Source: a virus (Duplodnaviria; Caudoviricetes). From it: a stretch of 64,000 nucleotides of DNA. Made by a program: the position numbers and the translations under genes. The stretch lies in IMG/VR virus record IMGVR_UViG_3300044723_001152, positions 1 to 64,000 of that record; one strand, given 5' to 3'. The stretch's first letter is position 1, and every line of letters begins with the position of its first letter. Below, one piece after another: positions 1 through 64,000 of the stretch. Under the pieces are notes generated by a model. The model did no database searches, was not told the origin of the DNA, and worked only from the letters and a program-made list of their open reading frames with translations.

Positions 1-1
1 C

Positions 2-541
2 AGAACTATTAGTAATTGTTGCGTTGGTAGTAGATGTAGCCACATCTTTGATTGTACCAGAGTTTAATGATGTTGCGTTAGCACCAATTGATAACACATC
101 ACCTGCGTTTGTAGCAGCGTTAGCAGCTGCGATTGTTTCTCTGAATACTAATTCGTTTGTACCAGTACCAGAGATGTAATCTGCTGTTAAGTTTCTAGCT
201 GGTGTATCATTTGTAATCGTTAAGTTTGGTGTACCACCTGATGTATTTACAACAACTGGCTCGTTAAATCTAACTCTTACGTCAATGTTACCACCATCTG
301 ATTTATCAAATGATGTTGTAATAAACTCGATTTCTGTAATATCAGCAGCACCTAGTGAAGCAGATAGTCCGCCTATAGCGACCAAAACTTCTTCGTCTGC
401 TGAGGTGTTGTCGTTTCCTGATAATGCTGAACCCGCTTCTCTTACCCAACCTTTTGTATTAGCAAAGACTTCTTTTTTCTCTGCTGTAGTAAGGTTCTTA
501 GGTTTGGATTCGTCACTATCACTTGCTCCCCATAGTCCCAT
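2..541 (-). CDS. Probable virion structural protein, partial (runs off the left edge; not in the ORF track)
   Basis: Manual translation from ATG at 541 with SD AAGGAG: MGLWGASDSDESKPKNLTTAEKKEVFANTKGWVREAG...VRVRFNEPVVV...YISGTGTNELVF. Beta-rich and Ig-like, open to the window edge. Confidence 0.75.
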   Translation of the reverse strand, partial: MGLWGASDSDESKPKNLTTAEKKEVFANTKGWVREAGSALSGNDNTSADEEVLVAIGGLSASLGAADITEIEFITTSFDKSDGGNIDVRVRFNEPVVVNTSGGTPNLTITNDTPARNLTADYISGTGTNELVFRETIAAANAATNAGDVLSIGANATSLNSGTIKDVATSTTNATITNSS

Positions 542-581
542 TTTGTTTCTCCTTAAATATATTTAAAAACGTTTCGTATTA

Positions 582-1172
582 CTATTTATATCCTATTTTC
601 TTTAAGTCTGATATTACTTGTGGTGTCGACTTATAGAGTATAGGTTGACCTTTCGCCTGTTTCCATTCAGTAGTATTCTTTTTGAAATCATCAATTAGAA
701 CATTACCCTTAGCATATACCCGTTTTTGGTCTCTACGGACTATATGTATCCTCTCTTTATCCGTCAGTTTTAGGTTCCTCTGTAACCACAACCTCTTACC
801 CTTTATACTGTTTAAATCGTATGGTGTGTAGGCTGATAGTATGTGTGGATTAAACTTACGAATGAATGACCATAACTTCATGCCACCTGGTGTCCAGGGT
901 AGAGTTGGCCAAAATAACTTGTATTGATTGACTGGTTCCCATTTCTGCGCCTTGTTAGGAGCTGATAACCAGTCTTCAGCGTCAGAATACCCGGACATCT
1001 GCATTGGTCCAGGTTCTGACGGATTCTTTGATTTCAGGTTAAACATGTTGGCAATACCTCTGTTGAAATCACAGAGCACACCGTCCATATCACAATAGAT
1101 AGTTGGGAGACCGTCTTGTTCTTGGACTAATGTTATGCCACGAATAGTCTCCGCTAGTGCGGAGTATCTCAT
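582..1172 (-). CDS. HAD-superfamily phosphatase, 5'(3')-deoxyribonucleotidase (NT5C)-like
   Basis: Motif I DMDGVLCDF, HILSA (motif II), K in GKRLWL, and motif IV LIDD. Confidence 0.85.
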   Translation of the reverse strand: MRYSALAETIRGITLVQEQDGLPTIYCDMDGVLCDFNRGIANMFNLKSKNPSEPGPMQMSGYSDAEDWLSAPNKAQKWEPVNQYKLFWPTLPWTPGGMKLWSFIRKFNPHILSAYTPYDLNSIKGKRLWLQRNLKLTDKERIHIVRRDQKRVYAKGNVLIDDFKKNTTEWKQAKGQPILYKSTPQVISDLKKIGYK

Positions 1173-1844
1173 CTATTTTCCCATACTCTTAGATATTGCT
1201 TTACGTCTCTTATGTAGGAACTTGTCTGAACTATCCACATCACCATCGTTATCAATGTCTTTGTCTTTTCTATCTTTAAATTTTTTCTTTACTGCCTTTG
1301 GTTGAACAGCGTCTAAACCGTCACCATCGTCTGACTTATCATTCTTGTTAGTCTCAGCCTTATAGTATGTGTCGATGATTGTATCTACCAGAGATTTAAT
1401 CTTGCCCTGTTGTGCCGCTTGTATCTCAGCATTTAGATCCTCACCGTGTACCTCAATACCCTTAGCCTCTTTGTTCTTCTTGCTCATCTTCTCAGCGTCT
1501 TCGACTTTGTATTTCTTACCTGATACTACAAATTCCTTGTCGCCATTCTGTTTAGCAGCCTGTAGTGCCTTACCAAATGCGTTGCCTTCTTCTTCTTTTG
1601 GTTTCTCACCTTTTTCTTTTTTAGAAATCGCAATCGCAGCCTGTTGTGCTGGGTTAGCAGCCTCTTGGCTAAGTTGTTTCTGTTTTTCTTCTTCCGCTTG
1701 TACTCTAGCGCTCGATTGTACGTGTGGTTTATCACCAACTACCGCATTCTGTTTATCTGTGATATCTGCTATCACGCTGGCTAGTGACCCCTTCTTTGGT
1801 TCTCCAAAGTATGTTGGGTTCCAACCTAGTGTTTTCTTTGTCAT
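1173..1844 (-). CDS. Charged low-complexity hypothetical protein with an EF-hand-like loop; probable head internal protein
   Basis: K/E-rich; contains DIDNDGDVDSSD at 1224-1259. Confidence 0.7.
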   Translation of the reverse strand: MTKKTLGWNPTYFGEPKKGSLASVIADITDKQNAVVGDKPHVQSSARVQAEEEKQKQLSQEAANPAQQAAIAISKKEKGEKPKEEEGNAFGKALQAAKQNGDKEFVVSGKKYKVEDAEKMSKKNKEAKGIEVHGEDLNAEIQAAQQGKIKSLVDTIIDTYYKAETNKNDKSDDGDGLDAVQPKAVKKKFKDRKDKDIDNDGDVDSSDKFLHKRRKAISKSMGK

Positions 1845-1862
1845 TTTAGTCTCCCTTAAAAT

Positions 1863-3383
1863 CTATCTGAATTTAATCTTACCACGTTTTGGTACGATTT
1901 TTAGTTTATATCTTACCATGTCCACGACTTCTGGTGGCATGAAATAATTTAACATGTTGGCAATAGAATCTTTTTCTGCTCTACTACCTCTCATCATCTT
2001 TTCAATTCTGTCAATCACCTTAGGATCAACTTCTTTAAACTTACCTTTTTTAACTTCACTTAATTCTTGGTTATCGTCAGCGAATATCTCTATGTAAGGT
2101 AAAAAATTTTCTGGTAATGATTTCCATTTCATACCAAACTTCATTACTAACTTTGCTTTTGCCGCAGATGAAAGAATAGGTATGTCTGCTTTCGCTAATG
2201 CTAGTAGATTTGGTTTTTGAAATCTATCCATCATGTTACGAAGTTTAGCAAATGTCTCTGGACTATGACCAGTCTCTTTACCTCTTAATGGTTCATACTC
2301 TTTTTTCAATCTGTCGATTTGTTTAGATGTAAATTCCTCTAATGGTTCATAACTTTCTGCTGATTCTTTTTGTTCTTCACCAGTTTTGTAAGAGTAAGCA
2401 GTTTTTAAGTAGTCATGTGCTTTTGTGATTTTATTTTGTAACCATTCTTCTACATCACCATCTTTACTTATCATACTTTCAATACCATCTAAAAAGTGTC
2501 TCATACCCTTTACTTGATTCATAATCATATCTACCTCTTCAGCACCACCAGTATCTTGTGGATCAACTGCTTCTTTTATTTTAGTAAATTGCATTTTATT
2601 GCCATATGCACTATAAGATATTTTCTCACCTGGTTTATATCTTTTACCTGCTTGAGATAATCTAGTCTGTTTATATACTCTAGCCTTATGTGATGGTTTC
2701 GCTGGTCTATTATTCTTGTTGTAATCGTCTCTCGCTTTCTTCGCGGATCTCTCATCTTTGAATACACCAATAACTTTCTGGTCGTTATCTCCCTTACCAC
2801 CAGTTACAACGAAAGCGTCTTTCTGTGCGACCGCCTCATCAACGGACTCTGACTTTTCTTTCTCTATGTCTTTCTTCATAGCGTCTCTCGCCTTTTGACG
2901 TTCTTGGTCTACCCTATCTTTTTCTTTTTTAAGTCTTTCTCTTTCAGAGGTTCTCTTTGCGATTGCGTCTGCCTTCTTCTTAGCCGCGTCTGCTCTACCT
3001 GAGGTAGATAATCTGTTCGCAACTTTCTTAATGCCACTTGCCGCACCTTTGGCTGCCATACCAGCACCCTTGGCGATGGCACTACCTGCCGCCTTCGCTG
3101 GTTTAGATGTTACTGCCTTCGCCGCACCCTTAGCCACTTTACCAACACCCTTCGCAATACCTTTTACTGCTTTGAATGGTAGTGTGATTGGCGCTACTGC
3201 GACTTTACCAATACCCTTGGCAATCTTGCCTATAACTTCTTCTAATTCTTCTTGTTGGTCCTCATCCAGACTATCATAATACTCATAAAATTGTTCGTCA
3301 TCTAGTTGTAGGACACCGTCAATATACTCCTCGAACATCATCTGCTCTTGGATCTGTGACATATTTAAACCGTATCTTTGCAT
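1863..3383 (-). CDS. Modular hypothetical protein, probable head-packaged internal protein
   Basis: 506 aa with its own late promoter (3402-3409) and SD GGAG. Modules are separated by LEE/VDE/IKE/LSE junctions and include a K/A/G-rich amphipathic segment. Confidence 0.7.
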   Translation of the reverse strand: MQRYGLNMSQIQEQMMFEEYIDGVLQLDDEQFYEYYDSLDEDQQEELEEVIGKIAKGIGKVAVAPITLPFKAVKGIAKGVGKVAKGAAKAVTSKPAKAAGSAIAKGAGMAAKGAASGIKKVANRLSTSGRADAAKKKADAIAKRTSERERLKKEKDRVDQERQKARDAMKKDIEKEKSESVDEAVAQKDAFVVTGGKGDNDQKVIGVFKDERSAKKARDDYNKNNRPAKPSHKARVYKQTRLSQAGKRYKPGEKISYSAYGNKMQFTKIKEAVDPQDTGGAEEVDMIMNQVKGMRHFLDGIESMISKDGDVEEWLQNKITKAHDYLKTAYSYKTGEEQKESAESYEPLEEFTSKQIDRLKKEYEPLRGKETGHSPETFAKLRNMMDRFQKPNLLALAKADIPILSSAAKAKLVMKFGMKWKSLPENFLPYIEIFADDNQELSEVKKGKFKEVDPKVIDRIEKMMRGSRAEKDSIANMLNYFMPPEVVDMVRYKLKIVPKRGKIKFR

Positions 3384-3401
3384 TTTATCTCTCCGTGTTA
3401 C

Positions 3402-3409
3402 TATTTATA
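3402..3409 (-). promoter_or_regulatory. gp55 late promoter
   Basis: TATAAATA upstream of the 506-aa gene. Confidence 0.75.
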
Positions 3410-3760
3410 CTAATTGTCAACTTTAGATCCTGCTCGCCATTGGTAGCATGACCAATACCCTGCGGTCGTCTTATCTTTCTTCTGGTCGCAATTGTGCCTC
3501 GCACGGAAAGATGCTCTCGCTCCTGGGTCGTCTCTCTTAATACTCATGTTAGGGTCACCAAAATTAACCTTGACTACGTTACCCTTCTTGTTCTTCACAT
3601 ACACGTGGAACTTAGAATTACCACCACTAGAACGGATTGGGTCATTTAGATTTACCTTCTTGCCCTGGTATTCTGCTTCCTGTATACCTTCCTTCTCATG
3701 TTCATATACCATCATCTCGCAAACATTGTCTATATGTTCAACTTCTTTTCTAGTTTTCAT
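3410..3760 (-). CDS. Conserved phage hypothetical protein (FRARHxC...YWSC motif)
   Basis: 116 aa; FGDPNMSIKRDDPGARASFRARHNC...AGYWSCYQW resembles a motif I recall from large phages. Confidence 0.7.
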   Translation of the reverse strand: MKTRKEVEHIDNVCEMMVYEHEKEGIQEAEYQGKKVNLNDPIRSSGGNSKFHVYVKNKKGNVVKVNFGDPNMSIKRDDPGARASFRARHNCDQKKDKTTAGYWSCYQWRAGSKVDN

Positions 3761-3761
3761 C

Positions 3762-5765
3762 TTATTTCCCTTTTACTTTTGAAGCCAAGTCTTTATCTGC
3801 CTTGCCCCAAGTTCCACTTGATTTTGTTACGAAACTGTTAACACGAGCCATACCCCATTGTTGTGGAGTTGTGCCTGGTCTGTGTCCAGTTCTCCATGCG
3901 GCCATGCCTCTGTTATATACCTTCATCAATACACCATATGGCATCCCTGATTTGGCTGCCTTCTTCTTAACACCCTCGTTCTCTGATAGTAACTCATCGA
4001 ACATCTCAGATACGGTCTTGTCCAGGTATAACCTGTAATCTGTACCATACTCGTCCTTATACTGTTCGATTGTCTCACTTTCCTCTGACCAAAATTTGAT
4101 ATCCTTAATCTCCTGTTCGACATCTTCGCCAAACTTCTTCTTAAATGCCATTGTGTGTTTAGATGGTTTAGTCTTAGCGTCAGCATCTCCTGGTGCGGGT
4201 TTGTATGCCGCAGGGTTATCATCGTCCATCTTCGCACCTTTTGTAAAGTGTCTGTCCCTGGAAACTTTTGTCGATTTCTTTAGACCCTTATAATATACGT
4301 CTGGTTGTGTGCCAGGTCTATTTTTGATATCTGGATCTTGCCCTGTCTCTTTCTTTCTCTCATCATCTTTACTCTCTGCTTTGATGGTAGCACCATAATA
4401 GTTTTTCATATCTATGGCAAATTTATTGAGGTCTTCACCTTTACCATCTATTCTAAAACTTTTTCTATCGCTCATCTTATCAATTCTAAAACCTGTTTTC
4501 TTACCAAATCTTTTTATATCGTCCATCGCCTTACGTCTTTTTACTGGATCTTTAATGGTAACTATCATCTTTTTAAATTCATCAAGTTCCACTTCTTCAA
4601 ACTTCTGGAACTTTCTATTACCAACTAACTTACCATAGTCTCTTACCTGACCTGGTGTTTGTATGTTGAATGTTCTCATCGTCTTAATCTGGTCTGCCTT
4701 ATCTGGTCCCTGTGTCCAATTATCAATGTCCTTGATAGCAGGTTGCCCTGGTGTGGTCACTGGTAACTTACGTTCTTTCTTCTTTGCCTTCTCTGTCTCT
4801 TTCTGTTCATCATCAACATGCTTCTTTTGTTTATCCTTGGCGTTGTTGATTTCTTCATCGAAAGTTGAGAATGTCTTCAACGTCTCGCTATTCTTTTGTA
4901 GTACCAACTTCTTCTTATCAACGTTCTCTGTCTGTAACTCTGTGTCGATAGATTGTGCGGGTTGAATATCATCTAGGAATGCTTTCTGTATCCCACCATC
5001 TTCCATCTCGTATTGGACGTAATTTGGTCCTCGTTTAATAATCGTTCCAACATTACCACTTGGCTTGTGTTCAACTGTCTCACCCATCAGGTATATCTCG
5101 TTGTTGTGGTATTGTTCTCTTATATCTTTCAATTCCTCATTATCACTTGGGGCAAGTATTTCTTCATTCACACCCATCCCATTTTTTAAATCTTTAAATA
5201 ATTTCATGGCGTCATTCTCCTTGGTGCCTGCGATAAGTCCTGCTCTGAAACTTTTGAAGTCATTCTTCATAGCGTAATCCCTCATTTTACTGGCACTCAT
5301 TCCTTTCGCACCAGTGGCGTCTGGGTCTCTACCCCCAGCACTCACTACTTCAACCGTATCAAAGTTATAGTCCTTACCTTTATATTTGTTAATCAATGTC
5401 TTAAATTCTGCGACCCTATCACTACCTGCGACCATATAGACATCAGTATATTTCTTATCAAATCTATTTTTCAATATTTCCATGAATGTTCTTTCACGTC
5501 CTGTCGCTGGTAAAATTTGTATGCCTACTGGATACATCTTTTTCAGATAGTCAATCTTTTGTTTTACACTCAATGGATTCTTCTTACGATCCTGAGTGGC
5601 ACTCACATATAGCACGGGCAAACCTTTTGCCCTCTTTGCCACTGTGATAACTCTGTCAATGAGACGTTGGTGACCTATCGTAGGTGGATTCATACGACCA
5701 AAAGCAAACACCACTGTCTGTTTTCGTCCTACGTCTTTTCTCAATAGTTCCTTTAACGTCTTCAT
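3762..5765 (-). CDS. HIGH-motif nucleotidyltransferase (NadD/cytidylyltransferase-like) fused to several C-terminal modules
   Basis: FGRMNPPTIGH (TxGH), VAGSDR and MSASKMR (KMSKS-like) lie in the first ~200 aa. An SH3/KOW-like segment and a C-terminal RGMAAWRTGHRPG...WGMARVNSF module follow. Confidence 0.8.
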   Translation of the reverse strand: MKTLKELLRKDVGRKQTVVFAFGRMNPPTIGHQRLIDRVITVAKRAKGLPVLYVSATQDRKKNPLSVKQKIDYLKKMYPVGIQILPATGRERTFMEILKNRFDKKYTDVYMVAGSDRVAEFKTLINKYKGKDYNFDTVEVVSAGGRDPDATGAKGMSASKMRDYAMKNDFKSFRAGLIAGTKENDAMKLFKDLKNGMGVNEEILAPSDNEELKDIREQYHNNEIYLMGETVEHKPSGNVGTIIKRGPNYVQYEMEDGGIQKAFLDDIQPAQSIDTELQTENVDKKKLVLQKNSETLKTFSTFDEEINNAKDKQKKHVDDEQKETEKAKKKERKLPVTTPGQPAIKDIDNWTQGPDKADQIKTMRTFNIQTPGQVRDYGKLVGNRKFQKFEEVELDEFKKMIVTIKDPVKRRKAMDDIKRFGKKTGFRIDKMSDRKSFRIDGKGEDLNKFAIDMKNYYGATIKAESKDDERKKETGQDPDIKNRPGTQPDVYYKGLKKSTKVSRDRHFTKGAKMDDDNPAAYKPAPGDADAKTKPSKHTMAFKKKFGEDVEQEIKDIKFWSEESETIEQYKDEYGTDYRLYLDKTVSEMFDELLSENEGVKKKAAKSGMPYGVLMKVYNRGMAAWRTGHRPGTTPQQWGMARVNSFVTKSSGTWGKADKDLASKVKGK

Positions 5766-6838
5766 TTTTTCTTACTCATTTCCTTGTAGCCTTTTAATCT
5801 ACTCTTTTCTTTTCTACCCCTATTCTTAGAGGCGTCTTCAAAACCCACGATGTCCTTACCTTTGTGTGACGCATCTTTGCCATCACCATTTCCGTAAGTA
5901 CCCTTGTCTCTATTATATTGTACCAACTGTTTGCGATACTCTATACGTTCTGGTGATGATTGAAACTTCTTGTATTCTCTCTTATAGTCTCTCTCTGCTT
6001 TCTCACCAATAGGTGTTGTTAGTCTAACCTTCTTATCTTCACCCTTAGCCCGTTGTAAGTCAGTGGCACTTGGTGCCCCTTTCTCACCAGGTTTTCTCAT
6101 TCTCTTGCCACTCGCTTTTCTTTTACGAATATTATGCCAGAGACCTTTTCCTTTTTCAGATATAGTCATTTCTTCCCTCATTTGTTTCTTTTCTAATTCT
6201 CTTTTTATCCACATTTTTGCTGTGTAATTTGTTATAGGTTGTTTCACTATCTTACGAACCATCTTATAAGATTTTTCTAATATATCATCATTTGATTTAT
6301 TATTATCAATCACAATAAAGTTTTTCATACCAAATAGTCTTTGTAGTTTTCCCATATTTGCTTGTATTTCTGAATGACTTTTTTTTACGATATCATCAGG
6401 AACTGTTCTATTTCTTTTGGTATTTCTTGTTAACGCAACATCTAAACTTGTATTCACAAATATCATATAACAATCATAACCTAATCTTTTTAATCCTCGT
6501 AAACCTATTTCAATTTTTTTTGTATCTCTTGCTGTACTATCAATAACTAATCCTAATCTACCTTTAATATACAATTCTAAACTTTTAGCAGTTAATTCTT
6601 TCGACTTTAATCGCAATCTATCTCTCTTATCTTGTTCACTAGATGGCATGTCTAAAGATAAACCTGCTTTCTTTAATGCGTTTTCAAAGGGAGTGTCTGA
6701 ATTAACATTCTTTAATCCTAGACCTGGTGTTATTCTTTGATTAACATAAGTCTTACCAGAACCTGGACCACCAGCAAGAAAGAATGCCTTGAAGATACCT
6801 GGGTCATATAAACCTTCCTTGATAATAAATCTTTCCAT
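5762..6838 (-). CDS. P-loop kinase (zeta-toxin/AAA_33-like) with basic and HNH-like C-terminal modules
   Basis: Walker A AGGPGSGKT, LVIDST Walker B, and YMIFVNTSLDVALTRNTKR lid. The C-terminus reads GDGKDASH...SKNRGR. Its stop overlaps the start of the nucleotidyltransferase gene. Confidence 0.8.
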   Translation of the reverse strand: MERFIIKEGLYDPGIFKAFFLAGGPGSGKTYVNQRITPGLGLKNVNSDTPFENALKKAGLSLDMPSSEQDKRDRLRLKSKELTAKSLELYIKGRLGLVIDSTARDTKKIEIGLRGLKRLGYDCYMIFVNTSLDVALTRNTKRNRTVPDDIVKKSHSEIQANMGKLQRLFGMKNFIVIDNNKSNDDILEKSYKMVRKIVKQPITNYTAKMWIKRELEKKQMREEMTISEKGKGLWHNIRKRKASGKRMRKPGEKGAPSATDLQRAKGEDKKVRLTTPIGEKAERDYKREYKKFQSSPERIEYRKQLVQYNRDKGTYGNGDGKDASHKGKDIVGFEDASKNRGRKEKSRLKGYKEMSKKK

Positions 6839-6841
6839 TGA

Positions 6842-7555
6842 TTATACCCGCATTGTCCTTGGATTATCTAATATGATTAAATCAAATATTGCACCAGCAC
6901 CTGTTGTTGCGCCTGCTTTAATTCTTACTTCTAAATCTGTCTTTTCATCAAATTCTAATGGTACAGGATATTCGTATGTTACAGGACCACCAGATGAACC
7001 AAATTTACCTTTAATATTAAAAGCACCATTTTCTGGTTTTGCCAAAAATTCAAACTCACATTCTTTTGCTTTTTCTAAATTGCCTTGAAATTTAATTAGA
7101 TATCCTTTTTTACCAGCAGGAATTGTATATAATGCCATAAGTGTTTGACCTTTGCCTGCAAGTATTTGTGCGGCAGTTTTACTATCTGCTGTTATTGTGA
7201 GAACACCCACATTTGATGAACCTGTATTTGCTGTTAATAATACTGCTCTAAATATTCTAAAAAATTCTACTGATCCAGCAGAACCACCTATTGTTAAAGT
7301 TTCTGAAACTTCGTTGTAACTAGCATCCAATCCTGACACTAAAACTGTACCATCATTATCTGAACTTGTATCACTTGAAGTGACTTGTGCTGTGCCAGCG
7401 CTAGAAATATAAGTATAAACATTTGAAGCGTCTATAACACTTTCAAAACTGGTGCCTACTGTTGGATTGTATCCAAACTTATTAATATGACTTACGCCTC
7501 TAACAAGACCTCTTGCAATCTGAAAATTTTGTTCGTTAATATATCCTACAGTCAT
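6842..7555 (-). CDS. Hypothetical beta-rich protein, probably virion-associated
   Basis: 237 aa, S/T/G-rich with predicted beta character; lies in a late operon. Confidence 0.6.
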   Translation of the reverse strand: MTVGYINEQNFQIARGLVRGVSHINKFGYNPTVGTSFESVIDASNVYTYISSAGTAQVTSSDTSSDNDGTVLVSGLDASYNEVSETLTIGGSAGSVEFFRIFRAVLLTANTGSSNVGVLTITADSKTAAQILAGKGQTLMALYTIPAGKKGYLIKFQGNLEKAKECEFEFLAKPENGAFNIKGKFGSSGGPVTYEYPVPLEFDEKTDLEVRIKAGATTGAGAIFDLIILDNPRTMRV

Positions 7556-8790
7556 TATCCTTTAGCCCAATTCTTAGCCGCGGTGAAATTTTGAATAGAA
7601 AACTCTAATCTATCGACCAATTTAACTGCCTTACCATTCTTATCAACTGCCACATACCCCTCTGGGTTTGTCGCCTTTAAACCATTGCCGTCTCTCTTAA
7701 ATGTGCCTATACTCTTTGCCTTGTTCAACTTGTCTATGATAACCTTCTTGGCTCTCTGTAGAGATTTATATGTGGCACATGCCATGTATATACTCGTGTT
7801 GTGGTCATCTATAAATTTTAGACCATTGTCCTGTATCGTCTTGTATTTCTCTTTTGACTTCTCTGTCTTTACCTTATCTATCTCTTTCTGTGTTCTCGTT
7901 TCGAAAAACTCTCTGAAAGCATTCGCTGTCTCTTTTGTGGAAGGTAAATCACTAGAGGCACGGATATAACTGTTGAGATATGCCTTGAGTTGGACACCAA
8001 TAGATAGTGTGTTCTTTTCTGTTTTGATTTTGTTGAGTAGTTCTTTACCCTGTTTGAGACTACCACTCGCCATGTTCAGTATCTTTTGTAGTGATTGACT
8101 TTCACCAATCGTCATCAATGAGTTACCAGATACGTCCTTATAACTTGCGTCATCGAACCATACCTTTGGACTACGTCTCAACTTCTTAACGTTGGCTCCA
8201 AACTTCGCCGTCATCTTATCAAAACTACTGCCCTTGTATGTCGTGTGGAAAACTATACCTAACTTACTACTCGCAATCTTCTTACCAAATGGTGTATTCT
8301 CTGGCACCATGTAAACGATAGTGTTAGGTTGGAATGAAATCATTTGCTCAGACTTACCACTACCATCTTTATATGTGGTCGTCTTCTTACCAGATGATGT
8401 GAACATCAAATCACCCTGTAGTATCTCTTTTATGCCTAGTGATGGTAGATATTCCAAACACTCACGGAGGATATTCTGTAACTCACCCTGGTGATTGTTT
8501 CGTATATCTTGTATCGTGTAATTAACTTTTGGAGTTTTGTTGAATACTGCCTTGGTGCCCACGAAAAATTTACCATTCTCTGGTGATGGACCACAAACTA
8601 TGGCAGGCGCACCGTCCCACTTGACGGATACGTTGACACCCTTACTGGCATTACCAGATAACATGTCTTTTAGTGACGATAGGAAGTTGATGGCATTTAA
8701 CCCACCCTCATATCCATTGTTGATTATATCGTCTTCCGCATGTTCTAAATGCGTGTTCTTATCTTCTTGTAGGTCTATCATAACTCCCAT
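7555..8790 (-). CDS. DUF6267-like protein with ATP-dependent ligase/capping (covalent nucleotidyltransferase) motifs
   Basis: KWDG (motif I, aa 57-60), ILQGDL (III), IVFHT (IIIa), EGYV (IV), VKLVDR (V); N-terminal KNTHLEH. Late promoter at 8808-8814. Confidence 0.7.
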   Translation of the reverse strand: MGVMIDLQEDKNTHLEHAEDDIINNGYEGGLNAINFLSSLKDMLSGNASKGVNVSVKWDGAPAIVCGPSPENGKFFVGTKAVFNKTPKVNYTIQDIRNNHQGELQNILRECLEYLPSLGIKEILQGDLMFTSSGKKTTTYKDGSGKSEQMISFQPNTIVYMVPENTPFGKKIASSKLGIVFHTTYKGSSFDKMTAKFGANVKKLRRSPKVWFDDASYKDVSGNSLMTIGESQSLQKILNMASGSLKQGKELLNKIKTEKNTLSIGVQLKAYLNSYIRASSDLPSTKETANAFREFFETRTQKEIDKVKTEKSKEKYKTIQDNGLKFIDDHNTSIYMACATYKSLQRAKKVIIDKLNKAKSIGTFKRDGNGLKATNPEGYVAVDKNGKAVKLVDRLEFSIQNFTAAKNWAKG

Positions 8791-8807
8791 TTATATACTA
8801 AAATAAC

Positions 8808-8814
8808 TATTTAG
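8808..8814 (-). promoter_or_regulatory. gp55 late promoter variant
   Basis: CTAAATA upstream of the ligase-like gene cluster. Confidence 0.65.
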
Positions 8815-9065
8815 TCAAGCAAGAAGTCTGGTATGCCTCCATTTATTGCCCACACTTGATTTTTATTGTGAAAATCTGCCAATTCCTTGGCTTTCTCACG
8901 GAAATCAAACACCGCAACTGTTCTATCTTTGTTCTCAACGACAGCAAACTTATACTTACCGTCTCGTCTCTTAGTCTTTACAGAATACTCAATACTTGAA
9001 GTCTTGGAACTTCTTGTACTTTTCTTCTGGACTTTCTTCCGTTTCTTTAAGGTTATGTTCGACAT
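8811..9065 (-). CDS. Small hypothetical protein overlapping the end of gp41
   Basis: 84-aa ORF with 77-bp overlap; fills the gap between gp41 and the late promoter. Confidence 0.5.
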   Translation of the reverse strand: MSNITLKKRKKVQKKSTRSSKTSSIEYSVKTKRRDGKYKFAVVENKDRTVAVFDFREKAKELADFHNKNQVWAINGGIPDFLLD

Positions 9066-10392
9066 ATTTTTCCTGTTTTGGTTGTATTAAGTTTTGTGCC
9101 TGTTGTTCGATATCAAATAGTTTCATTCTACTTCTATCAACACCAATGATAAACTTACGATTTACTGTTGGGTCATTGTATCTGTTCTTCAACTGTTTGA
9201 CTAACATCTGACCCGCTCGTTCTAATTCTTCACTACTGATTAGGGCAAACATAAAGTCTGCCGTCGCAGGAAGACCAAAGGACTCTGACGTATCTTCGAG
9301 CCCGATGTCTGTTGAAACAAAACCAGTTCTGGTTGTTTGTGTCGCTGTTACGATTGGCACATCTAGTTCTACAGCCAGACCTCTGAGTTCTTCAGCGATT
9401 GCCTTGATGTAGGTATAACTATTCACATTCGCACCTGGTTTAAATCTACTTGACGCACATATATTGATGTAGTCGATGAAGATTAGGTCTGGTTTAAATG
9501 TTCTCTTTAGTGCCAACTCATTGACCAATGCTCTGTAGTGGTTCGCACCCGCACTCGCCGTTGGATATTCTTTGATGATTAATGTGCCTGTCGTCTTACT
9601 CTGTAAAGTTTTTATCTTGTCATTGAATAGTTTTCTATTCAACATGTGTAAATCTTCCATGGAGATACCAAGTAGGTTTGCGTCTATACGTTCAGCGATA
9701 CGTTCCTCTGCCATCTCCATTGTGATATACAATACATTCTTATTCTGTGATAAGGCACTCGCAGCCTGATGACACATAAAAAGAGTTTTACCAACACCAG
9801 TACCCGCTAACGCAACGTTTAACGTCTTCGTTGGCAACCCACCCTTTGTGACTTTGTTGAAATAATCTAAATCAAATGGTACCCTATTCTCTTTCTTGTG
9901 GTAGAAATCAAATCTGGATTCTATATCAAGTAAATAATCATGCCCCACATTCCTATCGAAAGAAACAGATAGAGCGTCACGGAGTATCTCAGGGATCGCC
10001 TCTGGTTGTTTGTTCTTATCTTTACCATCTAGTATATGTATGCCATCCATGACGGCATTATGTACCGCACGGTCTTTACAAAACTTCTCTGTAGTGTTTG
10101 TGAGCCAATCTAGGTCTATCTCTTCCTTGTTCAACGTAGAGATTAAATCAACGATCCTCTTGTATTCTTCCTCATTGAGGTCTTTACGTTTACCAATATC
10201 AATCTCTAAAGTTTCTCTGGTAGGTCTCTTATTATATTGGTCGATAAACTTCTGGATCTCAGTAAATAGAATCCTCTCACTACGGTCTTCGAAGTATTCT
10301 GGTTTCAGAAAGGGCAATACCTTTCTGGTATAATCTTCGTTATGTAGTAAGTTCTTTAGGGCTGTCTTCTCTATTCGTTCCGCTGTTACCAT
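8989..10392 (-). CDS. gp41: DnaB-like replicative helicase
   Basis: Walker A AGTGVGKT, YITMEMAEERIAERIDAN, IFIDYINI, ESFGLPATAD, KQLKNRY. Confidence 0.97.
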   Translation of the reverse strand: MVTAERIEKTALKNLLHNEDYTRKVLPFLKPEYFEDRSERILFTEIQKFIDQYNKRPTRETLEIDIGKRKDLNEEEYKRIVDLISTLNKEEIDLDWLTNTTEKFCKDRAVHNAVMDGIHILDGKDKNKQPEAIPEILRDALSVSFDRNVGHDYLLDIESRFDFYHKKENRVPFDLDYFNKVTKGGLPTKTLNVALAGTGVGKTLFMCHQAASALSQNKNVLYITMEMAEERIAERIDANLLGISMEDLHMLNRKLFNDKIKTLQSKTTGTLIIKEYPTASAGANHYRALVNELALKRTFKPDLIFIDYINICASSRFKPGANVNSYTYIKAIAEELRGLAVELDVPIVTATQTTRTGFVSTDIGLEDTSESFGLPATADFMFALISSEELERAGQMLVKQLKNRYNDPTVNRKFIIGVDRSRMKLFDIEQQAQNLIQPKQEKYVEHNLKETEESPEEKYKKFQDFKY

Positions 10393-10642
10393 TGTTATCC
10401 TTCTCTACTTCGATTGCCAAAATGTCACCCATGACATTTATAAAACTTTCTGAATTGGTATCGACCTCATTTGGATTCTCGTGTACGTTGTATTCAAATT
10501 TTAGTCTCAACTTATCATCTTCTTCAACTGGCGTCACCTTGCCATAGGTGTACATGACACCCTCGTATTCACCCTCTTGTATGAGGAAACCAGTAAGGTC
10601 TGACTTACTGTTCTCCATGTAACTATACCTCGGAGTTGCCAT
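10340..10642 (-). CDS. Conserved T4-like hypothetical protein at the gp40 position
   Basis: Lies between uvsX and gp41, syntenic with T4 gp40. Homology not verified. Confidence 0.6.
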
Positions 10643-11648
10643 ACGAAAATTCTTTGTGTGCCGCTTCGTCTATCTGTTTTAATATATCGTCTGTAAAATA
10701 TTTCTCTGGATCTGAATAGATTGATTTGGCATACTGTTTCGTGCCATCTGGTAACTCTATCCTTGTTGATACCTGTTTGAATATACCATACTTGGTCGCT
10801 AACTCTAACAACCCATAGTATTTGTCCAATCCAGTATCATATCGTAATCTCACATCGACCATCATGTTCTCTTTCGACAATCTGGATTTCTGTGTCTTAC
10901 AATGTATGATATTACCAATGACCTCTGTGCCATCTTTCTCTTTCTTCTTTGATAGATAGACAATCGTACTTGCGGCATACTTTAATCCACTACCGCCACC
11001 CATCTCTTTGGTTGGCATGTAGGCACCTACAACATCGTAGGTGTGATTTGTAATTACCATAGGTACTTTTGCTCTACCTAGTTTTAGTGTTAATACCCTA
11101 AACGCAGCCTTCAGTACCTGAGCCCTAGTCATATCTCTAGTCTCTTTACCATCTGCGGTGTCTTCTACCTCTTTTGTCGTTGATAACATACCTAAACTAT
11201 CTAATACGAGGAAGATAGGTTTTCTATCTGCTTCGTCCTGTTCCATGTATTTGTCCAATACAGTTAAGGCTTGTGTTCTAAATTCTTGTACCGTCGTTAC
11301 TGGCATGATGACCATGCGTTCACTATCTATACCTCTCTGTTCAATCAGTTGTTTCGTTAAGGCACTCTCACTCTCAAAGTATATGACACCTGCGTCTGGG
11401 TTGTTATCTAGGAATGATTTACACATACCCAATACGAAGAAAGTTTTACCTGTAGCACTCTCACCCGCAACTGCCGTAATCTTGTTCGAAGGAATACCAC
11501 CATGGATACTACCAGATAATACAGCGTTGAATATATGTGAGCCCGTATCAATGAATGTATCTACGTCACCCGCTTCTACACCCTCACTCACTAGACTGGC
11601 ATATTCGTTACCCGTCTCTTTAATTATCTGTTTCAGAAAGTCTGGCAT
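10623..11648 (-). CDS. uvsX: RecA-like recombinase UvsX
   Basis: [36 protein letters not shown]. Confidence 0.97.
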
Positions 11649-11859
11649 TCTCGTTCTCCTTATTATGTTTGTTTATCATAAAGACACATTTCTCATAGAG
11701 TTTGCCCACGGTAACACACTCGTTCGACCGTATCGCACCTCTCTGTAGTGAAGCGTCTATAATCTTAATTATGGTGTGGTAATCATTGACCATAAAATTT
11801 TGTTCGTCTATCTTTTCTAAAAGTTCTTTCATTATATCACATTCCTTTCCATAAGTCAA
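11620..11859 (-). CDS. Hypothetical protein; likely start ATG at 11832
   Basis: [28 protein letters not shown]; fills an intergenic gap. Confidence 0.6.
11831..11859 (-). promoter_or_regulatory. sigma70-type promoter upstream of uvsX
   Basis: TTGACT-17-TATAAT with extended TG. Confidence 0.75.
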
Positions 11860-11862
11860 GCA

Positions 11863-12987
11863 TTATCTAATTATCTGGATGTCCGCACCCTCGTGCCATA
11901 TCTCCAGTTCCCTCCTCACCATATCATTGACTATCAACTTTTTGTGTCTCTTGGTCGCCACCTTCTGCCACCACTTGATAACATTTTCAAAACTAAACTT
12001 ATCGTAGTGAAATCCTGGTTTGAGCGTATCTGTCTTACCCTGTATATATTCGGGTACATTTTCATACCCATAGTCTGAGGTATAAAATCTTTTCTTCTCT
12101 GTCAATGACTTTTTGTCCTCTAAGAATTTTACAAATTTACCATGTAGGTGTTCATTGTGTTTCTTCAATGACGCCTGTATTATATTTATCATGGCGTGGT
12201 GTGTCGTTAACTTACGACTACTTATACCATCCTTGACGATAGGTCCACCATTCTTCTCCTTGAACCAATTACTAATCTTCGTAAAACTATCACCATGTAA
12301 CATGGGTATAAAGTTACTCTCTGTCACACCTTTAAATCTCAGGTATGGTTTCATGCCATCATATTGACTTGATGACTTACTACTACCATATAGACTTGTT
12401 GTCTCAAATAGACATATGTTCGTTCCATACTTATCATCTATCAGTTTCTTTATCCTGTGACTACAACATATAGCAGCCAGTAACTTACCACCAAGGTAGT
12501 TGTAACCAAATGGTTGTGTTGGTACTATTGTGAAACCCATGATAGCGGCATGGTTAAATCTTTTCATCTCGTCCTTGTCCTGTGTCTTCAATGGTCTACC
12601 CAATAATTTATTCCTTGGTTTACTATTCATCATAGGACTACCAAAACGAATGAAACCCACTATCTTATCCGTGTTCGTCTCTTTGACTATTATTCGTATC
12701 GCCTTACCAGGTATGGATGCCATCGCTGTATGACTTGTAACCTTGTTTAGTATTCTCGTAAATGTATTGTTATCTATCTCCTGTATATCGAAGGACATAT
12801 CTTCTGGTGACATATCAAAGTTATCGAAGAAATCATCTTCATCTGCCATACCGGGTAGTTGAAATGGAAAGTCTTTTACTTGTTCTAATTTTTGTTCTTT
12901 GATATACTGGTCGATACGTTCAAACTGTGAGAAGTAATTTGTGAAGTATAACATCGCCCATTCAGCGTCCTGTTGATTAAGTAACAT
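11863..12987 (-). CDS. DUF4338 (Druantia DruA-like) domain protein
   Basis: VPTQPFGYNYLGGKLLAAICCSH and FETTSLYG...SQYDG match my recollection of DUF4338. Confidence 0.7.
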   Translation of the reverse strand: MLLNQQDAEWAMLYFTNYFSQFERIDQYIKEQKLEQVKDFPFQLPGMADEDDFFDNFDMSPEDMSFDIQEIDNNTFTRILNKVTSHTAMASIPGKAIRIIVKETNTDKIVGFIRFGSPMMNSKPRNKLLGRPLKTQDKDEMKRFNHAAIMGFTIVPTQPFGYNYLGGKLLAAICCSHRIKKLIDDKYGTNICLFETTSLYGSSKSSSQYDGMKPYLRFKGVTESNFIPMLHGDSFTKISNWFKEKNGGPIVKDGISSRKLTTHHAMINIIQASLKKHNEHLHGKFVKFLEDKKSLTEKKRFYTSDYGYENVPEYIQGKTDTLKPGFHYDKFSFENVIKWWQKVATKRHKKLIVNDMVRRELEIWHEGADIQIIR

Positions 12988-13360
12988 TTATATATCTCTT
13001 TAGTTCTTTGTCCTCAACATCGTCTGGTATGTCGTTCTTATAGAATATCCTATAACTATCACTACCATACTTACCAATGCCATGTAGGTCTAATGCGTTC
13101 TCACCATCCCATGTTAGGAAGTCTTTACTCATTTGTCTCAATCTCTTTGACCTAACCTTACTCATACCAAGTGGTCTCAACATCTTCTCCTGTGTGTTGT
13201 ATCTACCCTTGATGAATGCCTCAGCATCTGGCCACTTCTCAAACAGTTTAGGTAGTATCTTCTTCACCTCTCTACCATGTGTGAGATTTAGACATATGAC
13301 ACCAACCATGTGTTCCCACTTACTCTTAACCTGTTGTTGTACCATTAGGTCTGACCTCAT
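12977..13360 (-). CDS. MBD4-like HhH-GPD DNA glycosylase
   Basis: ICLNLT, LFEKWPDAE, LRPLGM and the HhH segment LHGIGKYGSDSYRIF (human MBD4 has LHGIGKYGNDSYRIF). Confidence 0.85.
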   Translation of the reverse strand: MRSDLMVQQQVKSKWEHMVGVICLNLTHGREVKKILPKLFEKWPDAEAFIKGRYNTQEKMLRPLGMSKVRSKRLRQMSKDFLTWDGENALDLHGIGKYGSDSYRIFYKNDIPDDVEDKELKRYINVT

Positions 13361-15822
13361 GCGAAGAAGTCCTCTATCGTGTTACTATCAGAGGCGTCAA
13401 TGTTCCACTTAATCGCACCAAGTATGAAACGTAGTGGATCCATGAATGACTTGTTGAATTGTGTCTCGTAATCTACATAACCATGTAGGTCAAATTCTTT
13501 TGGTAGTTTAGATATGAAGGTGATGACATTTACATTCCACAAGTTCTTTCGTAGGTGTATGTATTTACCCTTATCACCCTCGTATATAGGTTGAAACTTA
13601 TGAGATACTTTTTTTGTTTTGAGTAGATGATTATACATGATGGCACCCTTGACATGCATTGGTGTGCCTTTCTTGTAGATGGAAGATGTGTCGCCATATT
13701 TCTTAACACCATTTACACTACGAGGGAAGGCAATCTCTTCTGGTGACATGAGTTCGAACTCTCGTCTAAAATTCTGTATGAACTCTTTCATCTCTTTCTG
13801 GTCACCACCCATGATGACCTTGAATGCCTCTCGCAACTTCTCTCTACAAGGTAGAGGGGTCGATGTCTTAACTGCCTCGATACCCATAATCTTTAGTTTG
13901 GGTTCTGAGTATTGAACACCCTCAGAGTTATGTACATTGAGGATATATCTTTTCTTTGCGGTCCAGATACCCTTGTCAGCGATGACCTCTCGTTTCATCA
14001 CCATCTTGTTCTCGTAAACGTTCATGTAATCACCAAGTTCTTTGTATGATTGTTCCATATACGGTTCTAGTTTGTCAGCACAAAACTTATCTAATGCCTT
14101 GACAATCTTATCTTTGTCTGTCGCACCAGTTAGTTTAACAAGTGGTGACATATTTACATAGATGGAATCTGTGTCAGAGGCGATGACATAATCACCATCT
14201 GTCTTATATAATTTGTTAAAGTATTCGTTGACTTTCTTCTCAATCCATTTGATGTTCAATTGACCAGACATTGTTATCGCCTCTGCCTGTCTGTGGTCAT
14301 AGTATCTGAAATATTTGTTACCAATCGCACCATAGGCACTATTCAATGAAATCTTCTTAGAGTGTTGTATGAGGTAATACTTACGTGCCAGTTTCTCGTA
14401 TTGTTTATCCTTCGTGTCGATATACTGTTGTTCTGCCTCTAACATCTTTTTCTTGTAGATGACGCGGTCGTCATATTCTCTTTTGATGATACTAGGTAAC
14501 ATACCCATCTTATCAGTTTTATACATCGTGCCATTGGCAGCCATACAATGTTCACCAATCTTAGGTTTCTTGTCCAGTAGTTCTTCGATGATAACATCTT
14601 TTCTATCTGGTATGATTGTCTCAGGTGAGATGTTATATTGCATAATTAGGTGTGGGTATAGTGAGTTGAGGTCAAACGATACTACCCAATCATAGAAACC
14701 AGGTTTAGGGTCTTTCACATAGGCACCAACAAGTTCTTTTGATTGTGGGTTCATATCTCTCACTGGTACGATGGTGTTCGTCTTTAATAGTTCGTTGTAT
14801 ATGATTGTGTCCCACATACGAACCTGTGAGAATACATCTTCGTAATTTACCTTGGCATTATATGCCATCGTTATGGCAAGTTCTATCAGTTGTAATCTAT
14901 CCTCTAGTCTATCGACCAGTTCAACGTCTTGTATGTTATAATCTATGAAAGATTGTATGTCATTCTGATACCACTCTTTGAATGTATCATATGGGTTATC
15001 GTCTTTCTTCTCACCAAGTTCTACGAAACCAATGTGGTCTAGTTTATAACTCTCTTGGTTCTTTATCGTAAATTTTTGATAGAGTTGTAGGTAATCTAAC
15101 TGTGCGATACCGTGTAGTCTATAGTAAGTCTGTGTCTTACCCATATAGTAGGTATTATCTTCCATCACTTGACCCCAAGGGGACATGCGTTTCATAACAC
15201 TCTCACCAAGTATCTTCTCTATACGTCTCACCAGATATGGTATATCAAAGTATTTACTATTCCAACCAGTTAGAATATCTGGTGTAAATTCTTTCCAGAA
15301 TTTTAGAAATTGTATGAGTAAATCTTTCTCATCTTTACATTTGATGTAGTGTGCGTTATCTTGTTTGACTTTATAATCTGCCATACCCCAGACCAATATC
15401 TGTTTCTTAACTTGATCCTTGACGGTAATACAAATCATCTTTTCCGCACAATCAGTTACGTTTGGAAAACCATACTCACTCTCTACCTCGATATCGATGG
15501 TGTATATTCGTAATAGGTCTTTATCGTATTCCATCGTGCCAGGATAATAGTCAGAGATATACTGATACTGAAATCTATCAGTACCATACACAAAGTCTTT
15601 GTGTTCCTCGTATCTCTTAATAGTCTGTCTGGCTTCTCGTATCGTATTATAGGTTTGTGGTAATAGACCCTTACCATCTAAAGATTGATGGGTACACTTG
15701 CCCTTGTATGGGAAGTATAGACGTGGTTTCCATTTCATGCGGTCAGAGAACCTCTTACCGTCTTCGAAACCTCTTATGTGTAGGGTATCGCCATGTGGCG
15801 TAACATTAGTATAAAATCTCAT
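13357..15822 (-). CDS. gp43: Family B DNA polymerase
   Basis: ExoI DIEVE, SFDLNSLYP, KISLNSAYG, ASDTDS, KKRY. Confidence 0.98.
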   Translation of the reverse strand: MRFYTNVTPHGDTLHIRGFEDGKRFSDRMKWKPRLYFPYKGKCTHQSLDGKGLLPQTYNTIREARQTIKRYEEHKDFVYGTDRFQYQYISDYYPGTMEYDKDLLRIYTIDIEVESEYGFPNVTDCAEKMICITVKDQVKKQILVWGMADYKVKQDNAHYIKCKDEKDLLIQFLKFWKEFTPDILTGWNSKYFDIPYLVRRIEKILGESVMKRMSPWGQVMEDNTYYMGKTQTYYRLHGIAQLDYLQLYQKFTIKNQESYKLDHIGFVELGEKKDDNPYDTFKEWYQNDIQSFIDYNIQDVELVDRLEDRLQLIELAITMAYNAKVNYEDVFSQVRMWDTIIYNELLKTNTIVPVRDMNPQSKELVGAYVKDPKPGFYDWVVSFDLNSLYPHLIMQYNISPETIIPDRKDVIIEELLDKKPKIGEHCMAANGTMYKTDKMGMLPSIIKREYDDRVIYKKKMLEAEQQYIDTKDKQYEKLARKYYLIQHSKKISLNSAYGAIGNKYFRYYDHRQAEAITMSGQLNIKWIEKKVNEYFNKLYKTDGDYVIASDTDSIYVNMSPLVKLTGATDKDKIVKALDKFCADKLEPYMEQSYKELGDYMNVYENKMVMKREVIADKGIWTAKKRYILNVHNSEGVQYSEPKLKIMGIEAVKTSTPLPCREKLREAFKVIMGGDQKEMKEFIQNFRREFELMSPEEIAFPRSVNGVKKYGDTSSIYKKGTPMHVKGAIMYNHLLKTKKVSHKFQPIYEGDKGKYIHLRKNLWNVNVITFISKLPKEFDLHGYVDYETQFNKSFMDPLRFILGAIKWNIDASDSNTIEDFFA

Positions 15823-15828
15823 TATATA

Positions 15829-15857
15829 ATTATATCACAGGTGACGTTAAAAGTCAA
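15829..15857 (-). promoter_or_regulatory. sigma70-type promoter of gp43
   Basis: TTGACT-17-TATAAT with extended TG; ATG 6 nt after the -10. Confidence 0.85.
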
Positions 15858-15858
15858 C

Positions 15859-16080
15859 CTATTTCTCAAAATGTTTTTCAATAGTATCTAGTTGGTCCTG
15901 GTAGTGGGCAATCTTGTCCACTTCTTTCTCTATCGTTTCAACAATATCAGAATGTTCGCCTATACCAATGGTATTACTTAGGTAAACTTCCACATTGGCC
16001 TTATGTTTATCTATCTGTCCTTGGGCATGGGATTTAAGTCCCTGTAGAAGTCTCATTCTATTCTGTGGGTTTTGTTCCAT
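15859..16080 (-). CDS. Conserved marine-phage hypothetical protein
   Basis: KHKANVEVYLSNTIGIGEHSDIVETIEKEV; SD GGAG. Confidence 0.75.
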   Translation of the reverse strand: MEQNPQNRMRLLQGLKSHAQGQIDKHKANVEVYLSNTIGIGEHSDIVETIEKEVDKIAHYQDQLDTIEKHFEK

Positions 16081-16092
16081 CTATTTTCTCCT

Positions 16093-16623
16093 TCATTGTA
16101 TATTAATATTTAGATTGATCCTTAAATTTTCATCAGTTTGTGCCACGCTACAATGTTTCCTACTACCATCAAATATCGCCAGTTGATTTGCCACTGATGG
16201 TATCTTCTCACCATCCTCGAATGCGGTAAATCCATTATTCGTATTAAATGCGAACAGGGCAACCTGGTGTGGTATAAAATGGTCCACGTGCATATCTGTA
16301 TATATCTCCTTGTCCTTCTTGGTATACATGTTAATCTTTGCCCTTATCAATAGGTTGTAGTTCATCTGTCCAATGATGGGCATGAGTAGATTGTGAAAAG
16401 AGGGACTGGTCTGTTGTTGATTATCATATAACACATGTTCAAAATAAAAATCAGATTTATCATGTTTATTACCAGTGTGACCTAGATAGTAATAGGGAAA
16501 CTCATGTGATAGTAGTAATCCCTGTAACTGTTTGAATATGTCTTCGTTTAGAAAGTTAGGTATCAGTCTCACTAGATTTGGTCTCCTCACTTGGTTTCTT
16601 ACCAATGTTATATTTAGGTTCAA
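16093..16623 (-). CDS. 2OG-Fe(II) oxygenase family protein; probable start GTG at 16572
   Basis: HVD facial motif, NNGFT, FDGSRKHCS, RINLNIN. Confidence 0.8.
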   Translation of the reverse strand: MNLNITLVRNQVRRPNLVRLIPNFLNEDIFKQLQGLLLSHEFPYYYLGHTGNKHDKSDFYFEHVLYDNQQQTSPSFHNLLMPIIGQMNYNLLIRAKINMYTKKDKEIYTDMHVDHFIPHQVALFAFNTNNGFTAFEDGEKIPSVANQLAIFDGSRKHCSVAQTDENLRINLNINIQ

Positions 16624-16993
16624 GTATCCATTCCTTCTTCTCTTTGAATGGTAATACTTTAATCTGTGATAATGGGGCAGAGTTTAGATCCTCCTTGTTG
16701 ACTAATTCAATTAGTCCCCAATCACTCAATAACTTGCCAATCGTATTCCTACGTTCTATATCATTGACAAATATATTTGCCGTCTTGCCATCTAGGGCAA
16801 AAAGTTCTTTGAAATGGACGATGAAATATCGTCCCTGTTTGTGTAGTATGTGGCAAGATTGATATATTTTACGTTCTTTCCTACTCGCAACACCTATCCG
16901 TGTTAGTGTCTCTCTTATCTTTAGAAAATCATCAGGCTCTTTTATCGTTACTTCGAGCATCTGGTCTGGTTTCCATTCTATTACTTCACTCAT
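16556..16993 (-). CDS. regA: Translational repressor RegA
   Basis: DDFLKIRETLTRIGVAS...YQSCHILHKQGRYFIVHFKELFALDG. Confidence 0.97.
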   Translation of the reverse strand: MSEVIEWKPDQMLEVTIKEPDDFLKIRETLTRIGVASRKERKIYQSCHILHKQGRYFIVHFKELFALDGKTANIFVNDIERRNTIGKLLSDWGLIELVNKEDLNSAPLSQIKVLPFKEKKEWILEPKYNIGKKPSEETKSSETDT

Positions 16994-17382
16994 TTTCTCC
17001 CACCTTTATATAATCTCTCTTTAATATAGTCAATCTGAGACTTAGTGAGAATACGGACAGCCTCTGCTGCCTTCTTGTTTGAGTAACCGTAATATTGTTT
17101 TACGATATCAATATCTTTTATCTTACTCGCCTTCAACCACTTACTAAATCTTTTCTTACTTCTTATAGTATTTAGTAAAAAAGAATATTGGGCATGTTTA
17201 GACGCATGGTGTAGTCTATTCATCTCGTTGGCGAAGATGACCGTATCAGGAAAGTATGATAGACCCTTGTTGATGATGAATGGAGGATACTTCTTCTCCC
17301 AATCTTTATCGTCAGTATCTAGTAACTTCTCCTTACTACTATTGATTGCCGTGAGATAGGTGCCTAGTTTATACTCACTCAT
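16990..17382 (-). CDS. gp62: Clamp loader small subunit
   Basis: YPPFIINKGLSYFPDT...EMNR...KKRFSKW; syntenic position. Confidence 0.93.
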   Translation of the reverse strand: MSEYKLGTYLTAINSSKEKLLDTDDKDWEKKYPPFIINKGLSYFPDTVIFANEMNRLHHASKHAQYSFLLNTIRSKKRFSKWLKASKIKDIDIVKQYYGYSNKKAAEAVRILTKSQIDYIKERLYKGGRK

Positions 17383-18323
17383 TTAAACTTACACTCAGAC
17401 ATTATCTCAGTTAGACATGCCACCATGTTTAACTCTGGGTCTGCCACGAAGGCATTCTTATATTGATAATCTGCCAGTAGTATGACCATTGGTGGTATAC
17501 TCTCTGGTTTCATCGCCGTGTAAAAGTTTTGGTAGAGTTCTTTGAATAGACCAGCGGGGTCTTGGTCGATGTTATCTGTCACCCACTTTCTCATATCACC
17601 AAAGTGTCTATCTTTTAATGACTTGTTGAGATTAACTAGGTTCGCCTCAGATATCGTCACCAATATACCAGTATCTATCTTACCAGATACAGAATATCTC
17701 TGTAACTCGTTTATAGTTCGTCTAAAGTCTGGATAATGTTTGATGATAAGTTCAGCGACAACCTTGGGATCAAAGTCTATGGTCTCTTGTTCTAAGATGG
17801 TACATAGTCTCTTGTGGAATAGACCTGCCAGTTGTTCTTTATCTTTATTCTGTATGGAAAAGTTTATAACTGTACATCTACTATGGATGGCAGGTATAAT
17901 CTTGTTCTTGTAATTACATGTAAAGATGAACCTACAGTTACCACTAAACGTCTCTATAAAGTTTCTCAACGCAGGTTGAACACTCTCAGCGTTCATGTAA
18001 TCTGCCTCATCGATGATAACTACTTTTGGTTTATCACTCTGGTTTAGAGATACGGTTGAGGCAAATGCCTTAATTTGATTTCTTACGATATCAATGGATC
18101 GACCTTCGTCACTACCATTAATGACCATAACGTCACAACCTAGTTCGTTACATAGTGCCTTGGCAACAGTTGTCTTACCAGTACCTGCGGTACCAGATAA
18201 TAATAAATTTGGTATCTCACCCTGTTTGAGTATAGACTTGAAAGTCTTCTTTATCTCAACGGGTAGGATACACTCGTCAATCGTAGATGGCCTATAAGCC
18301 TCTACCCATAATGTATTTTCCAT
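17379..18323 (-). CDS. gp44: Clamp loader AAA+ subunit
   Basis: LWVEAYRP, GTAGTGKT, IIDEAD, SRC motif. Confidence 0.97.
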   Translation of the reverse strand: MENTLWVEAYRPSTIDECILPVEIKKTFKSILKQGEIPNLLLSGTAGTGKTTVAKALCNELGCDVMVINGSDEGRSIDIVRNQIKAFASTVSLNQSDKPKVVIIDEADYMNAESVQPALRNFIETFSGNCRFIFTCNYKNKIIPAIHSRCTVINFSIQNKDKEQLAGLFHKRLCTILEQETIDFDPKVVAELIIKHYPDFRRTINELQRYSVSGKIDTGILVTISEANLVNLNKSLKDRHFGDMRKWVTDNIDQDPAGLFKELYQNFYTAMKPESIPPMVILLADYQYKNAFVADPELNMVACLTEIMSECKFK

Positions 18324-18325
18324 AA

Positions 18326-18994
18326 TTACCCACCATACTTACTTGTATTTTCCAATGCCACCCAATATTGAAGTGACTTGTTCTTATGTTTGAAATTAGA
18401 AATAAGTTTGGAAGATATGGCAACATTGTAATCACCTGGTAACATCTTTAGATGTTCAGTCTTAAAGTGAAAGTCGAATGTCTTATCCGTCTCACCAACT
18501 TTAACACCATAGGTGTTCGCTGTCTCATTCTTCTTGTCAACTGCGGACATCATAATATCACTACCAACTGCCTTAACAGAAATATCTGGTAGTTGTAACA
18601 TGGCAGCAGCCTTCTTTACCTTTACCAAGTCTGCCTCAGTAAGTGTAAACTCTACCTCTGTGTCAGGCATTTTTACATCTTTCTGTGGAGTTGTTAGGAT
18701 ACTTGCGTCAGCAAAAAAGTATTTACTCTTTGTTGATGTGCCTTCTTCACTAATGGTCATAGACTTATCGTCAAAACCAAAAGATGGTTTACTGAATAGA
18801 GACATCATGCCTAGAAATTCAGATAGGTCGTAGATGGCGATATCTTGTGGGAAGTCTTCTTCGACCTCTGCTGTCGCCAGGATATTCTTCATTGTTGAGA
18901 TAGTCTTAATAGTCTTACCTGGTGTAATCATCAAGTTAGGATTGATTTCACTAAAGTTTTTAAGTATCTCTTTTGTAGTGTCACTTATTTTCAT
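18326..18994 (-). CDS. gp45: Sliding clamp
   Basis: ILKNFSEINPNL, IYDLSEFL, KMLPGDYNV, YWVALE. Confidence 0.96.
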   Translation of the reverse strand: MKISDTTKEILKNFSEINPNLMITPGKTIKTISTMKNILATAEVEEDFPQDIAIYDLSEFLGMMSLFSKPSFGFDDKSMTISEEGTSTKSKYFFADASILTTPQKDVKMPDTEVEFTLTEADLVKVKKAAAMLQLPDISVKAVGSDIMMSAVDKKNETANTYGVKVGETDKTFDFHFKTEHLKMLPGDYNVAISSKLISNFKHKNKSLQYWVALENTSKYGG

Positions 18995-19005
18995 TATATA
19001 ATCTC

Positions 19006-19362
19006 CTAGTCATTAGGGTTGTTTAACTTCTCTGCCATCGGGCTTCGAAGTGGTTGGTTGTCGTCCCACTTACCAATATCATACTTCAACAAATCTATAG
19101 TTGATTGTGTGTAGTGGTCTTGGGATAACTGTATGATGGCATAGTGGATAACTTTCATAAGGTCTTTCTTATTCTTGCCTTCTTTCTTGCCATATCGTTG
19201 GGCATACTTTAATATATTACCCATACAAAATCCTTCACCATGACCTTGGTCGATGATGATTTCAGTTGCTTGTTTCTTCGTAGATGAGTAGTGAGACGAA
19301 TAGGTTTCGTCTATGTATTTCTTCACATCATCAATAATAATATTCTCTTTAAATTTATACAT
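19006..19362 (-). CDS. DUF3310 (SaV-like) protein
   Basis: HY...GFCMGNILKYAQRYGKKEG...DLMKVIHY. Confidence 0.8.
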   Translation of the reverse strand: MYKFKENIIIDDVKKYIDETYSSHYSSTKKQATEIIIDQGHGEGFCMGNILKYAQRYGKKEGKNKKDLMKVIHYAIIQLSQDHYTQSTIDLLKYDIGKWDDNQPLRSPMAEKLNNPND

Positions 19363-19368
19363 AACAAC

Positions 19369-19397
19369 ATTATATCACACTTGACCGTAAAAGTCAA
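19369..19397 (-). promoter_or_regulatory. sigma70-type promoter of the DUF3310/gp45 operon
   Basis: TTGACT-17-TATAAT; ATG 6 nt after the -10. Confidence 0.85.
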
Positions 19398-19400
19398 GCC

Positions 19401-20651
19401 TTAAAAATTATTAAAGTTAAACCAAAAGTTAGTTTTGATTTGACCTGTCGATTTCGTCATCGCACCTGATCCAATACCTGTATCCGTCATTGTGATACTA
19501 GATGAGGACAACATAGTCTTCCCTATCATCAAGTCAACGGTAACACTGGCACGTCCTGCCTTACCTGGTTTGGGTGTCATAACGATAGTCAAAAATTTAC
19601 TACGTACCTCTTGTAGAAACTTTTGAAGTTCTGGTGATTGCCTAGAGGACAATACTCTCATCTTCTTACCCTCACCAATACTGGCATAGAAATCGTCACT
19701 ACCGTCCATGCCAATGAGTTCTAATAAATTCTCGTTTATCTTTGATTTGTTCTTCCTATACACAGCGTTAAATTCTTTTACGATGATATCTGCCGTGTTT
19801 GTCTGTGTCTCTTTACTTGCCTTGCGACCTATGTCCTTATACTTCTTAAATAACTTCTTCTCTTTGTCGTTCCTAATCTTGTTCGTCAGTAACGCAATCG
19901 CTTTTGATTTACCTAGGTCTTTACTTGCGGCTTTCAACATCGTATCATAGATGACCTTTTGTGCCTTCTCTAATGCCTTAGATGTGAAGTTCTTATCCTT
20001 CGTCAGACTTGCGAATAGGGATAGTAGTGTTGAGTTCGCCAGGTTGATACTAGATGATTTGTATGCCTTTAGACTTGCGGCAATCTCTTTAACGACCGCA
20101 CCCTTGTCTTTCTTACGAGCAGATAGGACTATGTCCGCCTTACTCTCACCCTTTAGACTATCACCAGTCAGTTGTATATCGAAGTTTGTTATCTTCAGGT
20201 CTGCGGTCTCTGCCAACATATCTGAGAATATACTCTCCGCCATCGCCTTACCACCATCTTCCATCCTCTCAATCTCACTCGCAAGTGATTTGTAGTTGGT
20301 CAATGTTTTCAGTTTGTTGTCATGGAATGCCTTCTTGGCCTTTGCGAATACTTTACTCGATTGTGTGCCAGGTAGATTTAACCCCTTACTCTCAATCAGT
20401 TCTGCCAGTGCCTGACCACAAACATACTCAGAATAGTAACCTAATCTGGATTTACTGTCTTGTTTCACCTCTTCTTCTTTTATCATAGATCCCACTTTCA
20501 CTCTCTTTATACTACCCATCTTAACATTTGTCAATGCTGAAAATGCCTTTTTAAATCCATTGACGATACCATTGTATGCCTTACGGATAAAATTAACGAA
20601 TCCGTCAAATAGTCCCTCGTTCAGGTCTCTATGTTCAGAAAATTTTAACAT
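19401..20651 (-). CDS. Putative PD-(D/E)xK restriction-endonuclease-like protein with an internal-protein-like N-terminus
   Basis: GYYSEY helix, then KADIVL...SLK (D...SxK variant). N-terminus MLKFSEHRDLNE. Directly downstream of the methylase. Confidence 0.55.
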   Translation of the reverse strand: MLKFSEHRDLNEGLFDGFVNFIRKAYNGIVNGFKKAFSALTNVKMGSIKRVKVGSMIKEEEVKQDSKSRLGYYSEYVCGQALAELIESKGLNLPGTQSSKVFAKAKKAFHDNKLKTLTNYKSLASEIERMEDGGKAMAESIFSDMLAETADLKITNFDIQLTGDSLKGESKADIVLSARKKDKGAVVKEIAASLKAYKSSSINLANSTLLSLFASLTKDKNFTSKALEKAQKVIYDTMLKAASKDLGKSKAIALLTNKIRNDKEKKLFKKYKDIGRKASKETQTNTADIIVKEFNAVYRKNKSKINENLLELIGMDGSDDFYASIGEGKKMRVLSSRQSPELQKFLQEVRSKFLTIVMTPKPGKAGRASVTVDLMIGKTMLSSSSITMTDTGIGSGAMTKSTGQIKTNFWFNFNNF

Positions 20652-20656
20652 GCTAC

Positions 20657-20663
20657 TATTTAG
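20657..20663 (-). promoter_or_regulatory. gp55 late promoter variant for the nuclease-like gene
   Basis: CTAAATA overlapping the dam stop; ATG 5 nt downstream. Confidence 0.65.
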
Positions 20664-21463
20664 TAATTCATAATGAGTATCTCATCACCCTTGGCGGTAT
20701 TCTTCTTCTTACTACTATTTTGCCTGTTAAATGATTTGGTGACCCACCTAAATCTATCTTTTGGGTACCACCTCTTCAATGCCTCGAAGTCATAATACGA
20801 TAGGGCAAACTTACCCTTGATTGTTCTCAACACATCTGCCAGTTCCCTGTGTTGGTCGTTATCAAAATTCTGTGTGTAGTAAAACTCCATGTTGTAGTAT
20901 GGTGGGTCGATATAGAAGAAAGATTTTCTACCATCAAACCACTCTATACACTCACGCCAGTTCATGTTGTAGGCGTCTAGGTCGTTTAGTTTTCGTTTAT
21001 ACTTTGGGTTGTTCAGTTTGTCGATGAAGTGATTATACTTGGATTTGTATTTGCCTTTTAGATCCACATACTTCGCCTTATCCCATGTGAGACCAGAGAA
21101 TGTCTGTAACTCAACATAGAGATACTTGGCAGCCACCTCACAATCTGGTGACTTGAAGTTACCATCTAGTGGTAGTAATTCTTTCTGTATCGTTTCGAAT
21201 AGTTGTCTATTCTGAACCTCTAGTTTGTTCAGTTCTTTTAATAGTGTTTCGGGTTGTCTGGTAGCACACTCGAATACGTTCACCAGATACTTGTTGTAAT
21301 CGTTGTAGATATTTAATTGACCATTGACACTCGATTGAAAGTAGACCCACATGGCACCACCAAATGGTTCTATATAATTGTCAAACTCTGGGAAGTGGTC
21401 AGCGATCCATTTTGCCTGAAACTTCTTGCCACCAAGATAACTAAACATAATATACTCCGTCAA
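20660..21463 (-). CDS. dam: D12-class N6-adenine DNA methyltransferase (Dam-like); probable start ATG at 21448
   Basis: YLGGK, YIEPFGGA (motif I), FYIDPPY (motif IV), EILIMNY. Confidence 0.9.
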   Translation of the reverse strand: MTEYIMFSYLGGKKFQAKWIADHFPEFDNYIEPFGGAMWVYFQSSVNGQLNIYNDYNKYLVNVFECATRQPETLLKELNKLEVQNRQLFETIQKELLPLDGNFKSPDCEVAAKYLYVELQTFSGLTWDKAKYVDLKGKYKSKYNHFIDKLNNPKYKRKLNDLDAYNMNWRECIEWFDGRKSFFYIDPPYYNMEFYYTQNFDNDQHRELADVLRTIKGKFALSYYDFEALKRWYPKDRFRWVTKSFNRQNSSKKKNTAKGDEILIMNY

Positions 21464-21485
21464 TAAGGCGGGGACGAACCCCGCC
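21462..21485 (-). terminator. Intrinsic terminator after hsp20
   Basis: GGCGGGG-TTCGT-CCCCGCC followed by TTATT. Confidence 0.7.
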
Positions 21486-21493
21486 CAAAAAAT

Positions 21494-21970
21494 TTATGAT
21501 ATGTCGATGGTTCTAGGTTTCTTGCCCTCTGGGACAATCTTCTCTAAAGCAATCTTCAACATACCGTCTACCATCTCCGCACCCTTCACTTCAACATCAT
21601 CTGCTACTGTAAAGGTTCTGGTGAAATGTCTCTTGGCGATACCTCTGTGTATCGTCTCATCTTCACCTTCGTCTTTATGTATTGATTTTATAGTCAATTG
21701 GTTATCAGCGTAGTGGACATCTATATCCTTCTTATTGTACCCGGCAAGTGCCAGTTCAATCGTCCAGTTTAGTTCGTCTTTGCCTTTAACGATATTATAT
21801 GGTGGAAAAGTTGTTGATTTACTATCTAAATGTAAATCAAAGTGACGGAAGATATCATCGAAACCTATACTGTAAGGTCTCAAATCACTCCATATTGATA
21901 AATTTCTTGTGCTATTCATAGTGTTACTCCTGTTTAGCAAGTTAAAAAGTGTACCCATTATGGCGTACAC
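21494..21970 (-). CDS. hsp20: Small heat shock protein Hsp20; probable start ATG at 21919 with SD GGAG
   Basis: FPPYNIVK, IELALAGY, HRGIAKRHFTRTF, DGMLKIAL. Confidence 0.95.
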   Translation of the reverse strand: MYAIMGTLFNLLNRSNTMNSTRNLSIWSDLRPYSIGFDDIFRHFDLHLDSKSTTFPPYNIVKGKDELNWTIELALAGYNKKDIDVHYADNQLTIKSIHKDEGEDETIHRGIAKRHFTRTFTVADDVEVKGAEMVDGMLKIALEKIVPEGKKPRTIDIS

Positions 21971-21973
21971 TAT

Positions 21974-21981
21974 TATTTATA
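21974..21981 (-). promoter_or_regulatory. gp55 late promoter upstream of hsp20
   Basis: TATAAATA. Confidence 0.7.
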
Positions 21982-21984
21982 TAG

Positions 21985-22081
21985 TTAGGGTTTTGTTTTT
22001 TTCAAGTCTAAACCCTAAAAAGACTTAAAGTTGCGCTTTACGAGAGGCAACTAACACCAGGACTTATGAATTGCCTGTGTT
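21985..22081 (-). ncRNA. Candidate structured RNA: two hairpins plus an H-type pseudoknot
   Basis: AACACAGG/CCTG(G)TGTT; AGTTGC/GCAACT; pseudoknot AAGUCU/AGACUU with UUAGGGUUU/AAACCCUAA. Confidence 0.55.
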
Positions 22082-22083
22082 AC

Positions 22084-22090
22084 TATTTAT
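22084..22090 (-). promoter_or_regulatory. gp55 late promoter variant upstream of the structured RNA
   Basis: ATAAATA overlapping the stop of 22087..22341. Confidence 0.55.
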
Positions 22091-22341
22091 GCTTGAGAAG
22101 TGTTTTCCAATGCCGCGAACCCTGCCGCGATGATTGCTTTTGATGGTTTCCCTACTTTATAGTAAGTACCCGCCTTTACCTTGTTTCTGTATATACAGTT
22201 ACCCTCTGCTCTTAGGTTATTAACAGCAGTCGCTGGTGATGTAATACCAAACTTGGATCTTACTTCGTTCCAGAAAAGTCTATCGCCTCTGTTTAAGGCA
22301 TTTAATAGTTTTTCTTCATTCGTCATTTTACGTCTTCCCAT
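22087..22341 (-). CDS. Small winged-HTH-like hypothetical protein
   Basis: LLNALNRG...EVRSKFGITSPATAVNNLRAEG has an HTH-like pattern. Confidence 0.55.
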   Translation of the reverse strand: MGRRKMTNEEKLLNALNRGDRLFWNEVRSKFGITSPATAVNNLRAEGNCIYRNKVKAGTYYKVGKPSKAIIAAGFAALENTSQA

Positions 22342-22361
22342 GATATTCTCCTTTAGGGTTA

Positions 22362-22562
22362 TTAAAGAAACTTCTCGTTTTGTCTCTTTAATTTGTTAAT
22401 ACGCTTGAGGTTCTCTTTCTCCTTGCGTTGTCTCTTTAGTGTTGGCTTCTCGTAGTATTGTCTCATCTTTACCTCTTTGAGAATGCCTTCCTTCATAACT
22501 TTTTTCTTTAGTTGTCTTATCGCTTTTTCAACATTGTTATTTCTAACTTTTACCTCTAACAT
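22362..22562 (-). CDS. rpsU: Phage-encoded 30S ribosomal protein bS21
   Basis: MLEVKVRNNNVEKAIRQLKKKVMKEGILKEVKMRQYYEKPTLKRQRK. Start placed at ATG 22562 after the SD AAAGGTGGTGAT. Confidence 0.92.
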   Translation of the reverse strand: MLEVKVRNNNVEKAIRQLKKKVMKEGILKEVKMRQYYEKPTLKRQRKEKENLKRINKLKRQNEKFL

Positions 22563-22577
22563 TAAATCACCACCTTT

Positions 22578-22611
22578 ACAAATAAATGGGTGGTGCCTTG
22601 ACACACCACCC
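22578..22611 (-). terminator. Hairpin/terminator between cobS and rpsU
   Basis: GGGTGGTG-8 nt-CACCACCC followed by ATTTATTTGT. Confidence 0.6.
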
Positions 22612-22637
22612 TGAGGTCTACATTATGAAAAATGGGT

Positions 22638-23813
22638 TTACTCATCTTCGGAGATAAGTTCCTCACCATCATTGGAAGTTCCTTGATTTAACTCATCGAG
22701 TGTAACGCCTGCGTCCACTTTAGTGTATAAATCAAGGAAACTCTTTTTAGTATCATCGTCAAAACGATTGACACATACCTCAACAGCCTTTAGTTTGTTA
22801 CCAAAGATTGCGAAGGCATTAATTATATGAACCAATCTTCTGGTAGCGATAACTTCATCTACCCCACCATCAAAGAAAGTTCTTCTAATAACATCAGCCC
22901 ACTTAACAAGATTACCAGTAAAGTCAGTATCTTTTAAGTTGTATGCGGACATAACGTTATCTAAGATTTTTTGTTCAGTTTTAGCGTTAGGATATTCTTG
23001 TTCGAAAGTCACAGGGAATCTCTCTAAGAATGCCTCGTTCATTACGTTAGTACCAATAAATCTACCGTCATCAGAACCCTTACCCTTAGTATTGGCAGTT
23101 GCGATAACGTTGAACCCTTCCTTAGGTTCTATGAAGGTACCAGTCTTCTTAAGGAAGACACCGTTACCCTCTAGTATTGGTTGTAAACACATAATCTTAT
23201 TAGACGCCAAATCAATCTCATCTAATAATAGAACAGCGCCACGTTTCATAGCGTCAACTACTGGCCCATCGTGCCAAACTGTTTGACCGTCTTGTAATCT
23301 AAAACCACCAAGTAAATCGTCCTCGTCAGTTTCGATTGTTATGTTAACTCTTATGAGTTCTCTTTTTAACTCTGCGGCACTCTGGATAACACCCAAAGTT
23401 TTACCATTACCAGATAACCCAGTAATGAATGTTGGGTAGAATATCTTAGACTTGATGATATTCTTTATATCTCTAAAGTTACCAAAGGGTACAAAAGTCT
23501 CCTCTTTTGAAGGTACCAAATTTTCTTTTATACTCTCGGCAACAGCGATACGACCCTTCGCAGGTTCTTGTGGTTTAGGTGTAGAAACATTTTGTTTAAT
23601 GTTTTTACTTGGGTTTATGATATTTGGTAAAACATATTTACCTCTACCTTTTCTAGCCACTTGATCCTTATATCTCCAGTGTGATACCCAACTACCGTCA
23701 ACGTTGAAAGTATTTTCAATGTTTTTGATTTGTTGAGTAGTAATCTCAAAAGAACCATACTCCTGATGAGCAAGTTCGATAAATTTAATCTTTTCGTTAT
23801 TCAAGTTAGTCAT
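22638..23813 (-). CDS. cobS: CobS/MoxR-like AAA+ ATPase
   Basis: GLSGNGKT, LLLDEID, ATANTKG, NEAFLERF, ATRRL. Confidence 0.9.
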   Translation of the reverse strand: MTNLNNEKIKFIELAHQEYGSFEITTQQIKNIENTFNVDGSWVSHWRYKDQVARKGRGKYVLPNIINPSKNIKQNVSTPKPQEPAKGRIAVAESIKENLVPSKEETFVPFGNFRDIKNIIKSKIFYPTFITGLSGNGKTLGVIQSAAELKRELIRVNITIETDEDDLLGGFRLQDGQTVWHDGPVVDAMKRGAVLLLDEIDLASNKIMCLQPILEGNGVFLKKTGTFIEPKEGFNVIATANTKGKGSDDGRFIGTNVMNEAFLERFPVTFEQEYPNAKTEQKILDNVMSAYNLKDTDFTGNLVKWADVIRRTFFDGGVDEVIATRRLVHIINAFAIFGNKLKAVEVCVNRFDDDTKKSFLDLYTKVDAGVTLDELNQGTSNDGEELISEDE

Positions 23814-23854
23814 AATATAGTCCTCACTATTTTTTTATTTTTAATTATTCTTAT

Positions 23855-23883
23855 ATCCTATCATATTTTTAGCGATTTGTCAA
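23855..23883 (-). promoter_or_regulatory. Early-type promoter of cobS
   Basis: TTGACA-17-TAGGAT followed by ATAAGAATAAT. Confidence 0.8.
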
Positions 23884-23921
23884 CCAAAATCGTAAAATTA
23901 AAAACATTATATTTCAACAAC

Positions 23922-26120
23922 TTACGCAACTTTCGAAATAAACTTGTTGAGTAATACCCTAGAAACCTTCTTGGATTTGAAGTTTTTAAGGAATTGTTGT
24001 TTCATTTTTGCCGTAGTCATATCATTAGTGATATTCACCTCTTCGTCTTTAACCTGTAGTTTAGACTTAGGTAAGATATACAGTTCATCATACCCTACGT
24101 TTTTGATTGAGATACACCCATTTGCTCTCAACTCTTTTTTGTATTCTTCATATGTCTCATAACCCATATATGCGTTTTTAGTAGATACGTGGGAAGATAC
24201 ATCAGAAAAACTAACATTCTTACCATGAGTGATATAGAAACCAATCAACTGACTATTAGTCTTATGTTTGAAGTAATTGAACATACCCTCGTGGGCAGCC
24301 TTGAATACACTTCTAGTGGCATGTCTATCGTTATACTTGAATTGATAGTTACCATCTTGTATTACAAGTTGTCCGTTTGAGTAGTCGGCATTATACTTGT
24401 TAGTTATATCACCATCATATGGTTGGAATTGTTTTGATTGGTCTCTCTCTTTAGTGAAAGCGCCCTTAACATGTCCACAACCATCTGTTAGGAATATCGT
24501 AGTCATCTTCTGGACTTTGTATTCTCTCTGAAAGTTATTAACCAGGTCGATAGATTGTAGTATCGCACTATCTAGTGGAGTACCACCAAGTCTCATACAA
24601 CTAGGCATTTTAAATTTATAGTCTCTATCATCATCATAGTGGTAGTATCTACCAGAACCTCTGTGTGAGTAGTAATCTATAATCTTATGAAAGTATGCCA
24701 TCGAAGCGTTATACTGTGGAGTTTTAACAGTTGTATCAACTAACTCAATCATCGTAACATTCTCCATGATTAACTCATTCTCATTCTCATAAGTGTATGG
24801 AGTGTTGCTGTATCTCTCACCATATGTGTAACCTTCATCACTATTAAGTTTAAAGTGTCTCTTGTTAACATCAGAGAAGGCATATACCTTACAAGGTATC
24901 TGAACAGCCTTACAGAACATAACTAGGTTAGCAGTTTGTATCAACGTATCATACATACAAGAATCCATACTACCTGACCAATCTACAACTAATATCATAC
25001 CATGATTTTTGGCACCAGGTGTGATATTAATTCTTTTGAATATATCGTCATTGTATTTGTATTGGTGTAGTTTAGACATATTCAACATACCAGTTTTTGA
25101 TGTTTTAGTTCTCTTGTAATCGTCCGCAGATTTTTTCATTTCGAACTCTTTAATCATGTAGTTAACAGTTCTCAATTGTTTTCTTTTGAATGATTGAAAG
25201 TTCTGGTAGTATTGACCACGTCTCTCAGAGTTACCCTCATCAAATAATGCGATAACTTCTTTGTTTGTTACCGTACTTGGTTTTCTCTTAGGTAGAGTTA
25301 CATACTGATTATCAGTATATTCATTATCTTGTGGTTTGAATGATGACTTCTTATTCTCATCAAATGCCTTATCAGTTAACGCTTCGTTTTGGACTTCGCC
25401 ACCTTCTGGGCCGTTACCTTCGTTTTCGTCTCCTTCATCATGTTCTTGTCCTTGAACAGGATCAGTTCCATCTTGGGAAGGAGTTTCCTCATCAGACTCT
25501 TGTTGCTCACCATCACCTCTTACTGTTAGATTAACTTCCGTTTCTTCATACTGGTCTTCATCAAATTCTTCCGTACCAGAATATGCGAATATATCTTGTA
25601 CCAATTTCTCAACATCTTGCCAAGTATCTAAACTTTCTGAACGTTTAACGAACCCTTGTTCGATATCGTTAAACTCGATATCATTCATTGTATAACCAGA
25701 TTTGGTATATACATTAAGTCTATCAATAAATCTCATGCCATTGATATCTCTATCTTCTAACATGAAAAAATTTCTTTCTAGTAATTCATTGTAACCATTA
25801 AAATAAGATTTTCTTAAACCAGGATATTTTAATTTCATCTTCTTATCAATACGGATATCTTCTACTACGTTATAATAAGAATGTGGTATCTTGTTCTCTT
25901 TTAATTTCTGTACGTCTTCGATTGGTGTATATAAAGCATGACCAACTTCGTGTCCAACTAACATATCATATAAATCGTTAGACATATCTTCCCAGATAGG
26001 AAGACATAATAATCTTTGTTTAGGTACAAAGTATGCCGTCTCTACATTACGGTGTTGTACCGTAATGTTCTCTGTAGCCAATAATTTTGCTAGTGATGAT
26101 TTTTGTTCTTTAGTTATCAT
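23922..26120 (-). CDS. vWA-domain protein with an N-terminal HEXXH metallopeptidase-like domain (CobT-like MoxR partner)
   Basis: GHEVGHAL...NVVEDIRID; MIDAS DWSGSM, GGTPL, FLTDG. Confidence 0.88.
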   Translation of the reverse strand: MITKEQKSSLAKLLATENITVQHRNVETAYFVPKQRLLCLPIWEDMSNDLYDMLVGHEVGHALYTPIEDVQKLKENKIPHSYYNVVEDIRIDKKMKLKYPGLRKSYFNGYNELLERNFFMLEDRDINGMRFIDRLNVYTKSGYTMNDIEFNDIEQGFVKRSESLDTWQDVEKLVQDIFAYSGTEEFDEDQYEETEVNLTVRGDGEQQESDEETPSQDGTDPVQGQEHDEGDENEGNGPEGGEVQNEALTDKAFDENKKSSFKPQDNEYTDNQYVTLPKRKPSTVTNKEVIALFDEGNSERRGQYYQNFQSFKRKQLRTVNYMIKEFEMKKSADDYKRTKTSKTGMLNMSKLHQYKYNDDIFKRINITPGAKNHGMILVVDWSGSMDSCMYDTLIQTANLVMFCKAVQIPCKVYAFSDVNKRHFKLNSDEGYTYGERYSNTPYTYENENELIMENVTMIELVDTTVKTPQYNASMAYFHKIIDYYSHRGSGRYYHYDDDRDYKFKMPSCMRLGGTPLDSAILQSIDLVNNFQREYKVQKMTTIFLTDGCGHVKGAFTKERDQSKQFQPYDGDITNKYNADYSNGQLVIQDGNYQFKYNDRHATRSVFKAAHEGMFNYFKHKTNSQLIGFYITHGKNVSFSDVSSHVSTKNAYMGYETYEEYKKELRANGCISIKNVGYDELYILPKSKLQVKDEEVNITNDMTTAKMKQQFLKNFKSKKVSRVLLNKFISKVA

Positions 26121-26125
26121 ATAGA

Positions 26126-26317
26126 CTAGGCCTCATTCATAACGTTTTCTTCAACGTTATTCCAGTTAATGTCATAAACATTAGGGTAGAAGTTTTTCAT
26201 AATCTCAACAAACTCTAATCTCTCATTCGTAGATTTAAGGTTAGCGAATGTTCTAAAGATATTTTCTTTAGTCATATTGTTTTCAAGTTCTTTAATATTC
26301 ATAATGTTCTCTTTCAT
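26126..26317 (-). CDS. Small early hypothetical protein
   Basis: 63 aa, directly after a sigma70-type promoter. Confidence 0.6.
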   Translation of the reverse strand: MKENIMNIKELENNMTKENIFRTFANLKSTNERLEFVEIMKNFYPNVYDINWNNVEENVMNEA

Positions 26318-26333
26318 TTTTTATTATTCTTAT

Positions 26334-26362
26334 ATCCTACACCATTTTTGGTCAAAAGTCAA
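26334..26362 (-). promoter_or_regulatory. Early-type promoter of the 63-aa/vWA operon
   Basis: TTGACT-17-TAGGAT followed by ATAAGAATAAT, as at cobS. Confidence 0.8.
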
Positions 26363-26438
26363 TAATTATTTTTAATAAAACCAAAGAAAAAAACGTTATA
26401 TTTCAATAACTTCGTTAGGGTGCGTCAATCCGCACAGC

Positions 26439-27983
26439 CTAATGGACACTTTTCCAGTCAAAATTCGTCACTAATTCCATTCCATACTCGTTGGAACCCT
26501 CTGGCAATACCACTCCATCTCGGAGTTTTAACTTATTCACTTTAAATGGAGTATAATCCACAAAGTGGTGCCATCTACCATATTTCCATACTAAGGTTGC
26601 CACATCTGGGTGCATATCTACCAACATCTGGGATTTGTTTATCGTGCCATCTACGTTATAACCAGTCTTCTTAAACTCATCATTATCTGTATTCTCGGCA
26701 TGATAGAACTCTGCCGTGTTACCACCTTTAACTGTTTGAGTGGCAGCCTTGCCCTGTAGAAAGGCATTGAACTGGACACATACATCACCATCTTTCAACA
26801 CTCTTAAACATATATCCGTGTCTTCATTATATCTACCACGCCATCTATGTTTGGTATCGTTACGAATTAATAAACATGAATATATTCTCGTGTTAGAAAC
26901 AAAAGGTGGATAGTTACTATCTGGTGCGATGAAGAAACGATATTGTGGTCCTGCGATATAAACGTTTGAATATCTATCAACGAAATCTTCCATCACTTGA
27001 AACCCTACACCACTCTCAAATCTTATCCTCTTGTTATTATGTAATCTGTAAAAGTCTGTTATGTTGTCATCAAAAACCCAGTGACTTGTCGCACCAATAG
27101 ATATGGAATGGTCCCATGCCCAGTTTCTGGCACGACCAGGTCCATCACCGTGATTGGAGAATGGTGCCTCTAGTAGTGTTACATATGGTCGTATCTTAAA
27201 ATTATCAAGTGCCTTATCATAGTCGTTCATGTCTTGTGGTTCTACAACGATATAATGTGGTATCTCCATTCGTGCCAGACTTCTACTCGTAATCATCGTA
27301 TCACTACGACCTTTACTTACGATGTAACAAGGGTGTTTTGGGTTCGTTCTACCATTTGGTTGTATCCATCTGAGTAGTAAGTTCTTCGTTATCTCTAACT
27401 TTGGATGCCACAGAGATTTACTTTTCTCTGTCACCTCTTGTTCTATCTTCTCACCAAACTCCTTGTAATCTTCCTTAGTTCTAAAGTGTAGTAAAAATTT
27501 TCTGTATGGTGCGTTGTCCTCTTGTTTAAATTTTGGCATACCCTTCCAATGTTTGGGCCATGCGTTCTCTTGTATCTCACTATCTCTCGTCTTATCTGCT
27601 TTTATCTTACCAAAAAATTTCTTTGCCTTCTTTGGTTCTATCTTGTTCCTATCAATCACAACTGGTTCATCATCATCTGCCAAGAATGACGTGCCCTCAC
27701 TCGTTGATTTGATTGGGTAGTATGTCTCTGATACGTTACCTGGTATTGATTGGTTAATCTTCTTACAGAAATCTTCTAGGTCATCTAGGTTACGGAATGC
27801 CATGTATACTGTCTTATACACATCATCTTTACCCTTACTCTCTTTCTGTTTGTGATCCACCACAGCGTCAGCGATGAGTTCATCACCCTCAACATGTCTA
27901 TCAAGTGTTGCGATATAATCGTCATTCTTTACCTGTGTCTTATCCATGAAGTTATCATATCTAGCCGTTTCTTTTACCATCAC
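26439..27983 (-). CDS. GT-A fold glycosyltransferase (TET-associated/TAGT-like) with a duplicated N-terminal module; probable start ATG at 27980
   Basis: YIVSKGR, YIVVEPQD, GPGRARNWAWD, WVFDDN (DxD-like), RGRYNEDTDIC. Confidence 0.8.
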   Translation of the reverse strand: MMVKETARYDNFMDKTQVKNDDYIATLDRHVEGDELIADAVVDHKQKESKGKDDVYKTVYMAFRNLDDLEDFCKKINQSIPGNVSETYYPIKSTSEGTSFLADDDEPVVIDRNKIEPKKAKKFFGKIKADKTRDSEIQENAWPKHWKGMPKFKQEDNAPYRKFLLHFRTKEDYKEFGEKIEQEVTEKSKSLWHPKLEITKNLLLRWIQPNGRTNPKHPCYIVSKGRSDTMITSRSLARMEIPHYIVVEPQDMNDYDKALDNFKIRPYVTLLEAPFSNHGDGPGRARNWAWDHSISIGATSHWVFDDNITDFYRLHNNKRIRFESGVGFQVMEDFVDRYSNVYIAGPQYRFFIAPDSNYPPFVSNTRIYSCLLIRNDTKHRWRGRYNEDTDICLRVLKDGDVCVQFNAFLQGKAATQTVKGGNTAEFYHAENTDNDEFKKTGYNVDGTINKSQMLVDMHPDVATLVWKYGRWHHFVDYTPFKVNKLKLRDGVVLPEGSNEYGMELVTNFDWKSVH

Positions 27984-29053
27984 ATAAATCCTTCCAAGTT
28001 ACTGTATTCCATCTTATCATCATACCTCTTATTAATCATTTCGTTGATACCCTGTAGCCAATTATTTAGGCTATGTTTCTCTATCGTTTTCTCTTGTATA
28101 TCTCGCCTATGTTGTCTGGTGATAGTATATAGGGCATGGATACACTCCTCAAAGAAAGAACTATTACACACCCTCTTAACTTTCATTATGTGTAGTGGGT
28201 CTGCGGCAATCCTCTCTGACGCATGTTTATTGGTATCGTCAGTAAAGAGTATTGTTGGCACACCACAACCTAATGCTTCCATCGCGGTTATACCCCAACT
28301 CTCTCTTGGCCATGTTGATACGAATACTTTTGATTTAGATATATTCTCTAATACTTGTTTGTGGTCGGCACCCCTTATCACATTATCCCAATGTTGGTTG
28401 TTCTTTACATAGTCGTTGTTGGCGTCATTCTTATATGTGGCGTCATTCGTCATAACCAGACTTGTCACATTTGTTTTCTCTAATTTCTTCTTTATGATGA
28501 ATGGTGCTTTCTCTGGGTCATTTCTTGCCACCGTAGATACGTCCCATATACTTTCTTCGTTGAATGGCATATCTTCTGGTAGATAAGATGAGTTGATGTA
28601 ACCCTTGATTGGTCCAAAATCTATGTTCTTTATTCTCTTTGCTAATGCCACGTGGTAGTCATATTGATTTGGACTCACAAAATATAAGTGTGTGCCATTA
28701 TCGTTTAGGTCTTTTAGGATATTACCTAACTCAATCATACGGACGTCACGGACCAGAGGTTCGTGCATCACACAGATAAGTGGTATCTGAAAAGATAACA
28801 TCATTCTACCCCACCATGGATTATTAAATAATATCATGTCTGGTTTATGTTTTGTGATGGCGTCTTGTATTGTTTGTTTTGTCTTTCTATTCTCTTTTAT
28901 CTCATCAGTAATACACAATGGTATTGCCTCATCGTAGTTATCAAATATATCGTAACAAAACTTCTCTATACCACCAGTGACAACTCTACCAGTATTTGGT
29001 TCTACGGTCTCTGTCAGTTTGAAGTGTGTTGAGTATGGTATTAATACTTTCAT
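27980..29053 (-). CDS. GT-B fold (GT4-like) glycosyltransferase
   Basis: N-terminal GGIEKF; EX7E signature ESWGITAME followed by ALGCGVPTI. Confidence 0.85.
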   Translation of the reverse strand: MKVLIPYSTHFKLTETVEPNTGRVVTGGIEKFCYDIFDNYDEAIPLCITDEIKENRKTKQTIQDAITKHKPDMILFNNPWWGRMMLSFQIPLICVMHEPLVRDVRMIELGNILKDLNDNGTHLYFVSPNQYDYHVALAKRIKNIDFGPIKGYINSSYLPEDMPFNEESIWDVSTVARNDPEKAPFIIKKKLEKTNVTSLVMTNDATYKNDANNDYVKNNQHWDNVIRGADHKQVLENISKSKVFVSTWPRESWGITAMEALGCGVPTILFTDDTNKHASERIAADPLHIMKVKRVCNSSFFEECIHALYTITRQHRRDIQEKTIEKHSLNNWLQGINEMINKRYDDKMEYSNLEGFM

Positions 29054-29060
29054 ATTCTAT

Positions 29061-29089
29061 ATTATATCACAAAACGATAAAAAAGTCAA
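29061..29089 (-). promoter_or_regulatory. sigma70-type promoter of the glycosyltransferase pair
   Basis: TTGACT-17-TATAAT; ATG 7 nt after the -10. Confidence 0.85.
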
Positions 29090-29091
29090 GC

Positions 29092-30798
29092 CTAGTCCAC
29101 AATCTTAGTGAAATTCCCTGCTTTTTCGAACCTCATCACGTTGGCAAACTTATCCGCTATCATGTCCGTCTTGTGGGATATGATGAAGATATTCTCACCC
29201 TCTAAAGTATTTAGGATTTTGAGAAAGTCGTCCGTACCAGTTCCATCTAAACTACTGTCGAATATCTCATCTAGTAATAAGAGATTGGTGGATATACTGT
29301 TCTTCATCTTGGCAATAGCACGCCATGTGAATAGTAGTGCCAGATTTATTCTCATCTTCTCACCCTCACTAAAAGAGGCGTATGAGAACTCATCACGGAA
29401 TCTACTTCTTATAGTTTCTTTAAATTCATTGTCTAATCTAAAGTTTACAAAGAAGTCCATACTGGCAAGATACTTGTTAATCAACTGGTTCATTATTGGT
29501 AGGTATTGTTTGATGACCTTCGTCTTAATACCAGTATCATTCAACATCGTTTTTGCGGCCTGTAGGTAATCCAGTTCTTCACTCTTCACCAACTTCTTCT
29601 CATCGATACCCTTTTGTTGTTCTTCTAACTCTGACAACTTGCCCTTCGCTTCGCCAGTATCACTAGATTGTTGTTTGAGTTCATTTATCTTATGTGTCAA
29701 TTTTGTGTTAATATTGTGTAACTCTATTTTTGACTGTTCAAACTTCGCAACGTCAATCTCAACTGTTCTTATATCTGTTTCGACACTCTGTATCTTTTCT
29801 AACCTCTTACTCAATGATTGTATCTCTTTGTCAGCGTCCTCTAGTGCCTGGTTCCATTTCATTATCTGTCTGTTGTTATCATCAATCATTTCTTGTTTAT
29901 TAGATAGTGCCTGTTTACATGTTGGGCAATCATCGTGTGTCTCGTAGAATGATTTGTGTTTGTTACATTCTCGTAACTTACTCTCAAACTGTGCCTCGAA
30001 GTTTCTGAGTTTCGTTGATTTGTCTTGTATGCCATCTTTATCTAATATATCTTTTCTGAGTTTAGATATCTCTGATTGTAACCCTTGTATGTGTGTGTTG
30101 TATTTGTCTATGGCATCCGTGTTATCTGTCACCTTCTTTATCTCACTCTCAATCTCTATATCACTACGTACCTGTAGTTTCTCTATCATTTCTTTCTGTG
30201 TCTCTATCTTCGAGGTTACGATATCCAGTTCTCTCAATATATCTTTCGTCTGTTCTTCCTGTTCTTTTATCCGTATCTTCGCCAACATTTGCATCACGGA
30301 GAATACCTTGATATCCAATATATCTTCTACCACCTCTCGTCTATGTGCTGTCTTTAATTCCATGAATGGTACGAAGGTCGTTGAACCAAGTATGACAACC
30401 TGTGTGAATGACCTGAAGTTAAACTTTAGTATCTGTTGTTCTAACATCTTCTGGTGGTCTGCTATCGTTGCGTCCTGGTCAATCATCTCACCATTGAGGT
30501 ATATCTCAAATATACCTGGTTTGATACCTCGTCTTATCTTATACTTGTTATTGGCGATACTGAACTCTAGTTCTATCTCTGTGCCACCTAGGTTGACACT
30601 ATTGATTAACTGTTCTTTCTTTATCTCTCTGAAAGGTTTATTGAATAACGCAAAACATAATGCGTCTAGTATGGTAGATTTACCCGCACCATTGTGACCA
30701 ACCATCAACGTGGTTGAGTTCTGGTTAAGTGGTATCTCTATAAATGTATTACCGGAAGAAAGGAAGTTCTTCCATCTTATTGTTTCAAATGTTATCAT
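29092..30798 (-). CDS. gp46: Recombination endonuclease ATPase subunit (Rad50/SbcC-like)
   Basis: GHNGAGKS, CPTC zinc hook, FSEGEK signature, LLLDEIFD. Confidence 0.97.
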   Translation of the reverse strand: MITFETIRWKNFLSSGNTFIEIPLNQNSTTLMVGHNGAGKSTILDALCFALFNKPFREIKKEQLINSVNLGGTEIELEFSIANNKYKIRRGIKPGIFEIYLNGEMIDQDATIADHQKMLEQQILKFNFRSFTQVVILGSTTFVPFMELKTAHRREVVEDILDIKVFSVMQMLAKIRIKEQEEQTKDILRELDIVTSKIETQKEMIEKLQVRSDIEIESEIKKVTDNTDAIDKYNTHIQGLQSEISKLRKDILDKDGIQDKSTKLRNFEAQFESKLRECNKHKSFYETHDDCPTCKQALSNKQEMIDDNNRQIMKWNQALEDADKEIQSLSKRLEKIQSVETDIRTVEIDVAKFEQSKIELHNINTKLTHKINELKQQSSDTGEAKGKLSELEEQQKGIDEKKLVKSEELDYLQAAKTMLNDTGIKTKVIKQYLPIMNQLINKYLASMDFFVNFRLDNEFKETIRSRFRDEFSYASFSEGEKMRINLALLFTWRAIAKMKNSISTNLLLLDEIFDSSLDGTGTDDFLKILNTLEGENIFIISHKTDMIADKFANVMRFEKAGNFTKIVD

Positions 30799-30799
30799 A

Positions 30800-31453
30800 T
30801 TAAAAAAAGTAGTTAGGCCATTCGTCTCTATTAGTATATATCAGATTACCTGATACAGATATTCTCACACCATCACATCGAAATGGCAATACCATGTGTG
30901 ATTGTAGTGCTGGAAAGATGAACATATCTCCAACTTCTGGTGTAAAATACCTCTCTGTCATAGACCACTGTGGCCGGTTTACGACACCGTGTTGGAATAT
31001 AATTGAACCTGGGGGTGCTGAGTTTGGGTTAATGCCATGTAGGTCTGTCATACCTTCTGGTATCTGGCAATAGATTACGAATGACACATCACCAGAGTGG
31101 GTGTGTGGTGGGTTCGCCTCACCCTTGGTCATATAGTTGATCCATAACTGTGTGCCTCTCATAGCCACAGGGGTGTTTGGCGCACCGTGTTTACCAAATC
31201 CATGGTAGTTGTAATGCCTCAGACGGTACTCATTCCATATTGGTGCCATCTCATTGTAGAACCATTCACATTGTGCTTCGTTATATTCCCTCTCCACTTT
31301 TAGGTGCCCAGCAAGTTGATCCCTAAAATCTGTATCTAACGCATCACCACCAGCGATAAGATTATCTATCATATACTGAGGTAGACGGCAGTGCATTATG
31401 TAGGGACCCCAATTAATATCTTTCGTTTCAAATTGTACATCTGCTAAGTTCAT
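30800..31453 (-). CDS. Putative 2OG-Fe(II) oxygenase (TIGR02466-like)
   Basis: NPPHTH, SFVIY, IFPALQSHMV, RISVSGN. Confidence 0.8.
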   Translation of the reverse strand: MNLADVQFETKDINWGPYIMHCRLPQYMIDNLIAGGDALDTDFRDQLAGHLKVEREYNEAQCEWFYNEMAPIWNEYRLRHYNYHGFGKHGAPNTPVAMRGTQLWINYMTKGEANPPHTHSGDVSFVIYCQIPEGMTDLHGINPNSAPPGSIIFQHGVVNRPQWSMTERYFTPEVGDMFIFPALQSHMVLPFRCDGVRISVSGNLIYTNRDEWPNYFF

Positions 31454-32499
31454 ACTTCTATGTCTCCCGCCTCTGTGTATAAGGACTTCATCAATGTTTT
31501 GAGTTTGTCTTTATCGAGGTCTGTTTCAAGTTGTTCGATATAGTTATCTAACAACGTTGGTGTGTCTTCACTCCTCTCAGCGATATCATCTGCCACTGTC
31601 GAAGCGTCTAGGTCAGAATAGTCCTCTATAACTTTTATATCGTTGATATCTACCTTATAGAAACTATCTAAAAATTTGTCGAATAAGAAGTAATCTTTCT
31701 TCTTCTCTACTATCAGTTTTATATATTTGTCCTTGTATTGTTCGAAGTCAAAATCTTTGTAATCGTTTTCTTCGTCATTATAATATATCTTCTCGTGTAT
31801 CGTTGTATGATTTCGTATCTGTGTTAGTTCTCTCGTCTCTGTATCGTATATGTGAAAACCCTTGGGGCAATTATGGTCTGCCCAGTTAAACTCATATGGC
31901 GCACCAAGATAATATATCTGACTATCGTCAGATTTCTTGTGGAAGTGTCCGGAGAATACTGTCTCAAATCTTCTAAACAATCTCTTATCTAGTCCAATGT
32001 CAGATATGTGGCCATTATGCATTTCAAAGCCTTTTATCTCTAGGTGACCCATAACTATATCTGCGGTCTCCTGTTCTAACATCATCGTTGTTCGTTCAGT
32101 ATTCTGTGAGTTGACCCATGGTAAGAATAACATTCTCATACCACCACGTTCGACCACTGTGGGTTCTCTATAGATGTTAAAGAAATCACCAAGTAGTTCG
32201 TCTGGTGCGTTTATATCATTCGTATTCTTATAGTATGTATCATGGTTACCCACGATGATATCTACATTGTATTTCTCTAAACGTCTCACAATCTTATTGT
32301 TGAAATCAGATAGTGTCTTAAAATTAACAAACTTACGTCTATCTAATACGTCACCAAGATGTATAACGTCTTCTATCTTATGTTCTTCTAGGTATGGGAA
32401 GAATAACTCATCGTAAAACTTATAGAAGTATTTACTGTAATGTGGGTTATCGTTTCTCGCACCTAGGTGTGTGTCCGCAATAATCGCTATCTTTGTCAT
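31450..32499 (-). CDS. gp47: Recombination endonuclease nuclease subunit (Mre11/SbcD-like)
   Basis: ADTHLG, LGDVLD, GNHD, SGHFH. Confidence 0.97.
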   Translation of the reverse strand: MTKIAIIADTHLGARNDNPHYSKYFYKFYDELFFPYLEEHKIEDVIHLGDVLDRRKFVNFKTLSDFNNKIVRRLEKYNVDIIVGNHDTYYKNTNDINAPDELLGDFFNIYREPTVVERGGMRMLFLPWVNSQNTERTTMMLEQETADIVMGHLEIKGFEMHNGHISDIGLDKRLFRRFETVFSGHFHKKSDDSQIYYLGAPYEFNWADHNCPKGFHIYDTETRELTQIRNHTTIHEKIYYNDEENDYKDFDFEQYKDKYIKLIVEKKKDYFLFDKFLDSFYKVDINDIKVIEDYSDLDASTVADDIAERSEDTPTLLDNYIEQLETDLDKDKLKTLMKSLYTEAGDIEV

Positions 32500-33059
32500 G
32501 CCATAAAGTATTCTAACTTACGAGGTTCTTTCTTCTTACGTTTAACTGTTTTAGTTTCTTCTTTTGGTTTGTCTTCCTCGTATATCATGTTCTTCTTTAG
32601 AAAGTCAGCGTAGGCATTCTGGTATTCCGTGTTGTCACCTTCCTGTCTGACTATCTCATCTAGTCCACCCTTCATTATTAACTTTTGTTTTATCGTGGTC
32701 TGTTTCTTCTCTTTCTGTATTCTACGAATAAAAGCGTAATAGATTATCTGGGTGAAGTAGGCAAAAGGGTTGTTTGATTTCTCTGGGTCGAAGTTTGCTA
32801 CATACTGTAGGCAATTCTCTATACCATCACTAATCATATCCTCTTTGTATGTGTAGTTGATGAAGTTTGGTCTATACGATAAGTGGTTAGCAATCTTTAG
32901 AAAACATTCACCAATATAGTCAGATATCTTTGGATCTCTGTGGTTTCGTTTTCTAGCAGATACCACCTTCTTGTGGTACTTCTTCATTTCTTCTAGGAAC
33001 TTTTTATTGTCAACGTAATGTTCCGTCTTCTTCTTTTTTAATTTTACATTCATAGGCAT
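32496..33059 (-). CDS. gp55: Late-transcription sigma factor; probable start is the second ATG at 33053
   Basis: HYVDNKKF, KIANHLSYRPNFINYTY, NPFAYFTQIIYYAFIRRIQKEK. Confidence 0.97.
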   Translation of the reverse strand: MPMNVKLKKKKTEHYVDNKKFLEEMKKYHKKVVSARKRNHRDPKISDYIGECFLKIANHLSYRPNFINYTYKEDMISDGIENCLQYVANFDPEKSNNPFAYFTQIIYYAFIRRIQKEKKQTTIKQKLIMKGGLDEIVRQEGDNTEYQNAYADFLKKNMIYEEDKPKEETKTVKRKKKEPRKLEYFMA

Positions 33060-33088
33060 ATTATATCATATTTTAGTACGAAAGTCAA
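33060..33088 (-). promoter_or_regulatory. sigma70-type promoter of gp55
   Basis: TTGACT-17-TATAAT; second ATG 6 nt after the -10. Confidence 0.85.
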
Positions 33089-33134
33089 CCTCTCATACTA
33101 GGTTTAGTTAATTAAATTATTTTGAAAATAATGC

Positions 33135-33163
33135 TTGACATTTACCCTAACTTGGTGTATAAT
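33135..33163 (+). promoter_or_regulatory. Perfect-consensus sigma70 promoter on the + strand (antisense to all genes)
   Basis: TTGACA(33135-40)-17-TATAAT(33158-63), extended TG, AT-rich upstream region. Confidence 0.75.
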
Positions 33164-33195
33164 AGGCCATGTTAGGTCCTTCAGAGTATAGTGCT

Positions 33196-33642
33196 TTAGT
33201 TCTTCTTTCGATTACCTTTGAGATACTCTAAAGTCTCAAAGTAGTCATCATCATTCATTCTGTCTAATATCTTATTCATACTATCTTCCCTCTTTCTCTT
33301 TTCGAGTATAGGTTCCAAGTTTTTCTTATAGTTTATCCTCACGTTATTATAGTAATCTTTTAGGTTATCATTAGGCACGGCTAACGTCATTATGTGGTTT
33401 TTATGGACACTAAAAATCTTATCTGTAGATTGGAACACCCAGGGTCTGAGTGCCATACGTTCCTCAACATAGTAAGCCTCTTCCTCTATCTCAGAATTAT
33501 ATAAGTCTATCTTATAAGGTTCAGAAAGTCTGATGAAATCACTACCCTCTGTAACATACATGCCAGCGATAATCTGCTCACCAGATGTAAGTTTTAAAAG
33601 TCTAGGGACTGGTACTCTAACTGTTGTTTCTTTTTTATCCAT
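33196..33642 (-). CDS. Hypothetical protein, Sm-like fold suspected
   Basis: LLKLTSGEQIIA...IRLSEPY...LRPW resembles Sm-like phage proteins found after uvsW. Confidence 0.6.
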   Translation of the reverse strand: MDKKETTVRVPVPRLLKLTSGEQIIAGMYVTEGSDFIRLSEPYKIDLYNSEIEEEAYYVEERMALRPWVFQSTDKIFSVHKNHIMTLAVPNDNLKDYYNNVRINYKKNLEPILEKRKREDSMNKILDRMNDDDYFETLEYLKGNRKKN

Positions 33643-33646
33643 GTTC

Positions 33647-33653
33647 TATTTAT
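33647..33653 (-). promoter_or_regulatory. gp55 late promoter variant
   Basis: ATAAATA, 4 nt before ATG 33642. Confidence 0.6.
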
Positions 33654-33655
33654 GT

Positions 33656-35113
33656 CTATATTATATCTACGTTGTGGATCTCATAGTCGAACTCTTGTTC
33701 AGTATAGAATCCAACACGTTCCATAAAGTGATTGAGTGTGAAGTTTTTCTTATCATTCCAACTTAGATTATCCGCGATATCGTATAGAGTTGCTTTAACT
33801 TTATTATCACCAAGACGCAACCCACGACCAAGAGACTGTAAAACTCGTATCTTAGATTTGGTAGGGCTTGCGAATATAACATTGTGAAGATTCCTAATAT
33901 TGATACCAGTACTAAAAGTTCCATAACTCGCCACAATAATCGCATTGTTCTCACTTTCTGTAATCTTTCTTATGTCTTCTCTATCTGTGGTGTCTGTACC
34001 ACCATAAACGAAAAAAACTTTTCTATTTAATTCTTTTATACTATCATACAACATTCTGCCATGTTTGTCAACATATTGAAATAAAACTAAAGTATTCCCT
34101 TTTTGATCCTTGGCAAGGTTGTAGATAAACTTGTTTCTCTTTTGATGTGATACTATATAGTCCATCTCCTCCTGATAGGTTAGACCCTTGACTTGTTGAC
34201 AATCTTCTTTGGGGTACTTCAATACGACACATTGTATCTTTAGGTCCGCCAGTTGTCCCTTGTCAATGAGTTCTCTTGTCGATGTTACATTGGTTACAGG
34301 TCCAAATAAACCTTCTAATACCAATTTATGAACCTTACTATCATCTAGTGTGCCAGTAGTGCCTATACGAAAGTTGGCATTGACTAGGTTACCCATAATC
34401 TTTTGTAACTCTTTTGATTTGTAGAGATGGGCCTCATCTCCTATCACACAATCAAATTTCTCAAACCACTTCTTGTCGAATGTTGATAGTGATTGCCATG
34501 TGGATACAACGACAGGTTTAGCCTCATCTATATCGTAACCATAATACTTCCTCTGTACATGTGCCTCAGCGTCCCAACTGTAATCGATGAAGTCTTTATA
34601 CATCTGCTCGACCAGAGATGTTGTTGGAACCACCAATAGACTTTTCTTGCCAAGTGTTGTCATCATTCTTATTATACAATAGATGATGAGTGACTTGCCA
34701 GAAGCGGTAGGTGATAGTAGAATACATCTTCTATGGTTGATAGCGTGACTAAATGCGTCCAGTTGATAATCTCTAATTTTGAGGGTTTTCGTCAAAATCG
34801 TGTCAACAAACTTGGAAAAATCGTCTCTAGGAACGCTACCACCGCTGTTTAAGCCTTCCGGTAGTATGATTGTATGGCTGTTTTTTTCGCAAAAATGCTG
34901 TACATACGGCACTAGCCCTCTATATAACTTGCCAGTCGCCTTACTGTATAATCGTATCTTACCATCCCATCTCTTTGCCCTAACTGATGGCATGAATGAG
35001 GCTCCTGGTACTTGAAACGTAAAGAAATCTGATAGGTCTTGGAGTAACCCAAGATCCTCTGACTTACACTTGACGTATGCCTGATTAAAGATTTCTATTT
35101 GTAATTCGCTCAT
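33656..35113 (-). CDS. uvsW: SF2 helicase UvsW
   Basis: RDYQ, SPTASGKS, GDEAH, GTTGT, QSLGRGLR. Confidence 0.97.
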   Translation of the reverse strand: MSELQIEIFNQAYVKCKSEDLGLLQDLSDFFTFQVPGASFMPSVRAKRWDGKIRLYSKATGKLYRGLVPYVQHFCEKNSHTIILPEGLNSGGSVPRDDFSKFVDTILTKTLKIRDYQLDAFSHAINHRRCILLSPTASGKSLIIYCIIRMMTTLGKKSLLVVPTTSLVEQMYKDFIDYSWDAEAHVQRKYYGYDIDEAKPVVVSTWQSLSTFDKKWFEKFDCVIGDEAHLYKSKELQKIMGNLVNANFRIGTTGTLDDSKVHKLVLEGLFGPVTNVTSTRELIDKGQLADLKIQCVVLKYPKEDCQQVKGLTYQEEMDYIVSHQKRNKFIYNLAKDQKGNTLVLFQYVDKHGRMLYDSIKELNRKVFFVYGGTDTTDREDIRKITESENNAIIVASYGTFSTGINIRNLHNVIFASPTKSKIRVLQSLGRGLRLGDNKVKATLYDIADNLSWNDKKNFTLNHFMERVGFYTEQEFDYEIHNVDII

Positions 35114-35906
35114 CTAGTTCTTCATAACTAATATTCGTCCAGTTGTCTCTTTCTTCTAAATCATCTATTGGTTGCCCAACGTGTATGAACTCGTGGTTCT
35201 CATATCTGTTCAATAATCTCTTAGTGTGATATATCCAGTTCTGAGGATCAATTGCGGCTGCCTTCTCCCCAACATAACCCTTGGTGCCTTTATACACATT
35301 ATTCACAGTTGATAACTTTGAATAGTAATCATAACCTATGAGGTATATCTTCTTATCCACATCTGCGGCCATCATGGCAATCAATATGCCTGCGTTTGTC
35401 TTCTCATTCTGATACTTACCAAGACCCATCACCTTATCTTTCTTCTTCAACCATGTTATGAGATATCCCTCTTGGTCTTCACTCAGATATAACTTGAAGT
35501 CATCTTCTTTCCAATCTTTTCTTTCTTCTCTCATCTTCTTCATTAGGTCTTTATTGTTCGCCCAACAAACAAAGTATTTTTTCTTCTCACCCTTCCATGC
35601 CCACTCGTCTGTGTATTCAGATATATCTTCTATATCCTGTCCTATGAACTTGGCGATAGTCTCTGGTTCGAATAGTTTGGGGTGTAGGGTATGTGGGTTC
35701 TTATCCCATGATTTCAGATATACTGGATTCTCAAAAGCATATCCACTCCTGTAAATCTCGTGGCATATGTTGTAATCCATCGCCAACAATACATCAGGTG
35801 TAAAGTCCCTGTATAGACCATTACAACCATATATCTTACCAAAGTCTCTCAACCTATGTAGGTCAAAGTCTTTTCTACTCTCACCATTACCTATACAAAA
35901 TAACAT
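35085..35906 (-). CDS. Hypothetical protein with GT29/GT42/MptE-like motifs
   Basis: IGNGESR...GCNGLYRD...AMD; NAG...A...IYLIGYD. Confidence 0.6.
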   Translation of the reverse strand: MLFCIGNGESRKDFDLHRLRDFGKIYGCNGLYRDFTPDVLLAMDYNICHEIYRSGYAFENPVYLKSWDKNPHTLHPKLFEPETIAKFIGQDIEDISEYTDEWAWKGEKKKYFVCWANNKDLMKKMREERKDWKEDDFKLYLSEDQEGYLITWLKKKDKVMGLGKYQNEKTNAGILIAMMAADVDKKIYLIGYDYYSKLSTVNNVYKGTKGYVGEKAAAIDPQNWIYHTKRLLNRYENHEFIHVGQPIDDLEERDNWTNISYEELDERITNRNL

Positions 35907-36450
35907 TATCTTTCTCCTTCAATACGTCAGTCATAGTCCCGTGTTGGACATATGTCATCTCTGGGAACATCTCAAAAGTGTCCAAGAAACTGTGTGTGAT
36001 ACCCCAACGACCACCTTCGTGGTAACATGATGTATTAGAGTATATATTAGTTTGGTCAAAATCAAATCCAACCATGTGTATCTCAACACCACCATGTTTC
36101 TTATCACCTAGGTATTTCATAGCGTTATGACTTGCCTGTCTTATCGCCATCGTACCCGTGTCTGTGAAGTCCTCATTCTTAAACCATCTCTGATGTGACC
36201 ATAGAGAGATGTGGTTCTGTATTGGTCTGAACTCACTATCGTTTCTCCAATACGTCTGAACACTTACCCGTCTGTCTTTCCACGCACCACTTCGATAAAT
36301 CTCAAAGGTGATTGGTTTATCTTTTGAGAACAGGTAGTCTGTCCAGTAATCTCTGTATATCGCATTACAACCATACTTGACACCTTTCAGTTTATCTACA
36401 TCAACATCTTTCCTACTAACACCATTACCAATGACCCAATGTATCAACAC
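35887..36450 (-). CDS. Paralog of the adjacent gene, with GT29/GT42/MptE-like motifs
   Basis: IGNGVSR...GCNAIYRD; DTG...A...IHMVGFD. Confidence 0.6.
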   Translation of the reverse strand: MLIHWVIGNGVSRKDVDVDKLKGVKYGCNAIYRDYWTDYLFSKDKPITFEIYRSGAWKDRRVSVQTYWRNDSEFRPIQNHISLWSHQRWFKNEDFTDTGTMAIRQASHNAMKYLGDKKHGGVEIHMVGFDFDQTNIYSNTSCYHEGGRWGITHSFLDTFEMFPEMTYVQHGTMTDVLKEKDNVILYR

Positions 36451-36878
36451 TAGAAATCACCACCTGTAAATTTCTTCCACTCTATGGCGTTCTTAATCTG
36501 GAATGTGCGATTGTTAATCTGTTTGAGTGTGTCCTCACAGAATTTACATATCTGTTTTAGATACTCTATCTTTTGTCTCTGTTTGATGATGAGGTCGTCA
36601 GCGTCAATAAACTTATCCACATCTTGTCGTAACACTTTCAGTTGAAAGTCTTGGTCTTTGTATTCTTCTGGGTCTGCCTTACCAGTGAAGAATAACCACT
36701 TCTTAACATGTAGTTTAGAGTAGTCACCTTCCTCTTTCTTCAACATAAGGGCATATGTCGAATATATCTTTAGGTATTTACTGTGTAGTGTTGGTGTAGA
36801 CAAGGACTCAATGTCTAGTTGGGTCTCATCTATCGCCAGGTCTTTAGACGCCTGGTCTTGTAGTTCTTCTAAGGTCAT
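36450..36878 (-). CDS. uvsY: Recombination mediator UvsY
   Basis: PTLHSKYL, KWLFFTGKA, RTFQIKNAIEW; syntenic position. Confidence 0.93.
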   Translation of the reverse strand: MTLEELQDQASKDLAIDETQLDIESLSTPTLHSKYLKIYSTYALMLKKEEGDYSKLHVKKWLFFTGKADPEEYKDQDFQLKVLRQDVDKFIDADDLIIKQRQKIEYLKQICKFCEDTLKQINNRTFQIKNAIEWKKFTGGDF

Positions 36879-36890
36879 AGTATCTCATAA

Positions 36891-37481
36891 TTATAATGTG
36901 GTGTAAGTATGGATTTTATATCCAAATACCACTGTTGCTGTTAAATATTCAACGTCAGTTAAAAGTTGGTTGTAATCCAGAGCACTCAGGCTCTTAGGAT
37001 ATATATCTTGGTAGTTTATCTCCATTATTGGGATATTCCTACTCGACATGACAAGCAATTTACCATCAGCGAATATCGCACCGTCTGGTGTCGCATTTGT
37101 AGGTCTACCTGCGTCAGTAGATGTTGATTGTTGAGATAGTGGCATCCTGTCATTACCTGATGATATCAATGCCCTATACTTCTCGTCACTATCTACCTGT
37201 GCCAGACCTGCCATCCAATCGTGTATCTGTTTGTATGTCTCTAGGTTCTCATCGACCGTGAATACTATCGTTAGGTCTTCGAACGTCAAATCATTACCTG
37301 GTATCTTCAATTGTTGTAACCTAGTTGGTTGTGTTAACTCTGTGAGAGATACACCTGGTATATTCGCCTGTACAGTATTGAACTCCACCTTTGGAATCTT
37401 CGCACATTGGAACCTAAACTTGGTAGGGTCAGCGAAGTCCAGATTGACTGGTTGTTTCGATGTTATGGTTGTCTCTGTCAT
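36891..37481 (-). CDS. gp3: Tail completion/tube terminator protein
   Basis: gp19-like fold signature (ANIPG, FEDLTIVFTVDEN, IHDWM); position between gp23 and uvsY. Confidence 0.85.
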   Translation of the reverse strand: MTETTITSKQPVNLDFADPTKFRFQCAKIPKVEFNTVQANIPGVSLTELTQPTRLQQLKIPGNDLTFEDLTIVFTVDENLETYKQIHDWMAGLAQVDSDEKYRALISSGNDRMPLSQQSTSTDAGRPTNATPDGAIFADGKLLVMSSRNIPIMEINYQDIYPKSLSALDYNQLLTDVEYLTATVVFGYKIHTYTTL

Positions 37482-37486
37482 ACTAT

Positions 37487-37493
37487 TATTTAT
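37487..37493 (-). promoter_or_regulatory. gp55 late promoter of gp3
   Basis: ATAAATA, 5 nt before the ATG. Confidence 0.65.
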
Positions 37494-37498
37494 GCAAT

Positions 37499-37527
37499 AA
37501 AAAAGGGGACTCTAAGAGTCCCCCTTT
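37499..37527 (-). terminator. Intrinsic terminator after gp23
   Basis: GGGGACTC-TTA-GAGTCCCC followed by TTTTTT. Confidence 0.9.
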
Positions 37528-37548
37528 GATCCAGTGATGGAATGTAAC

Positions 37549-38814
37549 TTACATTAAGTTAGTTACTTTTACCATTCTGTAATAGATGTTTGCTTGGTCT
37601 GTACCAACGTCACTTGCCTGAGCAGAACTTTCCGCAAATGGGTTTCTAATTAGACCATATCTAGTTTTGAAACCAATTTTTGGTTGGAAAGTAGATTCAC
37701 CAACCGCACGTACCATTTGTAGTGGAACGTATGGGCAGTAGAACATACCAGCATCGTAAGGTGAAGTTCCTTTGTAACCTACTACAAAGTATTGAGCCGC
37801 TGTGTTGTTAGACGCATATGGATCAATGTACACTTTGTATCTACCGTTTAATGTACCAGCAAAAGTGTTACCAGTATCATCAACGTTAAGTGAGTTGTTA
37901 AGAGCAGGAGCGTAATCTAATACACCAGCCATCTGTAAAGCAGAAGCAACGTCAGAAGAACAGATAATGATATTACCTTTTCCACGTCTTGTTTCTTGTG
38001 CGATTACGTTAGCGTCTCTCTCAACTTGGAACATTAAGCCTTTGAACTTCTCTACTGACCATCTTCCGTTGGAATCAGTATCTAAGTCAAAAGTACCTGA
38101 TGTAGTTGTGTTTGTGTTAGCACCTTTTTTAGCCTTTTCGTAAATTGTTCTTACAACTTCTCTGTTGATTTCCGCAAGGATCTCAGCAGATAGGATGTTA
38201 GCCAATTCAGTCTCAGCATCTAAACCGTGGATCGCTTTAAGGTCTTGAGCAAGTTCCATTGTGTATTCTGCTTTTAACTGTCTAGTTTTAGCAGTAACAG
38301 TAGATTTCTCAATACTGAAAGCCATCTCTGCGAAAGATGAAGACGCTTCTGCCGTAGCAGTAGCAATACCAGTACCAGCAGTTACTGAGGTAGTAGTGTC
38401 GTTCATCAATCCTGGATTTAGGGAAGAACTATGAGTACCAGTTCCAGAAAAGTCTGAATCTGCTTCATTGAATAGCGCTTCTGTGCCAGAGTTACTTGTA
38501 AATCTGCTCTTCATAGCGAAGATTAGACCAGTTGGACCAGTCATTGGTTGTACACCACAGATGTCGTATGCGATTAAGTTAGGCATTGCTCTTCTAACTA
38601 ATGAGATTAGGATTGGATCCCAGTTTGCTACAGCACTGTCACCAGTTACGTTCGCAATCTCACCTAGAAATGCTTTGTCTTCTTTAGCCGCTTTTTCTTG
38701 GTTTTCCAAGATAACAGCAGTTACAGCCTTTTTGTAGGGATTGTCAATCTTTGGCAAATCACCATGTTCTAAGACTGGAGACCACTTTTCTTGTAAGTTT
38801 TGTGAATTAAACAT
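37549..38814 (-). CDS. gp23: Major capsid protein
   Basis: LVRRAMPNLIAYDICGVQPMTGPTG, ELAQDLKAIHG, YCPYVPL, QPKIGFKTRYG. Confidence 0.99.
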   Translation of the reverse strand: MFNSQNLQEKWSPVLEHGDLPKIDNPYKKAVTAVILENQEKAAKEDKAFLGEIANVTGDSAVANWDPILISLVRRAMPNLIAYDICGVQPMTGPTGLIFAMKSRFTSNSGTEALFNEADSDFSGTGTHSSSLNPGLMNDTTTSVTAGTGIATATAEASSSFAEMAFSIEKSTVTAKTRQLKAEYTMELAQDLKAIHGLDAETELANILSAEILAEINREVVRTIYEKAKKGANTNTTTSGTFDLDTDSNGRWSVEKFKGLMFQVERDANVIAQETRRGKGNIIICSSDVASALQMAGVLDYAPALNNSLNVDDTGNTFAGTLNGRYKVYIDPYASNNTAAQYFVVGYKGTSPYDAGMFYCPYVPLQMVRAVGESTFQPKIGFKTRYGLIRNPFAESSAQASDVGTDQANIYYRMVKVTNLM

Positions 38815-38836
38815 TTTGTTTATCTCTCCTTATTTC

Positions 38837-40108
38837 TTATTGTTTGTTGTAGATATCTCTACTTTTTCCCCTACTGATAGCAGCCGTATAGCGAGACATT
38901 GAATCACTCAAGTCCACTACTGTGTTACCGTCATTAGAATCTTCGTTGATAGCGTCAACATTAGTTGCCGGTGCTTCTTTCTTAGTACCAAAGTAACTCT
39001 CTTTAATAGTATCAAGTTTCTTCTTGTAAGCGTCAGCGCCTTCAAAACTAATATCTTCAACTAATGATTTCATCTTCTCTTTCTCAGTATCAGCCATTCC
39101 GTCAACTGTGCTCTCAAAGATTTCGTCTTTAGTGAAACTATCGATAATTGTTTTATCTTCCACAGATTTTTCTACCATCTCATTAACTTTAGATTTCAAG
39201 TCTTCCAACTCTTTCTCTTTCGCTTCTAAGATGTCGTATTTTTCATCTGGGACATCAATGTAATGATCCTCAAATAATTGTTTTAGACCACCAATAAAGT
39301 CCTCAGCGATTTCTCCCTTGATTCCTTTTTCGATTGCTAATTCATTATCTGCCATCCATTGTTCAACAACATAGTTTAAGTAGTTGTCAACCTTAGTAGT
39401 TAACTCTTCCTTAACACTTTCTTTCGCTTCTGTTAGTTCGCTTGAGTATTCACCCTCTAATCTTTCGATTTCAGATTTTACTTTTGATTTAACAGCCGCT
39501 TCAAAGATTGTTGCCGCTTTAGTTTTAAACTCCTCTGATAAAGAATCATCTCCAGAAGTAAGTGCCGCAACATCAGCAGAAACGTCAATAGATTTTACTC
39601 TCTGATCCACTGCTTCTTTGTTTACAGTTTTACTTTCTTCTTTTTCTTCTTCGTCTTCTTCATCATCATCGCCGCCGTGCATAGCAGCCATCATTTTGCC
39701 GTAAGAAGCAGCGATTTCAGATTTCTTCATTTTAGACATGTTATCATACATAGCCTGGATCATACCTGATTTAGTCTTAGGCATTTCCATGATTTCATCT
39801 TCATCTTCTTTTTCTTTATCGTCTTCCTTGTCGTTTTCTTTCTCGTCTTCGTCAGCGTCCTCTTTTACTTTTTGAGGTTTTTCTGCCGGAGCCGCACCTT
39901 TAGTAGGAGCACCAGAGTCTTTTTTCATTTTGTCGTCTGCTTTAGTCTGACCAGGTTTATCGTCTGGTTTTACTAATGCTGGACCAAGATCCTCATAGTC
40001 GCCGCCCTTTTGCATTGGGTCCGCTTTACCAGCGGATGCTTTTGGAGCGTCTGCGCCCTTAGGAGCCTCAGAAACGATTTCTTGTTCGTTTTTGTATTCT
40101 TCAGCCAT
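38837..40108 (-). CDS. gp22: Prohead core scaffold protein
   Basis: FKTKAATIFEAAV, YLNYVVEQWM, AEDFIGGLK; acidic coiled coil. Confidence 0.95.
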   Translation of the reverse strand: MAEEYKNEQEIVSEAPKGADAPKASAGKADPMQKGGDYEDLGPALVKPDDKPGQTKADDKMKKDSGAPTKGAAPAEKPQKVKEDADEDEKENDKEDDKEKEDEDEIMEMPKTKSGMIQAMYDNMSKMKKSEIAASYGKMMAAMHGGDDDEEDEEEKEESKTVNKEAVDQRVKSIDVSADVAALTSGDDSLSEEFKTKAATIFEAAVKSKVKSEIERLEGEYSSELTEAKESVKEELTTKVDNYLNYVVEQWMADNELAIEKGIKGEIAEDFIGGLKQLFEDHYIDVPDEKYDILEAKEKELEDLKSKVNEMVEKSVEDKTIIDSFTKDEIFESTVDGMADTEKEKMKSLVEDISFEGADAYKKKLDTIKESYFGTKKEAPATNVDAINEDSNDGNTVVDLSDSMSRYTAAISRGKSRDIYNKQ

Positions 40109-40154
40109 TTTGTATATTCTCTCCTTATTTCGAAATAAAAATTTTGCGTATAAC

Positions 40155-40161
40155 TATTTAT
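40155..40161 (-). promoter_or_regulatory. gp55 late promoter of gp22
   Basis: ATAAATA overlapping the gp21 stop. Confidence 0.65.
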
Positions 40162-40814
40162 CTTTTTGTTAATTTGTTCATAAAACTCTCAAAGGCATTT
40201 GCCTCTGCCGCAGCCTTACGTTGTCTAGTTTCACGCTCAATTTGTTCTTGTATTTCAGAAACATCTTGCTCTTTGATGATTCCGTTGTCCCAGATCCATT
40301 CTTTACCTTCCATTACGCCATTGACGAATGCTTGTGGTGCGGATGGATCCGCTACGATATCTGCGGCAGTTGCCAGGTAAAAATCACTTTTTACATAGTT
40401 CGTACCACCTTTATTCTCCAAAGAGCCCATGCCTCTGGAAGAAACTCCTAATTGTGCGCCTTCGTCTATCAAAGACTTCACAATCTTACCATATGGTGTG
40501 TCTGTAATCTTCGCTTCGCCTATATAATTACCCTTGTTATCACCCTCTAACTTAGTTATCAAGTGTGATACTCTCTCCAGATTTACAGTTGGACCGTCAG
40601 GATGCCCTAGTTCTCCAAATGCTCTCTTTCTCTGGACAAATTCTTTATTATATCTGCTTACTTCCTTCTCTAATACTTCTTGTGGGTATACACGGCCATT
40701 TCTATTCTTAATGTTGGCTTGCATGAAGATACCCTTTATCTTATGAGACTTCTTACCATTATCTTCTTCAACAATGTATTCTGCCTCGTTGATTTCTTCT
40801 CTAATTAGTTTCAT
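40158..40814 (-). CDS. gp21: Prohead protease
   Basis: GIFMQA, NGRVY, GELGHP, GVSSRG, DIVADPSA. Confidence 0.97.
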   Translation of the reverse strand: MKLIREEINEAEYIVEEDNGKKSHKIKGIFMQANIKNRNGRVYPQEVLEKEVSRYNKEFVQRKRAFGELGHPDGPTVNLERVSHLITKLEGDNKGNYIGEAKITDTPYGKIVKSLIDEGAQLGVSSRGMGSLENKGGTNYVKSDFYLATAADIVADPSAPQAFVNGVMEGKEWIWDNGIIKEQDVSEIQEQIERETRQRKAAAEANAFESFMNKLTKR

Positions 40815-40838
40815 GGTGCGTATTTTCCCCTTTTGTTC

Positions 40839-40846
40839 TATTTATA
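40839..40846 (-). promoter_or_regulatory. gp55 late promoter of gp21
   Basis: TATAAATA. Confidence 0.75.
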
Positions 40847-41233
40847 TTATCTGACCTCTAAAACGACGGAATAACTATCACCGTTCACAAAATTGTGAGT
40901 GGAGAACAAAATATCTCCTGTTGGTGTTGTCGCATTATTGGCTATCTGTATCGCTGGTGTTTGTAAGTCTATCGTGCCAGAACCACCTAGGAAGAGTGCC
41001 GTTGCGTTGGTATCACCTTCAAACAGTATTTCCACCGCCCCTTTGGGGTCAGTAGTGTTGATTGAATAGATTACCCTCGCAATCTTGGTAGAGGTTGACA
41101 AGTGGTTCAAAGACGCACTTGTCATTTTCTCTACTAAACTCTCACCAGTACCATCTGACTTGTTGGTGAACTTCATCACCGTCTTACTACCAGCAACGTC
41201 TGCTATAGTCTGTGATGTTACTGTGTCAGCCAT
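40847..41233 (-). CDS. Hypothetical virion protein, probable paralog of the adjacent gene
   Basis: Beta-rich, 128 aa, in the head operon. Confidence 0.65.
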   Translation of the reverse strand: MADTVTSQTIADVAGSKTVMKFTNKSDGTGESLVEKMTSASLNHLSTSTKIARVIYSINTTDPKGAVEILFEGDTNATALFLGGSGTIDLQTPAIQIANNATTPTGDILFSTHNFVNGDSYSVVLEVR

Positions 41234-41637
41234 TATCTTGTCTGTCCTGAAGCGGTATAACCTCTAGTCTTCTTAACTTCTAAGATGAACGTACCAGTCA
41301 CCGCACTTGCGTTGGTAATCTTTATATCACCAGTTACGCCTGAACTCTCTGGGTTAGTTATCATTGGTTGTTTACCATGATACCCATACTCGCCACTACC
41401 ATGTACTGATATTGCGTGGTCATCTGAACTTGCGTCAAACAAGAATGTCACATCACTTGTCGCTGCCGTTGTGTTCCACTTGATACTCTTAATATCTAAC
41501 GTTGGGTTAGATGAGTGTCCTCTTAATGCGGATGCGTCCACAACTGATACAGCACTATTCGTATCGTTATTGATTTCGAACATTACCACGTGTCTAGTTT
41601 CACTATCCACTAATGTTCTTTTATTGACAACTGCCAT
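41233..41637 (-). CDS. Hypothetical virion protein
   Basis: Beta-rich, 134 aa, ends TGDIKIT...FILEVKK, similar to the neighbour's TGDILF...VVLEVR. Confidence 0.65.
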   Translation of the reverse strand: MAVVNKRTLVDSETRHVVMFEINNDTNSAVSVVDASALRGHSSNPTLDIKSIKWNTTAATSDVTFLFDASSDDHAISVHGSGEYGYHGKQPMITNPESSGVTGDIKITNASAVTGTFILEVKKTRGYTASGQTR

Positions 41638-41649
41638 TTTTACTCTCCT

Positions 41650-41898
41650 TTATATGGTTAGACCTGTTTCCTTTTCGAAATAGGTTTCTATGTCTTTTTG
41701 TTGTACCCTGTATTTCTTTGCCACGTCTCGTACAACCCTTGGAAACGTAGTCAAAACTTTTTGCGGTGTCTTCGCCATCATGCCAAATAAGTCATCGACC
41801 GCCTTCTTTACTTTAGGCGATAACTTACGATAGGCAGGTGAACGTTTATGTTCGTCCTTTTCCTTAATCGTCAATTTCAGTTGGCTCAACGTCAACAT
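41650..41898 (-). CDS. gp68: Prohead core protein gp68-like
   Basis: Size and position in the 20-67-68-21 order; basic. Confidence 0.6.
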   Translation of the reverse strand: MLTLSQLKLTIKEKDEHKRSPAYRKLSPKVKKAVDDLFGMMAKTPQKVLTTFPRVVRDVAKKYRVQQKDIETYFEKETGLTI

Positions 41899-42076
41899 TA
41901 CTTTCCTTATCCGCTTCTAATTCTTTGTTGAGTAAAGTACCTGCGAGGTCTTTTCTCTTTGTGTCTAACTCGACACCCACTTTATCTGATAGTGCCGCCT
42001 TGAAAGCCTTCTCTGCCTCAACGTTGTCACCTGTATCTAAAGCGTTAATCATGTTCTTTGTATCTTCAATACTCAT
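41864..42076 (-). CDS. gp67: Prohead core protein gp67-like
   Basis: MINALDTGDNVEAEKAFKAALSDKV; immediately after the portal gene. Confidence 0.65.
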   Translation of the reverse strand: MSIEDTKNMINALDTGDNVEAEKAFKAALSDKVGVELDTKRKDLAGTLLNKELEADKESNVDVEPTEIDD

Positions 42077-43633
42077 TTAAAAGTCTCCATCTTGTTGCTG
42101 TGCGTTTGGATCTGCCAATACGCCCTGTTTAATTTCAGTCGCTATGTTTTCTCTCTCTTTTTCAATATCAGCGTCATTCATCTTTAATATATGTTTGTTA
42201 ACATAGTCCATAGAATATACTGTGCCTATCATACCTGCGTCCTTCATAGTACGGAATATTTCCATCCTATCTTTGAACATCTCACTTTCTTTAATCTCAG
42301 CGAAATATCCATCCTGAACATAATCGTATTTGATAGTTTGTGATAGAGAGTTTTCCCAATCTTCGATAGTGACAACACCTGTGAGGATCAGTTGAGTTTT
42401 CAGTAGGTCGTGGAACAGACCGTTAAATCTATTTCTTAATCTACTGATAAACTTCGTAAATTTAATCTCGTCTCTATTTACCTCAGTTGATTTACCAAGT
42501 TGTAAACCACCCGCAGCCTCACTATCTAGTCTGCTGTATGGTACGTTTAGAGATTGATATAGTTTCTTCTGGAAGTATTTAATATCATCTATCTCACCAA
42601 GGTTTGATCCACCTGGTAAAGTTGTAATCTCTGTCCCTCTACCACCTTCTCGTCTTGGTAACCAGAAGTCTTCCAACATACTCATATATTGTCTATCGTC
42701 TCTAATCTCTCCTGTAGAGGCGTCATATACCAGTTTGTTTCTATATCTGTTCATCACATCTTTGAGGTATTGTTCTGCCTTTACTTTTGGTAGGTTACCT
42801 ACATCGATGTAAAAAATTCTTCTTTCTGGTGCCCTTGATATTCTGTATATGACAACAGAATCCTCAATCATTCTTAACTGATTGACTGGTTTGATTGCCT
42901 TATGTAGATATGATAGGACCATGTTTCTCTGTTGGTCCACTAATCCACTCACACAATGGGCGATTGCGTCTTTAGAAATCTTCAATCCAGTTGTCGCACT
43001 CGCACCTGGTTGTACACCCTTCTCGTTGTAGATGAAAAATTCTTCGAACTCTACCACGCCAGGTTTGTTTGGATCTTTTGGTGCGAAACTCTCAGTACCT
43101 GGTTTCTGTTTTGGTGCCCTTACCTTCTTAATCTTTCTTGGGTCGATATATCGTAACTCTGTGAGACCCGCCTTAGTGTTCTTTGGATCTATTATCTTGT
43201 GGTATACGATACGACCATCGACATACCATCGTCTGAATATATCGTGTCCCTTCTGTTCAAATTCCAATAATCTAATGACGTTCTTAAATTCTTCGTCAAT
43301 TCTTTTCTTTACCTGAGATGAGAATGGTATGTTGTTTAGGTTTAATCTCACCACCTCTTGTTTATCATCGACAACAACTGCCTCATTGATGATATCCTCA
43401 ATAGCCATATCACACTCTGGGTGTATGGAAACTTCTCTATATCTTCTTATTAAATCTGCTTCGTTATTTACTTTTCCTTCTTGGTCGAGGTACGTGCCAA
43501 AGTGGCCACCACCCATAATCGTCTGGACGCCATCGTCTGCCGTTGGTGCCGTGAACGATTGTGAAGTCGCCTTCTTGTCCGCTCGTTTAATGCTAAATCC
43601 AAATATCTCTGCCACTACATTTCTCCTTTTCAA
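42077..43633 (-). CDS. gp20: Portal protein; probable start GTG at 43615
   Basis: RRWYVDGR, YLHKAIKPVNQLRMIED, EDFWLPRREGGRGTEITTLPGG. Confidence 0.98.
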   Translation of the reverse strand: MKRRNVVAEIFGFSIKRADKKATSQSFTAPTADDGVQTIMGGGHFGTYLDQEGKVNNEADLIRRYREVSIHPECDMAIEDIINEAVVVDDKQEVVRLNLNNIPFSSQVKKRIDEEFKNVIRLLEFEQKGHDIFRRWYVDGRIVYHKIIDPKNTKAGLTELRYIDPRKIKKVRAPKQKPGTESFAPKDPNKPGVVEFEEFFIYNEKGVQPGASATTGLKISKDAIAHCVSGLVDQQRNMVLSYLHKAIKPVNQLRMIEDSVVIYRISRAPERRIFYIDVGNLPKVKAEQYLKDVMNRYRNKLVYDASTGEIRDDRQYMSMLEDFWLPRREGGRGTEITTLPGGSNLGEIDDIKYFQKKLYQSLNVPYSRLDSEAAGGLQLGKSTEVNRDEIKFTKFISRLRNRFNGLFHDLLKTQLILTGVVTIEDWENSLSQTIKYDYVQDGYFAEIKESEMFKDRMEIFRTMKDAGMIGTVYSMDYVNKHILKMNDADIEKERENIATEIKQGVLADPNAQQQDGDF

Positions 43634-43640
43634 TATTTAG
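43634..43640 (-). promoter_or_regulatory. gp55 late promoter of gp20
   Basis: CTAAATA, abutting a GC hairpin. Confidence 0.6.
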
Positions 43641-43663
43641 TGGGGCACTAAGGCCCCACTTTT
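43639..43663. terminator. GC hairpin between gp19 and gp20
   Basis: AGTGGGGC-6 nt-GCCCCACT. The U-tract lies only on the + strand. Confidence 0.55.
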
Positions 43664-43672
43664 CATTACAAC

Positions 43673-44200
43673 TTATGTTGTAGTATTAGATTCCCAGTAT
43701 TGGTATCTCCAAGTACATTCAAAAGTTTCTAAAGTCGTTACCTGATCCATGTTTAAGTCAACCTGACCTATGATAGTTGGGAATAACCCTCTAAAAGTAT
43801 AACTCTTAATAGTGTTACCGTTTCTATCTAGGTGGTCAACGAAAGCGTCAACTTGATAGTCGACAGGATTCGCAAGTCCTTCGTTATCTGAATGGTTGTT
43901 AATACCATTTGACCATCTCTCTATAGCATTTTTGATTGCGAAATCAGTATCGTTGATGATAGTAGTTGTCCAAGTTTGGAACGTTCTATCACCTGCCATA
44001 TAAATTGGTCTACCACGGAAGTTTACAGTTAATTCCCCAATCTCACTTGACGGTAGGTTTGTTGCCGTACATAAGAAAGCCATGCTCTCTGTCTCGCCAC
44101 CTACTGCCGCGTAACCTGGGAAAGGCATTGTTACTTTAAACTGGTTTTGTCTTGCTCCACCACCTTTAAGTTTAGAAATAAAGTCTGATACGTTTGCCAT
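43673..44200 (-). CDS. gp19: Tail tube protein
   Basis: GGARQNQF, FRGR...AGDRTF..WT.T..ND.DF, YQYW. Confidence 0.96.
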   Translation of the reverse strand: MANVSDFISKLKGGGARQNQFKVTMPFPGYAAVGGETESMAFLCTATNLPSSEIGELTVNFRGRPIYMAGDRTFQTWTTTIINDTDFAIKNAIERWSNGINNHSDNEGLANPVDYQVDAFVDHLDRNGNTIKSYTFRGLFPTIIGQVDLNMDQVTTLETFECTWRYQYWESNTTT

Positions 44201-44209
44201 TGTCTACTC

Positions 44210-46213
44210 CTATGCCCCTGCCACTTCACTAAACGCAACGCCAGTTCTTGTAGCGATGAAGTTTAGTTTGATGAAGTTGATTGAACGATTTGGTTTGACA
44301 AAAATGTCAGCCACAAATTCGTTTCTATCAATGATTTCACCCGTGTTGTTTGTTTCATCACACACTACTGAAAAGTCTGTGATACCTCTTCTACCTTGGA
44401 TGTCCCTTAGGAAAGGTTCTACTAGGTTTCTAAATTGTGCTCTTGTGAACTCATCATTGAACTCAAAGAGTTGGAATTTAGCAGCCGTAGATACTGCTTT
44501 CTCTAGGACCAAGAATAAACGTCTTACGTTAATTCTATCGAAAGCACTAGGTTTTGCCTGAGCAGTCTTATCACCAAACAAGACGGTGCCTTGTCCAGGG
44601 AATGTAACTACTGGGTTTACTCTTGCTTTATATAGTTCGTCACGCTGAGTTTGGTTAGGGTCGAATGCCAACTTAACCGCACCTCTAATCTGCCCTCTAC
44701 TGAAACCAGCAGGTGAGAAGAATGGGTCCGCTACGTTGTCTGTTCTCGCACATAATCCAGCGATATCACCACATAGTGGCACAAATCTATATACGTCATT
44801 GTATTTGTCGTACATGTACTTATAACCACTGTCGATGACAGCGTATGATGAACTTGCTAGACCATCAGCAAAAGCCTTGACATTAGAAGTCGCAACGATT
44901 TCATTTGCCACATTTACAACGTCTGCTCTCGCAGGTGAAATAAATGCCACACAATCTTTACGTCCTTCAGCGATATCAATTACCTTTGTTGCGTGTGTGT
45001 CTCCTGTAGCATCAGCCGCAGTAGCACCACCACCTTGAGATGGTCCGCCTATAAGTAAGTTTACCTCTTCCGTTTCAGCATCGCTAAATTTATCATATGC
45101 CAATGCCATCTCGCCAAGAGTTGGTTCGTTATCAGTTGTTCCACCAGATAGACTAGAATTAAAGATAGTCTGGTCTGCCGTACCCTGTTGGTCAAAAGTT
45201 TGTCCAAGTTTTGCTGAACCCGCATTTGCCAGTGTACTCTCATGGTCTAACCAATAGATGTATTTACTATTCTCATATAGGTAATCAACATAGTATATTG
45301 ATCCACCCTGCGCTGACTTAGCGTCAGAAGCCTGAGATAGTCCTTCATGTGTTTCTAATATTGTACCAGCAGTACCTGTAATACCACCATCTTCGTCAAC
45401 AACCGCGATGTGTAATTCATCTAATGAACCACCTGCGTTTGAAACGTCATCAGTAGTTGAAGGCGCTTGAGAGAAGTTGAAATAATATTCCCAATATCTT
45501 CTCACTTTTGCGTCATCAACTAATGCGTGTCTCAGACCACCATCAGATGTGACACCCGTTGAGGAATCAAATCTTTTGATTGTTAAAACATTTGTTGATA
45601 TTCCAGTTATCTTATAATAGAATCCAGAAGGTGCGCCCGCTGTAGCAGGTATAGCACTTGCGTCTCCAAATTCAATTATATCTCCTACTTGGAACTGTGT
45701 ACCGTCATCAACTGTAACAGTTGTTGATCCTACTGCCTTACCAGAACTTTCGTCAACGAGTATACCGCCACCTAAGTCCGGGCCAAATGCCGTAGAGTTT
45801 GTACACATAGATACTTTTAGATTGTTGCCTAGAGTCCCTGCTTCCCTTGCTCCCCAAGAGCCGTTAGAAGCCGCACCGCCGGCATAGTTATTTAAGTAAT
45901 GAGTTGTATTCTTAATCTGTAACCCGGTGCCACTTGAAGTCGCATTTAGGTTGCCAGTTGTTGCTCTCACTACCTTTAAGGCATTACCGTATTGTAAAAA
46001 GTTGGTCGCACTAAAAAAATATTCGAAATTCGCGGCAGTTGGTTTCCCAAAAATTTCCACGTATTCGTCTTCACTAGAGATAAGAACTACCTCGTCCATT
46101 GGCCCTTTCTCAGCAATAACACCAATAGCACCAATCGAAGTTGATACTGCCGGGATTACATTTGTGAGATCCTTTTCAGTTACGTTCACACCTGGTGATA
46201 CTAAAAAAGCCAT
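44210..46213 (-). CDS. gp18: Tail sheath protein
   Basis: SPGVNVTEKDL, FSPAGFSRG, FDRINVRRLF, FEFNDEFTR. Confidence 0.98.
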   Translation of the reverse strand: MAFLVSPGVNVTEKDLTNVIPAVSTSIGAIGVIAEKGPMDEVVLISSEDEYVEIFGKPTAANFEYFFSATNFLQYGNALKVVRATTGNLNATSSGTGLQIKNTTHYLNNYAGGAASNGSWGAREAGTLGNNLKVSMCTNSTAFGPDLGGGILVDESSGKAVGSTTVTVDDGTQFQVGDIIEFGDASAIPATAGAPSGFYYKITGISTNVLTIKRFDSSTGVTSDGGLRHALVDDAKVRRYWEYYFNFSQAPSTTDDVSNAGGSLDELHIAVVDEDGGITGTAGTILETHEGLSQASDAKSAQGGSIYYVDYLYENSKYIYWLDHESTLANAGSAKLGQTFDQQGTADQTIFNSSLSGGTTDNEPTLGEMALAYDKFSDAETEEVNLLIGGPSQGGGATAADATGDTHATKVIDIAEGRKDCVAFISPARADVVNVANEIVATSNVKAFADGLASSSYAVIDSGYKYMYDKYNDVYRFVPLCGDIAGLCARTDNVADPFFSPAGFSRGQIRGAVKLAFDPNQTQRDELYKARVNPVVTFPGQGTVLFGDKTAQAKPSAFDRINVRRLFLVLEKAVSTAAKFQLFEFNDEFTRAQFRNLVEPFLRDIQGRRGITDFSVVCDETNNTGEIIDRNEFVADIFVKPNRSINFIKLNFIATRTGVAFSEVAGA

Positions 46214-46255
46214 CTTGTTTTCTCCTAATTTTAAAATTAAAATGTTTCTTACTAC

Positions 46256-46262
46256 TATTTAG
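46256..46262 (-). promoter_or_regulatory. gp55 late promoter of gp18
   Basis: CTAAATA; SD AGGAG downstream. Confidence 0.65.
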
Positions 46263-46269
46263 TAAATCG

Positions 46270-47907
46270 TTATTTTCCGTCTCTGACTACTGGGTTCCAC
46301 ACTTGACCGTATGGATCTGTATAACTCTCTGTCTCTGGACCATCTATACCATTATCCACGAACCCAAATGGCGCCATGTCCTGTTCCATGAGGTGTGATT
46401 GTTCATCTACCAATCGTGCCCGTATATCTTGGTCAGTTAATTCTTTGAAGTATGTCTGGTTAGATAACCATGCGAACATCACCAGACAGGTGACTAAATC
46501 GTCAGTAGAACCCTCCTCAGCCTCGAACTTCTCCTTGCCCTTCGCCACATATGTCGATAACTCAGCGATGATATCAAAGTCATGGATCAGGTACTTGTCT
46601 GTCTCTATCATCGTCTTTAAGTTAGAACACCCAATCTTCTTTGTCGCTTTCGTGGTTCTCAACCCTAGTTGAGATTGTTTGCCACTGAAACCTGTTCCCG
46701 CAATCTGACCACTACGACCTCGTTGATTGACCATGATGAGGTTATCGTATTCTAAATCGAACTGTAACGTATCTGCCACCTGACCACCAATATCGTTGAC
46801 CTCCACCAATATCTCTGCCGTGTTGTAACTCATCGCAACCTTGTGGATAATCTGTGGGAATAACATTGGTCGTATCTCATTATCTCTGAACTTGCCTATC
46901 ACCTTGTATGGTATCTGTGTTGCGTCTGTGATGACGAAGGCACTATAATCGTTGACCGTACCACGTGCCACATCGACGGTAATCACGTACCTGTGACCTT
47001 TTATGGGCATTTCGTATATATCCAGCCCAGCATTACTTTGTATCGCTTGGTTGTGCGTTAATACTCTTAATTTCGATGAATTTATGAGGGTATCTACACT
47101 ACCTAGGAACTCACAATCAAACTCCGTTCGAAACTGTTGTTCACTCGTGTTTCGTATCGTCTCCGCCTTCCACTTCTCATCTCTGCCTGGCACCTCTGAC
47201 CAGTGAACCTCGATTGGCACATAACTGTTACGTTTATTCTGTGCGTCATTCCATAACTTGTAGAACATGTTCATACCATGTGGCGTTGATACTATCATCA
47301 CCTTCGATGATTTACCAGAAGATATCGTAGGATAAACTGAACTGAAAAACTGTTCAGCGATATTATTAGGGACATAGGCAAACTCGTCCAAGAATATGAC
47401 GTTGTAAGAACCACCACGCACAGCACTCGATGATGTTGCCGCGGCAAGTATTCTACTACCATTCTCCAACTCTAAACTACCCTTGTTCCAGTTAATGACA
47501 CCCTGTTGTAACCACTTTGGTAAATTCTCATATGCCAATTGTAATCGACCTAGTAGATCCCTGGCGATAGCAGCCTTGTTCGCAAGTATGGCGATATTCA
47601 CATTCGCATTGAATATGGCGTAGTGTAATAGGTAAGATATTATCGTTGTAGATTTACCAGTCTGTCTTGGTAACTTACAGATAGAGAAACGATTATCGTG
47701 GAATGTATCAACCATCTCTTTCTGGAAGTTATACATCTTAAATTTCTGTAGACCATGGTCTAGCGTGACTATCTGAATATAGTTAGTAATAAAGTAAACA
47801 GGATTCTCTTGGCACTTTATAAATTCTTCGACCTGTTTCTTTGTGAACTTAACCTTCTGGTTTGCGGCCTTCAGGTTAGGGTTACCCAAATAAGTTTTAT
47901 TTTCCAT
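46270..47907 (-). CDS. gp17: Terminase large subunit
   Basis: PRQTGKS, FLDEFA, VSTPHG, DVARG, DDLV. Confidence 0.98.
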   Translation of the reverse strand: MENKTYLGNPNLKAANQKVKFTKKQVEEFIKCQENPVYFITNYIQIVTLDHGLQKFKMYNFQKEMVDTFHDNRFSICKLPRQTGKSTTIISYLLHYAIFNANVNIAILANKAAIARDLLGRLQLAYENLPKWLQQGVINWNKGSLELENGSRILAAATSSSAVRGGSYNVIFLDEFAYVPNNIAEQFFSSVYPTISSGKSSKVMIVSTPHGMNMFYKLWNDAQNKRNSYVPIEVHWSEVPGRDEKWKAETIRNTSEQQFRTEFDCEFLGSVDTLINSSKLRVLTHNQAIQSNAGLDIYEMPIKGHRYVITVDVARGTVNDYSAFVITDATQIPYKVIGKFRDNEIRPMLFPQIIHKVAMSYNTAEILVEVNDIGGQVADTLQFDLEYDNLIMVNQRGRSGQIAGTGFSGKQSQLGLRTTKATKKIGCSNLKTMIETDKYLIHDFDIIAELSTYVAKGKEKFEAEEGSTDDLVTCLVMFAWLSNQTYFKELTDQDIRARLVDEQSHLMEQDMAPFGFVDNGIDGPETESYTDPYGQVWNPVVRDGK

Positions 47908-48298
47908 TTTTCTTTATCAGTTTTTGTAACTCAGCGGTAGAACCAACGAATAGGTTGTTCTCTACTTTACTAGGTCCTTTCTGTGTCTCCTCACCCAACT
48001 TCTTCATCTTCTCTTGTTGTTGTAATAATTTTTCTGATACCTCACTCACCGTCTTTATAAGTTGTCCTGCGACCTCATATGTTCGTGGGTGTTCAGTCTC
48101 TTTCGCAAGTTGTAAAATACCATCTAGGGCATCCTGCCCTCGCTCTACTAGATTATATAAATTCTCCCGACTATACTTGTAGTCGTTCATTATATCCTCT
48201 TGTTCTTTAGGGCGAGGTATCGCTGGTGTTTTCTCCTCAACTTCAACTTTAGGTGTTATGTCTAAAATCTCGTTGAGTTTATCCTCAACTTTTTTCAT
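47897..48298 (-). CDS. gp16: Terminase small subunit
   Basis: DYKYSRENLY, HPRTYEVAGQLIK, NNLFVGSTAELQK. Confidence 0.93.
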   Translation of the reverse strand: MKKVEDKLNEILDITPKVEVEEKTPAIPRPKEQEDIMNDYKYSRENLYNLVERGQDALDGILQLAKETEHPRTYEVAGQLIKTVSEVSEKLLQQQEKMKKLGEETQKGPSKVENNLFVGSTAELQKLIKKNGK

Positions 48299-49116
48299 TA
48301 GGAATCTTTATCTGTGCCAGAAACTGGATCGTATTCGTCAGCGTCCTGGAAGAAAGAGTGTTCTTCATTGAAACCAAAGTTATCGTCAGCGTCTGCCGTC
48401 GTAGGATTTGGTGTAACCACAAGTCTCTGTTCTCTCTTAGGTGAGTTAACAGGTGTATCTGTGTATTGATCCACTTGAACTCTCTTAATGATTTTCTGAG
48501 AAGTCACAGGTCCATATAGATACATCTTCGCTGTGAAATTCATCGTGTACATGATAACTCGTCTCTCTGTGAAGTTACCATCATAGGTATCTTCATATGA
48601 TACATCATTCAATACGATTGGTACATCTCTCACAATCTCCATTGTTGGTAGTACGTTTAGACTAATCGTATAGTCTGGTTGAAACATTGGTAGTATCTGT
48701 TCGACAATCTGTAAGGCATCCTCACTATTCTTCGCCATAGCGAATAGACTGAAACCTACATTGTATGGTACAGGCATGTAACTATGTTGTAGTGACTTAG
48801 CGTCTGCCCCTTTCACCTTCTTAAACTTTTGTATCCTGTTTAACTTTCTTGGTGCGTCATATGTGAGTGTGGTCATCTCAAAACCAACACGTGGTAAAGT
48901 CAATGCGGTCGTCTTTACGTTATCCGCACCCCTCGTACTATCTTGGTCTAGTCTAACTAAAAATTTTTGTTTTGGTCCGTACGCTAGTGGTACTTTCATC
49001 TTTTGTATCGTCTTACCAGTTGAGTTCTTACGATAGACGTACATATCGTTAAATAGTGTGCCAAAGGCAACGACCGTCTTTCTTATCAACTCATGGTATT
49101 GTGCATCTTTAAACAT
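48298..49116 (-). CDS. gp15: Tail sheath stabilizer/completion protein
   Basis: VAFGTLFN, VPLAYGPKQKF, LPRVGFE, PVPYN, QILPMFQP. Confidence 0.95.
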   Translation of the reverse strand: MFKDAQYHELIRKTVVAFGTLFNDMYVYRKNSTGKTIQKMKVPLAYGPKQKFLVRLDQDSTRGADNVKTTALTLPRVGFEMTTLTYDAPRKLNRIQKFKKVKGADAKSLQHSYMPVPYNVGFSLFAMAKNSEDALQIVEQILPMFQPDYTISLNVLPTMEIVRDVPIVLNDVSYEDTYDGNFTERRVIMYTMNFTAKMYLYGPVTSQKIIKRVQVDQYTDTPVNSPKREQRLVVTPNPTTADADDNFGFNEEHSFFQDADEYDPVSGTDKDS

Positions 49117-49985
49117 TATTTACTCCTTGGGTCTCCAAATGGGTTGTTTTCTGTGAAATCAAATATATCGTTCTCAGTATCAAAGTCATCTAACCCTGCC
49201 GCCGTGTCAAATGCCAAGTTATCACTATCGACACTATCTGAAGCCAAGTTACTTGTTAGATTATCCTCAAGTATTATATATTCAACGAAATTAGGGTCAT
49301 CTTCCAAGATGATATTATCAGCGTCCGTCTCATCAACGATTGTATCACCTGCCTCTGATAGGAGAGCAGATACATCGCCAGCGATATTTTCTGATAATAG
49401 GGAACCAGAACTTGTCGTGCCAGATTCCAGAGTGATTTGATTTTCTAATAAGTCTAATGTGACGTTATCAAGTTTCTCATCTATCTCTGTTAATCCAGTC
49501 TCAACACTCTCTGAACTGTAATCCCATGTAGAACATTTTAGTTTGAAGATAGGCAAGTCAGAAATCTGATACATTGGATCCTCGTCTTCAACGAAGTCAA
49601 CTTGCCAAAACTTTTTAAAGAGAGGCATGTATATAACATCACCCTCTTTTGGTCTATTAAATGTAAGTGTGTTTGATGGTTGGTCAACCAGTAATTCAAA
49701 AGTACGTCTCGCAACAACGAAGGTTAGTTCGTCTCGCATATCTAAACCAAACTTACCAATCAGGTCTCCCTGACCAGCAAAACCATTTACTTCTTCAACG
49801 TACATCTCAATCATGTACTCGTCAGTAAACTTATCAGTTGTATTACCTAGGACACCGTCAGTATATAGATTTTCTCTTGGCATATAATGAACATCATGTC
49901 CATATATTTTGAGTTGTTCTATAATTAAATCTTCGTAAAGATTTTTCTCTGCCCTGGTCCCATGTGCGAAGTATGTACTTCTCAT
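49116..49985 (-). CDS. gp14: Neck protein
   Basis: EQLKIYGHDVHYMPRE, KFGLDMRD, PKEGDVIY, NPFG. Confidence 0.93.
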   Translation of the reverse strand: MRSTYFAHGTRAEKNLYEDLIIEQLKIYGHDVHYMPRENLYTDGVLGNTTDKFTDEYMIEMYVEEVNGFAGQGDLIGKFGLDMRDELTFVVARRTFELLVDQPSNTLTFNRPKEGDVIYMPLFKKFWQVDFVEDEDPMYQISDLPIFKLKCSTWDYSSESVETGLTEIDEKLDNVTLDLLENQITLESGTTSSGSLLSENIAGDVSALLSEAGDTIVDETDADNIILEDDPNFVEYIILEDNLTSNLASDSVDSDNLAFDTAAGLDDFDTENDIFDFTENNPFGDPRSK

Positions 49986-49986
49986 A

Positions 49987-50814
49987 TTAACCTATCATGT
50001 ATTGCGGTGGTAACTCGTAAGATAATTGTATCTGTTCTTCTAACTTCGTTATTTCTTCCTGTGCCTGTGTGTATAGTTGTTCGCCATTAAGTTGAACACC
50101 ACCCAACATCGCAACACCTTGAAACTTGATTAAGTTAGCACCCCATTGTCTCTTAATTAATTGTATGAGGTATTTCTTTAAAAAGATATCGTCAAATACG
50201 TCCGTGAAAGTTGAACCATCTAGTTTTCTATAACACTCTATGATTAAGAAATCACCTGCGTCAACATCATTATCCCAATCCATGTCGATGTATAATCTGT
50301 TCTTGTGCATGTTGTATCTGACAGGTTTCTCACCAACCAATATGTGGTCTAACATATCTAAATGTCTCAACGTCATATCGTAGTGTATTATAGATGTAGA
50401 TGAGAAGTCGTATAGGTCATTCAATCTCAGTTGATATCTCACATCAAATAAATTCAATGCGGCTCTGTCTGAGAATGGGTATACTTGGATAACGGACATT
50501 ACGTTTGAGGGCATAGGAATATAATTCTTACCTTCTTTAAATGAAGCCGTAACCGTGCTGTCTGCTGTGTCTGTTACAGTTGAGAGGGTCTCGTTCGTCC
50601 TCGCTCTAGTCTTATCGTCCGCTGAGACTTGATACTTGAGGTACATTCTCTCTGTACCATCATAGTGATACTGTGCGAAATATTGTAACGCCTCGTCAAT
50701 ACGGTCCTCTACCTGGTCATCTTCAACGTTAATCTCAATGACTGGTTTGCCTAATGCTCTGAGGCAATATTGTTTAAGGGTCTCTCTTGTAGTAATCGGG
50801 TTATTCTGTGCCAT
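49987..50814 (-). CDS. gp13: Neck protein
   Basis: YCLRALGKPVIEINV, KRQWGANL.KF...GGVQLNG. Confidence 0.95.
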   Translation of the reverse strand: MAQNNPITTRETLKQYCLRALGKPVIEINVEDDQVEDRIDEALQYFAQYHYDGTERMYLKYQVSADDKTRARTNETLSTVTDTADSTVTASFKEGKNYIPMPSNVMSVIQVYPFSDRAALNLFDVRYQLRLNDLYDFSSTSIIHYDMTLRHLDMLDHILVGEKPVRYNMHKNRLYIDMDWDNDVDAGDFLIIECYRKLDGSTFTDVFDDIFLKKYLIQLIKRQWGANLIKFQGVAMLGGVQLNGEQLYTQAQEEITKLEEQIQLSYELPPQYMIG

Positions 50815-50833
50815 GTTATAGTCCTTATGAGAC

Positions 50834-50841
50834 TATTTATA
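50834..50841 (-). promoter_or_regulatory. gp55 late promoter of gp13
   Basis: TATAAATA. Confidence 0.75.
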
Positions 50842-50847
50842 ATGGTT

Positions 50848-53148
50848 TTAATATCTAACTACTACCCTATCGCCAGAAGCAGGTGCCGCGTCTAGTGTGA
50901 TGGTCGAACCAGAGTATGTGAAATCCTCTGTTGGTTCTTGCATTACACCGTTAATCGTCACAAAGAACTGGTCAACATCATATCCTGCCGCAACTGAAAC
51001 CGTAGTCGCACTACCATTTCCATCTAATGTTGCCTTATTCGCATAAGAAGCCACTTTAAATGTCTCGTTAGGGAATGTTATCGTTCTATCTGCCGTTGGA
51101 TCTGTTACTGTTAGAGTTGTTTCAAAAGAGTTATTTGAAGCACCCTCGAATACGATTGTACCATCTTCCGTGATATTGACACCGTCAAATGTCGAAGCAC
51201 CTGTAGATGTGAATGAAGTTGCCGTTACAGCGTCATTGAATGTCGCAGCCCCAGCCGCACTACCATCTATCGTTAAGAAGGTCGTATCTACCCCACCATC
51301 TGTTCCTTTGAATATGATATCTGTATCATCACCCTGTGCGTCTATTGTGATATCACCAGCACTTGTAGTTACATTTACTGCCGCGTCACCAACTGTGAAG
51401 TCATCATATGCCAGAGATATACCACCTTGCATATAAGTCTTAACTGTCTCTACAGTTGTCATCTTCATCGTGCCAGCATCGTTGATTAAGATACCATCAC
51501 CATCTGCCAGAGCGTCAGTACCTCTAGCGGTATCACCATCAATTAAGTTAATCTCTGCTGGTGTAGCCGTAATTTGGTCTGTCGAAGCAACCGCGAATGG
51601 TTGTAATGTACCTGCCACGTTTGCGATGTTAACTGTTCTATCTGCTGTTGGATCAATAACACCTAATGTTGTCTCAAATGAATCCGCAGTAGAACCTTCG
51701 AATACGATTGAACCACTGTTGATTAATCCTGTTGCCGTTACTGTAGATGATGAAGTTATCGCACCAGAACCAATAGTTCCTGCGAAAGTTACGTTGGCAC
51801 CATCAAATGTTGCCGCCGTAGTCGTGCCAGATTTTACAATCAGGTTATTTGAATTGTTTGTTAATGAAGCGAATTGTGAACCACCATCTTGTAATAGTAT
51901 GTCACCACCGTCAGCGTCAATCTTAATATCTCCTGGTGCGTCTAACGTTACGTCAGTTGCCCCATTTAAAACAAAGTCTAAGACGGTTGTACCACCCGCC
52001 TTCATAGTGATATTATCACCGTCAGCGTCTAGTATAATGTCTGTTGTTGCGTCTAATGTTATATCCGCTCCTGAATCAATCTCCGCAATTACTGGAGTTG
52101 TCAATGTTTTATTTGTTAGAGTATCAGTTGTATCTCTACCAACTAACTGTGTAGTTGCGTTTGGTATAGTTACCGTTCTGTCTGCTGTTGGATCTTCTAC
52201 CGCAAGAGTTGTCTCAAATGAGTCCGCAGTAGCACCCTCAAAAGTGAAAGAGTTAGTTACTGAGACAGTTGAGGAATCAATTGTTGTAGTTGAACCAGAA
52301 ACTGTTAAGTTACCTGCGATGGTAACATTCGCACCTGACATTGTGATAGCAGTAGTTGGTGAAGAACCTGATTGGATTCTTAATTCACCACCATTGTTAT
52401 TCAACGCACCGTATGTGGTGCCGCCATCTTTTAATACAACGTCCGCACCGTCAGCGTCTAATACGATATCTGCCCCAGCGTCTAATGTTATAGAGCCAGC
52501 GTTGTCGATTTCAGCGATAATTGGTGTCGTTAGTGTCTTGTTTGTTAATGTGTCTGTTGTTGCTCTACCTACTAATGTGTCAGTAGCATTTGGTAGAGTG
52601 AGTGTTCTATCTGCCGTTGGGTCAGTTACAGCGATAGTTGTTTCGAAACTGTCTGCTGTGTTACCCTCGAATATCAACGGACTTGCGTTAGAGAATATAC
52701 CTTGAGTTGCCGTTACTGTTGATGAAGATGTAATCGCACCAGAACCTACAGTCCCTGCGAAAGTTACATTGGCACCTGAGAAGGTTGCGGCAGTAGTTGT
52801 GCCTGACTTGATAATTAAGTTACCAGAACTATTTGTGGCACTACCAAAAGTTGTACCGCCATCTTTGAAGAATATATCTCCACCGTCAGCGTCTAAAACG
52901 ATATCCGTAGTTGCGTCAAGTGTGATAGTAGATCCACTATCAATCTCAGCAATAACTGGTGTCGTTAAAGTCTTGTTTGTTAAAGTCTGTGCGGCAGCAT
53001 TGGAAGTAATTTCAAAACCACCAGCAGCGGATCCGTCATGGATTCGCAACGTATCTAGTGTGGTATCTACACTAATTTCCCCTACAGCACCCGTAAATGA
53101 GTTGTTTTGAGAGGTAGTACCCCTTCTAAATTGTAACGCTGTTGGCAT
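50848..53148 (-). CDS. Tail fibre/adhesin with an Mtd_N-like N-terminal domain and repeat modules
   Basis: MPTALQFRRGTT...GEISVDT...HDG; repeats [13 protein letters not shown]..DPTADRT and LDADGGDI; C-terminal INGVMQEP..DFTYSG domain. Confidence 0.8.
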   Translation of the reverse strand: MPTALQFRRGTTSQNNSFTGAVGEISVDTTLDTLRIHDGSAAGGFEITSNAAAQTLTNKTLTTPVIAEIDSGSTITLDATTDIVLDADGGDIFFKDGGTTFGSATNSSGNLIIKSGTTTAATFSGANVTFAGTVGSGAITSSSTVTATQGIFSNASPLIFEGNTADSFETTIAVTDPTADRTLTLPNATDTLVGRATTDTLTNKTLTTPIIAEIDNAGSITLDAGADIVLDADGADVVLKDGGTTYGALNNNGGELRIQSGSSPTTAITMSGANVTIAGNLTVSGSTTTIDSSTVSVTNSFTFEGATADSFETTLAVEDPTADRTVTIPNATTQLVGRDTTDTLTNKTLTTPVIAEIDSGADITLDATTDIILDADGDNITMKAGGTTVLDFVLNGATDVTLDAPGDIKIDADGGDILLQDGGSQFASLTNNSNNLIVKSGTTTAATFDGANVTFAGTIGSGAITSSSTVTATGLINSGSIVFEGSTADSFETTLGVIDPTADRTVNIANVAGTLQPFAVASTDQITATPAEINLIDGDTARGTDALADGDGILINDAGTMKMTTVETVKTYMQGGISLAYDDFTVGDAAVNVTTSAGDITIDAQGDDTDIIFKGTDGGVDTTFLTIDGSAAGAATFNDAVTATSFTSTGASTFDGVNITEDGTIVFEGASNNSFETTLTVTDPTADRTITFPNETFKVASYANKATLDGNGSATTVSVAAGYDVDQFFVTINGVMQEPTEDFTYSGSTITLDAAPASGDRVVVRY

Positions 53149-53175
53149 TGTAATATTCTCCTATTGTTCTTCTTC

Positions 53176-53183
53176 TATTTATA
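53176..53183 (-). promoter_or_regulatory. gp55 late promoter
   Basis: TATAAATA upstream of the Mtd_N fibre gene. Confidence 0.75.
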
Positions 53184-53191
53184 ATGTTTTG

Positions 53192-54796
53192 TTATGCGAC
53201 ACTACCTAAATCTACGGACACACTTGAACCTCGTGGATCCATCTGGTCATATACTGTACCACTTGCCACGGCAAATGCGTCTGTGACACTTTCAAATGGT
53301 GTCTCACTCTGTGCCATATCGAAGTTACCACCTGCGGCAGGGTGTGTTGTGGTTGTTGAGTTACCAAAAAATACATCAGTTGTTGTCGCAAGTGTACCAG
53401 TTGAGTTTGGTAATGTTATCGTTCTATCAGCAGTTGGATCTTCTACCGTTAAGGTTGTCTCAAAACTGTCTGCCGTACTACCCTCAAAGATGATATTACC
53501 AGTCGTGGTAGCATTACCTGTTATCGATGGTGTCGCAAGTGTTCCACTGTTTATCGTTGGACTCGTTAGTGTTTTGTTCGTTAATGTCTCTGAACCAGTT
53601 AATGAAACAAAACTTTCAGATTGTAACGCACTATTAAATTCTGCCAGAGAACCTGTTATTGTGTTGTTTGCCAAGTCTATTGATTTATTCGTTAGTGTGT
53701 CTGTTGTTGCCTTACCAACTAATGTATCACTACCAGAACTTGGTAGCGTCAATGTGATATCAGCACTTGGATTACCTGGCGCTAGAGTTGTCTCAAAACT
53801 ATCTCCAGTTGATCCCTCAAATATTAAGTTTGTTGATATAGTACCATTGAAGGCTACAGTATCAGTTGCCGCGTCACCTATTGTGATTGTGCCACCGTTA
53901 AATGTAGTCGTACCAGTTACTGTTAGGTTACCATCTACACCAACATTACCTGCGGCAGTTATGTTTGCCCCACTAAATGTTAATGCCGTTGTCGTGCCTG
54001 ATTTGATTATTAGATTACCAGATGTATTTGTTAATGACCCGTAAGTTGTACCTGCGTCTTTTAAGAATACATCGCCACCATCAGCGTCTAAAACGATGTC
54101 CGTAGTTGCGTCAAGTGTAATCGTAGAACCACTATCTATCTCTGCTATGATAGGTGTTGTTAAAGTCTTGTTCGTTAATGTGTCTGTTGTCGCTTTACCT
54201 ACTAGAGTGTCTGACGCACTACTTGGTAAAGTTAGAGTTATGTCTGAACTAGGGTTACCTGGTGCCAGAGTTGTCTCAAAACTATCACCAGTCGAACCTT
54301 CAAATACTAAGTTACCTGAAATCGTACCATTGAAAGTAACAGTATCAGTATTGGCGTCACCAATTATGATATTACCATCACCCTCAGTTGTGCCAGTTAC
54401 TGTTAAGTTACCTGCGATTGTCGTATTCGCACCAGACATGGTTATGTTCGTTGTCGTTGAACTACCACTTGAAATTCTTAACTCGCCAGAGTTATTGACA
54501 AATCTACCAAATTCTGTGCCACCATCTTTTAAGATGATGTCTGCCCCATCAGCGTCCAGTATGATGTCTGCCGCACTATCTAATGTAATGTCACCAGATG
54601 ATGTTGAAAATCCATCACCAAATTCTATGGCATTACCTGCCCCATTTACTCTTAATACTTGACCCGCATTACCTAATGATGATAACCCTGTACCACCATG
54701 GATATGACCTACCGTCTCACCTGATTGAAACTCTGCTAACCCAGTAGCGTTACCACTACTGTCGAAGACCGTACGAATTGGAACTTTATCTGTCAT
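53192..54796 (-). CDS. Tail fibre-like repeat protein
   Basis: Same repeat modules as its neighbours; ends DLGSVA. Confidence 0.75.
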   Translation of the reverse strand: MTDKVPIRTVFDSSGNATGLAEFQSGETVGHIHGGTGLSSLGNAGQVLRVNGAGNAIEFGDGFSTSSGDITLDSAADIILDADGADIILKDGGTEFGRFVNNSGELRISSGSSTTTNITMSGANTTIAGNLTVTGTTEGDGNIIIGDANTDTVTFNGTISGNLVFEGSTGDSFETTLAPGNPSSDITLTLPSSASDTLVGKATTDTLTNKTLTTPIIAEIDSGSTITLDATTDIVLDADGGDVFLKDAGTTYGSLTNTSGNLIIKSGTTTALTFSGANITAAGNVGVDGNLTVTGTTTFNGGTITIGDAATDTVAFNGTISTNLIFEGSTGDSFETTLAPGNPSADITLTLPSSGSDTLVGKATTDTLTNKSIDLANNTITGSLAEFNSALQSESFVSLTGSETLTNKTLTSPTINSGTLATPSITGNATTTGNIIFEGSTADSFETTLTVEDPTADRTITLPNSTGTLATTTDVFFGNSTTTTHPAAGGNFDMAQSETPFESVTDAFAVASGTVYDQMDPRGSSVSVDLGSVA

Positions 54797-54801
54797 ACTA
54801 C

Positions 54802-54809
54802 TATTTATA
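54802..54809 (-). promoter_or_regulatory. gp55 late promoter
   Basis: TATAAATA, 5 nt before ATG 54796. Confidence 0.75.
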
Positions 54810-54819
54810 TCCTTTTAGT

Positions 54820-57800
54820 TTAAAACAAGAAGATTGTTTCTTCCTGTGTCGTTAATGCCGTGCCGTTTGCTTTTGTGAAATTTCTAAACGTATAGTTGTT
54901 ATTTCCAGATGCCGCAAAGGTAAATGTTGCGTTTGCCGTACTAAGATTGCCCTTCTTAAAGAAATCAACCTCACGTATCGCCTTACCTGTAGCCTCGTCT
55001 GCCTTCGCAATTGCCTGGGTTCCAACCTTAGATCCAACAGGTAATGTCGCACCAGAGGCAGATATGGAAATACTACCAGAGGCGTCTGAACTGATTGTCG
55101 CACCACCTAGGTCAATCGTACTCGCACTTACGAATAATGTCCTCCATCTGAGAGCATCAGAACCAAGGTCGTATGTATCGTTTGCCGCAGGTAGTATGTG
55201 ACTATTGACCCTTGCGTTGAATACAACGTTGTCTGAACTTGCGTCACCTAGTGTTACGTTACCCGTAGTCGCAAGTGTCGTAAATGAACCTGCCGCACCA
55301 CCACCTGTAACGTCTGTTAAGAATGCCAATGTGCCACTACCATCTTGTAGTGTGATTGTCCTATCTGCTGTAGGGTTCGTAACTGTTAAAGTCGTTTCAA
55401 AACTGTTCGATGAACTACCCTCGAATACGATACTACTATCTGTGAGTGATAGACCAGAGACAAGAGGACTCGTCAATGTCTTGTTCGTCAATGTGTCTGT
55501 CGTTGCCTTACCAACTAATGTATCTGTGGCATTTGGTAGAGTAATAGTTCTATCTGCTGTTGGGTCTGTTACCGCTAAAGTTGTTTCAAAACTATCTGAT
55601 GTACTTCCCTCAAAGATAATTGTTGGGCTATTGATAGTTGGACTATTGATAGTTGGACTGGTTAAAACTTTATTGGTTAAAGTTTCTGAACCAGTTAATG
55701 AAACGAAACTATCACCTTGTAGTGCCGTGTTAAATTCAGATAGACTACCAGAAATGGTGTTACTATCTAAATCAATTGACTTATTCGTTAGTGTGTCTGT
55801 TGTCGCCTTACCAACTAATGTATCAGAAGCATTTGGTAACGTGATTGTCCTATCTGCTGTTGGATCTGTTACCGTCAATGTGGTCTCAAAAGAATCCGCA
55901 GTAGAACCCTCAAAGATAATATTACCAGTGGTTGATGTGTTGCCTGTTATAGTAGGTGTGGCAAGTGTTCCACTATTGATTGTAGGACTTGTTAAAACTT
56001 TGTTCGTTAGTGTTTCACTACCAGTCAATGAGACAAAACTATCGTCCTGTAATGCTGTGTTAAATTCTGCTAGTGTACCAGAGATAGTATTACCATCTAA
56101 ATCAATTGACTTATTCGTTAGTGTGTCAGTAGTGGCTTTACCTACAAGTGTGTCCGTTGCCGTAGGCATTGTGAGTGTCGTAGAACCATTTGGTTTTAAT
56201 GAAGCGATAACTGGTGTCGTTAATGTCTTATTCGTTAGTGTGTCAGTTGTTGCTTTGCCAACAAGAGTATCACTTCCACTCGACGGTAATGAAAGCGTAA
56301 TATCACTTGATGGATTACCTGGTGAAAGCGTTGTTTCAAAACTGTCGTCAGTAGAGCCTTCGAATACAAGATTACCTGTAATCGTACCAGTCAATGCGAT
56401 AGTGTCAGTTGCCGCGTTACCAAGTGTTATCGTTGAACCTGTCGTTGATGATGTACCAACTACTGTTAGGTTACCTTCTACTTGTACGTTCGCTCCTGAC
56501 ATTGTAAGAGCGGCAGTAGAACTTGAACTTGATTTGATTACAAGTTGTCCACTTGAATTACTAAATCGTCCAAACTCCGTGCCATCGTCTTTTAAAATAA
56601 TGTCCTGTTCACCTGCGTCTAAGATAATATCTGTTGCCGCGTCTAGTGTGATAGAACTATTACTATCAATCTCAGCAATTACAGGTGTCGTTAAAGTCTT
56701 GTTTGTTAATGTATCAGTGGTCGCTTTACCCACTAATGTGTCCGTAGCATTTGGTAATGATAATGTTCTATCTGCTGTTGGATCTACCGTTGTTAATGTT
56801 GTCTCAAAACTATCTGCTGTCGCCCCTTCGAATACAAAGGCATTCTGAATATTGATTGTCGTACTATCTACTGTGGTTGTGGAACCTTGAACTGTGAGAG
56901 TACCCGCAACTGTTAAATCACCTGCGGCAGTTAAATTCGCACCACTAAATGTTAATGCGGTTGTCGTGCCTGATTTAACAATTAAATTACCAGATGTATT
57001 TGTTAGACTACCAAAAGTTGTACCGTCATCTTTTAAGAAAACGTCACCACCGCCTGCGTCTAATGTGATATCTTGTACAGCGTCTAACTCTATGCCACCA
57101 GTACCGTCTATGTGTGCGATGACTGGAGTTGTAAGTTGTTTGTTCGTTAGTGTCTCACTACCAGTCAATGAGGCAAAACTCTCTGATTGTAAGGCACTAT
57201 TAAATTCTGCTAGAGAACCAGTGAGTGTGTTGTTGCCTAAATCTATACTCTTATTTGTGAGTGTATCAGTTGTTGCTTTACCAACTAATGTGTCTGTCGC
57301 ATTTGGTAATGTAATAGTACGGTCAGCGTCTGGGTCTGATACTGTTAGAGTTGTTTCAAAACTATCTGCGGTACTGCCCTCGAAAGTTATCGTGCCACCT
57401 AGTGTTAAGTTTGTGATACTTGGACTTGCGTCTAGGTTAACTGTGATAGCATTGTCTGATACTGCCGTGTTGATGTTCGTGCCACCAGTGAATGTGAGTG
57501 TATCATTCGCCAATGCGACACTATCGTTCGAACCACTATCCGCGGCAACTGTTAATGCCGTTGTGATAGAAGCCGTACTCGCAGCCGTGACTAAACCTTT
57601 AGCGTTTACTGTTACAACTGGTATCGTTGTCGTAGAACCAAATGACCCTACGTTACTATTTACTGTTGCGAAAGTTAACACACCACCTGTTGACATTGTA
57701 GCGTCACCAGATACCATCGCTGTTACTGGTAATGTACCACCAGTCGTTGGTAATGATACTGTGATATCACTTGATGGGTTACCTGGTGTTAGTGTCGTTT

Positions 57801-58617
57801 CAAAACTGTCTGCTGTGCCACCCTCGAATACTAAACTACCTGTTATCGTACCTGTGAAAGCGACCGTGTCTGTTGCGGCGTCACCTAGTGATATGGAACC
57901 ACCAGTGAATGTCGTTGTACCTGCCACGGTAAGATTACCAGCGATTGTGGTATTCGCACCTGACATGGTGATATTTGTTGTCGATGAACTACCTGAGGCA
58001 ATTCGTAATTCGCCAGAGTTGTTCGTTAATCTACCAAACTCCGTGCCACCATCTTTGAGTATGATGTCCGCACCATCAGCGTCAAGTATGATATCACCAC
58101 CTGTGTCGAGTGTGAAGTCACCCGCAGCCTGATTTATCTGTGCGATGGTAGGCGTGTTTAGTGTCTTGTTTGATAATGCCTCTGTGCCAGTCAATGAGAC
58201 AAAACTATCGTCCTGTAATGCTGTGTTAAATTCTGCTAATGTACCTGTTATGGTATTGGCGTCTAGGTCTATGGTCTTGTTTGTGAGTGTGAGTGTCTCT
58301 GTTCTTCTACTATCAATATATGCTTTGATACTCTCACCAGAGTTTATCGAGGTGTCACTTGTCTCACCCGTCATCGTATCACTATCAACAATCGCTGTCG
58401 ATATGAAGTTACCTCCATCTGACTGTATCTGTAAGAATGAACCTCTCGTTGTCTGGTTAATCGTTACGTCCGTTAATGAGGCTATGTTTGAAACTGAGGT
58501 TACTGTGCCAGATTCCGCAGGAACTGAAACTGAAACCTGATTAGGACCAGACGAATTGGTCGATGTAATCTTCGCCTTCTTGGCGTTTGTGCTTGAAACT
58601 CTACCCTTTAATGCCAT
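54820..58617 (-). CDS. Long tail fibre-like repeat protein (1265 aa)
   Basis: Many T/S/G-rich repeats; C-terminal [22 protein letters not shown]. Confidence 0.8.
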
Positions 58618-58635
58618 GATACCCCTAGTATCAAC

Positions 58636-58643
58636 TATTTATA
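58636..58643 (-). promoter_or_regulatory. gp55 late promoter
   Basis: TATAAATA upstream of the 1265-aa fibre gene. Confidence 0.75.
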
Positions 58644-58647
58644 AGGA

Positions 58648-58989
58648 TTATCTTGTGGCGTTGGGTGAAACTGTGACTATGCCTTGGATAACACGGGTTA
58701 CTGAACTGTCTGCCGTTTTGGTCAGTTCCACATCATACACATAACGACCTTCATCTAATGTGGCCGTCTGTGTTGGTGTTAGTGATATCGTAATCTCACC
58801 AGTAGCCCTATCAGTGGCGAATCCCACAGTAAAGGTGGCACTCGCACTTGATGAACTGTAAGATTTTCTTATCTGTGACGCACCAGTATAACCTGTCGTA
58901 TCAAATAGGGAATCATCATCATTGAATACCGTGATGGTACTACTGAATGAAGCCCCTTGGTCTATCAGTAAATTTGCGATTGCTGCCAT
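58648..58989 (-). CDS. Conserved small virion protein (Ig/BppU-N-like adaptor)
   Basis: NLLIDQGASF, ASQIRKSY, GRYVYDVEL...TRVIQGIVTVSP. Confidence 0.75.
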   Translation of the reverse strand: MAAIANLLIDQGASFSSTITVFNDDDSLFDTTGYTGASQIRKSYSSSSASATFTVGFATDRATGEITISLTPTQTATLDEGRYVYDVELTKTADSSVTRVIQGIVTVSPNATR

Positions 58990-58994
58990 AAAGA

Positions 58995-59270
58995 CTATTT
59001 ATCGTCTTTTGGTGCTTCTTCTGGTGTTGTTTCTAAAATTTCTTTTGGTATCGTGGTCTCGTAATATTTCAACAGTACATCTATCTTCTCAATCTCTAAT
59101 TGATGTTTGATTTTCTGTACTTGCATCTGTTGATATTGTTCCGCATGTAACTTACCCTTAGGTGTTAATGCGTCCATGTTTATATCTTGTGGTTGTTTTG
59201 CTTCGTCAGCCATAACTATCTCCATTCTTTCATCGTGTTTCTGTTGAATGGATAACTTTTTAGTTTCCAT
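58995..59270 (-). CDS. Small coiled-coil hypothetical protein; probable start ATG at 59213
   Basis: 91-aa ORF; Q-rich helix. Confidence 0.55.
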   Translation of the reverse strand: METKKLSIQQKHDERMEIVMADEAKQPQDINMDALTPKGKLHAEQYQQMQVQKIKHQLEIEKIDVLLKYYETTIPKEILETTPEEAPKDDK

Positions 59271-59716
59271 TTCATCGTAATCAACTTGACGTTTGATCCG
59301 TTTAAGTATTTATATACCGTCTTACCAGTCATTATGTACATGTGGTTAAATTTAACTCGTAAATCCACACCCTGTATGTTGATGTATGTATTATCGTCAG
59401 CCTCTATCACATAGAACCCATGTAGTTGCCACTCATCTTCATTACCCCACTCCGTCTCATGTTCATTATTGTGGACAAAAGTGTTGAATATAAAGTTAGG
59501 TCGTTCAGCGGGTACGAATTGTGCCAGGTTCTGGTTTATACATTTACCCGCAGCCATAATTACCTGCCCATGAAACCCCGCATAGTCATCACCCATGTTC
59601 GTGTTTGACCTAGTTGTCACACTGGCAAATTCTCTTACGAGAGATTGTTTCATAACGGCACTCAGGTCCGTCTCAAAAACGTTATCAGTTATTATTTGTA
59701 ATTTTTCTTCGTCCAT
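59216..59716 (-). CDS. Hypothetical protein, possibly a degenerate 2OG-oxygenase/DSBH fold
   Basis: Position in the oxygenase cluster and beta-strand pattern; no clear HxD...H triad. Confidence 0.5.
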   Translation of the reverse strand: MDEEKLQIITDNVFETDLSAVMKQSLVREFASVTTRSNTNMGDDYAGFHGQVIMAAGKCINQNLAQFVPAERPNFIFNTFVHNNEHETEWGNEDEWQLHGFYVIEADDNTYINIQGVDLRVKFNHMYIMTGKTVYKYLNGSNVKLITMKWKLKSYPFNRNTMKEWR

Positions 59717-60444
59717 ATCTTATTCCTATATATGTCAATATAATTAGAGAAGTAATCCCAACCCCACTTGTTCATATGTTTCTCGTATAATTTTGGTTCG
59801 TGTTTTACCTCCATCTTCCAATCGTCCCTCTTAAATGGAAATACCAGAGCGATGGGTGTGCCCTTCTTCACTATCTTAATAGGATTCTTGGTCTCGTCCC
59901 AATCTCGTAGGGCAAATGGAAAGTTGACATGATTTAAAAATTTATCAGTATCAACGATACCTGTGATTATCCTTATGTCTCGTCTCTCCGTGTTGAATGG
60001 TGGTGTGAATATACAACTATAACCTGGTGGTGTTTTAATTATCCATGGATTCAATAATTTCAATGCCATGGGCATCTCATCAGGATAGAAAGTATCTTCA
60101 GCAACCTGTGCTTGTGCGTGACCCTCTATCTTATAATTCAAATCAGGTGGATTAGGTTTTTGAATGAGGTCCTCTCTACCAGTAGTTCCAGTAATCTTAT
60201 AGTTACAACTACCATCTTCAAAAGTTTCGTGTGCTTCTTTAGTGAACGCTAGGTCAGATGGAGCCAGTATGGCATAACCCATTGATACAGCGTCTAATAC
60301 TGGGACACATTTCCTGATTGTTGGCATGTTCTGATCCTTATTGATGAGGACATCCAACTTCTTATACCAATCTGGCATGACCTTCTTAACAGGCACTGGG
60401 TGTAGAAACCAGTCAGCGTATTTACTTATAAATTCTATCTTCAT
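59692..60444 (-). CDS. Conserved hypothetical protein (DUF6065-like)
   Basis: PDWYKK, TIRKCVPVLDA..MGY, NPWIIKTPPGYS..F..P. Confidence 0.65.
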   Translation of the reverse strand: MKIEFISKYADWFLHPVPVKKVMPDWYKKLDVLINKDQNMPTIRKCVPVLDAVSMGYAILAPSDLAFTKEAHETFEDGSCNYKITGTTGREDLIQKPNPPDLNYKIEGHAQAQVAEDTFYPDEMPMALKLLNPWIIKTPPGYSCIFTPPFNTERRDIRIITGIVDTDKFLNHVNFPFALRDWDETKNPIKIVKKGTPIALVFPFKRDDWKMEVKHEPKLYEKHMNKWGWDYFSNYIDIYRNKIWTKKNYK

Positions 60445-61058
60445 TGTTTTTTGAATGCTGGTGGTAGACCAAGTAGTGGTCTGTTGTCAGCCTTTGTTTC
60501 AGAGTTCTCTATTGGATTGTAGTGATAGAATACCTGTGTACATACCTCACCTTCAAACTTTTCTCTCCAGTGTTCTACCTCACAACCTTTGTATACCAGA
60601 CAATCACCTGGGTTCAAATCGACCTGTTCGCCATCAGCGAATATTGGCCATGGGTCACCACCTAAATTCATCGTCAGGGAAATCTCACATGATTTCCTAT
60701 CTGTGTGTCTATCTAACGTGGCACCATTCGTGTATACCCTACCAAAAGTGTACATCTCAACTAATTTTTTACCAATCACCTGTTCTACCTTAGGTTGTAC
60801 CATCAACATGTGGCTATCAAACAACGGGTCACCATATAGAGAATACATGCCAGGGCATTGTGGGTCATTGAATGTTCCGTGTATCATCTCCTCAGGTGGT
60901 ATATATTGAGCGTCAAATAATTTTGCCGCAACATTTCTCTTTAGTATGAAATAATTACTGAATACCTTTGCCATATCTCCAGTGATTAACTCATCGATAA
61001 CCATATACTTCTCTCTATCAAAATCTATCATCGCCATTCTGGTCCTCTCAGCCAACAC
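60441..61058 (-). CDS. 2OG-Fe(II) oxygenase
   Basis: LDRHTDRKSCEIS, HWREKF, QVFYHY. Confidence 0.85.
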   Translation of the reverse strand: MLAERTRMAMIDFDREKYMVIDELITGDMAKVFSNYFILKRNVAAKLFDAQYIPPEEMIHGTFNDPQCPGMYSLYGDPLFDSHMLMVQPKVEQVIGKKLVEMYTFGRVYTNGATLDRHTDRKSCEISLTMNLGGDPWPIFADGEQVDLNPGDCLVYKGCEVEHWREKFEGEVCTQVFYHYNPIENSETKADNRPLLGLPPAFKKQ

Positions 61059-61651
61059 ACTACAGAATATCTAGTGCCTCTTGTTATGGGTTTAACTCTA
61101 TGCCAAAAGAAACTAGGGAAGACTACCAACTGCCCTCTCTCTTTTGAAATCTTTATAATTCGTCTATCTTCTGGTTCATCTGGAGCAATCATTGGATCAA
61201 TAATCTCTAAATCACCACCATCATATTCTGATGGGTCAGTTATATTACACACTATCGACACCTTACGTTGTCTCCCTTGAATATCATCGCTCTTCATATC
61301 TTCGTGGTCAGGATCAAATTGATCCGTGTGCCACCCATAATGTCCATCTGGAGCATTGTATATTGTGAACTGTATGGGTTCTGGTCGAACGGTCTCCCAT
61401 CCAACATGTTGACATATACCCATCGCACCCTCACATACCCACTTTGCTATCCATGCCTCACTACGAAACCATGATACGTTTGATTTTCTTCTCTTATGTA
61501 GATCCTCTAGGTATTCCTTATCGTCTGATAGTTTATCATCACCAGTCGTGCCTAATGTATTTTGTTTCGTCTTACCATATTCTATAATCTGGTCACATAT
61601 GTGGTCTGGTATCCTCTTTGGTAGTAGATACACTGGTGGATTAAAACTCAT
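61028..61651 (-). CDS. 2OG-Fe(II) oxygenase (PKHD/prolyl-hydroxylase-like)
   Basis: YGWHTD, RKVS, YDGGDL, FPSFFWHRVKPITRGTRYSVVCW. Confidence 0.9.
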   Translation of the reverse strand: MSFNPPVYLLPKRIPDHICDQIIEYGKTKQNTLGTTGDDKLSDDKEYLEDLHKRRKSNVSWFRSEAWIAKWVCEGAMGICQHVGWETVRPEPIQFTIYNAPDGHYGWHTDQFDPDHEDMKSDDIQGRQRKVSIVCNITDPSEYDGGDLEIIDPMIAPDEPEDRRIIKISKERGQLVVFPSFFWHRVKPITRGTRYSVVCWLRGPEWR

Positions 61652-62175
61652 TTCTCAATACCCATCGACATAATTATCCTTGGTTCCATCGCTATCGCTT
61701 TGTGGCACTTCTTAGGTGGTATGTAGATGAAATCACCCTTACGAATGCTATAATCTTTATCACCAAACACCCTATATATAGTGTGACCGTATAACCCTAT
61801 TATATACACATGTTCCCAGTCTTGGTGTGAGGCACCAGATAGTGCCATGAATGTTAGATGTAAGTGTATATCACTATACTTGTTATCTGGGTTGAAAATT
61901 TTATTGAAGACTTTTAGATATGTTTCGAAGAAAAGATCCTTCTCCACATTCCTTACTTGTAACTGTGTCGATAATATGCCACCAGCGCCATGTGGTCTAA
62001 ATGCTGGACTCTTAAACTCAGAACCTAGTTCATGTCGTTCCAGTATTTCCGCTAGAAAATTAAAATCTGTCTCTTGTTTGATTTCTGTAAAGTTTGGTAT
62101 ATATACTACTTCTTTTCCGGCATTGATTTTCACAATCAAATCCTCCGTTAGAGCCAACTCACTTGTCCATCCCAT
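61648..62175 (-). CDS. JmjC/cupin-like oxygenase
   Basis: HQD...GDFIYIP...HKA...RIIMS. Confidence 0.75.
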   Translation of the reverse strand: MGWTSELALTEDLIVKINAGKEVVYIPNFTEIKQETDFNFLAEILERHELGSEFKSPAFRPHGAGGILSTQLQVRNVEKDLFFETYLKVFNKIFNPDNKYSDIHLHLTFMALSGASHQDWEHVYIIGLYGHTIYRVFGDKDYSIRKGDFIYIPPKKCHKAIAMEPRIIMSMGIEK

Positions 62176-62211
62176 ATCATCACCTTTTTAATTATATAGT
62201 TAGAAAAAAAA

Positions 62212-62757
62212 CTAACAGAAATTGGTATCAGTCATATGACCGTGAATATCACAACCTTTGTATTCACCACCTGGTAGTAAAAAACCACTCTCATCAGTAT
62301 TAGGTATCCATGTCGTACAGTCACCTTGTGTACCATCTATATTACCAGTACCTAACGCAACTGTTGGCCACTGTATGCCTGAGTGAAATACATCACCAGA
62401 AACATAACCAGCCCATGATTTCCAATTCTTACTTGCGTCAGCGTCAAACATATCTCTTAATTTCTGTCTGTATGCTTTGATACGATCCTGAACCGTGCTG
62501 TTATCGATGTATGGACTATCTGTTCCAACTAAGAAATCAGATTGCATTAATAATCTGTTTCTCACATCTTTAATCATATCCGTAGGATAAAGTCTCCTAT
62601 CGTGTATAGTGTTAACACCTGTGCCTGAAAGATTATGTTTGTCTATCCATTTATCCACTGCTGCTGTATCACCTACCTCATAATCACAATTGAATACACT
62701 GGTATTGGAAATCTCTACAACATATCCCACACTATCCGTTCTTACAAATTTTGCCAT
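62212..62757 (-). CDS. Tail fibre assembly chaperone-like protein
   Basis: RNRLLMQSDF....D.P...AYRQKLRDM; follows a fibre gene. Confidence 0.7.
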   Translation of the reverse strand: MAKFVRTDSVGYVVEISNTSVFNCDYEVGDTAAVDKWIDKHNLSGTGVNTIHDRRLYPTDMIKDVRNRLLMQSDFLVGTDSPYIDNSTVQDRIKAYRQKLRDMFDADASKNWKSWAGYVSGDVFHSGIQWPTVALGTGNIDGTQGDCTTWIPNTDESGFLLPGGEYKGCDIHGHMTDTNFC

Positions 62758-62768
62758 CTCTATATCTC

Positions 62769-63581
62769 CTAAGCGTGCATGTCAACAAGAAGAACTTGAC
62801 CAGCCCCTCCAGATCCACCTGTTCCGTTTCCTGATCCACCAGTTCCTCCACCACCTACTGTGACAGATTGTGTTGATCCGTATTCACCAGATCCTAGGAA
62901 AGCAAATGCGTTTCCGCCAGCCCCTCCAGCACCACCTGGTGCGTTATTAGTTGGGTGTCCAGCACCTGGACTTCCTCCGCCGCCTTTACCAGCCGCTGTG
63001 AATGCTGAGTTAACAACTGTGCTACCTCTACCCGCTCCGTAGATACCTACGAAAGATCCAGTTTGTGTTCCAGCACTACCGGAACTGCCTGGTTGATTTG
63101 AACCCGCATTTTGTCCACCTTGTCCTCCGTTACCACCATTAGCAGCCACTAGAGTTCCAAAGGTAGTATTTCCTCCAGCATTTCCACTTGGACGTCTGTT
63201 AATATCACCAGCGGGAGTTCCACCCCCACCGCCTCCACCAGCACCTGTTGACATGACCACAACGAATTGTGAAGCCGTGCCTGCCGTGAATGTTCCTGGA
63301 TTATTGAATGTCGCACCCGTATCGTCTGTGATACCTCCTGCCGCACCAAATTCTAAAGCAGAACCTGGAGAAGCAACTTTTAAAACTTGTCCTGCGGTAC
63401 CTGATCCAAGACGTGCCAATGGTAATATTCCAGAACCAATGTTGGCTGCGTCAGTGGTATCCGTAGTCGCACTTGCAGCCAAACCACTTACTTTAGTAGC
63501 CGCAACTGCCGCAGAAGCGTTAACATCAGCGTCGAGTATTGTACCGTCAGTAATCTGACTTGATTTGATTCTAGTTACCAT
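62769..63581 (-). CDS. Glycine-rich short fibre/adhesin protein
   Basis: GAGGGGGGG and GGNGGQGG motifs; late promoter at 63601-63608 and SD AGGAG. Confidence 0.75.
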   Translation of the reverse strand: MVTRIKSSQITDGTILDADVNASAAVAATKVSGLAASATTDTTDAANIGSGILPLARLGSGTAGQVLKVASPGSALEFGAAGGITDDTGATFNNPGTFTAGTASQFVVVMSTGAGGGGGGGTPAGDINRRPSGNAGGNTTFGTLVAANGGNGGQGGQNAGSNQPGSSGSAGTQTGSFVGIYGAGRGSTVVNSAFTAAGKGGGGSPGAGHPTNNAPGGAGGAGGNAFAFLGSGEYGSTQSVTVGGGGTGGSGNGTGGSGGAGQVLLVDMHA

Positions 63582-63600
63582 TGTTTTTCTCCTATAATAG

Positions 63601-63608
63601 TATTTATA
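63601..63608 (-). promoter_or_regulatory. gp55 late promoter
   Basis: TATAAATA upstream of the Gly-rich fibre gene. Confidence 0.75.
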
Positions 63609-63632
63609 ATAGATTTACTCTATATATAAAAT

Positions 63633-63998
63633 TTAATAAGTCACCACAACTCTATCACCTGAACCTGGTGCCGTGTCTAACGTGAGTGTAGTGCCTGAAT
63701 ATGTAAAGTCTTCCGTAGGTTCCTGTCTCACACCGTTTATTGATACGATGAATTGGTTTACATTGTATCCTGAACCTACTGTGAGTGCCACTGTTGAACC
63801 ATCTCCGTCTAATGTCGCTTTGTTGGCATAACTTGCCACTTTGAATGTCTCGTTTGGTAATGTTATAGTCCTATCTGCTGTAGGGTCTGTGACGGATAAC
63901 GTTGTCTCAAAACTGTCCGCGGTACCACCCTCAAATACAATTGAACCAGATGATACGACAAAACCCGTACCAGTGACGGTACTCGTTGAAGTAATCGC
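63633..63998 (-). CDS. C-terminal part of a fibre protein starting beyond the window; paralog of 50848..53148
   Basis: The frame is open from the right edge: AITSTSTVTGTGF...[13 protein letters not shown]...KVASYANKATLDG...GDRVVVTY. The 68-aa ORF in the track is only its tail. Confidence 0.85.
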   Translation of the reverse strand, partial: AITSTSTVTGTGFVVSSGSIVFEGGTADSFETTLSVTDPTADRTITLPNETFKVASYANKATLDGDGSTVALTVGSGYNVNQFIVSINGVRQEPTEDFTYSGTTLTLDTAPGSGDRVVVTY

Positions 63999-64000
63999 AC

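Follow-up and report, generated by a model that had tools for sequence, protein, structure and literature searches.

A late gene island of a SAR11 phage encodes basic modular enzymes that may be packaged through T4-type N-terminal propeptides

We analyzed a window of 64,000 nucleotides (positions 1 to 64,000 of IMG/VR record IMGVR_UViG_3300044723_001152), the source phage of which is a relative of the SAR11 phage HTVC008M, a pelagimyophage. At positions 582-8790, a gene island adjoins the gp41 helicase gene and is filled by eight minus-strand genes, denoted A to H, whose stops and starts overlap or abut, as expected from the eight-gene cluster originally predicted there. The island encodes a beta-sandwich protein (B) and seven basic modular proteins (A and C-H) with pI values of 9.1-10.1. 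The features of the window considered here are as follows.

2..541, minus strand: S-layer-domain-like virion protein, truncated at the end of the contig
582..590, minus strand: late promoter TATAAATAG, overlapping the H stop codon and serving the next gene
582..1172, minus strand: H, HAD-family 5'(3')-deoxyribonucleotidase-like phosphatase (Pfam NT5C from residue 25; phrog_2643 from residue 23)
1173..1844, minus strand: G, 223-aa lysine-rich protein with no N-terminal xE site
1863..3383, minus strand: F, 506-aa charged protein, counterpart of HTVC008M gp132
3401..3409, minus strand: canonical late promoter TATAAATAG, 17-18 nt upstream of F and also found upstream of HTVC008M gp132
3410..3760, minus strand: E, 116 aa, an acidic 28-residue leader ending in IQE before Ala, then a basic module (pI 9.9); phrog_7595
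3762..5765, minus strand: D, HIGH-motif (cytidylyl/adenylyl)transferase-like protein (enzyme 17-200, second module 216-282, charged linker, DUF5824 600-659)
5762..6838, minus strand: C, P-loop kinase (1-220; PSTK/PNK/Zeta-like) with two small basic modules (about 231-273 and 280-347)
6842..7555, minus strand: B, 237-aa beta-sandwich virion protein; phrog_8198
7555..8781, minus strand: A, DUF6267 protein (Pfam PF19782, E = 4e-132)
8807..8815, minus strand: ACTAAATAG, a late promoter variant that heads the A-E operon and overlaps the stop codon of the 84-aa ORF
8811..9065, minus strand: 84-aa basic ORF between gp41 and the island, conserved in 67 loci
37549..38814, minus strand: gp23 major capsid protein, in which L-G-E aligns with the T4 gp23 maturation site
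40158..40814, minus strand: gp21 prohead protease (phrog_207, E = 4e-77), with its own TATAAATAG upstream

The locus is the pelagimyophage version of an island that T4-like marine phages hold between the gp41 helicase and gp61 primase genes. On the gp41 side, the 84-aa ORF carries no annotation in HTVC008M. On the opposite side, the truncated product of 2..541 shares 72% identity with HTVC008M gp135 and is a homolog of S-SM1_195 (T4-GC425); in HTVC008M, the island adjoins further virion genes, for example that of the tail assembly chaperone. Across phages, A and D constitute the conserved core and are fused in P0203, and C and H are missing from cyanophage islands. Modules shift between genes among relatives, and the proteins are truly modular.

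Late promoters had been predicted at 8808 and 3402, and both proved to be real, strand-specific, intergenic and positionally conserved. The upstream variant lies 16 nt from the ATG at 8790, has the TAAATAG core of other late sites and also occurs upstream of the tail sheath gene (46255-46261). Among related loci, the same position carries ACTAAATAG in 60 of 67 and TATAAATA in the remaining 7, while cyanophage islands open with (A/T)CTAAATAG. Throughout the 88 kb contig, exact TATAAATA has 15 copies on the coding strand and 0 on the other, and 16 of the 20 TAAATAG cores on the coding strand fall in the 8.5% of sequence outside genes (p about 3e-14). As for timing, the P-HM2 orthologs PHM2_161-165 belong to late RNA-seq clusters and PHM2_168-171 are also late, among flanking middle genes (gp43, uvsX, gp41, mazG, gp61 and nrdAB); the predicted late transcription agrees with these profiles and with the two promoters. 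Most likely, the two promoters drive the island as a late, virion-directed module, unlike its replication-gene neighbors. No terminator was found between gp41 and A, so middle read-through transcripts are possible.

The likely start of A is the ATG at 8781, which follows a GGGAG Shine-Dalgarno sequence and gives the N-terminus MIDLQE. In 72 sequences below 50% identity, K54, D56, G57, D124, E374, G375, K387 and R391 are invariant, and motif I (KxDG, with the catalytic Lys), motif III, motif IV (EG) and motif V (K..K/R) are all present in order. The AF2 model of A (pLDDT 92.7) has a disordered N-terminal extension and a helical insert at about residues 225-353. When the model was compared using VIA-align, ranks 1-13 were all RNA or DNA ligases at middling Z scores of 7.8-6.0 (164-198 residues aligned, rmsd 3.7-5.3), and RNA ligases were the best fold matches; Foldseek and sequence searches gave no significant match. 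The chain ends about 20 residues past motif V, with no OB or other C-terminal nucleic-acid-binding domain. Based on the model, A is predicted to be a ligase-fold covalent nucleotidyltransferase lacking an OB domain, and because of that missing domain it was not classed among the DNA or RNA ligases.

The enzyme domain of D scores below the cut-offs of PF01467 (18.9 bits vs 21) and TIGR00125 (18.6 vs 27.7), but a PPTIGHQ motif is present, the protein matches the phrog_3041 'cytidyltransferase' (E = 3e-151), and its atlas neighbors are NMNAT/CTP_transf-like. Orthologs of this domain with 37-38% identity are the T4-GC190 'cytitidyltransferase' proteins of cyanophages (S-SM1_190, Syn9 gp184 and S-CREM2 ORF154), which likewise sit after a DUF6267 gene and of which the family is late in P-HM2 and detected in virions; D differs from them by its extra C-terminal modules, including DUF5824. 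In C, Zeta_toxin and AAA_33 exceed their cut-offs and the PSTK match is weak; module 231-273 is a separate gene (gp128) in HTVC008M. The Pfam match of H is NT5C and not the PNK phosphatase. Among the remaining proteins, F has an acidic first 60 aa (pI 4.1) and a stretch rich in Gly, Ala and Lys, and its C-terminal half is conserved. The C-terminal module of G (about 60 aa) is found again in Syn9 gp185, at the N-terminus, and within PHM2_164.

Considering these folds, the proteins could be unpackaged cytoplasmic enzymes, namely a split RNA end-healing/sealing or nucleotide-salvage kit of a PNK-like kinase, a HAD phosphatase, a ligase-fold enzyme and an NMNAT-like transferase acting late in infection, with virion detection due to carry-over and N-termini unrelated to targeting. 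A folds most like RNA ligases, C is a P-loop kinase that resembles the PSTK/PNK type and H is a HAD phosphatase, so that one block holds a trio comparable to T4 Pnkp plus Rnl1/Rnl2. Unlike in the T4 system, each activity has its own gene, the phosphatase belongs to the NT5C rather than the PNK type, the ligase-fold protein has no C-terminal nucleic-acid-binding domain, and expression is late and not early, a timing that is odd for repair or salvage. Moreover, the trio is not conserved in the cyanophage islands, which are without C and H; the conserved set is A plus D rather than kinase, phosphatase and ligase. Together with the virion and N-terminal data below, these differences make such a kit rather unlikely in our estimate.

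Virion evidence comes from homologs only: the D and B families and the island neighbors are represented in the purified-virion proteomes of S-SM1 and S-CREM2. The peptide counts in S-SM1 virions were 25 for the T4-GC190 cytidyltransferase, 12 for GC1453, 10 for GC1454, 7 for GC1455, 17 for GC425 (S-SM1_195) and 17 for GC426, and all six products map to SSM1_188-197. That six neighboring gene products are all in virions speaks against the cytoplasmic kit, whereas the absence of the DUF6267 ortholog SSM1_189, that of A, from the S-SM1 virion list speaks for it. In S-CREM2 virions, ORF154, 156, 160 and 176 were detected, ORF154 by only 3 peptides. The S-CREM2 authors suggested carriage in the virion and warned of carry-over of abundant late proteins, which is a further point for the cytoplasmic reading.

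B is a lineage-specific insertion that is absent from the corresponding position in HTVC008M. Its AF2 model (pLDDT 89.6) is all-beta with jelly-roll and tail-tip-like folds, its homolog S-CREM2 ORF176 (51% identity) yielded 20 unique peptides from virions, and a CTS-like start occurs in 0 of 117 members of its family. B was therefore ruled out as a payload enzyme, being a structural-type beta-sandwich with a virion-detected homolog, and the earlier view that none of the eight is a known structural protein does not hold for it. B and the S-layer-like neighbor, both structural-type, raise the alternative that the island products serve in the virion or its assembly but not inside the head (as tail, baseplate or decoration proteins, or as assembly catalysts such as T4 gp63) and are not injected. 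The record of T4 rnlA (gp63, RNA ligase 1) notes a dual role in tail-fiber attachment, and the virion genes beside the HTVC008M island fit the same picture. However, the enzyme families bear N-termini of the T4 internal-protein type, the kind that targets T4 proteins to the scaffolding core, and the enzymes are strongly basic, like the T4 internal proteins. We regard a location outside the head as very improbable.

To compare N-termini, we used a 10-residue rule derived from T4. In T4 IPIII, the first 10 residues suffice for packaging, with residues 4 and 7 governing targeting and residues 8 and 10 governing processing (PMC9026906); from this mutagenesis, the rule takes a hydrophobic or aromatic residue at positions 4 and 7, an aliphatic residue at 8 and Glu at 10. 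It matches 71 of 119 N-termini of the D family (60%) and 45 of 149 of the DUF6267 family (30%), counts that include related sequences, so that p-values overstate independence. Among 939 control ORFs, 6 match, four of which are T4 ipII, T4 ipIII, SSM1_190 and Syn9 gp184; the latter two begin with MKKFSAFL(N/S)E followed by Ala and have all four rule positions. N-termini of this kind are far too family-specific for chance, which argues against the cytoplasmic kit, and the sequences support a genuine T4-type capsid targeting sequence (CTS) in the D and DUF6267 families as a whole; SSM1_189 is a DUF6267 ortholog without a CTS.

In the window itself, the full 10-residue rule matches 0 of the 8 proteins, and the targeting residues at positions 4 and 7 are not matched by A, B, C, F, G and H. 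We also used a relaxed 7-mer, a conservative relaxation of the 7-residue start of T4 IPI-III with the T4 sequences read from the record. In 72 kb of T4, its matches are confined to ipI-III, and D is its single match across the 88 kb contig; among the 1420 ORFs of related loci, just D, E and a family of gp139-like small proteins match. D begins with MKTLKE, resembling the T4 internal-protein start, and has Leu4 and Leu7, but residue 10 is Lys instead of Glu, which would place any trimming after residue 6; its cyanophage T4-GC190 orthologs are extended N-terminally by 80 residues and have a full T4-rule tag there, in contrast with an extension of 16-19 residues in D. The relatives of E start with MKS/T-hydrophobic-K-E/Q-V, and two of them pass the relaxed 7-mer. 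An [IL]xE site lies within the first 15 residues of 6 of the 8 cluster proteins, compared with 11 of 82 (13%) other contig proteins (Fisher p = 4e-4). The N-terminal extensions fall outside the family domains, and the motif is retained while N-terminal length varies. The sites kept among unique relatives are LxE at residues 4-6 of A (52 of 52), where the tag is only a 6-residue stub; IKE at residues 6-8 of C (19 of 19, despite variable N-terminal length); IQE28 of E (20 of 20); and VQE18 of H, which ends an extension of 18-20 residues (9 of 9). The claimed resemblance to T4 thus extends to the N-terminal [IL]xE and to the 7-residue start of D, but not to the full rule, and the N-termini of the window proteins, judged by sequence, appear to be short and degenerate, or weaker, forms of the T4 tag. 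The N-terminal helix could also have another role.

The original prediction went further and proposed polyproteins, in which gp21 cuts internal (I/L/V)xE sites in the prohead and releases enzyme and small basic modules that are injected. The protein architecture is consistent with this, since the proteins are modular and modules move between genes. D keeps VNE201 exactly at the P-HM2 gene split, the second P-HM2 half having its own IP-like start, and VSE587 directly before DUF5824; relatives in which the DUF6267 domain is part of a fusion almost always have [LIVM]xE in front of it, and sometimes a whole internal CTS-like stretch. The protease specificity also seems to be kept, because [ILV]xE is about 2-fold enriched in gp22, a known multi-cut substrate; gp21 shows a similar enrichment. 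However, the [ILV]xE total of each of the eight proteins is what its composition predicts (e.g., 7 vs 7.0 expected, 4 vs 4.2). The only conserved internal sites are VNE201 and VSE587 of D, IQE28 of E and VQE18 of H; those of D have Val at P3 rather than Leu or Ile, none of the junction sites of C is conserved among relatives, and past gene fusion may account for the sites that are retained. Apart from these few sites, the xE module junctions described originally are mostly no more frequent than chance. The retained sites hint weakly that some cleavage into modules may occur, and the full polyprotein model appears improbable.

Taken together, we somewhat favor a late island from which several proteins are loaded into the prohead via propeptides of the T4 IP/Alt type, trimmed by gp21 and carried into the host with the DNA. 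Several island proteins would enter the prohead core by their short N-terminal propeptides, which gp21 would cut after [IL]xE; the trimmed proteins would remain in the DNA-filled head and then enter the cell with the DNA. By analogy with T4, gp21 would be the trimming enzyme, and its gene lies with gp22, gp23 and a gp67-like gene within 37549-42076. Packaging is best supported for D and E, and less well for C, H, A and F. We infer targeting and trimming in the source phage; ejection, action before transcription and a role in counter-defence might conceivably follow, and our best guess for activity in the host is RNA or nucleotide end chemistry. To this extent, the earlier interpretation is largely plausible, and the island proteins would join the T4 internal-protein/Alt kind.

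The T4 internal proteins are basic and bear a short tag (M-K-T-aromatic-polar-E-hydrophobic) ending in [LI]xE; the island proteins other than B are likewise basic, may bear tags of this kind and coexist with a gp21-type protease, and the D and DUF6267 families have the four experimentally defined positions. In contrast with T4, the tags in the window are degenerate (D without Glu10; A keeping only LxE), the putative cargo consists of large multi-domain enzymes instead of 8-20 kDa proteins, and a single late island groups the genes. The T4 ip genes, as read from the record, have no TATAAATA within 60 nt upstream. For A, C, D and H, which are putatively packaged and begin with M..[IL]xE over 6-8 residues, the best analog is T4 Alt, a packaged ADP-ribosyltransferase, which is a large head-carried and ejected enzyme with a very short propeptide ending in I-T-E and the late promoter TATAAATAG just upstream. 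The enzyme classes differ, and no ADP-ribosyltransferase is encoded in the island. The giant phages phiKZ, 201phi2-1 and SPN3US also deliver to the host many head-internal proteins cut after Glu by a gp21-related protease, but these phages and protein families are unrelated, and no inner body is known here.

Few viruses on Earth are as abundant as the T4-like phages that infect SAR11 and picocyanobacteria, and papers on cyanophages reported 'non-structural' enzymes in virion preparations for which cargo and contamination could not be told apart. A T4-rule CTS on virion-detected enzyme families offers a mechanism and a simple sequence test for cargo, makes the uncharacterised DUF6267 and phage cytidylyltransferase-like enzyme families candidate first-minute effectors, and could be exploited, as in T4, for packaging foreign proteins in the heads of marine phages. 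In a broader and quite doubtful form of the packaging idea, SAR11 and cyanobacterial T4-like phages would preload their capsids with CTS-tagged multi-module enzyme precursors, cut by gp21 at retained CTS/[LI]xE junctions, and the injected modules would repair or modify RNA or nucleotide pools before phage expression. The preloaded enzymes would then be the two nucleotidyltransferases, one with the ligase fold and one with the HIGH motif, together with the PNK-like kinase and the HAD phosphatase, and their action might counter, for example, anticodon nucleases or NAD-depleting defences.

The window is part of an 88 kb contig from a T4-like pelagimyophage whose nearest named relative is Pelagibacter phage HTVC008M. 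Directly 3' of the UvsX and gp41 helicase genes, eight closely packed minus-strand genes, denoted A to H, occupy positions 582-8790.

Genes of the island (window coordinates)
A, 7555-8781, minus strand, DUF6267 protein
B, 6842-7555, minus strand, phrog_8198 protein
C, 5762-6838, minus strand, P-loop kinase with two small modules
D, 3762-5765, minus strand, cytidylyltransferase-like enzyme with more modules including DUF5824
E, 3410-3760, minus strand, small protein
F, 1863-3383, minus strand, charged protein
G, 1173-1844, minus strand, charged protein
H, 582-1172, minus strand, NT5C-type HAD phosphatase

The gene order is common to HTVC008M and the window, but HTVC008M lacks B and carries some modules as separate genes. 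In the cyanophages Syn9, P-HM2 and S-SM1, the same island sits between gp41 and gp61. The longest ORF of A starts with an ATG at 8790, which overlaps TATAAATG (window 8781-8795). Since an alternative ATG at 8781 lies 3' of a GGGAG Shine-Dalgarno sequence and agrees with the starts in relatives, A probably has 408 rather than 411 residues. Beside the island, a basic 84-aa ORF at 8811-9065 shares 77 nt with the 3' end of gp41; this ORF is kept in 67 related loci and omitted from the HTVC008M annotation.

The original prediction held that A to H are late-expressed polyproteins, packaged in the head, cut by gp21 and injected with the DNA; the observation is confirmed in part, and there is partial support for the interpretation. 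Regarding transcription, the contig has 15 copies of the T4 octamer TATAAATA, all of them on the coding strand. The TAAATAG core is found at 20 coding-strand sites, of which 16 fall within the 8.5% of the sequence that is non-genic and directly precede gene starts, mainly those of structural genes. One of the two late promoters assigned to the island is TATAAATAG at 3401-3409, 5' of F, at a site shared by HTVC008M. The exact TATAAATA is not present at the other, placed at 8808, and TATAAATG at 8788-8795 is not kept among relatives. The view that the 8808 promoter is absent was overturned by the core scan and the comparison of relatives: the site is ACTAAATAG at 8807-8815, a variant also found 5' of the tail sheath gene, and the equivalent spot holds ACTAAATAG in 60 of 67 related loci and TATAAATA in the 7 most divergent. 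Cyanophage islands open with (A/T)CTAAATAG. Considering the strand bias, the intergenic location of the core and the same sites in relatives, both promoters are real. A pelagimyophage genomics paper reported that predicting late promoters was unsuccessful in these phages, and contains nothing on the island. In the most divergent relatives (L076-L082), a sigma-70-like pair, TTGACA ... GATATA, begins no more than 10 nt after the late TATAAATA box that comes right after the homolog of the 84-aa ORF, and the island of these phages may be served by both an early and a late promoter.

Orthologs provide expression and proteomic data. In the RNA-seq table of P-HM2, PHM2_161-165 and 168-171, among them the DUF6267 ortholog (162) and both cytidyltransferase genes (163, 164), belong to late clusters, while the flanking gp43, uvsX, gp41, mazG, gp61 and nrdAB are middle genes (PMC5082946). 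The predicted late expression is thus carried by these orthologs together with the conserved promoters. In S-SM1 virions (PMC3037559, Table S8), the T4-GC190 cytidyltransferase was listed with 25 counts, GC1453 with 12, GC1454 with 10, GC1455 with 7, and the GC425 S-layer-like protein and GC426 with 17 each. As these six entries correspond to SSM1_188, 190, 191, 192, 195 and 197, most of the S-SM1 island is represented in virions; the DUF6267 ortholog SSM1_189 is not in that list. In S-CREM2 virions, 3 peptides came from the cytidylyltransferase ORF154, the neighbouring ORF156 and ORF160 products were detected as well, and ORF176, to which B is 51% identical, was covered to 39% by 20 peptides; the authors already propose carriage in the virion, yet caution about contamination (PMC10665884). 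The case for late expression and virion association of the island products is built on orthologs and conserved promoters.

A review of T4 head assembly states that the first 10 residues of IPIII are enough for packaging, with residues 4 and 7 important in targeting and residues 8 and 10 in processing, and that Alt loses only about 7 residues (PMC9026906). According to the T4 genome record, ipII and ipIII start with MKTYQEFIAE followed by Ala, ipI starts with a near-identical 7-mer, and Alt, gp67, gp68, gp21, gp22 and gp24 each have [LI]xE within 6-10 residues. A 10-residue targeting rule derived solely from these T4 data (positions 4, 7, 8 and 10 of IPIII) was matched by 71 of 119 cytidylyltransferase-like proteins, 45/149 DUF6267 representatives below 50% identity, none of the 117 B-family proteins and 6 of 939 control ORFs. 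Four of the six control matches were ipII, ipIII and two cyanophage enzymes, SSM1_190 and Syn9 gp184, which start with MKKFSAFL(N/S)E followed by Ala, satisfy all four positions and carry an 80-residue extension between the tag and the enzyme domain. The relaxed 7-mer of the IPI-III start is confined to ipI-III in 72 kb of T4, to D in the whole contig, and, among 1420 ORFs of related loci, to D, E and gp139-like proteins, a family with lengths of 137-143 residues. The tag is not part of the fold, since tag-less family members begin straight at the conserved domain and residues 1-7 are disordered in the A model. Capsid targeting of the D-like and DUF6267 families is a well-supported prediction from their N-termini. 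In the searchable literature, there was no link between a T4-type targeting sequence and these marine phage enzymes and no mention of DUF6267, and capsid targeting sequence together with cyanophages gave one reference-list match only. The N-terminus of T4 RNA ligase 1 (rnlA, gp63; 41340-42464 of the T4 locus), also a tail-fibre attachment factor, passes a looser T4-derived rule as one of just two unexpected control ORFs.

The resemblance of the window's own N-termini to T4 tags held in part: 0 of the 8 island proteins pass the full 10-residue rule, but six end an [IL]xE within 15 residues, compared with 11 of the 82 other proteins (p = 4e-4); gp21, gp23 and a gp68-like protein are among those 11. 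D (MKTLKE...) matches the relaxed 7-mer and keeps hydrophobic residues at 4, 7 and 8, with Lys at position 10. A keeps just a six-residue stub, MIDLQE, aligned to the closing part of the full tag carried by relatives. B, C, F and H have Alt-like starts of 8-13 residues closing in [IL]xE, and G has no N-terminal [IL]xE site. These sites are kept in relatives despite a varying number of preceding residues. E has an acidic 28-residue leader closing in IQE, a site kept in 20 of 20 relatives; Ala follows, and then a basic module. H has an 18-residue extension closing in a conserved VQE, in contrast with the NT5C family. The phage encodes gp21, gp22 and gp23, with L-G-E in gp23 at the T4 gp23 cut position, and the non-structural island products are all basic (pI 9.1-10.1). 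Taken together, capsid targeting of D and E in this phage is plausible.

As for polyproteins joined at xE sites, the modularity is real, but internal [ILV]xE counts are at expectation in all eight proteins, and a general enrichment was therefore rejected; gp21 and gp22 show a 2-fold excess. Modules of C, D and G turn up in other genes elsewhere, and P0203 fuses DUF6267, the transferase and DUF5824. VNE201 of D coincides with the point at which the gene is split in P-HM2, where the second half carries an IP-like start of its own. VSE587 of D directly precedes DUF5824, and N-terminally extended DUF6267 proteins nearly always have [LIVM]xE ahead of the domain. These positions are suggestive of cleavage at particular internal sites.

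Ligase/capping motifs I, III, IV and V are invariant in A, which lacks an OB domain. In a full VIA-align scan, the 13 best structural matches of its confident model were RNA and DNA ligases with middling Z; ligases surfaced in that scan only, as Foldseek gave no match in the PDB at E <= 0.001. Neither A nor the enzyme domain of D matched a solved structure by sequence, and a profile from 72 A sequences returned nothing useful. C is a PSTK/PNK/Zeta-like kinase, D a HIGH-motif transferase slightly below the Pfam cut-off, and H is of the NT5C type. As B matched only generic jelly-roll and beta-sandwich folds with low TM-scores, it was given no specific structural role. NCBIfam and the protein atlas returned no function for E, F and G. 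Kinase, phosphatase and ligase could possibly form an RNA end-repair set; however, this trio is not conserved, whereas A and D are. Residues about 50-125 of F (window 3030-3240) form Gly/Ala/Lys-rich amphipathic repeats that weakly resemble the SseC translocator family, below threshold (E = 7e-4).

Outside the island, the gp68-like gene and gp21 are separated by two ORFs at 40847-41637, 128 and 134 aa long and without a PHROG match, where T4 has nothing. A 416-aa gene at 19401-20662 lies behind a Dam-like methylase, and the late-promoter variant ACTAAATAG stands 4 nt ahead of the start of this gene; its protein has Phe4, His7, L-N-E at residues 10-12 and 11 [ILV]xE sites against 4.8 expected, and may be another packaged protein. 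The position of the gp139-like family, found in the pelagimyophage island of L017, L019, L020, L057, L063, L083 and HTVC008M (gp139, L001 9620-10033), falls past the contig end in the window. Its members start with the 7-mer of T4 ipI except for Ser in place of Thr, have I-S-E or V-N-E at residues 10-12, and may well be true internal proteins.

Follow-up and report, generated by a model that had tools for sequence, protein, structure and literature searches.

The DUF6267 gene of the window, which is a 64,000 nt stretch (positions 1–64,000) of the viral record IMGVR_UViG_3300044723_001152 (IMG/VR), encodes a protein (P0001) that displays the fold of the covalent nucleotidyltransferase superfamily and the conserved residues that belong to it. 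The phage is a pelagimyophage related to HTVC008M. The ligase fold of the model, the retention of the catalytic residues, and the gene linkage and fusions with a polynucleotide kinase-like kinase and a nucleotidyltransferase make DUF6267 a probable, hitherto undescribed enzyme of nucleic-acid end joining or adenylylation, and the sealing of RNA or DNA ends is its most likely predicted function. The evidence tilts modestly toward a fuller proposal, whereby DUF6267 would be a divergent covalent (lysine-NMP) nucleotidyltransferase of the polynucleotide-ligase kind that forms, with its module partners, an end-healing and sealing kit for RNA and possibly DNA. Once placed in the ligase superfamily, a core gene so far labelled “hypothetical” becomes an enzyme whose activity can be tested directly. 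Positions of the features are given in Table 1.

Table 1. Location of the DUF6267 gene, its motifs and the associated genes and signals in the window.
Feature	Position	Strand	Remarks
DUF6267 gene (P0001), predicted divergent ligase-type nucleotidyltransferase	7555..8790	-	ORF, 411 aa
Motif I KWDG, residues 57–60	8611..8622	-	K57 is the predicted nucleotidyl-accepting lysine
Motif III ILQGDL, residues 123–128	8407..8424	-	G126, D127; strand 123–131 in model
FQPNT, alternative motif IIIa candidate, residues 153–157	8320..8334	-	F153, N156 invariant (150 representatives)
IVFHT, motif IIIa of the first-pass annotation, residues 179–183	8242..8256	-	Aromatic 181; H182, T183; strand 177–186
All-helical domain, residues 228–356	7723..8109	-	DSSP of model; between motif IIIa and motif IV
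Motif IV EGYV, residues 377–380	7651..7662	-	E377, G378
Motif V VKLVDR, residues 389–394	7609..7626	-	K390, R394
HLEHxED N-terminal motif	8731..8751	-	H14, H17, E19, D20 invariant in 150 representatives
N-terminal leader M(GVM)IDLQE, ending in (L/I)xE site before folded core	8764..8790	-	Disordered, pLDDT 36
TATAAATG, 7/8 match to T4 late-promoter box	8788..8795	-	Overlaps first ATG; putative promoter
P-loop kinase (AAA_33/Zeta_toxin), basic C-terminal tail	5762..6838	-	Pfam
HIGH-type (cytidylyltransferase/NMNAT-like) nucleotidyltransferase + DUF5824	3762..5765	-	phrog_3041 E 3e-151; DUF5824 E 1.6e-19
orf116, 116-aa module protein	3410..3760	-	24/80 loci
HAD-family NT5C-like phosphatase, distal module end	582..1172	-	Pfam NT5C E 1.8e-7
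gp21-type prohead protease	40158..40814	-	Peptidase_S77 E 4e-32

P0001 matches the Pfam family DUF6267 (PF19782) from end to end (E-value = 4.2e-132, 441.5 bits, cut-off 27, profile positions 1–376), and it also matches phrog_455 (E-value = 7.6e-122). It belongs to no NCBIfam family, a search of the ESM Atlas by features returned unnamed viral clusters only, and the name DUF6267 is absent from the literature searched. The family is found in pelagimyophage HTVC008M, in Methylophilales phage Melnitz, in thousands of metagenomic clusters and, under the name T4-GC71, in each of the 16 cyanomyoviruses of the comparison by Sullivan et al. 2010 (PMC3037559 supplement). Given this spread over cyanomyoviruses, pelagimyophages and metagenomes, few unannotated phage genes in sea water are as common as DUF6267. 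In the genome collection the matches lie almost exclusively on aquatic MAG contigs whose taxonomic labels are scattered; the simplest reading is phage DNA that was binned wrongly, and a cellular origin of the family is therefore rejected. Two short natural forms (P0216 and P0242) appeared to be deletions or broken genes.

The AF2 model of P0001 has a pLDDT of 90.4 and a pTM of 0.86. In an exhaustive VIA-align search with this model ligases occupy 11 of the first 12 rows. The 50 top structure rows are all ligases, and RNA ligases rank above DNA ligases in the structure comparison. A Foldseek search against the PDB gave nothing at E ≤ 1e-3, and ligases are merely scattered across its weak rows. 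The ligase fold proposed in the first-pass annotation is thus borne out by the model and the structure search. That annotation had spoken of ligase and capping-enzyme motifs; the nearest structures are RNA ligases, capping enzymes are absent from the best 50 rows, and the model supports a ligase-fold protein that is closest in shape to the ATP-dependent RNA ligases. The large helical insert that had been noticed before motif IV is seen in the model as a domain of about 130 amino acids. Likewise, the chain ends close to motif V as had been described: 17 residues follow R394 and these contain a single short helix (positions 394–403), thus P0001 has no OB domain, and the C-terminal OB domain with motif VI that marks DNA ligases and capping enzymes is absent.

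The KWDG, QGD, EG and VK..R motifs are present in the order first reported and are conserved. Among 150 cluster representatives (pairwise identity at most 50%), no or almost no variation is seen at K57, D59, G60, G126, D127, H182, T183, E377, G378, K390 and R394, and N273, which lies within the helical insert, is invariant. In the model K57 is located at the end of a strand (positions 53–57) that is followed by a loop and a second strand (positions 63–68). Motif III displays Asp (D127) in place of the usual Glu of ligases. Motif V retains the first lysine only, the position of the second being occupied by Val392; this second lysine is essential in T4 Rnl1. The ordered pattern KxDG...G[DE]...EG[FYLIV]V...K arises in 115 of 200,000 shuffles of P0001, which together with the conservation among the 150 representatives argues that the motif series is more than a chance occurrence. 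H182 and T183 of IVFHT, originally taken as motif IIIa, are conserved, however the assignment is ambiguous. FQPNT lies 26 aa after D127 and IVFHT 54 aa after it; the shorter distance appears to fit the usual III–IIIa spacing of ligases better, and FQPNT is thus a candidate for motif IIIa.

At the level of sequence, similarity to known ligases is confined to a short region. A search of the PDB with the single P0001 sequence gave nothing, and one with a 61-sequence DUF6267 profile gave coiled-coil noise only. A Pfam scan of the 61 aligned members (E ≤ 10) shows one weak match to RNA_lig_T4_1 (PF09511, E-value = 6e-4) and nothing else of relevance; P0001 by itself does not match the PF09511 model of the T4 Rnl1 family. 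Alignment of DUF6267 with a 32-sequence Rnl1 alignment by hhalign spans only the motif IV–V stretch (19 columns, E-value = 0.015), where PEGYVAVDKNGKAVKL of P0001 is paired with IEGYVAVMKDGSHFKI of T4 Rnl1 at motif IV. With T4 Rnl1 by itself, hhalign likewise aligns no more than this motif IV–V piece. The spacing between the motif IV Glu and the motif V Lys is 13 aa in P0001, identical to E227–K240 of T4 Rnl1. Motif I remains out of register with Rnl1 after removal of the helical insert, and hhalign gives nothing meaningful with T4 Rnl2. The Rnl2 family model (PF09414) has no match in the record, and the likeness of DUF6267 to Rnl2 is in fold only.

The missing second motif V lysine and the failure of HMM methods to detect sequence homology to ligases both speak for a reading in which DUF6267 is a catalytically dead, ligase-fold structural or scaffold component, or in which the motif match has no functional meaning. 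This is considered very improbable, as the family, which comprises more than 2,600 clusters at 50% identity, keeps the predicted catalytic residues without change. In addition, the list of virion proteins includes the neighbors of the homologue S-SZBM1_141 but not S-SZBM1_141 itself (PMC9146016), and T4-GC71 lacks the structural flag that its neighbors carry (PMC3037559 supplement), which argues against a scaffold.

The genomic setting shows that DUF6267 is part of a larger unit. Among 80 related IMG/VR loci the genes follow the same-strand order UvsX, gp41, DUF6267, kinase, HIGH nucleotidyltransferase, DUF5824, orf116 and then HAD, and the DUF6267 gene is always at the head of this conserved operon-like module. 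The HIGH nucleotidyltransferase is present in 57 of the 80 loci, and the HAD phosphatase is found on the same strand 4–7.7 kb downstream in 19 of them; a twentieth locus has it at about 0.7 kb. Longer forms of DUF6267 are seen in 39 of 150 representatives. At least eight representatives are fusions with the HIGH nucleotidyltransferase, in both domain orders; one is fused to the kinase (P0255, confirmed on the DNA in locus L012) and another carries an orf116 homologue at its N-terminal end (P0188). The description of DUF6267 as a stand-alone enzyme therefore holds for the gene product of the window, but not for the family, in view of these fusions and the conserved module.

Residues 1–230 of the window kinase have a predicted fold with a pLDDT of 90.3. 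Its best fold match is the polynucleotide kinase of Clostridium thermocellum, a bacterial Pnkp (E-value = 1e-6, TM 0.67–0.70), which barely outscores adenylate and other small-molecule kinases in the same search; the best PDB sequence match is PSTK, a tRNA-dependent kinase. The polynucleotide kinase-like neighbor and the HAD phosphatase make a role in end healing and sealing plausible; tRNA repair, as first put forward, is one candidate role. No other RNA ligase turned up in complete genomes with DUF6267: PF09511 has no match in five of them, and PF09414 none in three.

In the proposed mechanism DUF6267 would work from the head of its module, which is conserved among T4-like marine phages (Kyanoviridae and relatives). 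Lys57 of KWDG would attack the alpha-phosphate of ATP or another NTP to give an enzyme–NMP adduct, in a nucleotide pocket that D127, E377, K390 and R394 are predicted to line. The NMP may then be handed to a 5′-phosphate end, and attack by a 3′-OH would close the break. The 130-aa helical insert may hold the substrate, as OB and C-terminal helical domains do in other ligases. The module kinase would supply the 5′-phosphate and the HAD phosphatase would clear 3′ ends; the HIGH nucleotidyltransferase may be a further member of the kit, which would act on breaks in RNA, or possibly in DNA.

The HIGH-type nucleotidyltransferase, the tightest partner of DUF6267, is not known to act in RNA repair, and its presence hints at nucleotide-cofactor chemistry instead. 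DUF6267 together with this enzyme and the kinase might thus act in small-molecule or cap chemistry, with transfer from lysyl-AMP to a phosphorylated small molecule, for example NMN to give NAD+ (a reversal of the first step of NAD-dependent ligases), or with placement of a dinucleotide cofactor at the 5′ end of an RNA. Such reactions would serve to restore NAD+ or to tag RNA early in infection. The NMNAT/PPAT-like enzyme is the most frequent fusion partner and neighbor of DUF6267 and forms a fusion with the P-loop kinase in seven loci, and the pairing of a nucleotidyltransferase with a P-loop kinase is also that of NadR and CoA synthase. Published work treats this neighbor as an NMNAT homologue (PMC10665884, PMC9602691); the supplements of PMC9602691 give nothing on the neighbors. 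Such chemistry is nevertheless judged unlikely, given the lack of capping enzymes in the best 50 structure rows and the best fold match of the kinase to a polynucleotide kinase rather than a nucleoside kinase. We also know of no enzyme of the covalent nucleotidyltransferase fold that makes free dinucleotides.

The gene order might also suggest that DUF6267 is a replicative DNA ligase that replaces T4 gp30 and seals Okazaki fragments and recombination nicks, as the gene directly follows gp43, UvsX and gp41. PF01068 (ATP-dependent DNA ligase) has no match anywhere in the record, and six of eight complete DUF6267 genomes (HTVC008M, ACG-2014j, Syn9, Melnitz, S-SZBM1 and S-PM2) lack matches to the families of ATP- and NAD-dependent DNA ligases. 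The occurrence in every cyanomyovirus compared also counts for replacement, and a review places gp30 among the genes missing from some marine cyanophages (PMC2993671). However DLP6 and S-CRM01 contain a canonical PF01068 ligase alongside DUF6267 (PMC5349666), and in S-CRM01 a terminator separates the replication genes from the DUF6267 gene. The conserved linkage is with the kinase and nucleotidyltransferase genes further downstream, the products of which occur in virions, and not with replisome genes; the lack of an OB domain and the ranking of RNA ligases above DNA ligases likewise disfavor replacement of gp30, which is thus a doubtful function. Assignment of DUF6267 to the ligases could reveal the end-joining route of phages that lack gp30, Rnl1 or Rnl2, a ligase architecture of a new type in which the catalytic domain harbors the accessory domain, and the purpose of the long-puzzling virion-associated “cytidyltransferase” of cyanophages.

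The 5′ end of the gene displays signals that bear on its expression. All ten exact TATAAATA boxes in the window are on the strand of the DUF6267 gene, and TATAAATG may be its late promoter. Transcription from this box would give an mRNA that has the second ATG (position 8781, Met4) at its 5′ end or close to it, and this codon is probably the true start; a close relative (n = 1) begins with MIDLQEDKN. The leader consensus across the family, M-K-[ST]-F-x-x-[FY]-[LI]-x-E, resembles the targeting peptide MKTYQEFIAE of T4 ipII/ipIII, and P0001 has the short form IDLQE only. The strict pattern is unspecific: 12 of 28 UvsX N-termini fit it, and the leader is therefore no proof of packaging. It is conceivable, if rather unlikely, that DUF6267, the kinase, the HIGH nucleotidyltransferase and the HAD protein are loaded into the capsid by way of this T4-like leader, trimmed by gp21 and injected with the DNA, where they would repair host-inflicted RNA or DNA breaks, or restore a depleted cofactor, ahead of phage expression. 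If so, the module would be a counter-defense packaged in advance, and a core feature of those T4-like phages that are most abundant in the ocean.

Compared with known systems, DUF6267 differs from T4 Rnl2 and trypanosome REL1 (PF09414) in the lack of a C-terminal domain after motif V. The fungal tRNA ligase Trl1 (PDB 6n67, 9r3w) also joins a ligase to a kinase, however the order of the domains here is the opposite one, with the kinase ahead of the ligase, and the DUF6267 module has a separate HAD phosphatase in place of the cyclic phosphodiesterase domain; homology to Trl1 at the sequence level was not found. Bacterial Pnkp, which combines kinase, phosphatase and ligase-like adenylyltransferase in Pnkp-Hen1 RNA repair, has a kinase domain similar in fold to the window kinase. 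Its ligase domain has a nucleotidyltransferase core with helical embellishments, and this domain is not among the structure-search rows for P0001. The phosphatase here is of the HAD type and not a metallophosphoesterase, and no Hen1 is seen. The nick-sealing RNA ligase of Naegleria gruberi (NgrRnl, PDB 5cot/5cou) has 11–14% sequence identity to DUF6267; it carries an extra N-terminal domain that DUF6267 lacks (the aligned part starts at residue 140), and DUF6267 has the large internal helical insert. T4 RNA ligase 1 (RnlA, gp63; PF09511) shares with DUF6267 the KxDG lysine motif, an all-helical accessory domain and the near-identical motif IV–V stretch (EGYVAV..G...K) of the same spacing. In Rnl1 the helical domain follows motif V, whereas in DUF6267 it precedes motif IV, and DUF6267 differs further in the Val at the second motif V lysine and in its N-terminal HLEH motif and leader. 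T4 Rnl1 repairs cleaved tRNA together with a kinase-phosphatase (Pnkp).

The DUF6267 product covers the Pfam DUF6267 profile in full (E-value = 4.2e-132, Pfam search) and also matches phrog_455, which is labelled "unknown function" (PHROG search). The parent viral record of the window is 88 kb in length and contains a single DUF6267 copy. The phage carries the T4-type replication genes gp41 and UvsX and the head genes gp20, gp21, gp22 and gp23, and its closest isolate is Pelagibacter phage HTVC008M (75.5% identity of the DUF6267 protein). The family comprises 2,643 clusters (50% identity, E ≤ 1e-3). It is present in 471 phage records, the majority of them cyanomyoviruses, and was not found in 14 control cellular genomes; a species-genome collection has 62 matches, nearly all in aquatic MAG contigs with scattered taxonomy. 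DUF6267 is a phage family. Among the very few non-MAG matches is Nonlabens xiamenensis 1Q3 (NZ_RMVE01000006.1), whose contig, at 188,235 bp, is as long as a T4-like phage genome; it may represent a phage that was assembled together with the Nonlabens isolate.

Features of the DUF6267 region, with occurrence among 80 related loci
Feature	Positions	Strand	Loci	Remark
HAD/NT5C phosphatase	582–1172	minus	at least 20/80	distal gene of module
orf116	3410–3760	minus	at least 24/80
HIGH-type nucleotidyltransferase	3762–5765	minus	at least 57/80	with DUF5824
DUF5824			at least 21/80
P-loop kinase	5762–6838	minus	at least 32/80
Kinase tail	5762–6150	minus		C-terminal third
phrog_8198 protein	6842–7555	minus	2/80	237 aa
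DUF6267 gene	7555–8790	minus		ORF, 411-aa product
DruA-like protein	11863–12987	minus		374 aa

The first-pass annotation had read this protein as a stand-alone ligase-fold nucleotidyltransferase with motifs I, III, IIIa, IV and V, and all five strings are found on the protein where it placed them. Across 61 aligned diverse homologues there is no variation at K57, D59, G60, G126, D127, H182, T183, E377, G378, K390 and R394; in a second alignment, built with 150 cluster representatives whose pairwise identity never exceeds 50%, the same eleven residues are kept in 147 or more of the 151 sequences. Shuffling of the protein gave an ordered motif pattern of this kind in 115 of 200,000 shuffles. Invariant positions that the first-pass annotation did not mention are an N-terminal HLEHxED motif (H14, H17, E19), residues F76, K80, F153, N156 and Y160, and, within the helical insert, N273. 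The motif V string is placed correctly, but the position of the second ligase lysine is Val392. For motif IIIa, FQPNT (positions 153–157) could be an alternative to IVFHT (179–183).

The AlphaFold2 model from the 61-sequence alignment is confident (pLDDT 90.4, pTM 0.86) and displays two beta-rich parts (53–214 and 362–391), an all-helical block (228–356) and one terminal helix. The model has no OB domain, and this and the helical block ahead of motif IV are both as first described. Ligases occupy 11 of the first 12 rows when 48,161 representative chains are searched exhaustively with VIA-align; capping enzymes are absent from the rows listed. The Foldseek search that had been proposed as a check gave no significant match, probably because the helical insert breaks the alignment. 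The predicted structure and the VIA-align ranking support a ligase fold for the DUF6267 protein.

PDB searches with the single sequence and with a profile found no ligase. Alignment by hhalign with T4 Rnl1 and a 32-member Rnl1 alignment paired only PEGYVAVDKNGKAVKL with IEGYVAVMKDGSHFKI (E = 0.015–0.024), a stretch that spans Rnl1 motifs IV to V and has a Glu-to-Lys spacing of 13 residues in both. Ligase homology is almost invisible at the sequence level, and DUF6267 is therefore outside PF09511, PF09414 and PF01068, as a separate family of the superfamily.

ATP- and NAD-dependent DNA ligase families gave no match in HTVC008M, ACG-2014j, Syn9, Melnitz, S-SZBM1 and S-PM2, nor did the Rnl2 family in HTVC008M, ACG-2014j and Syn9, or the Rnl1 family in HTVC008M, Syn9, DLP6, S-CRM01 and Melnitz. 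DUF6267 may therefore be the sole ligase-fold protein of the first six phages. In DLP6 and S-CRM01 a canonical ATP-dependent ligase is found alongside DUF6267 (PMC5349666), thus DUF6267 is not simply a gp30 substitute.

The 80 IMG/VR loci (43%–83% identity) display a fixed order on the same strand: UvsX, gp41, a small ORF, DUF6267, P-loop kinase, HIGH-type nucleotidyltransferase with DUF5824, orf116, orf506, orf223 and HAD phosphatase. Many loci are incomplete, and the neighbour counts given as "at least" in the table are lower bounds. A matching layout is present in isolates HTVC008M, ACG-2014j, Syn9, DLP6, Melnitz, S-PM2 and S-SZBM1. Natural fusions also occur. Thirty-nine of the 150 representatives are at least 450 aa long, and at least eight of these are DUF6267-nucleotidyltransferase fusions, in both domain orders. 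One representative (P0255, a single ORF on scaffold L012) is fused to the kinase and one to an orf116 homologue. With such neighbours and fusions, the term "stand-alone" is too narrow. Seven loci (L038, L069, L078, L080, L086, L090 and L092) have the nucleotidyltransferase and the kinase in one ORF, a domain pairing also known from NadR (NMNAT plus kinase) or CoA synthase (PPAT plus kinase).

The phrog_8198 gene, which separates DUF6267 from the kinase, occurs in only 2 of the 80 loci and seems to have been inserted into the module, not to belong to it. The original S-PM2 record (AJ630128.1; locus L010, 4492–6271) matches DUF6267 in two pieces, annotated as a 193-aa hypothetical protein and the start of a "cytitidyltransferase" gene; in the later record LN828717 the match is unbroken, and a frameshift or sequencing difference is likely. 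S-CRM01 (locus L004, 6676–9141) has a terminator ahead of DUF6267 and, after it, an 821-aa "serine/threonine kinase" replacing the usual kinase and nucleotidyltransferase pair. This is probably the S-CRM01 kinase detected in virions (PMC10665884).

The neighbouring nucleotidyltransferase has been detected in purified virions repeatedly, as S-SZBM1 gene 140 (PMC9146016), S-CREM2 ORF154-156 (PMC10665884), S-SCSM1 and S-CBWM1 (PMC9602691) and cluster T4-GC190 (PMC3037559). It is possible that DUF6267 itself is packaged. Many DUF6267 N-termini read M-K-[ST]-F-x-x-[FY]-[LI]-x-E directly ahead of the conserved core, close to MKTYQEFIAE, with which T4 ipII and ipIII begin. A similar leader is seen on some of the nucleotidyltransferase, kinase, orf116 and HAD homologues, and the phage encodes the gp21 protease. 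However, the DUF6267 protein of the window has only a short leader, IDLQE, and the pattern is also matched by N-termini of UvsX. Also against packaging, the homologue S-SZBM1_141 is not in the list of virion proteins (PMC9146016), and the DUF6267 cluster T4-GC71 is without the "YES" flag that T4-GC190 has (PMC3037559).

Two further observations concern the window. A match to Druantia DruA (PF14236, E = 4.3e-10) was obtained for the protein whose gene lies between those of UvsX and the DNA polymerase. Exact TATAAATA boxes, which are T4 late-promoter-like, are all on the minus strand (10/10), which encodes almost all of the genes; their number, 10 observed versus 6.3 expected, is no significant excess.

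The best fold match of the modelled kinase domain (pLDDT 90.3) is the Clostridium thermocellum Pnkp polynucleotide kinase (E = 1e-6, TM 0.67–0.70). Adenylate and other kinases are close behind, T4 Pnkp ranks 41, and the top PDB sequence match is seryl-tRNA(Sec) kinase (E = 1e-3). The lysine/arginine-rich tail past the kinase domain matches the small separate families phrog_6437 and phrog_16028. Its homologues are joined to other module genes in other loci, and short modules therefore seem to be shuffled among the module proteins.

A ligase, a 5′-kinase and a HAD phosphatase are also what T4 Rnl1 and Pnkp provide between them, and this supports, by thin margins, a putative role of the module in end healing and sealing. 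The tRNA repair suggested in the first-pass annotation is a candidate role. The HIGH-type nucleotidyltransferase is the tightest partner but does not fit such a scheme, and cofactor or cap chemistry is therefore retained as a rival explanation.
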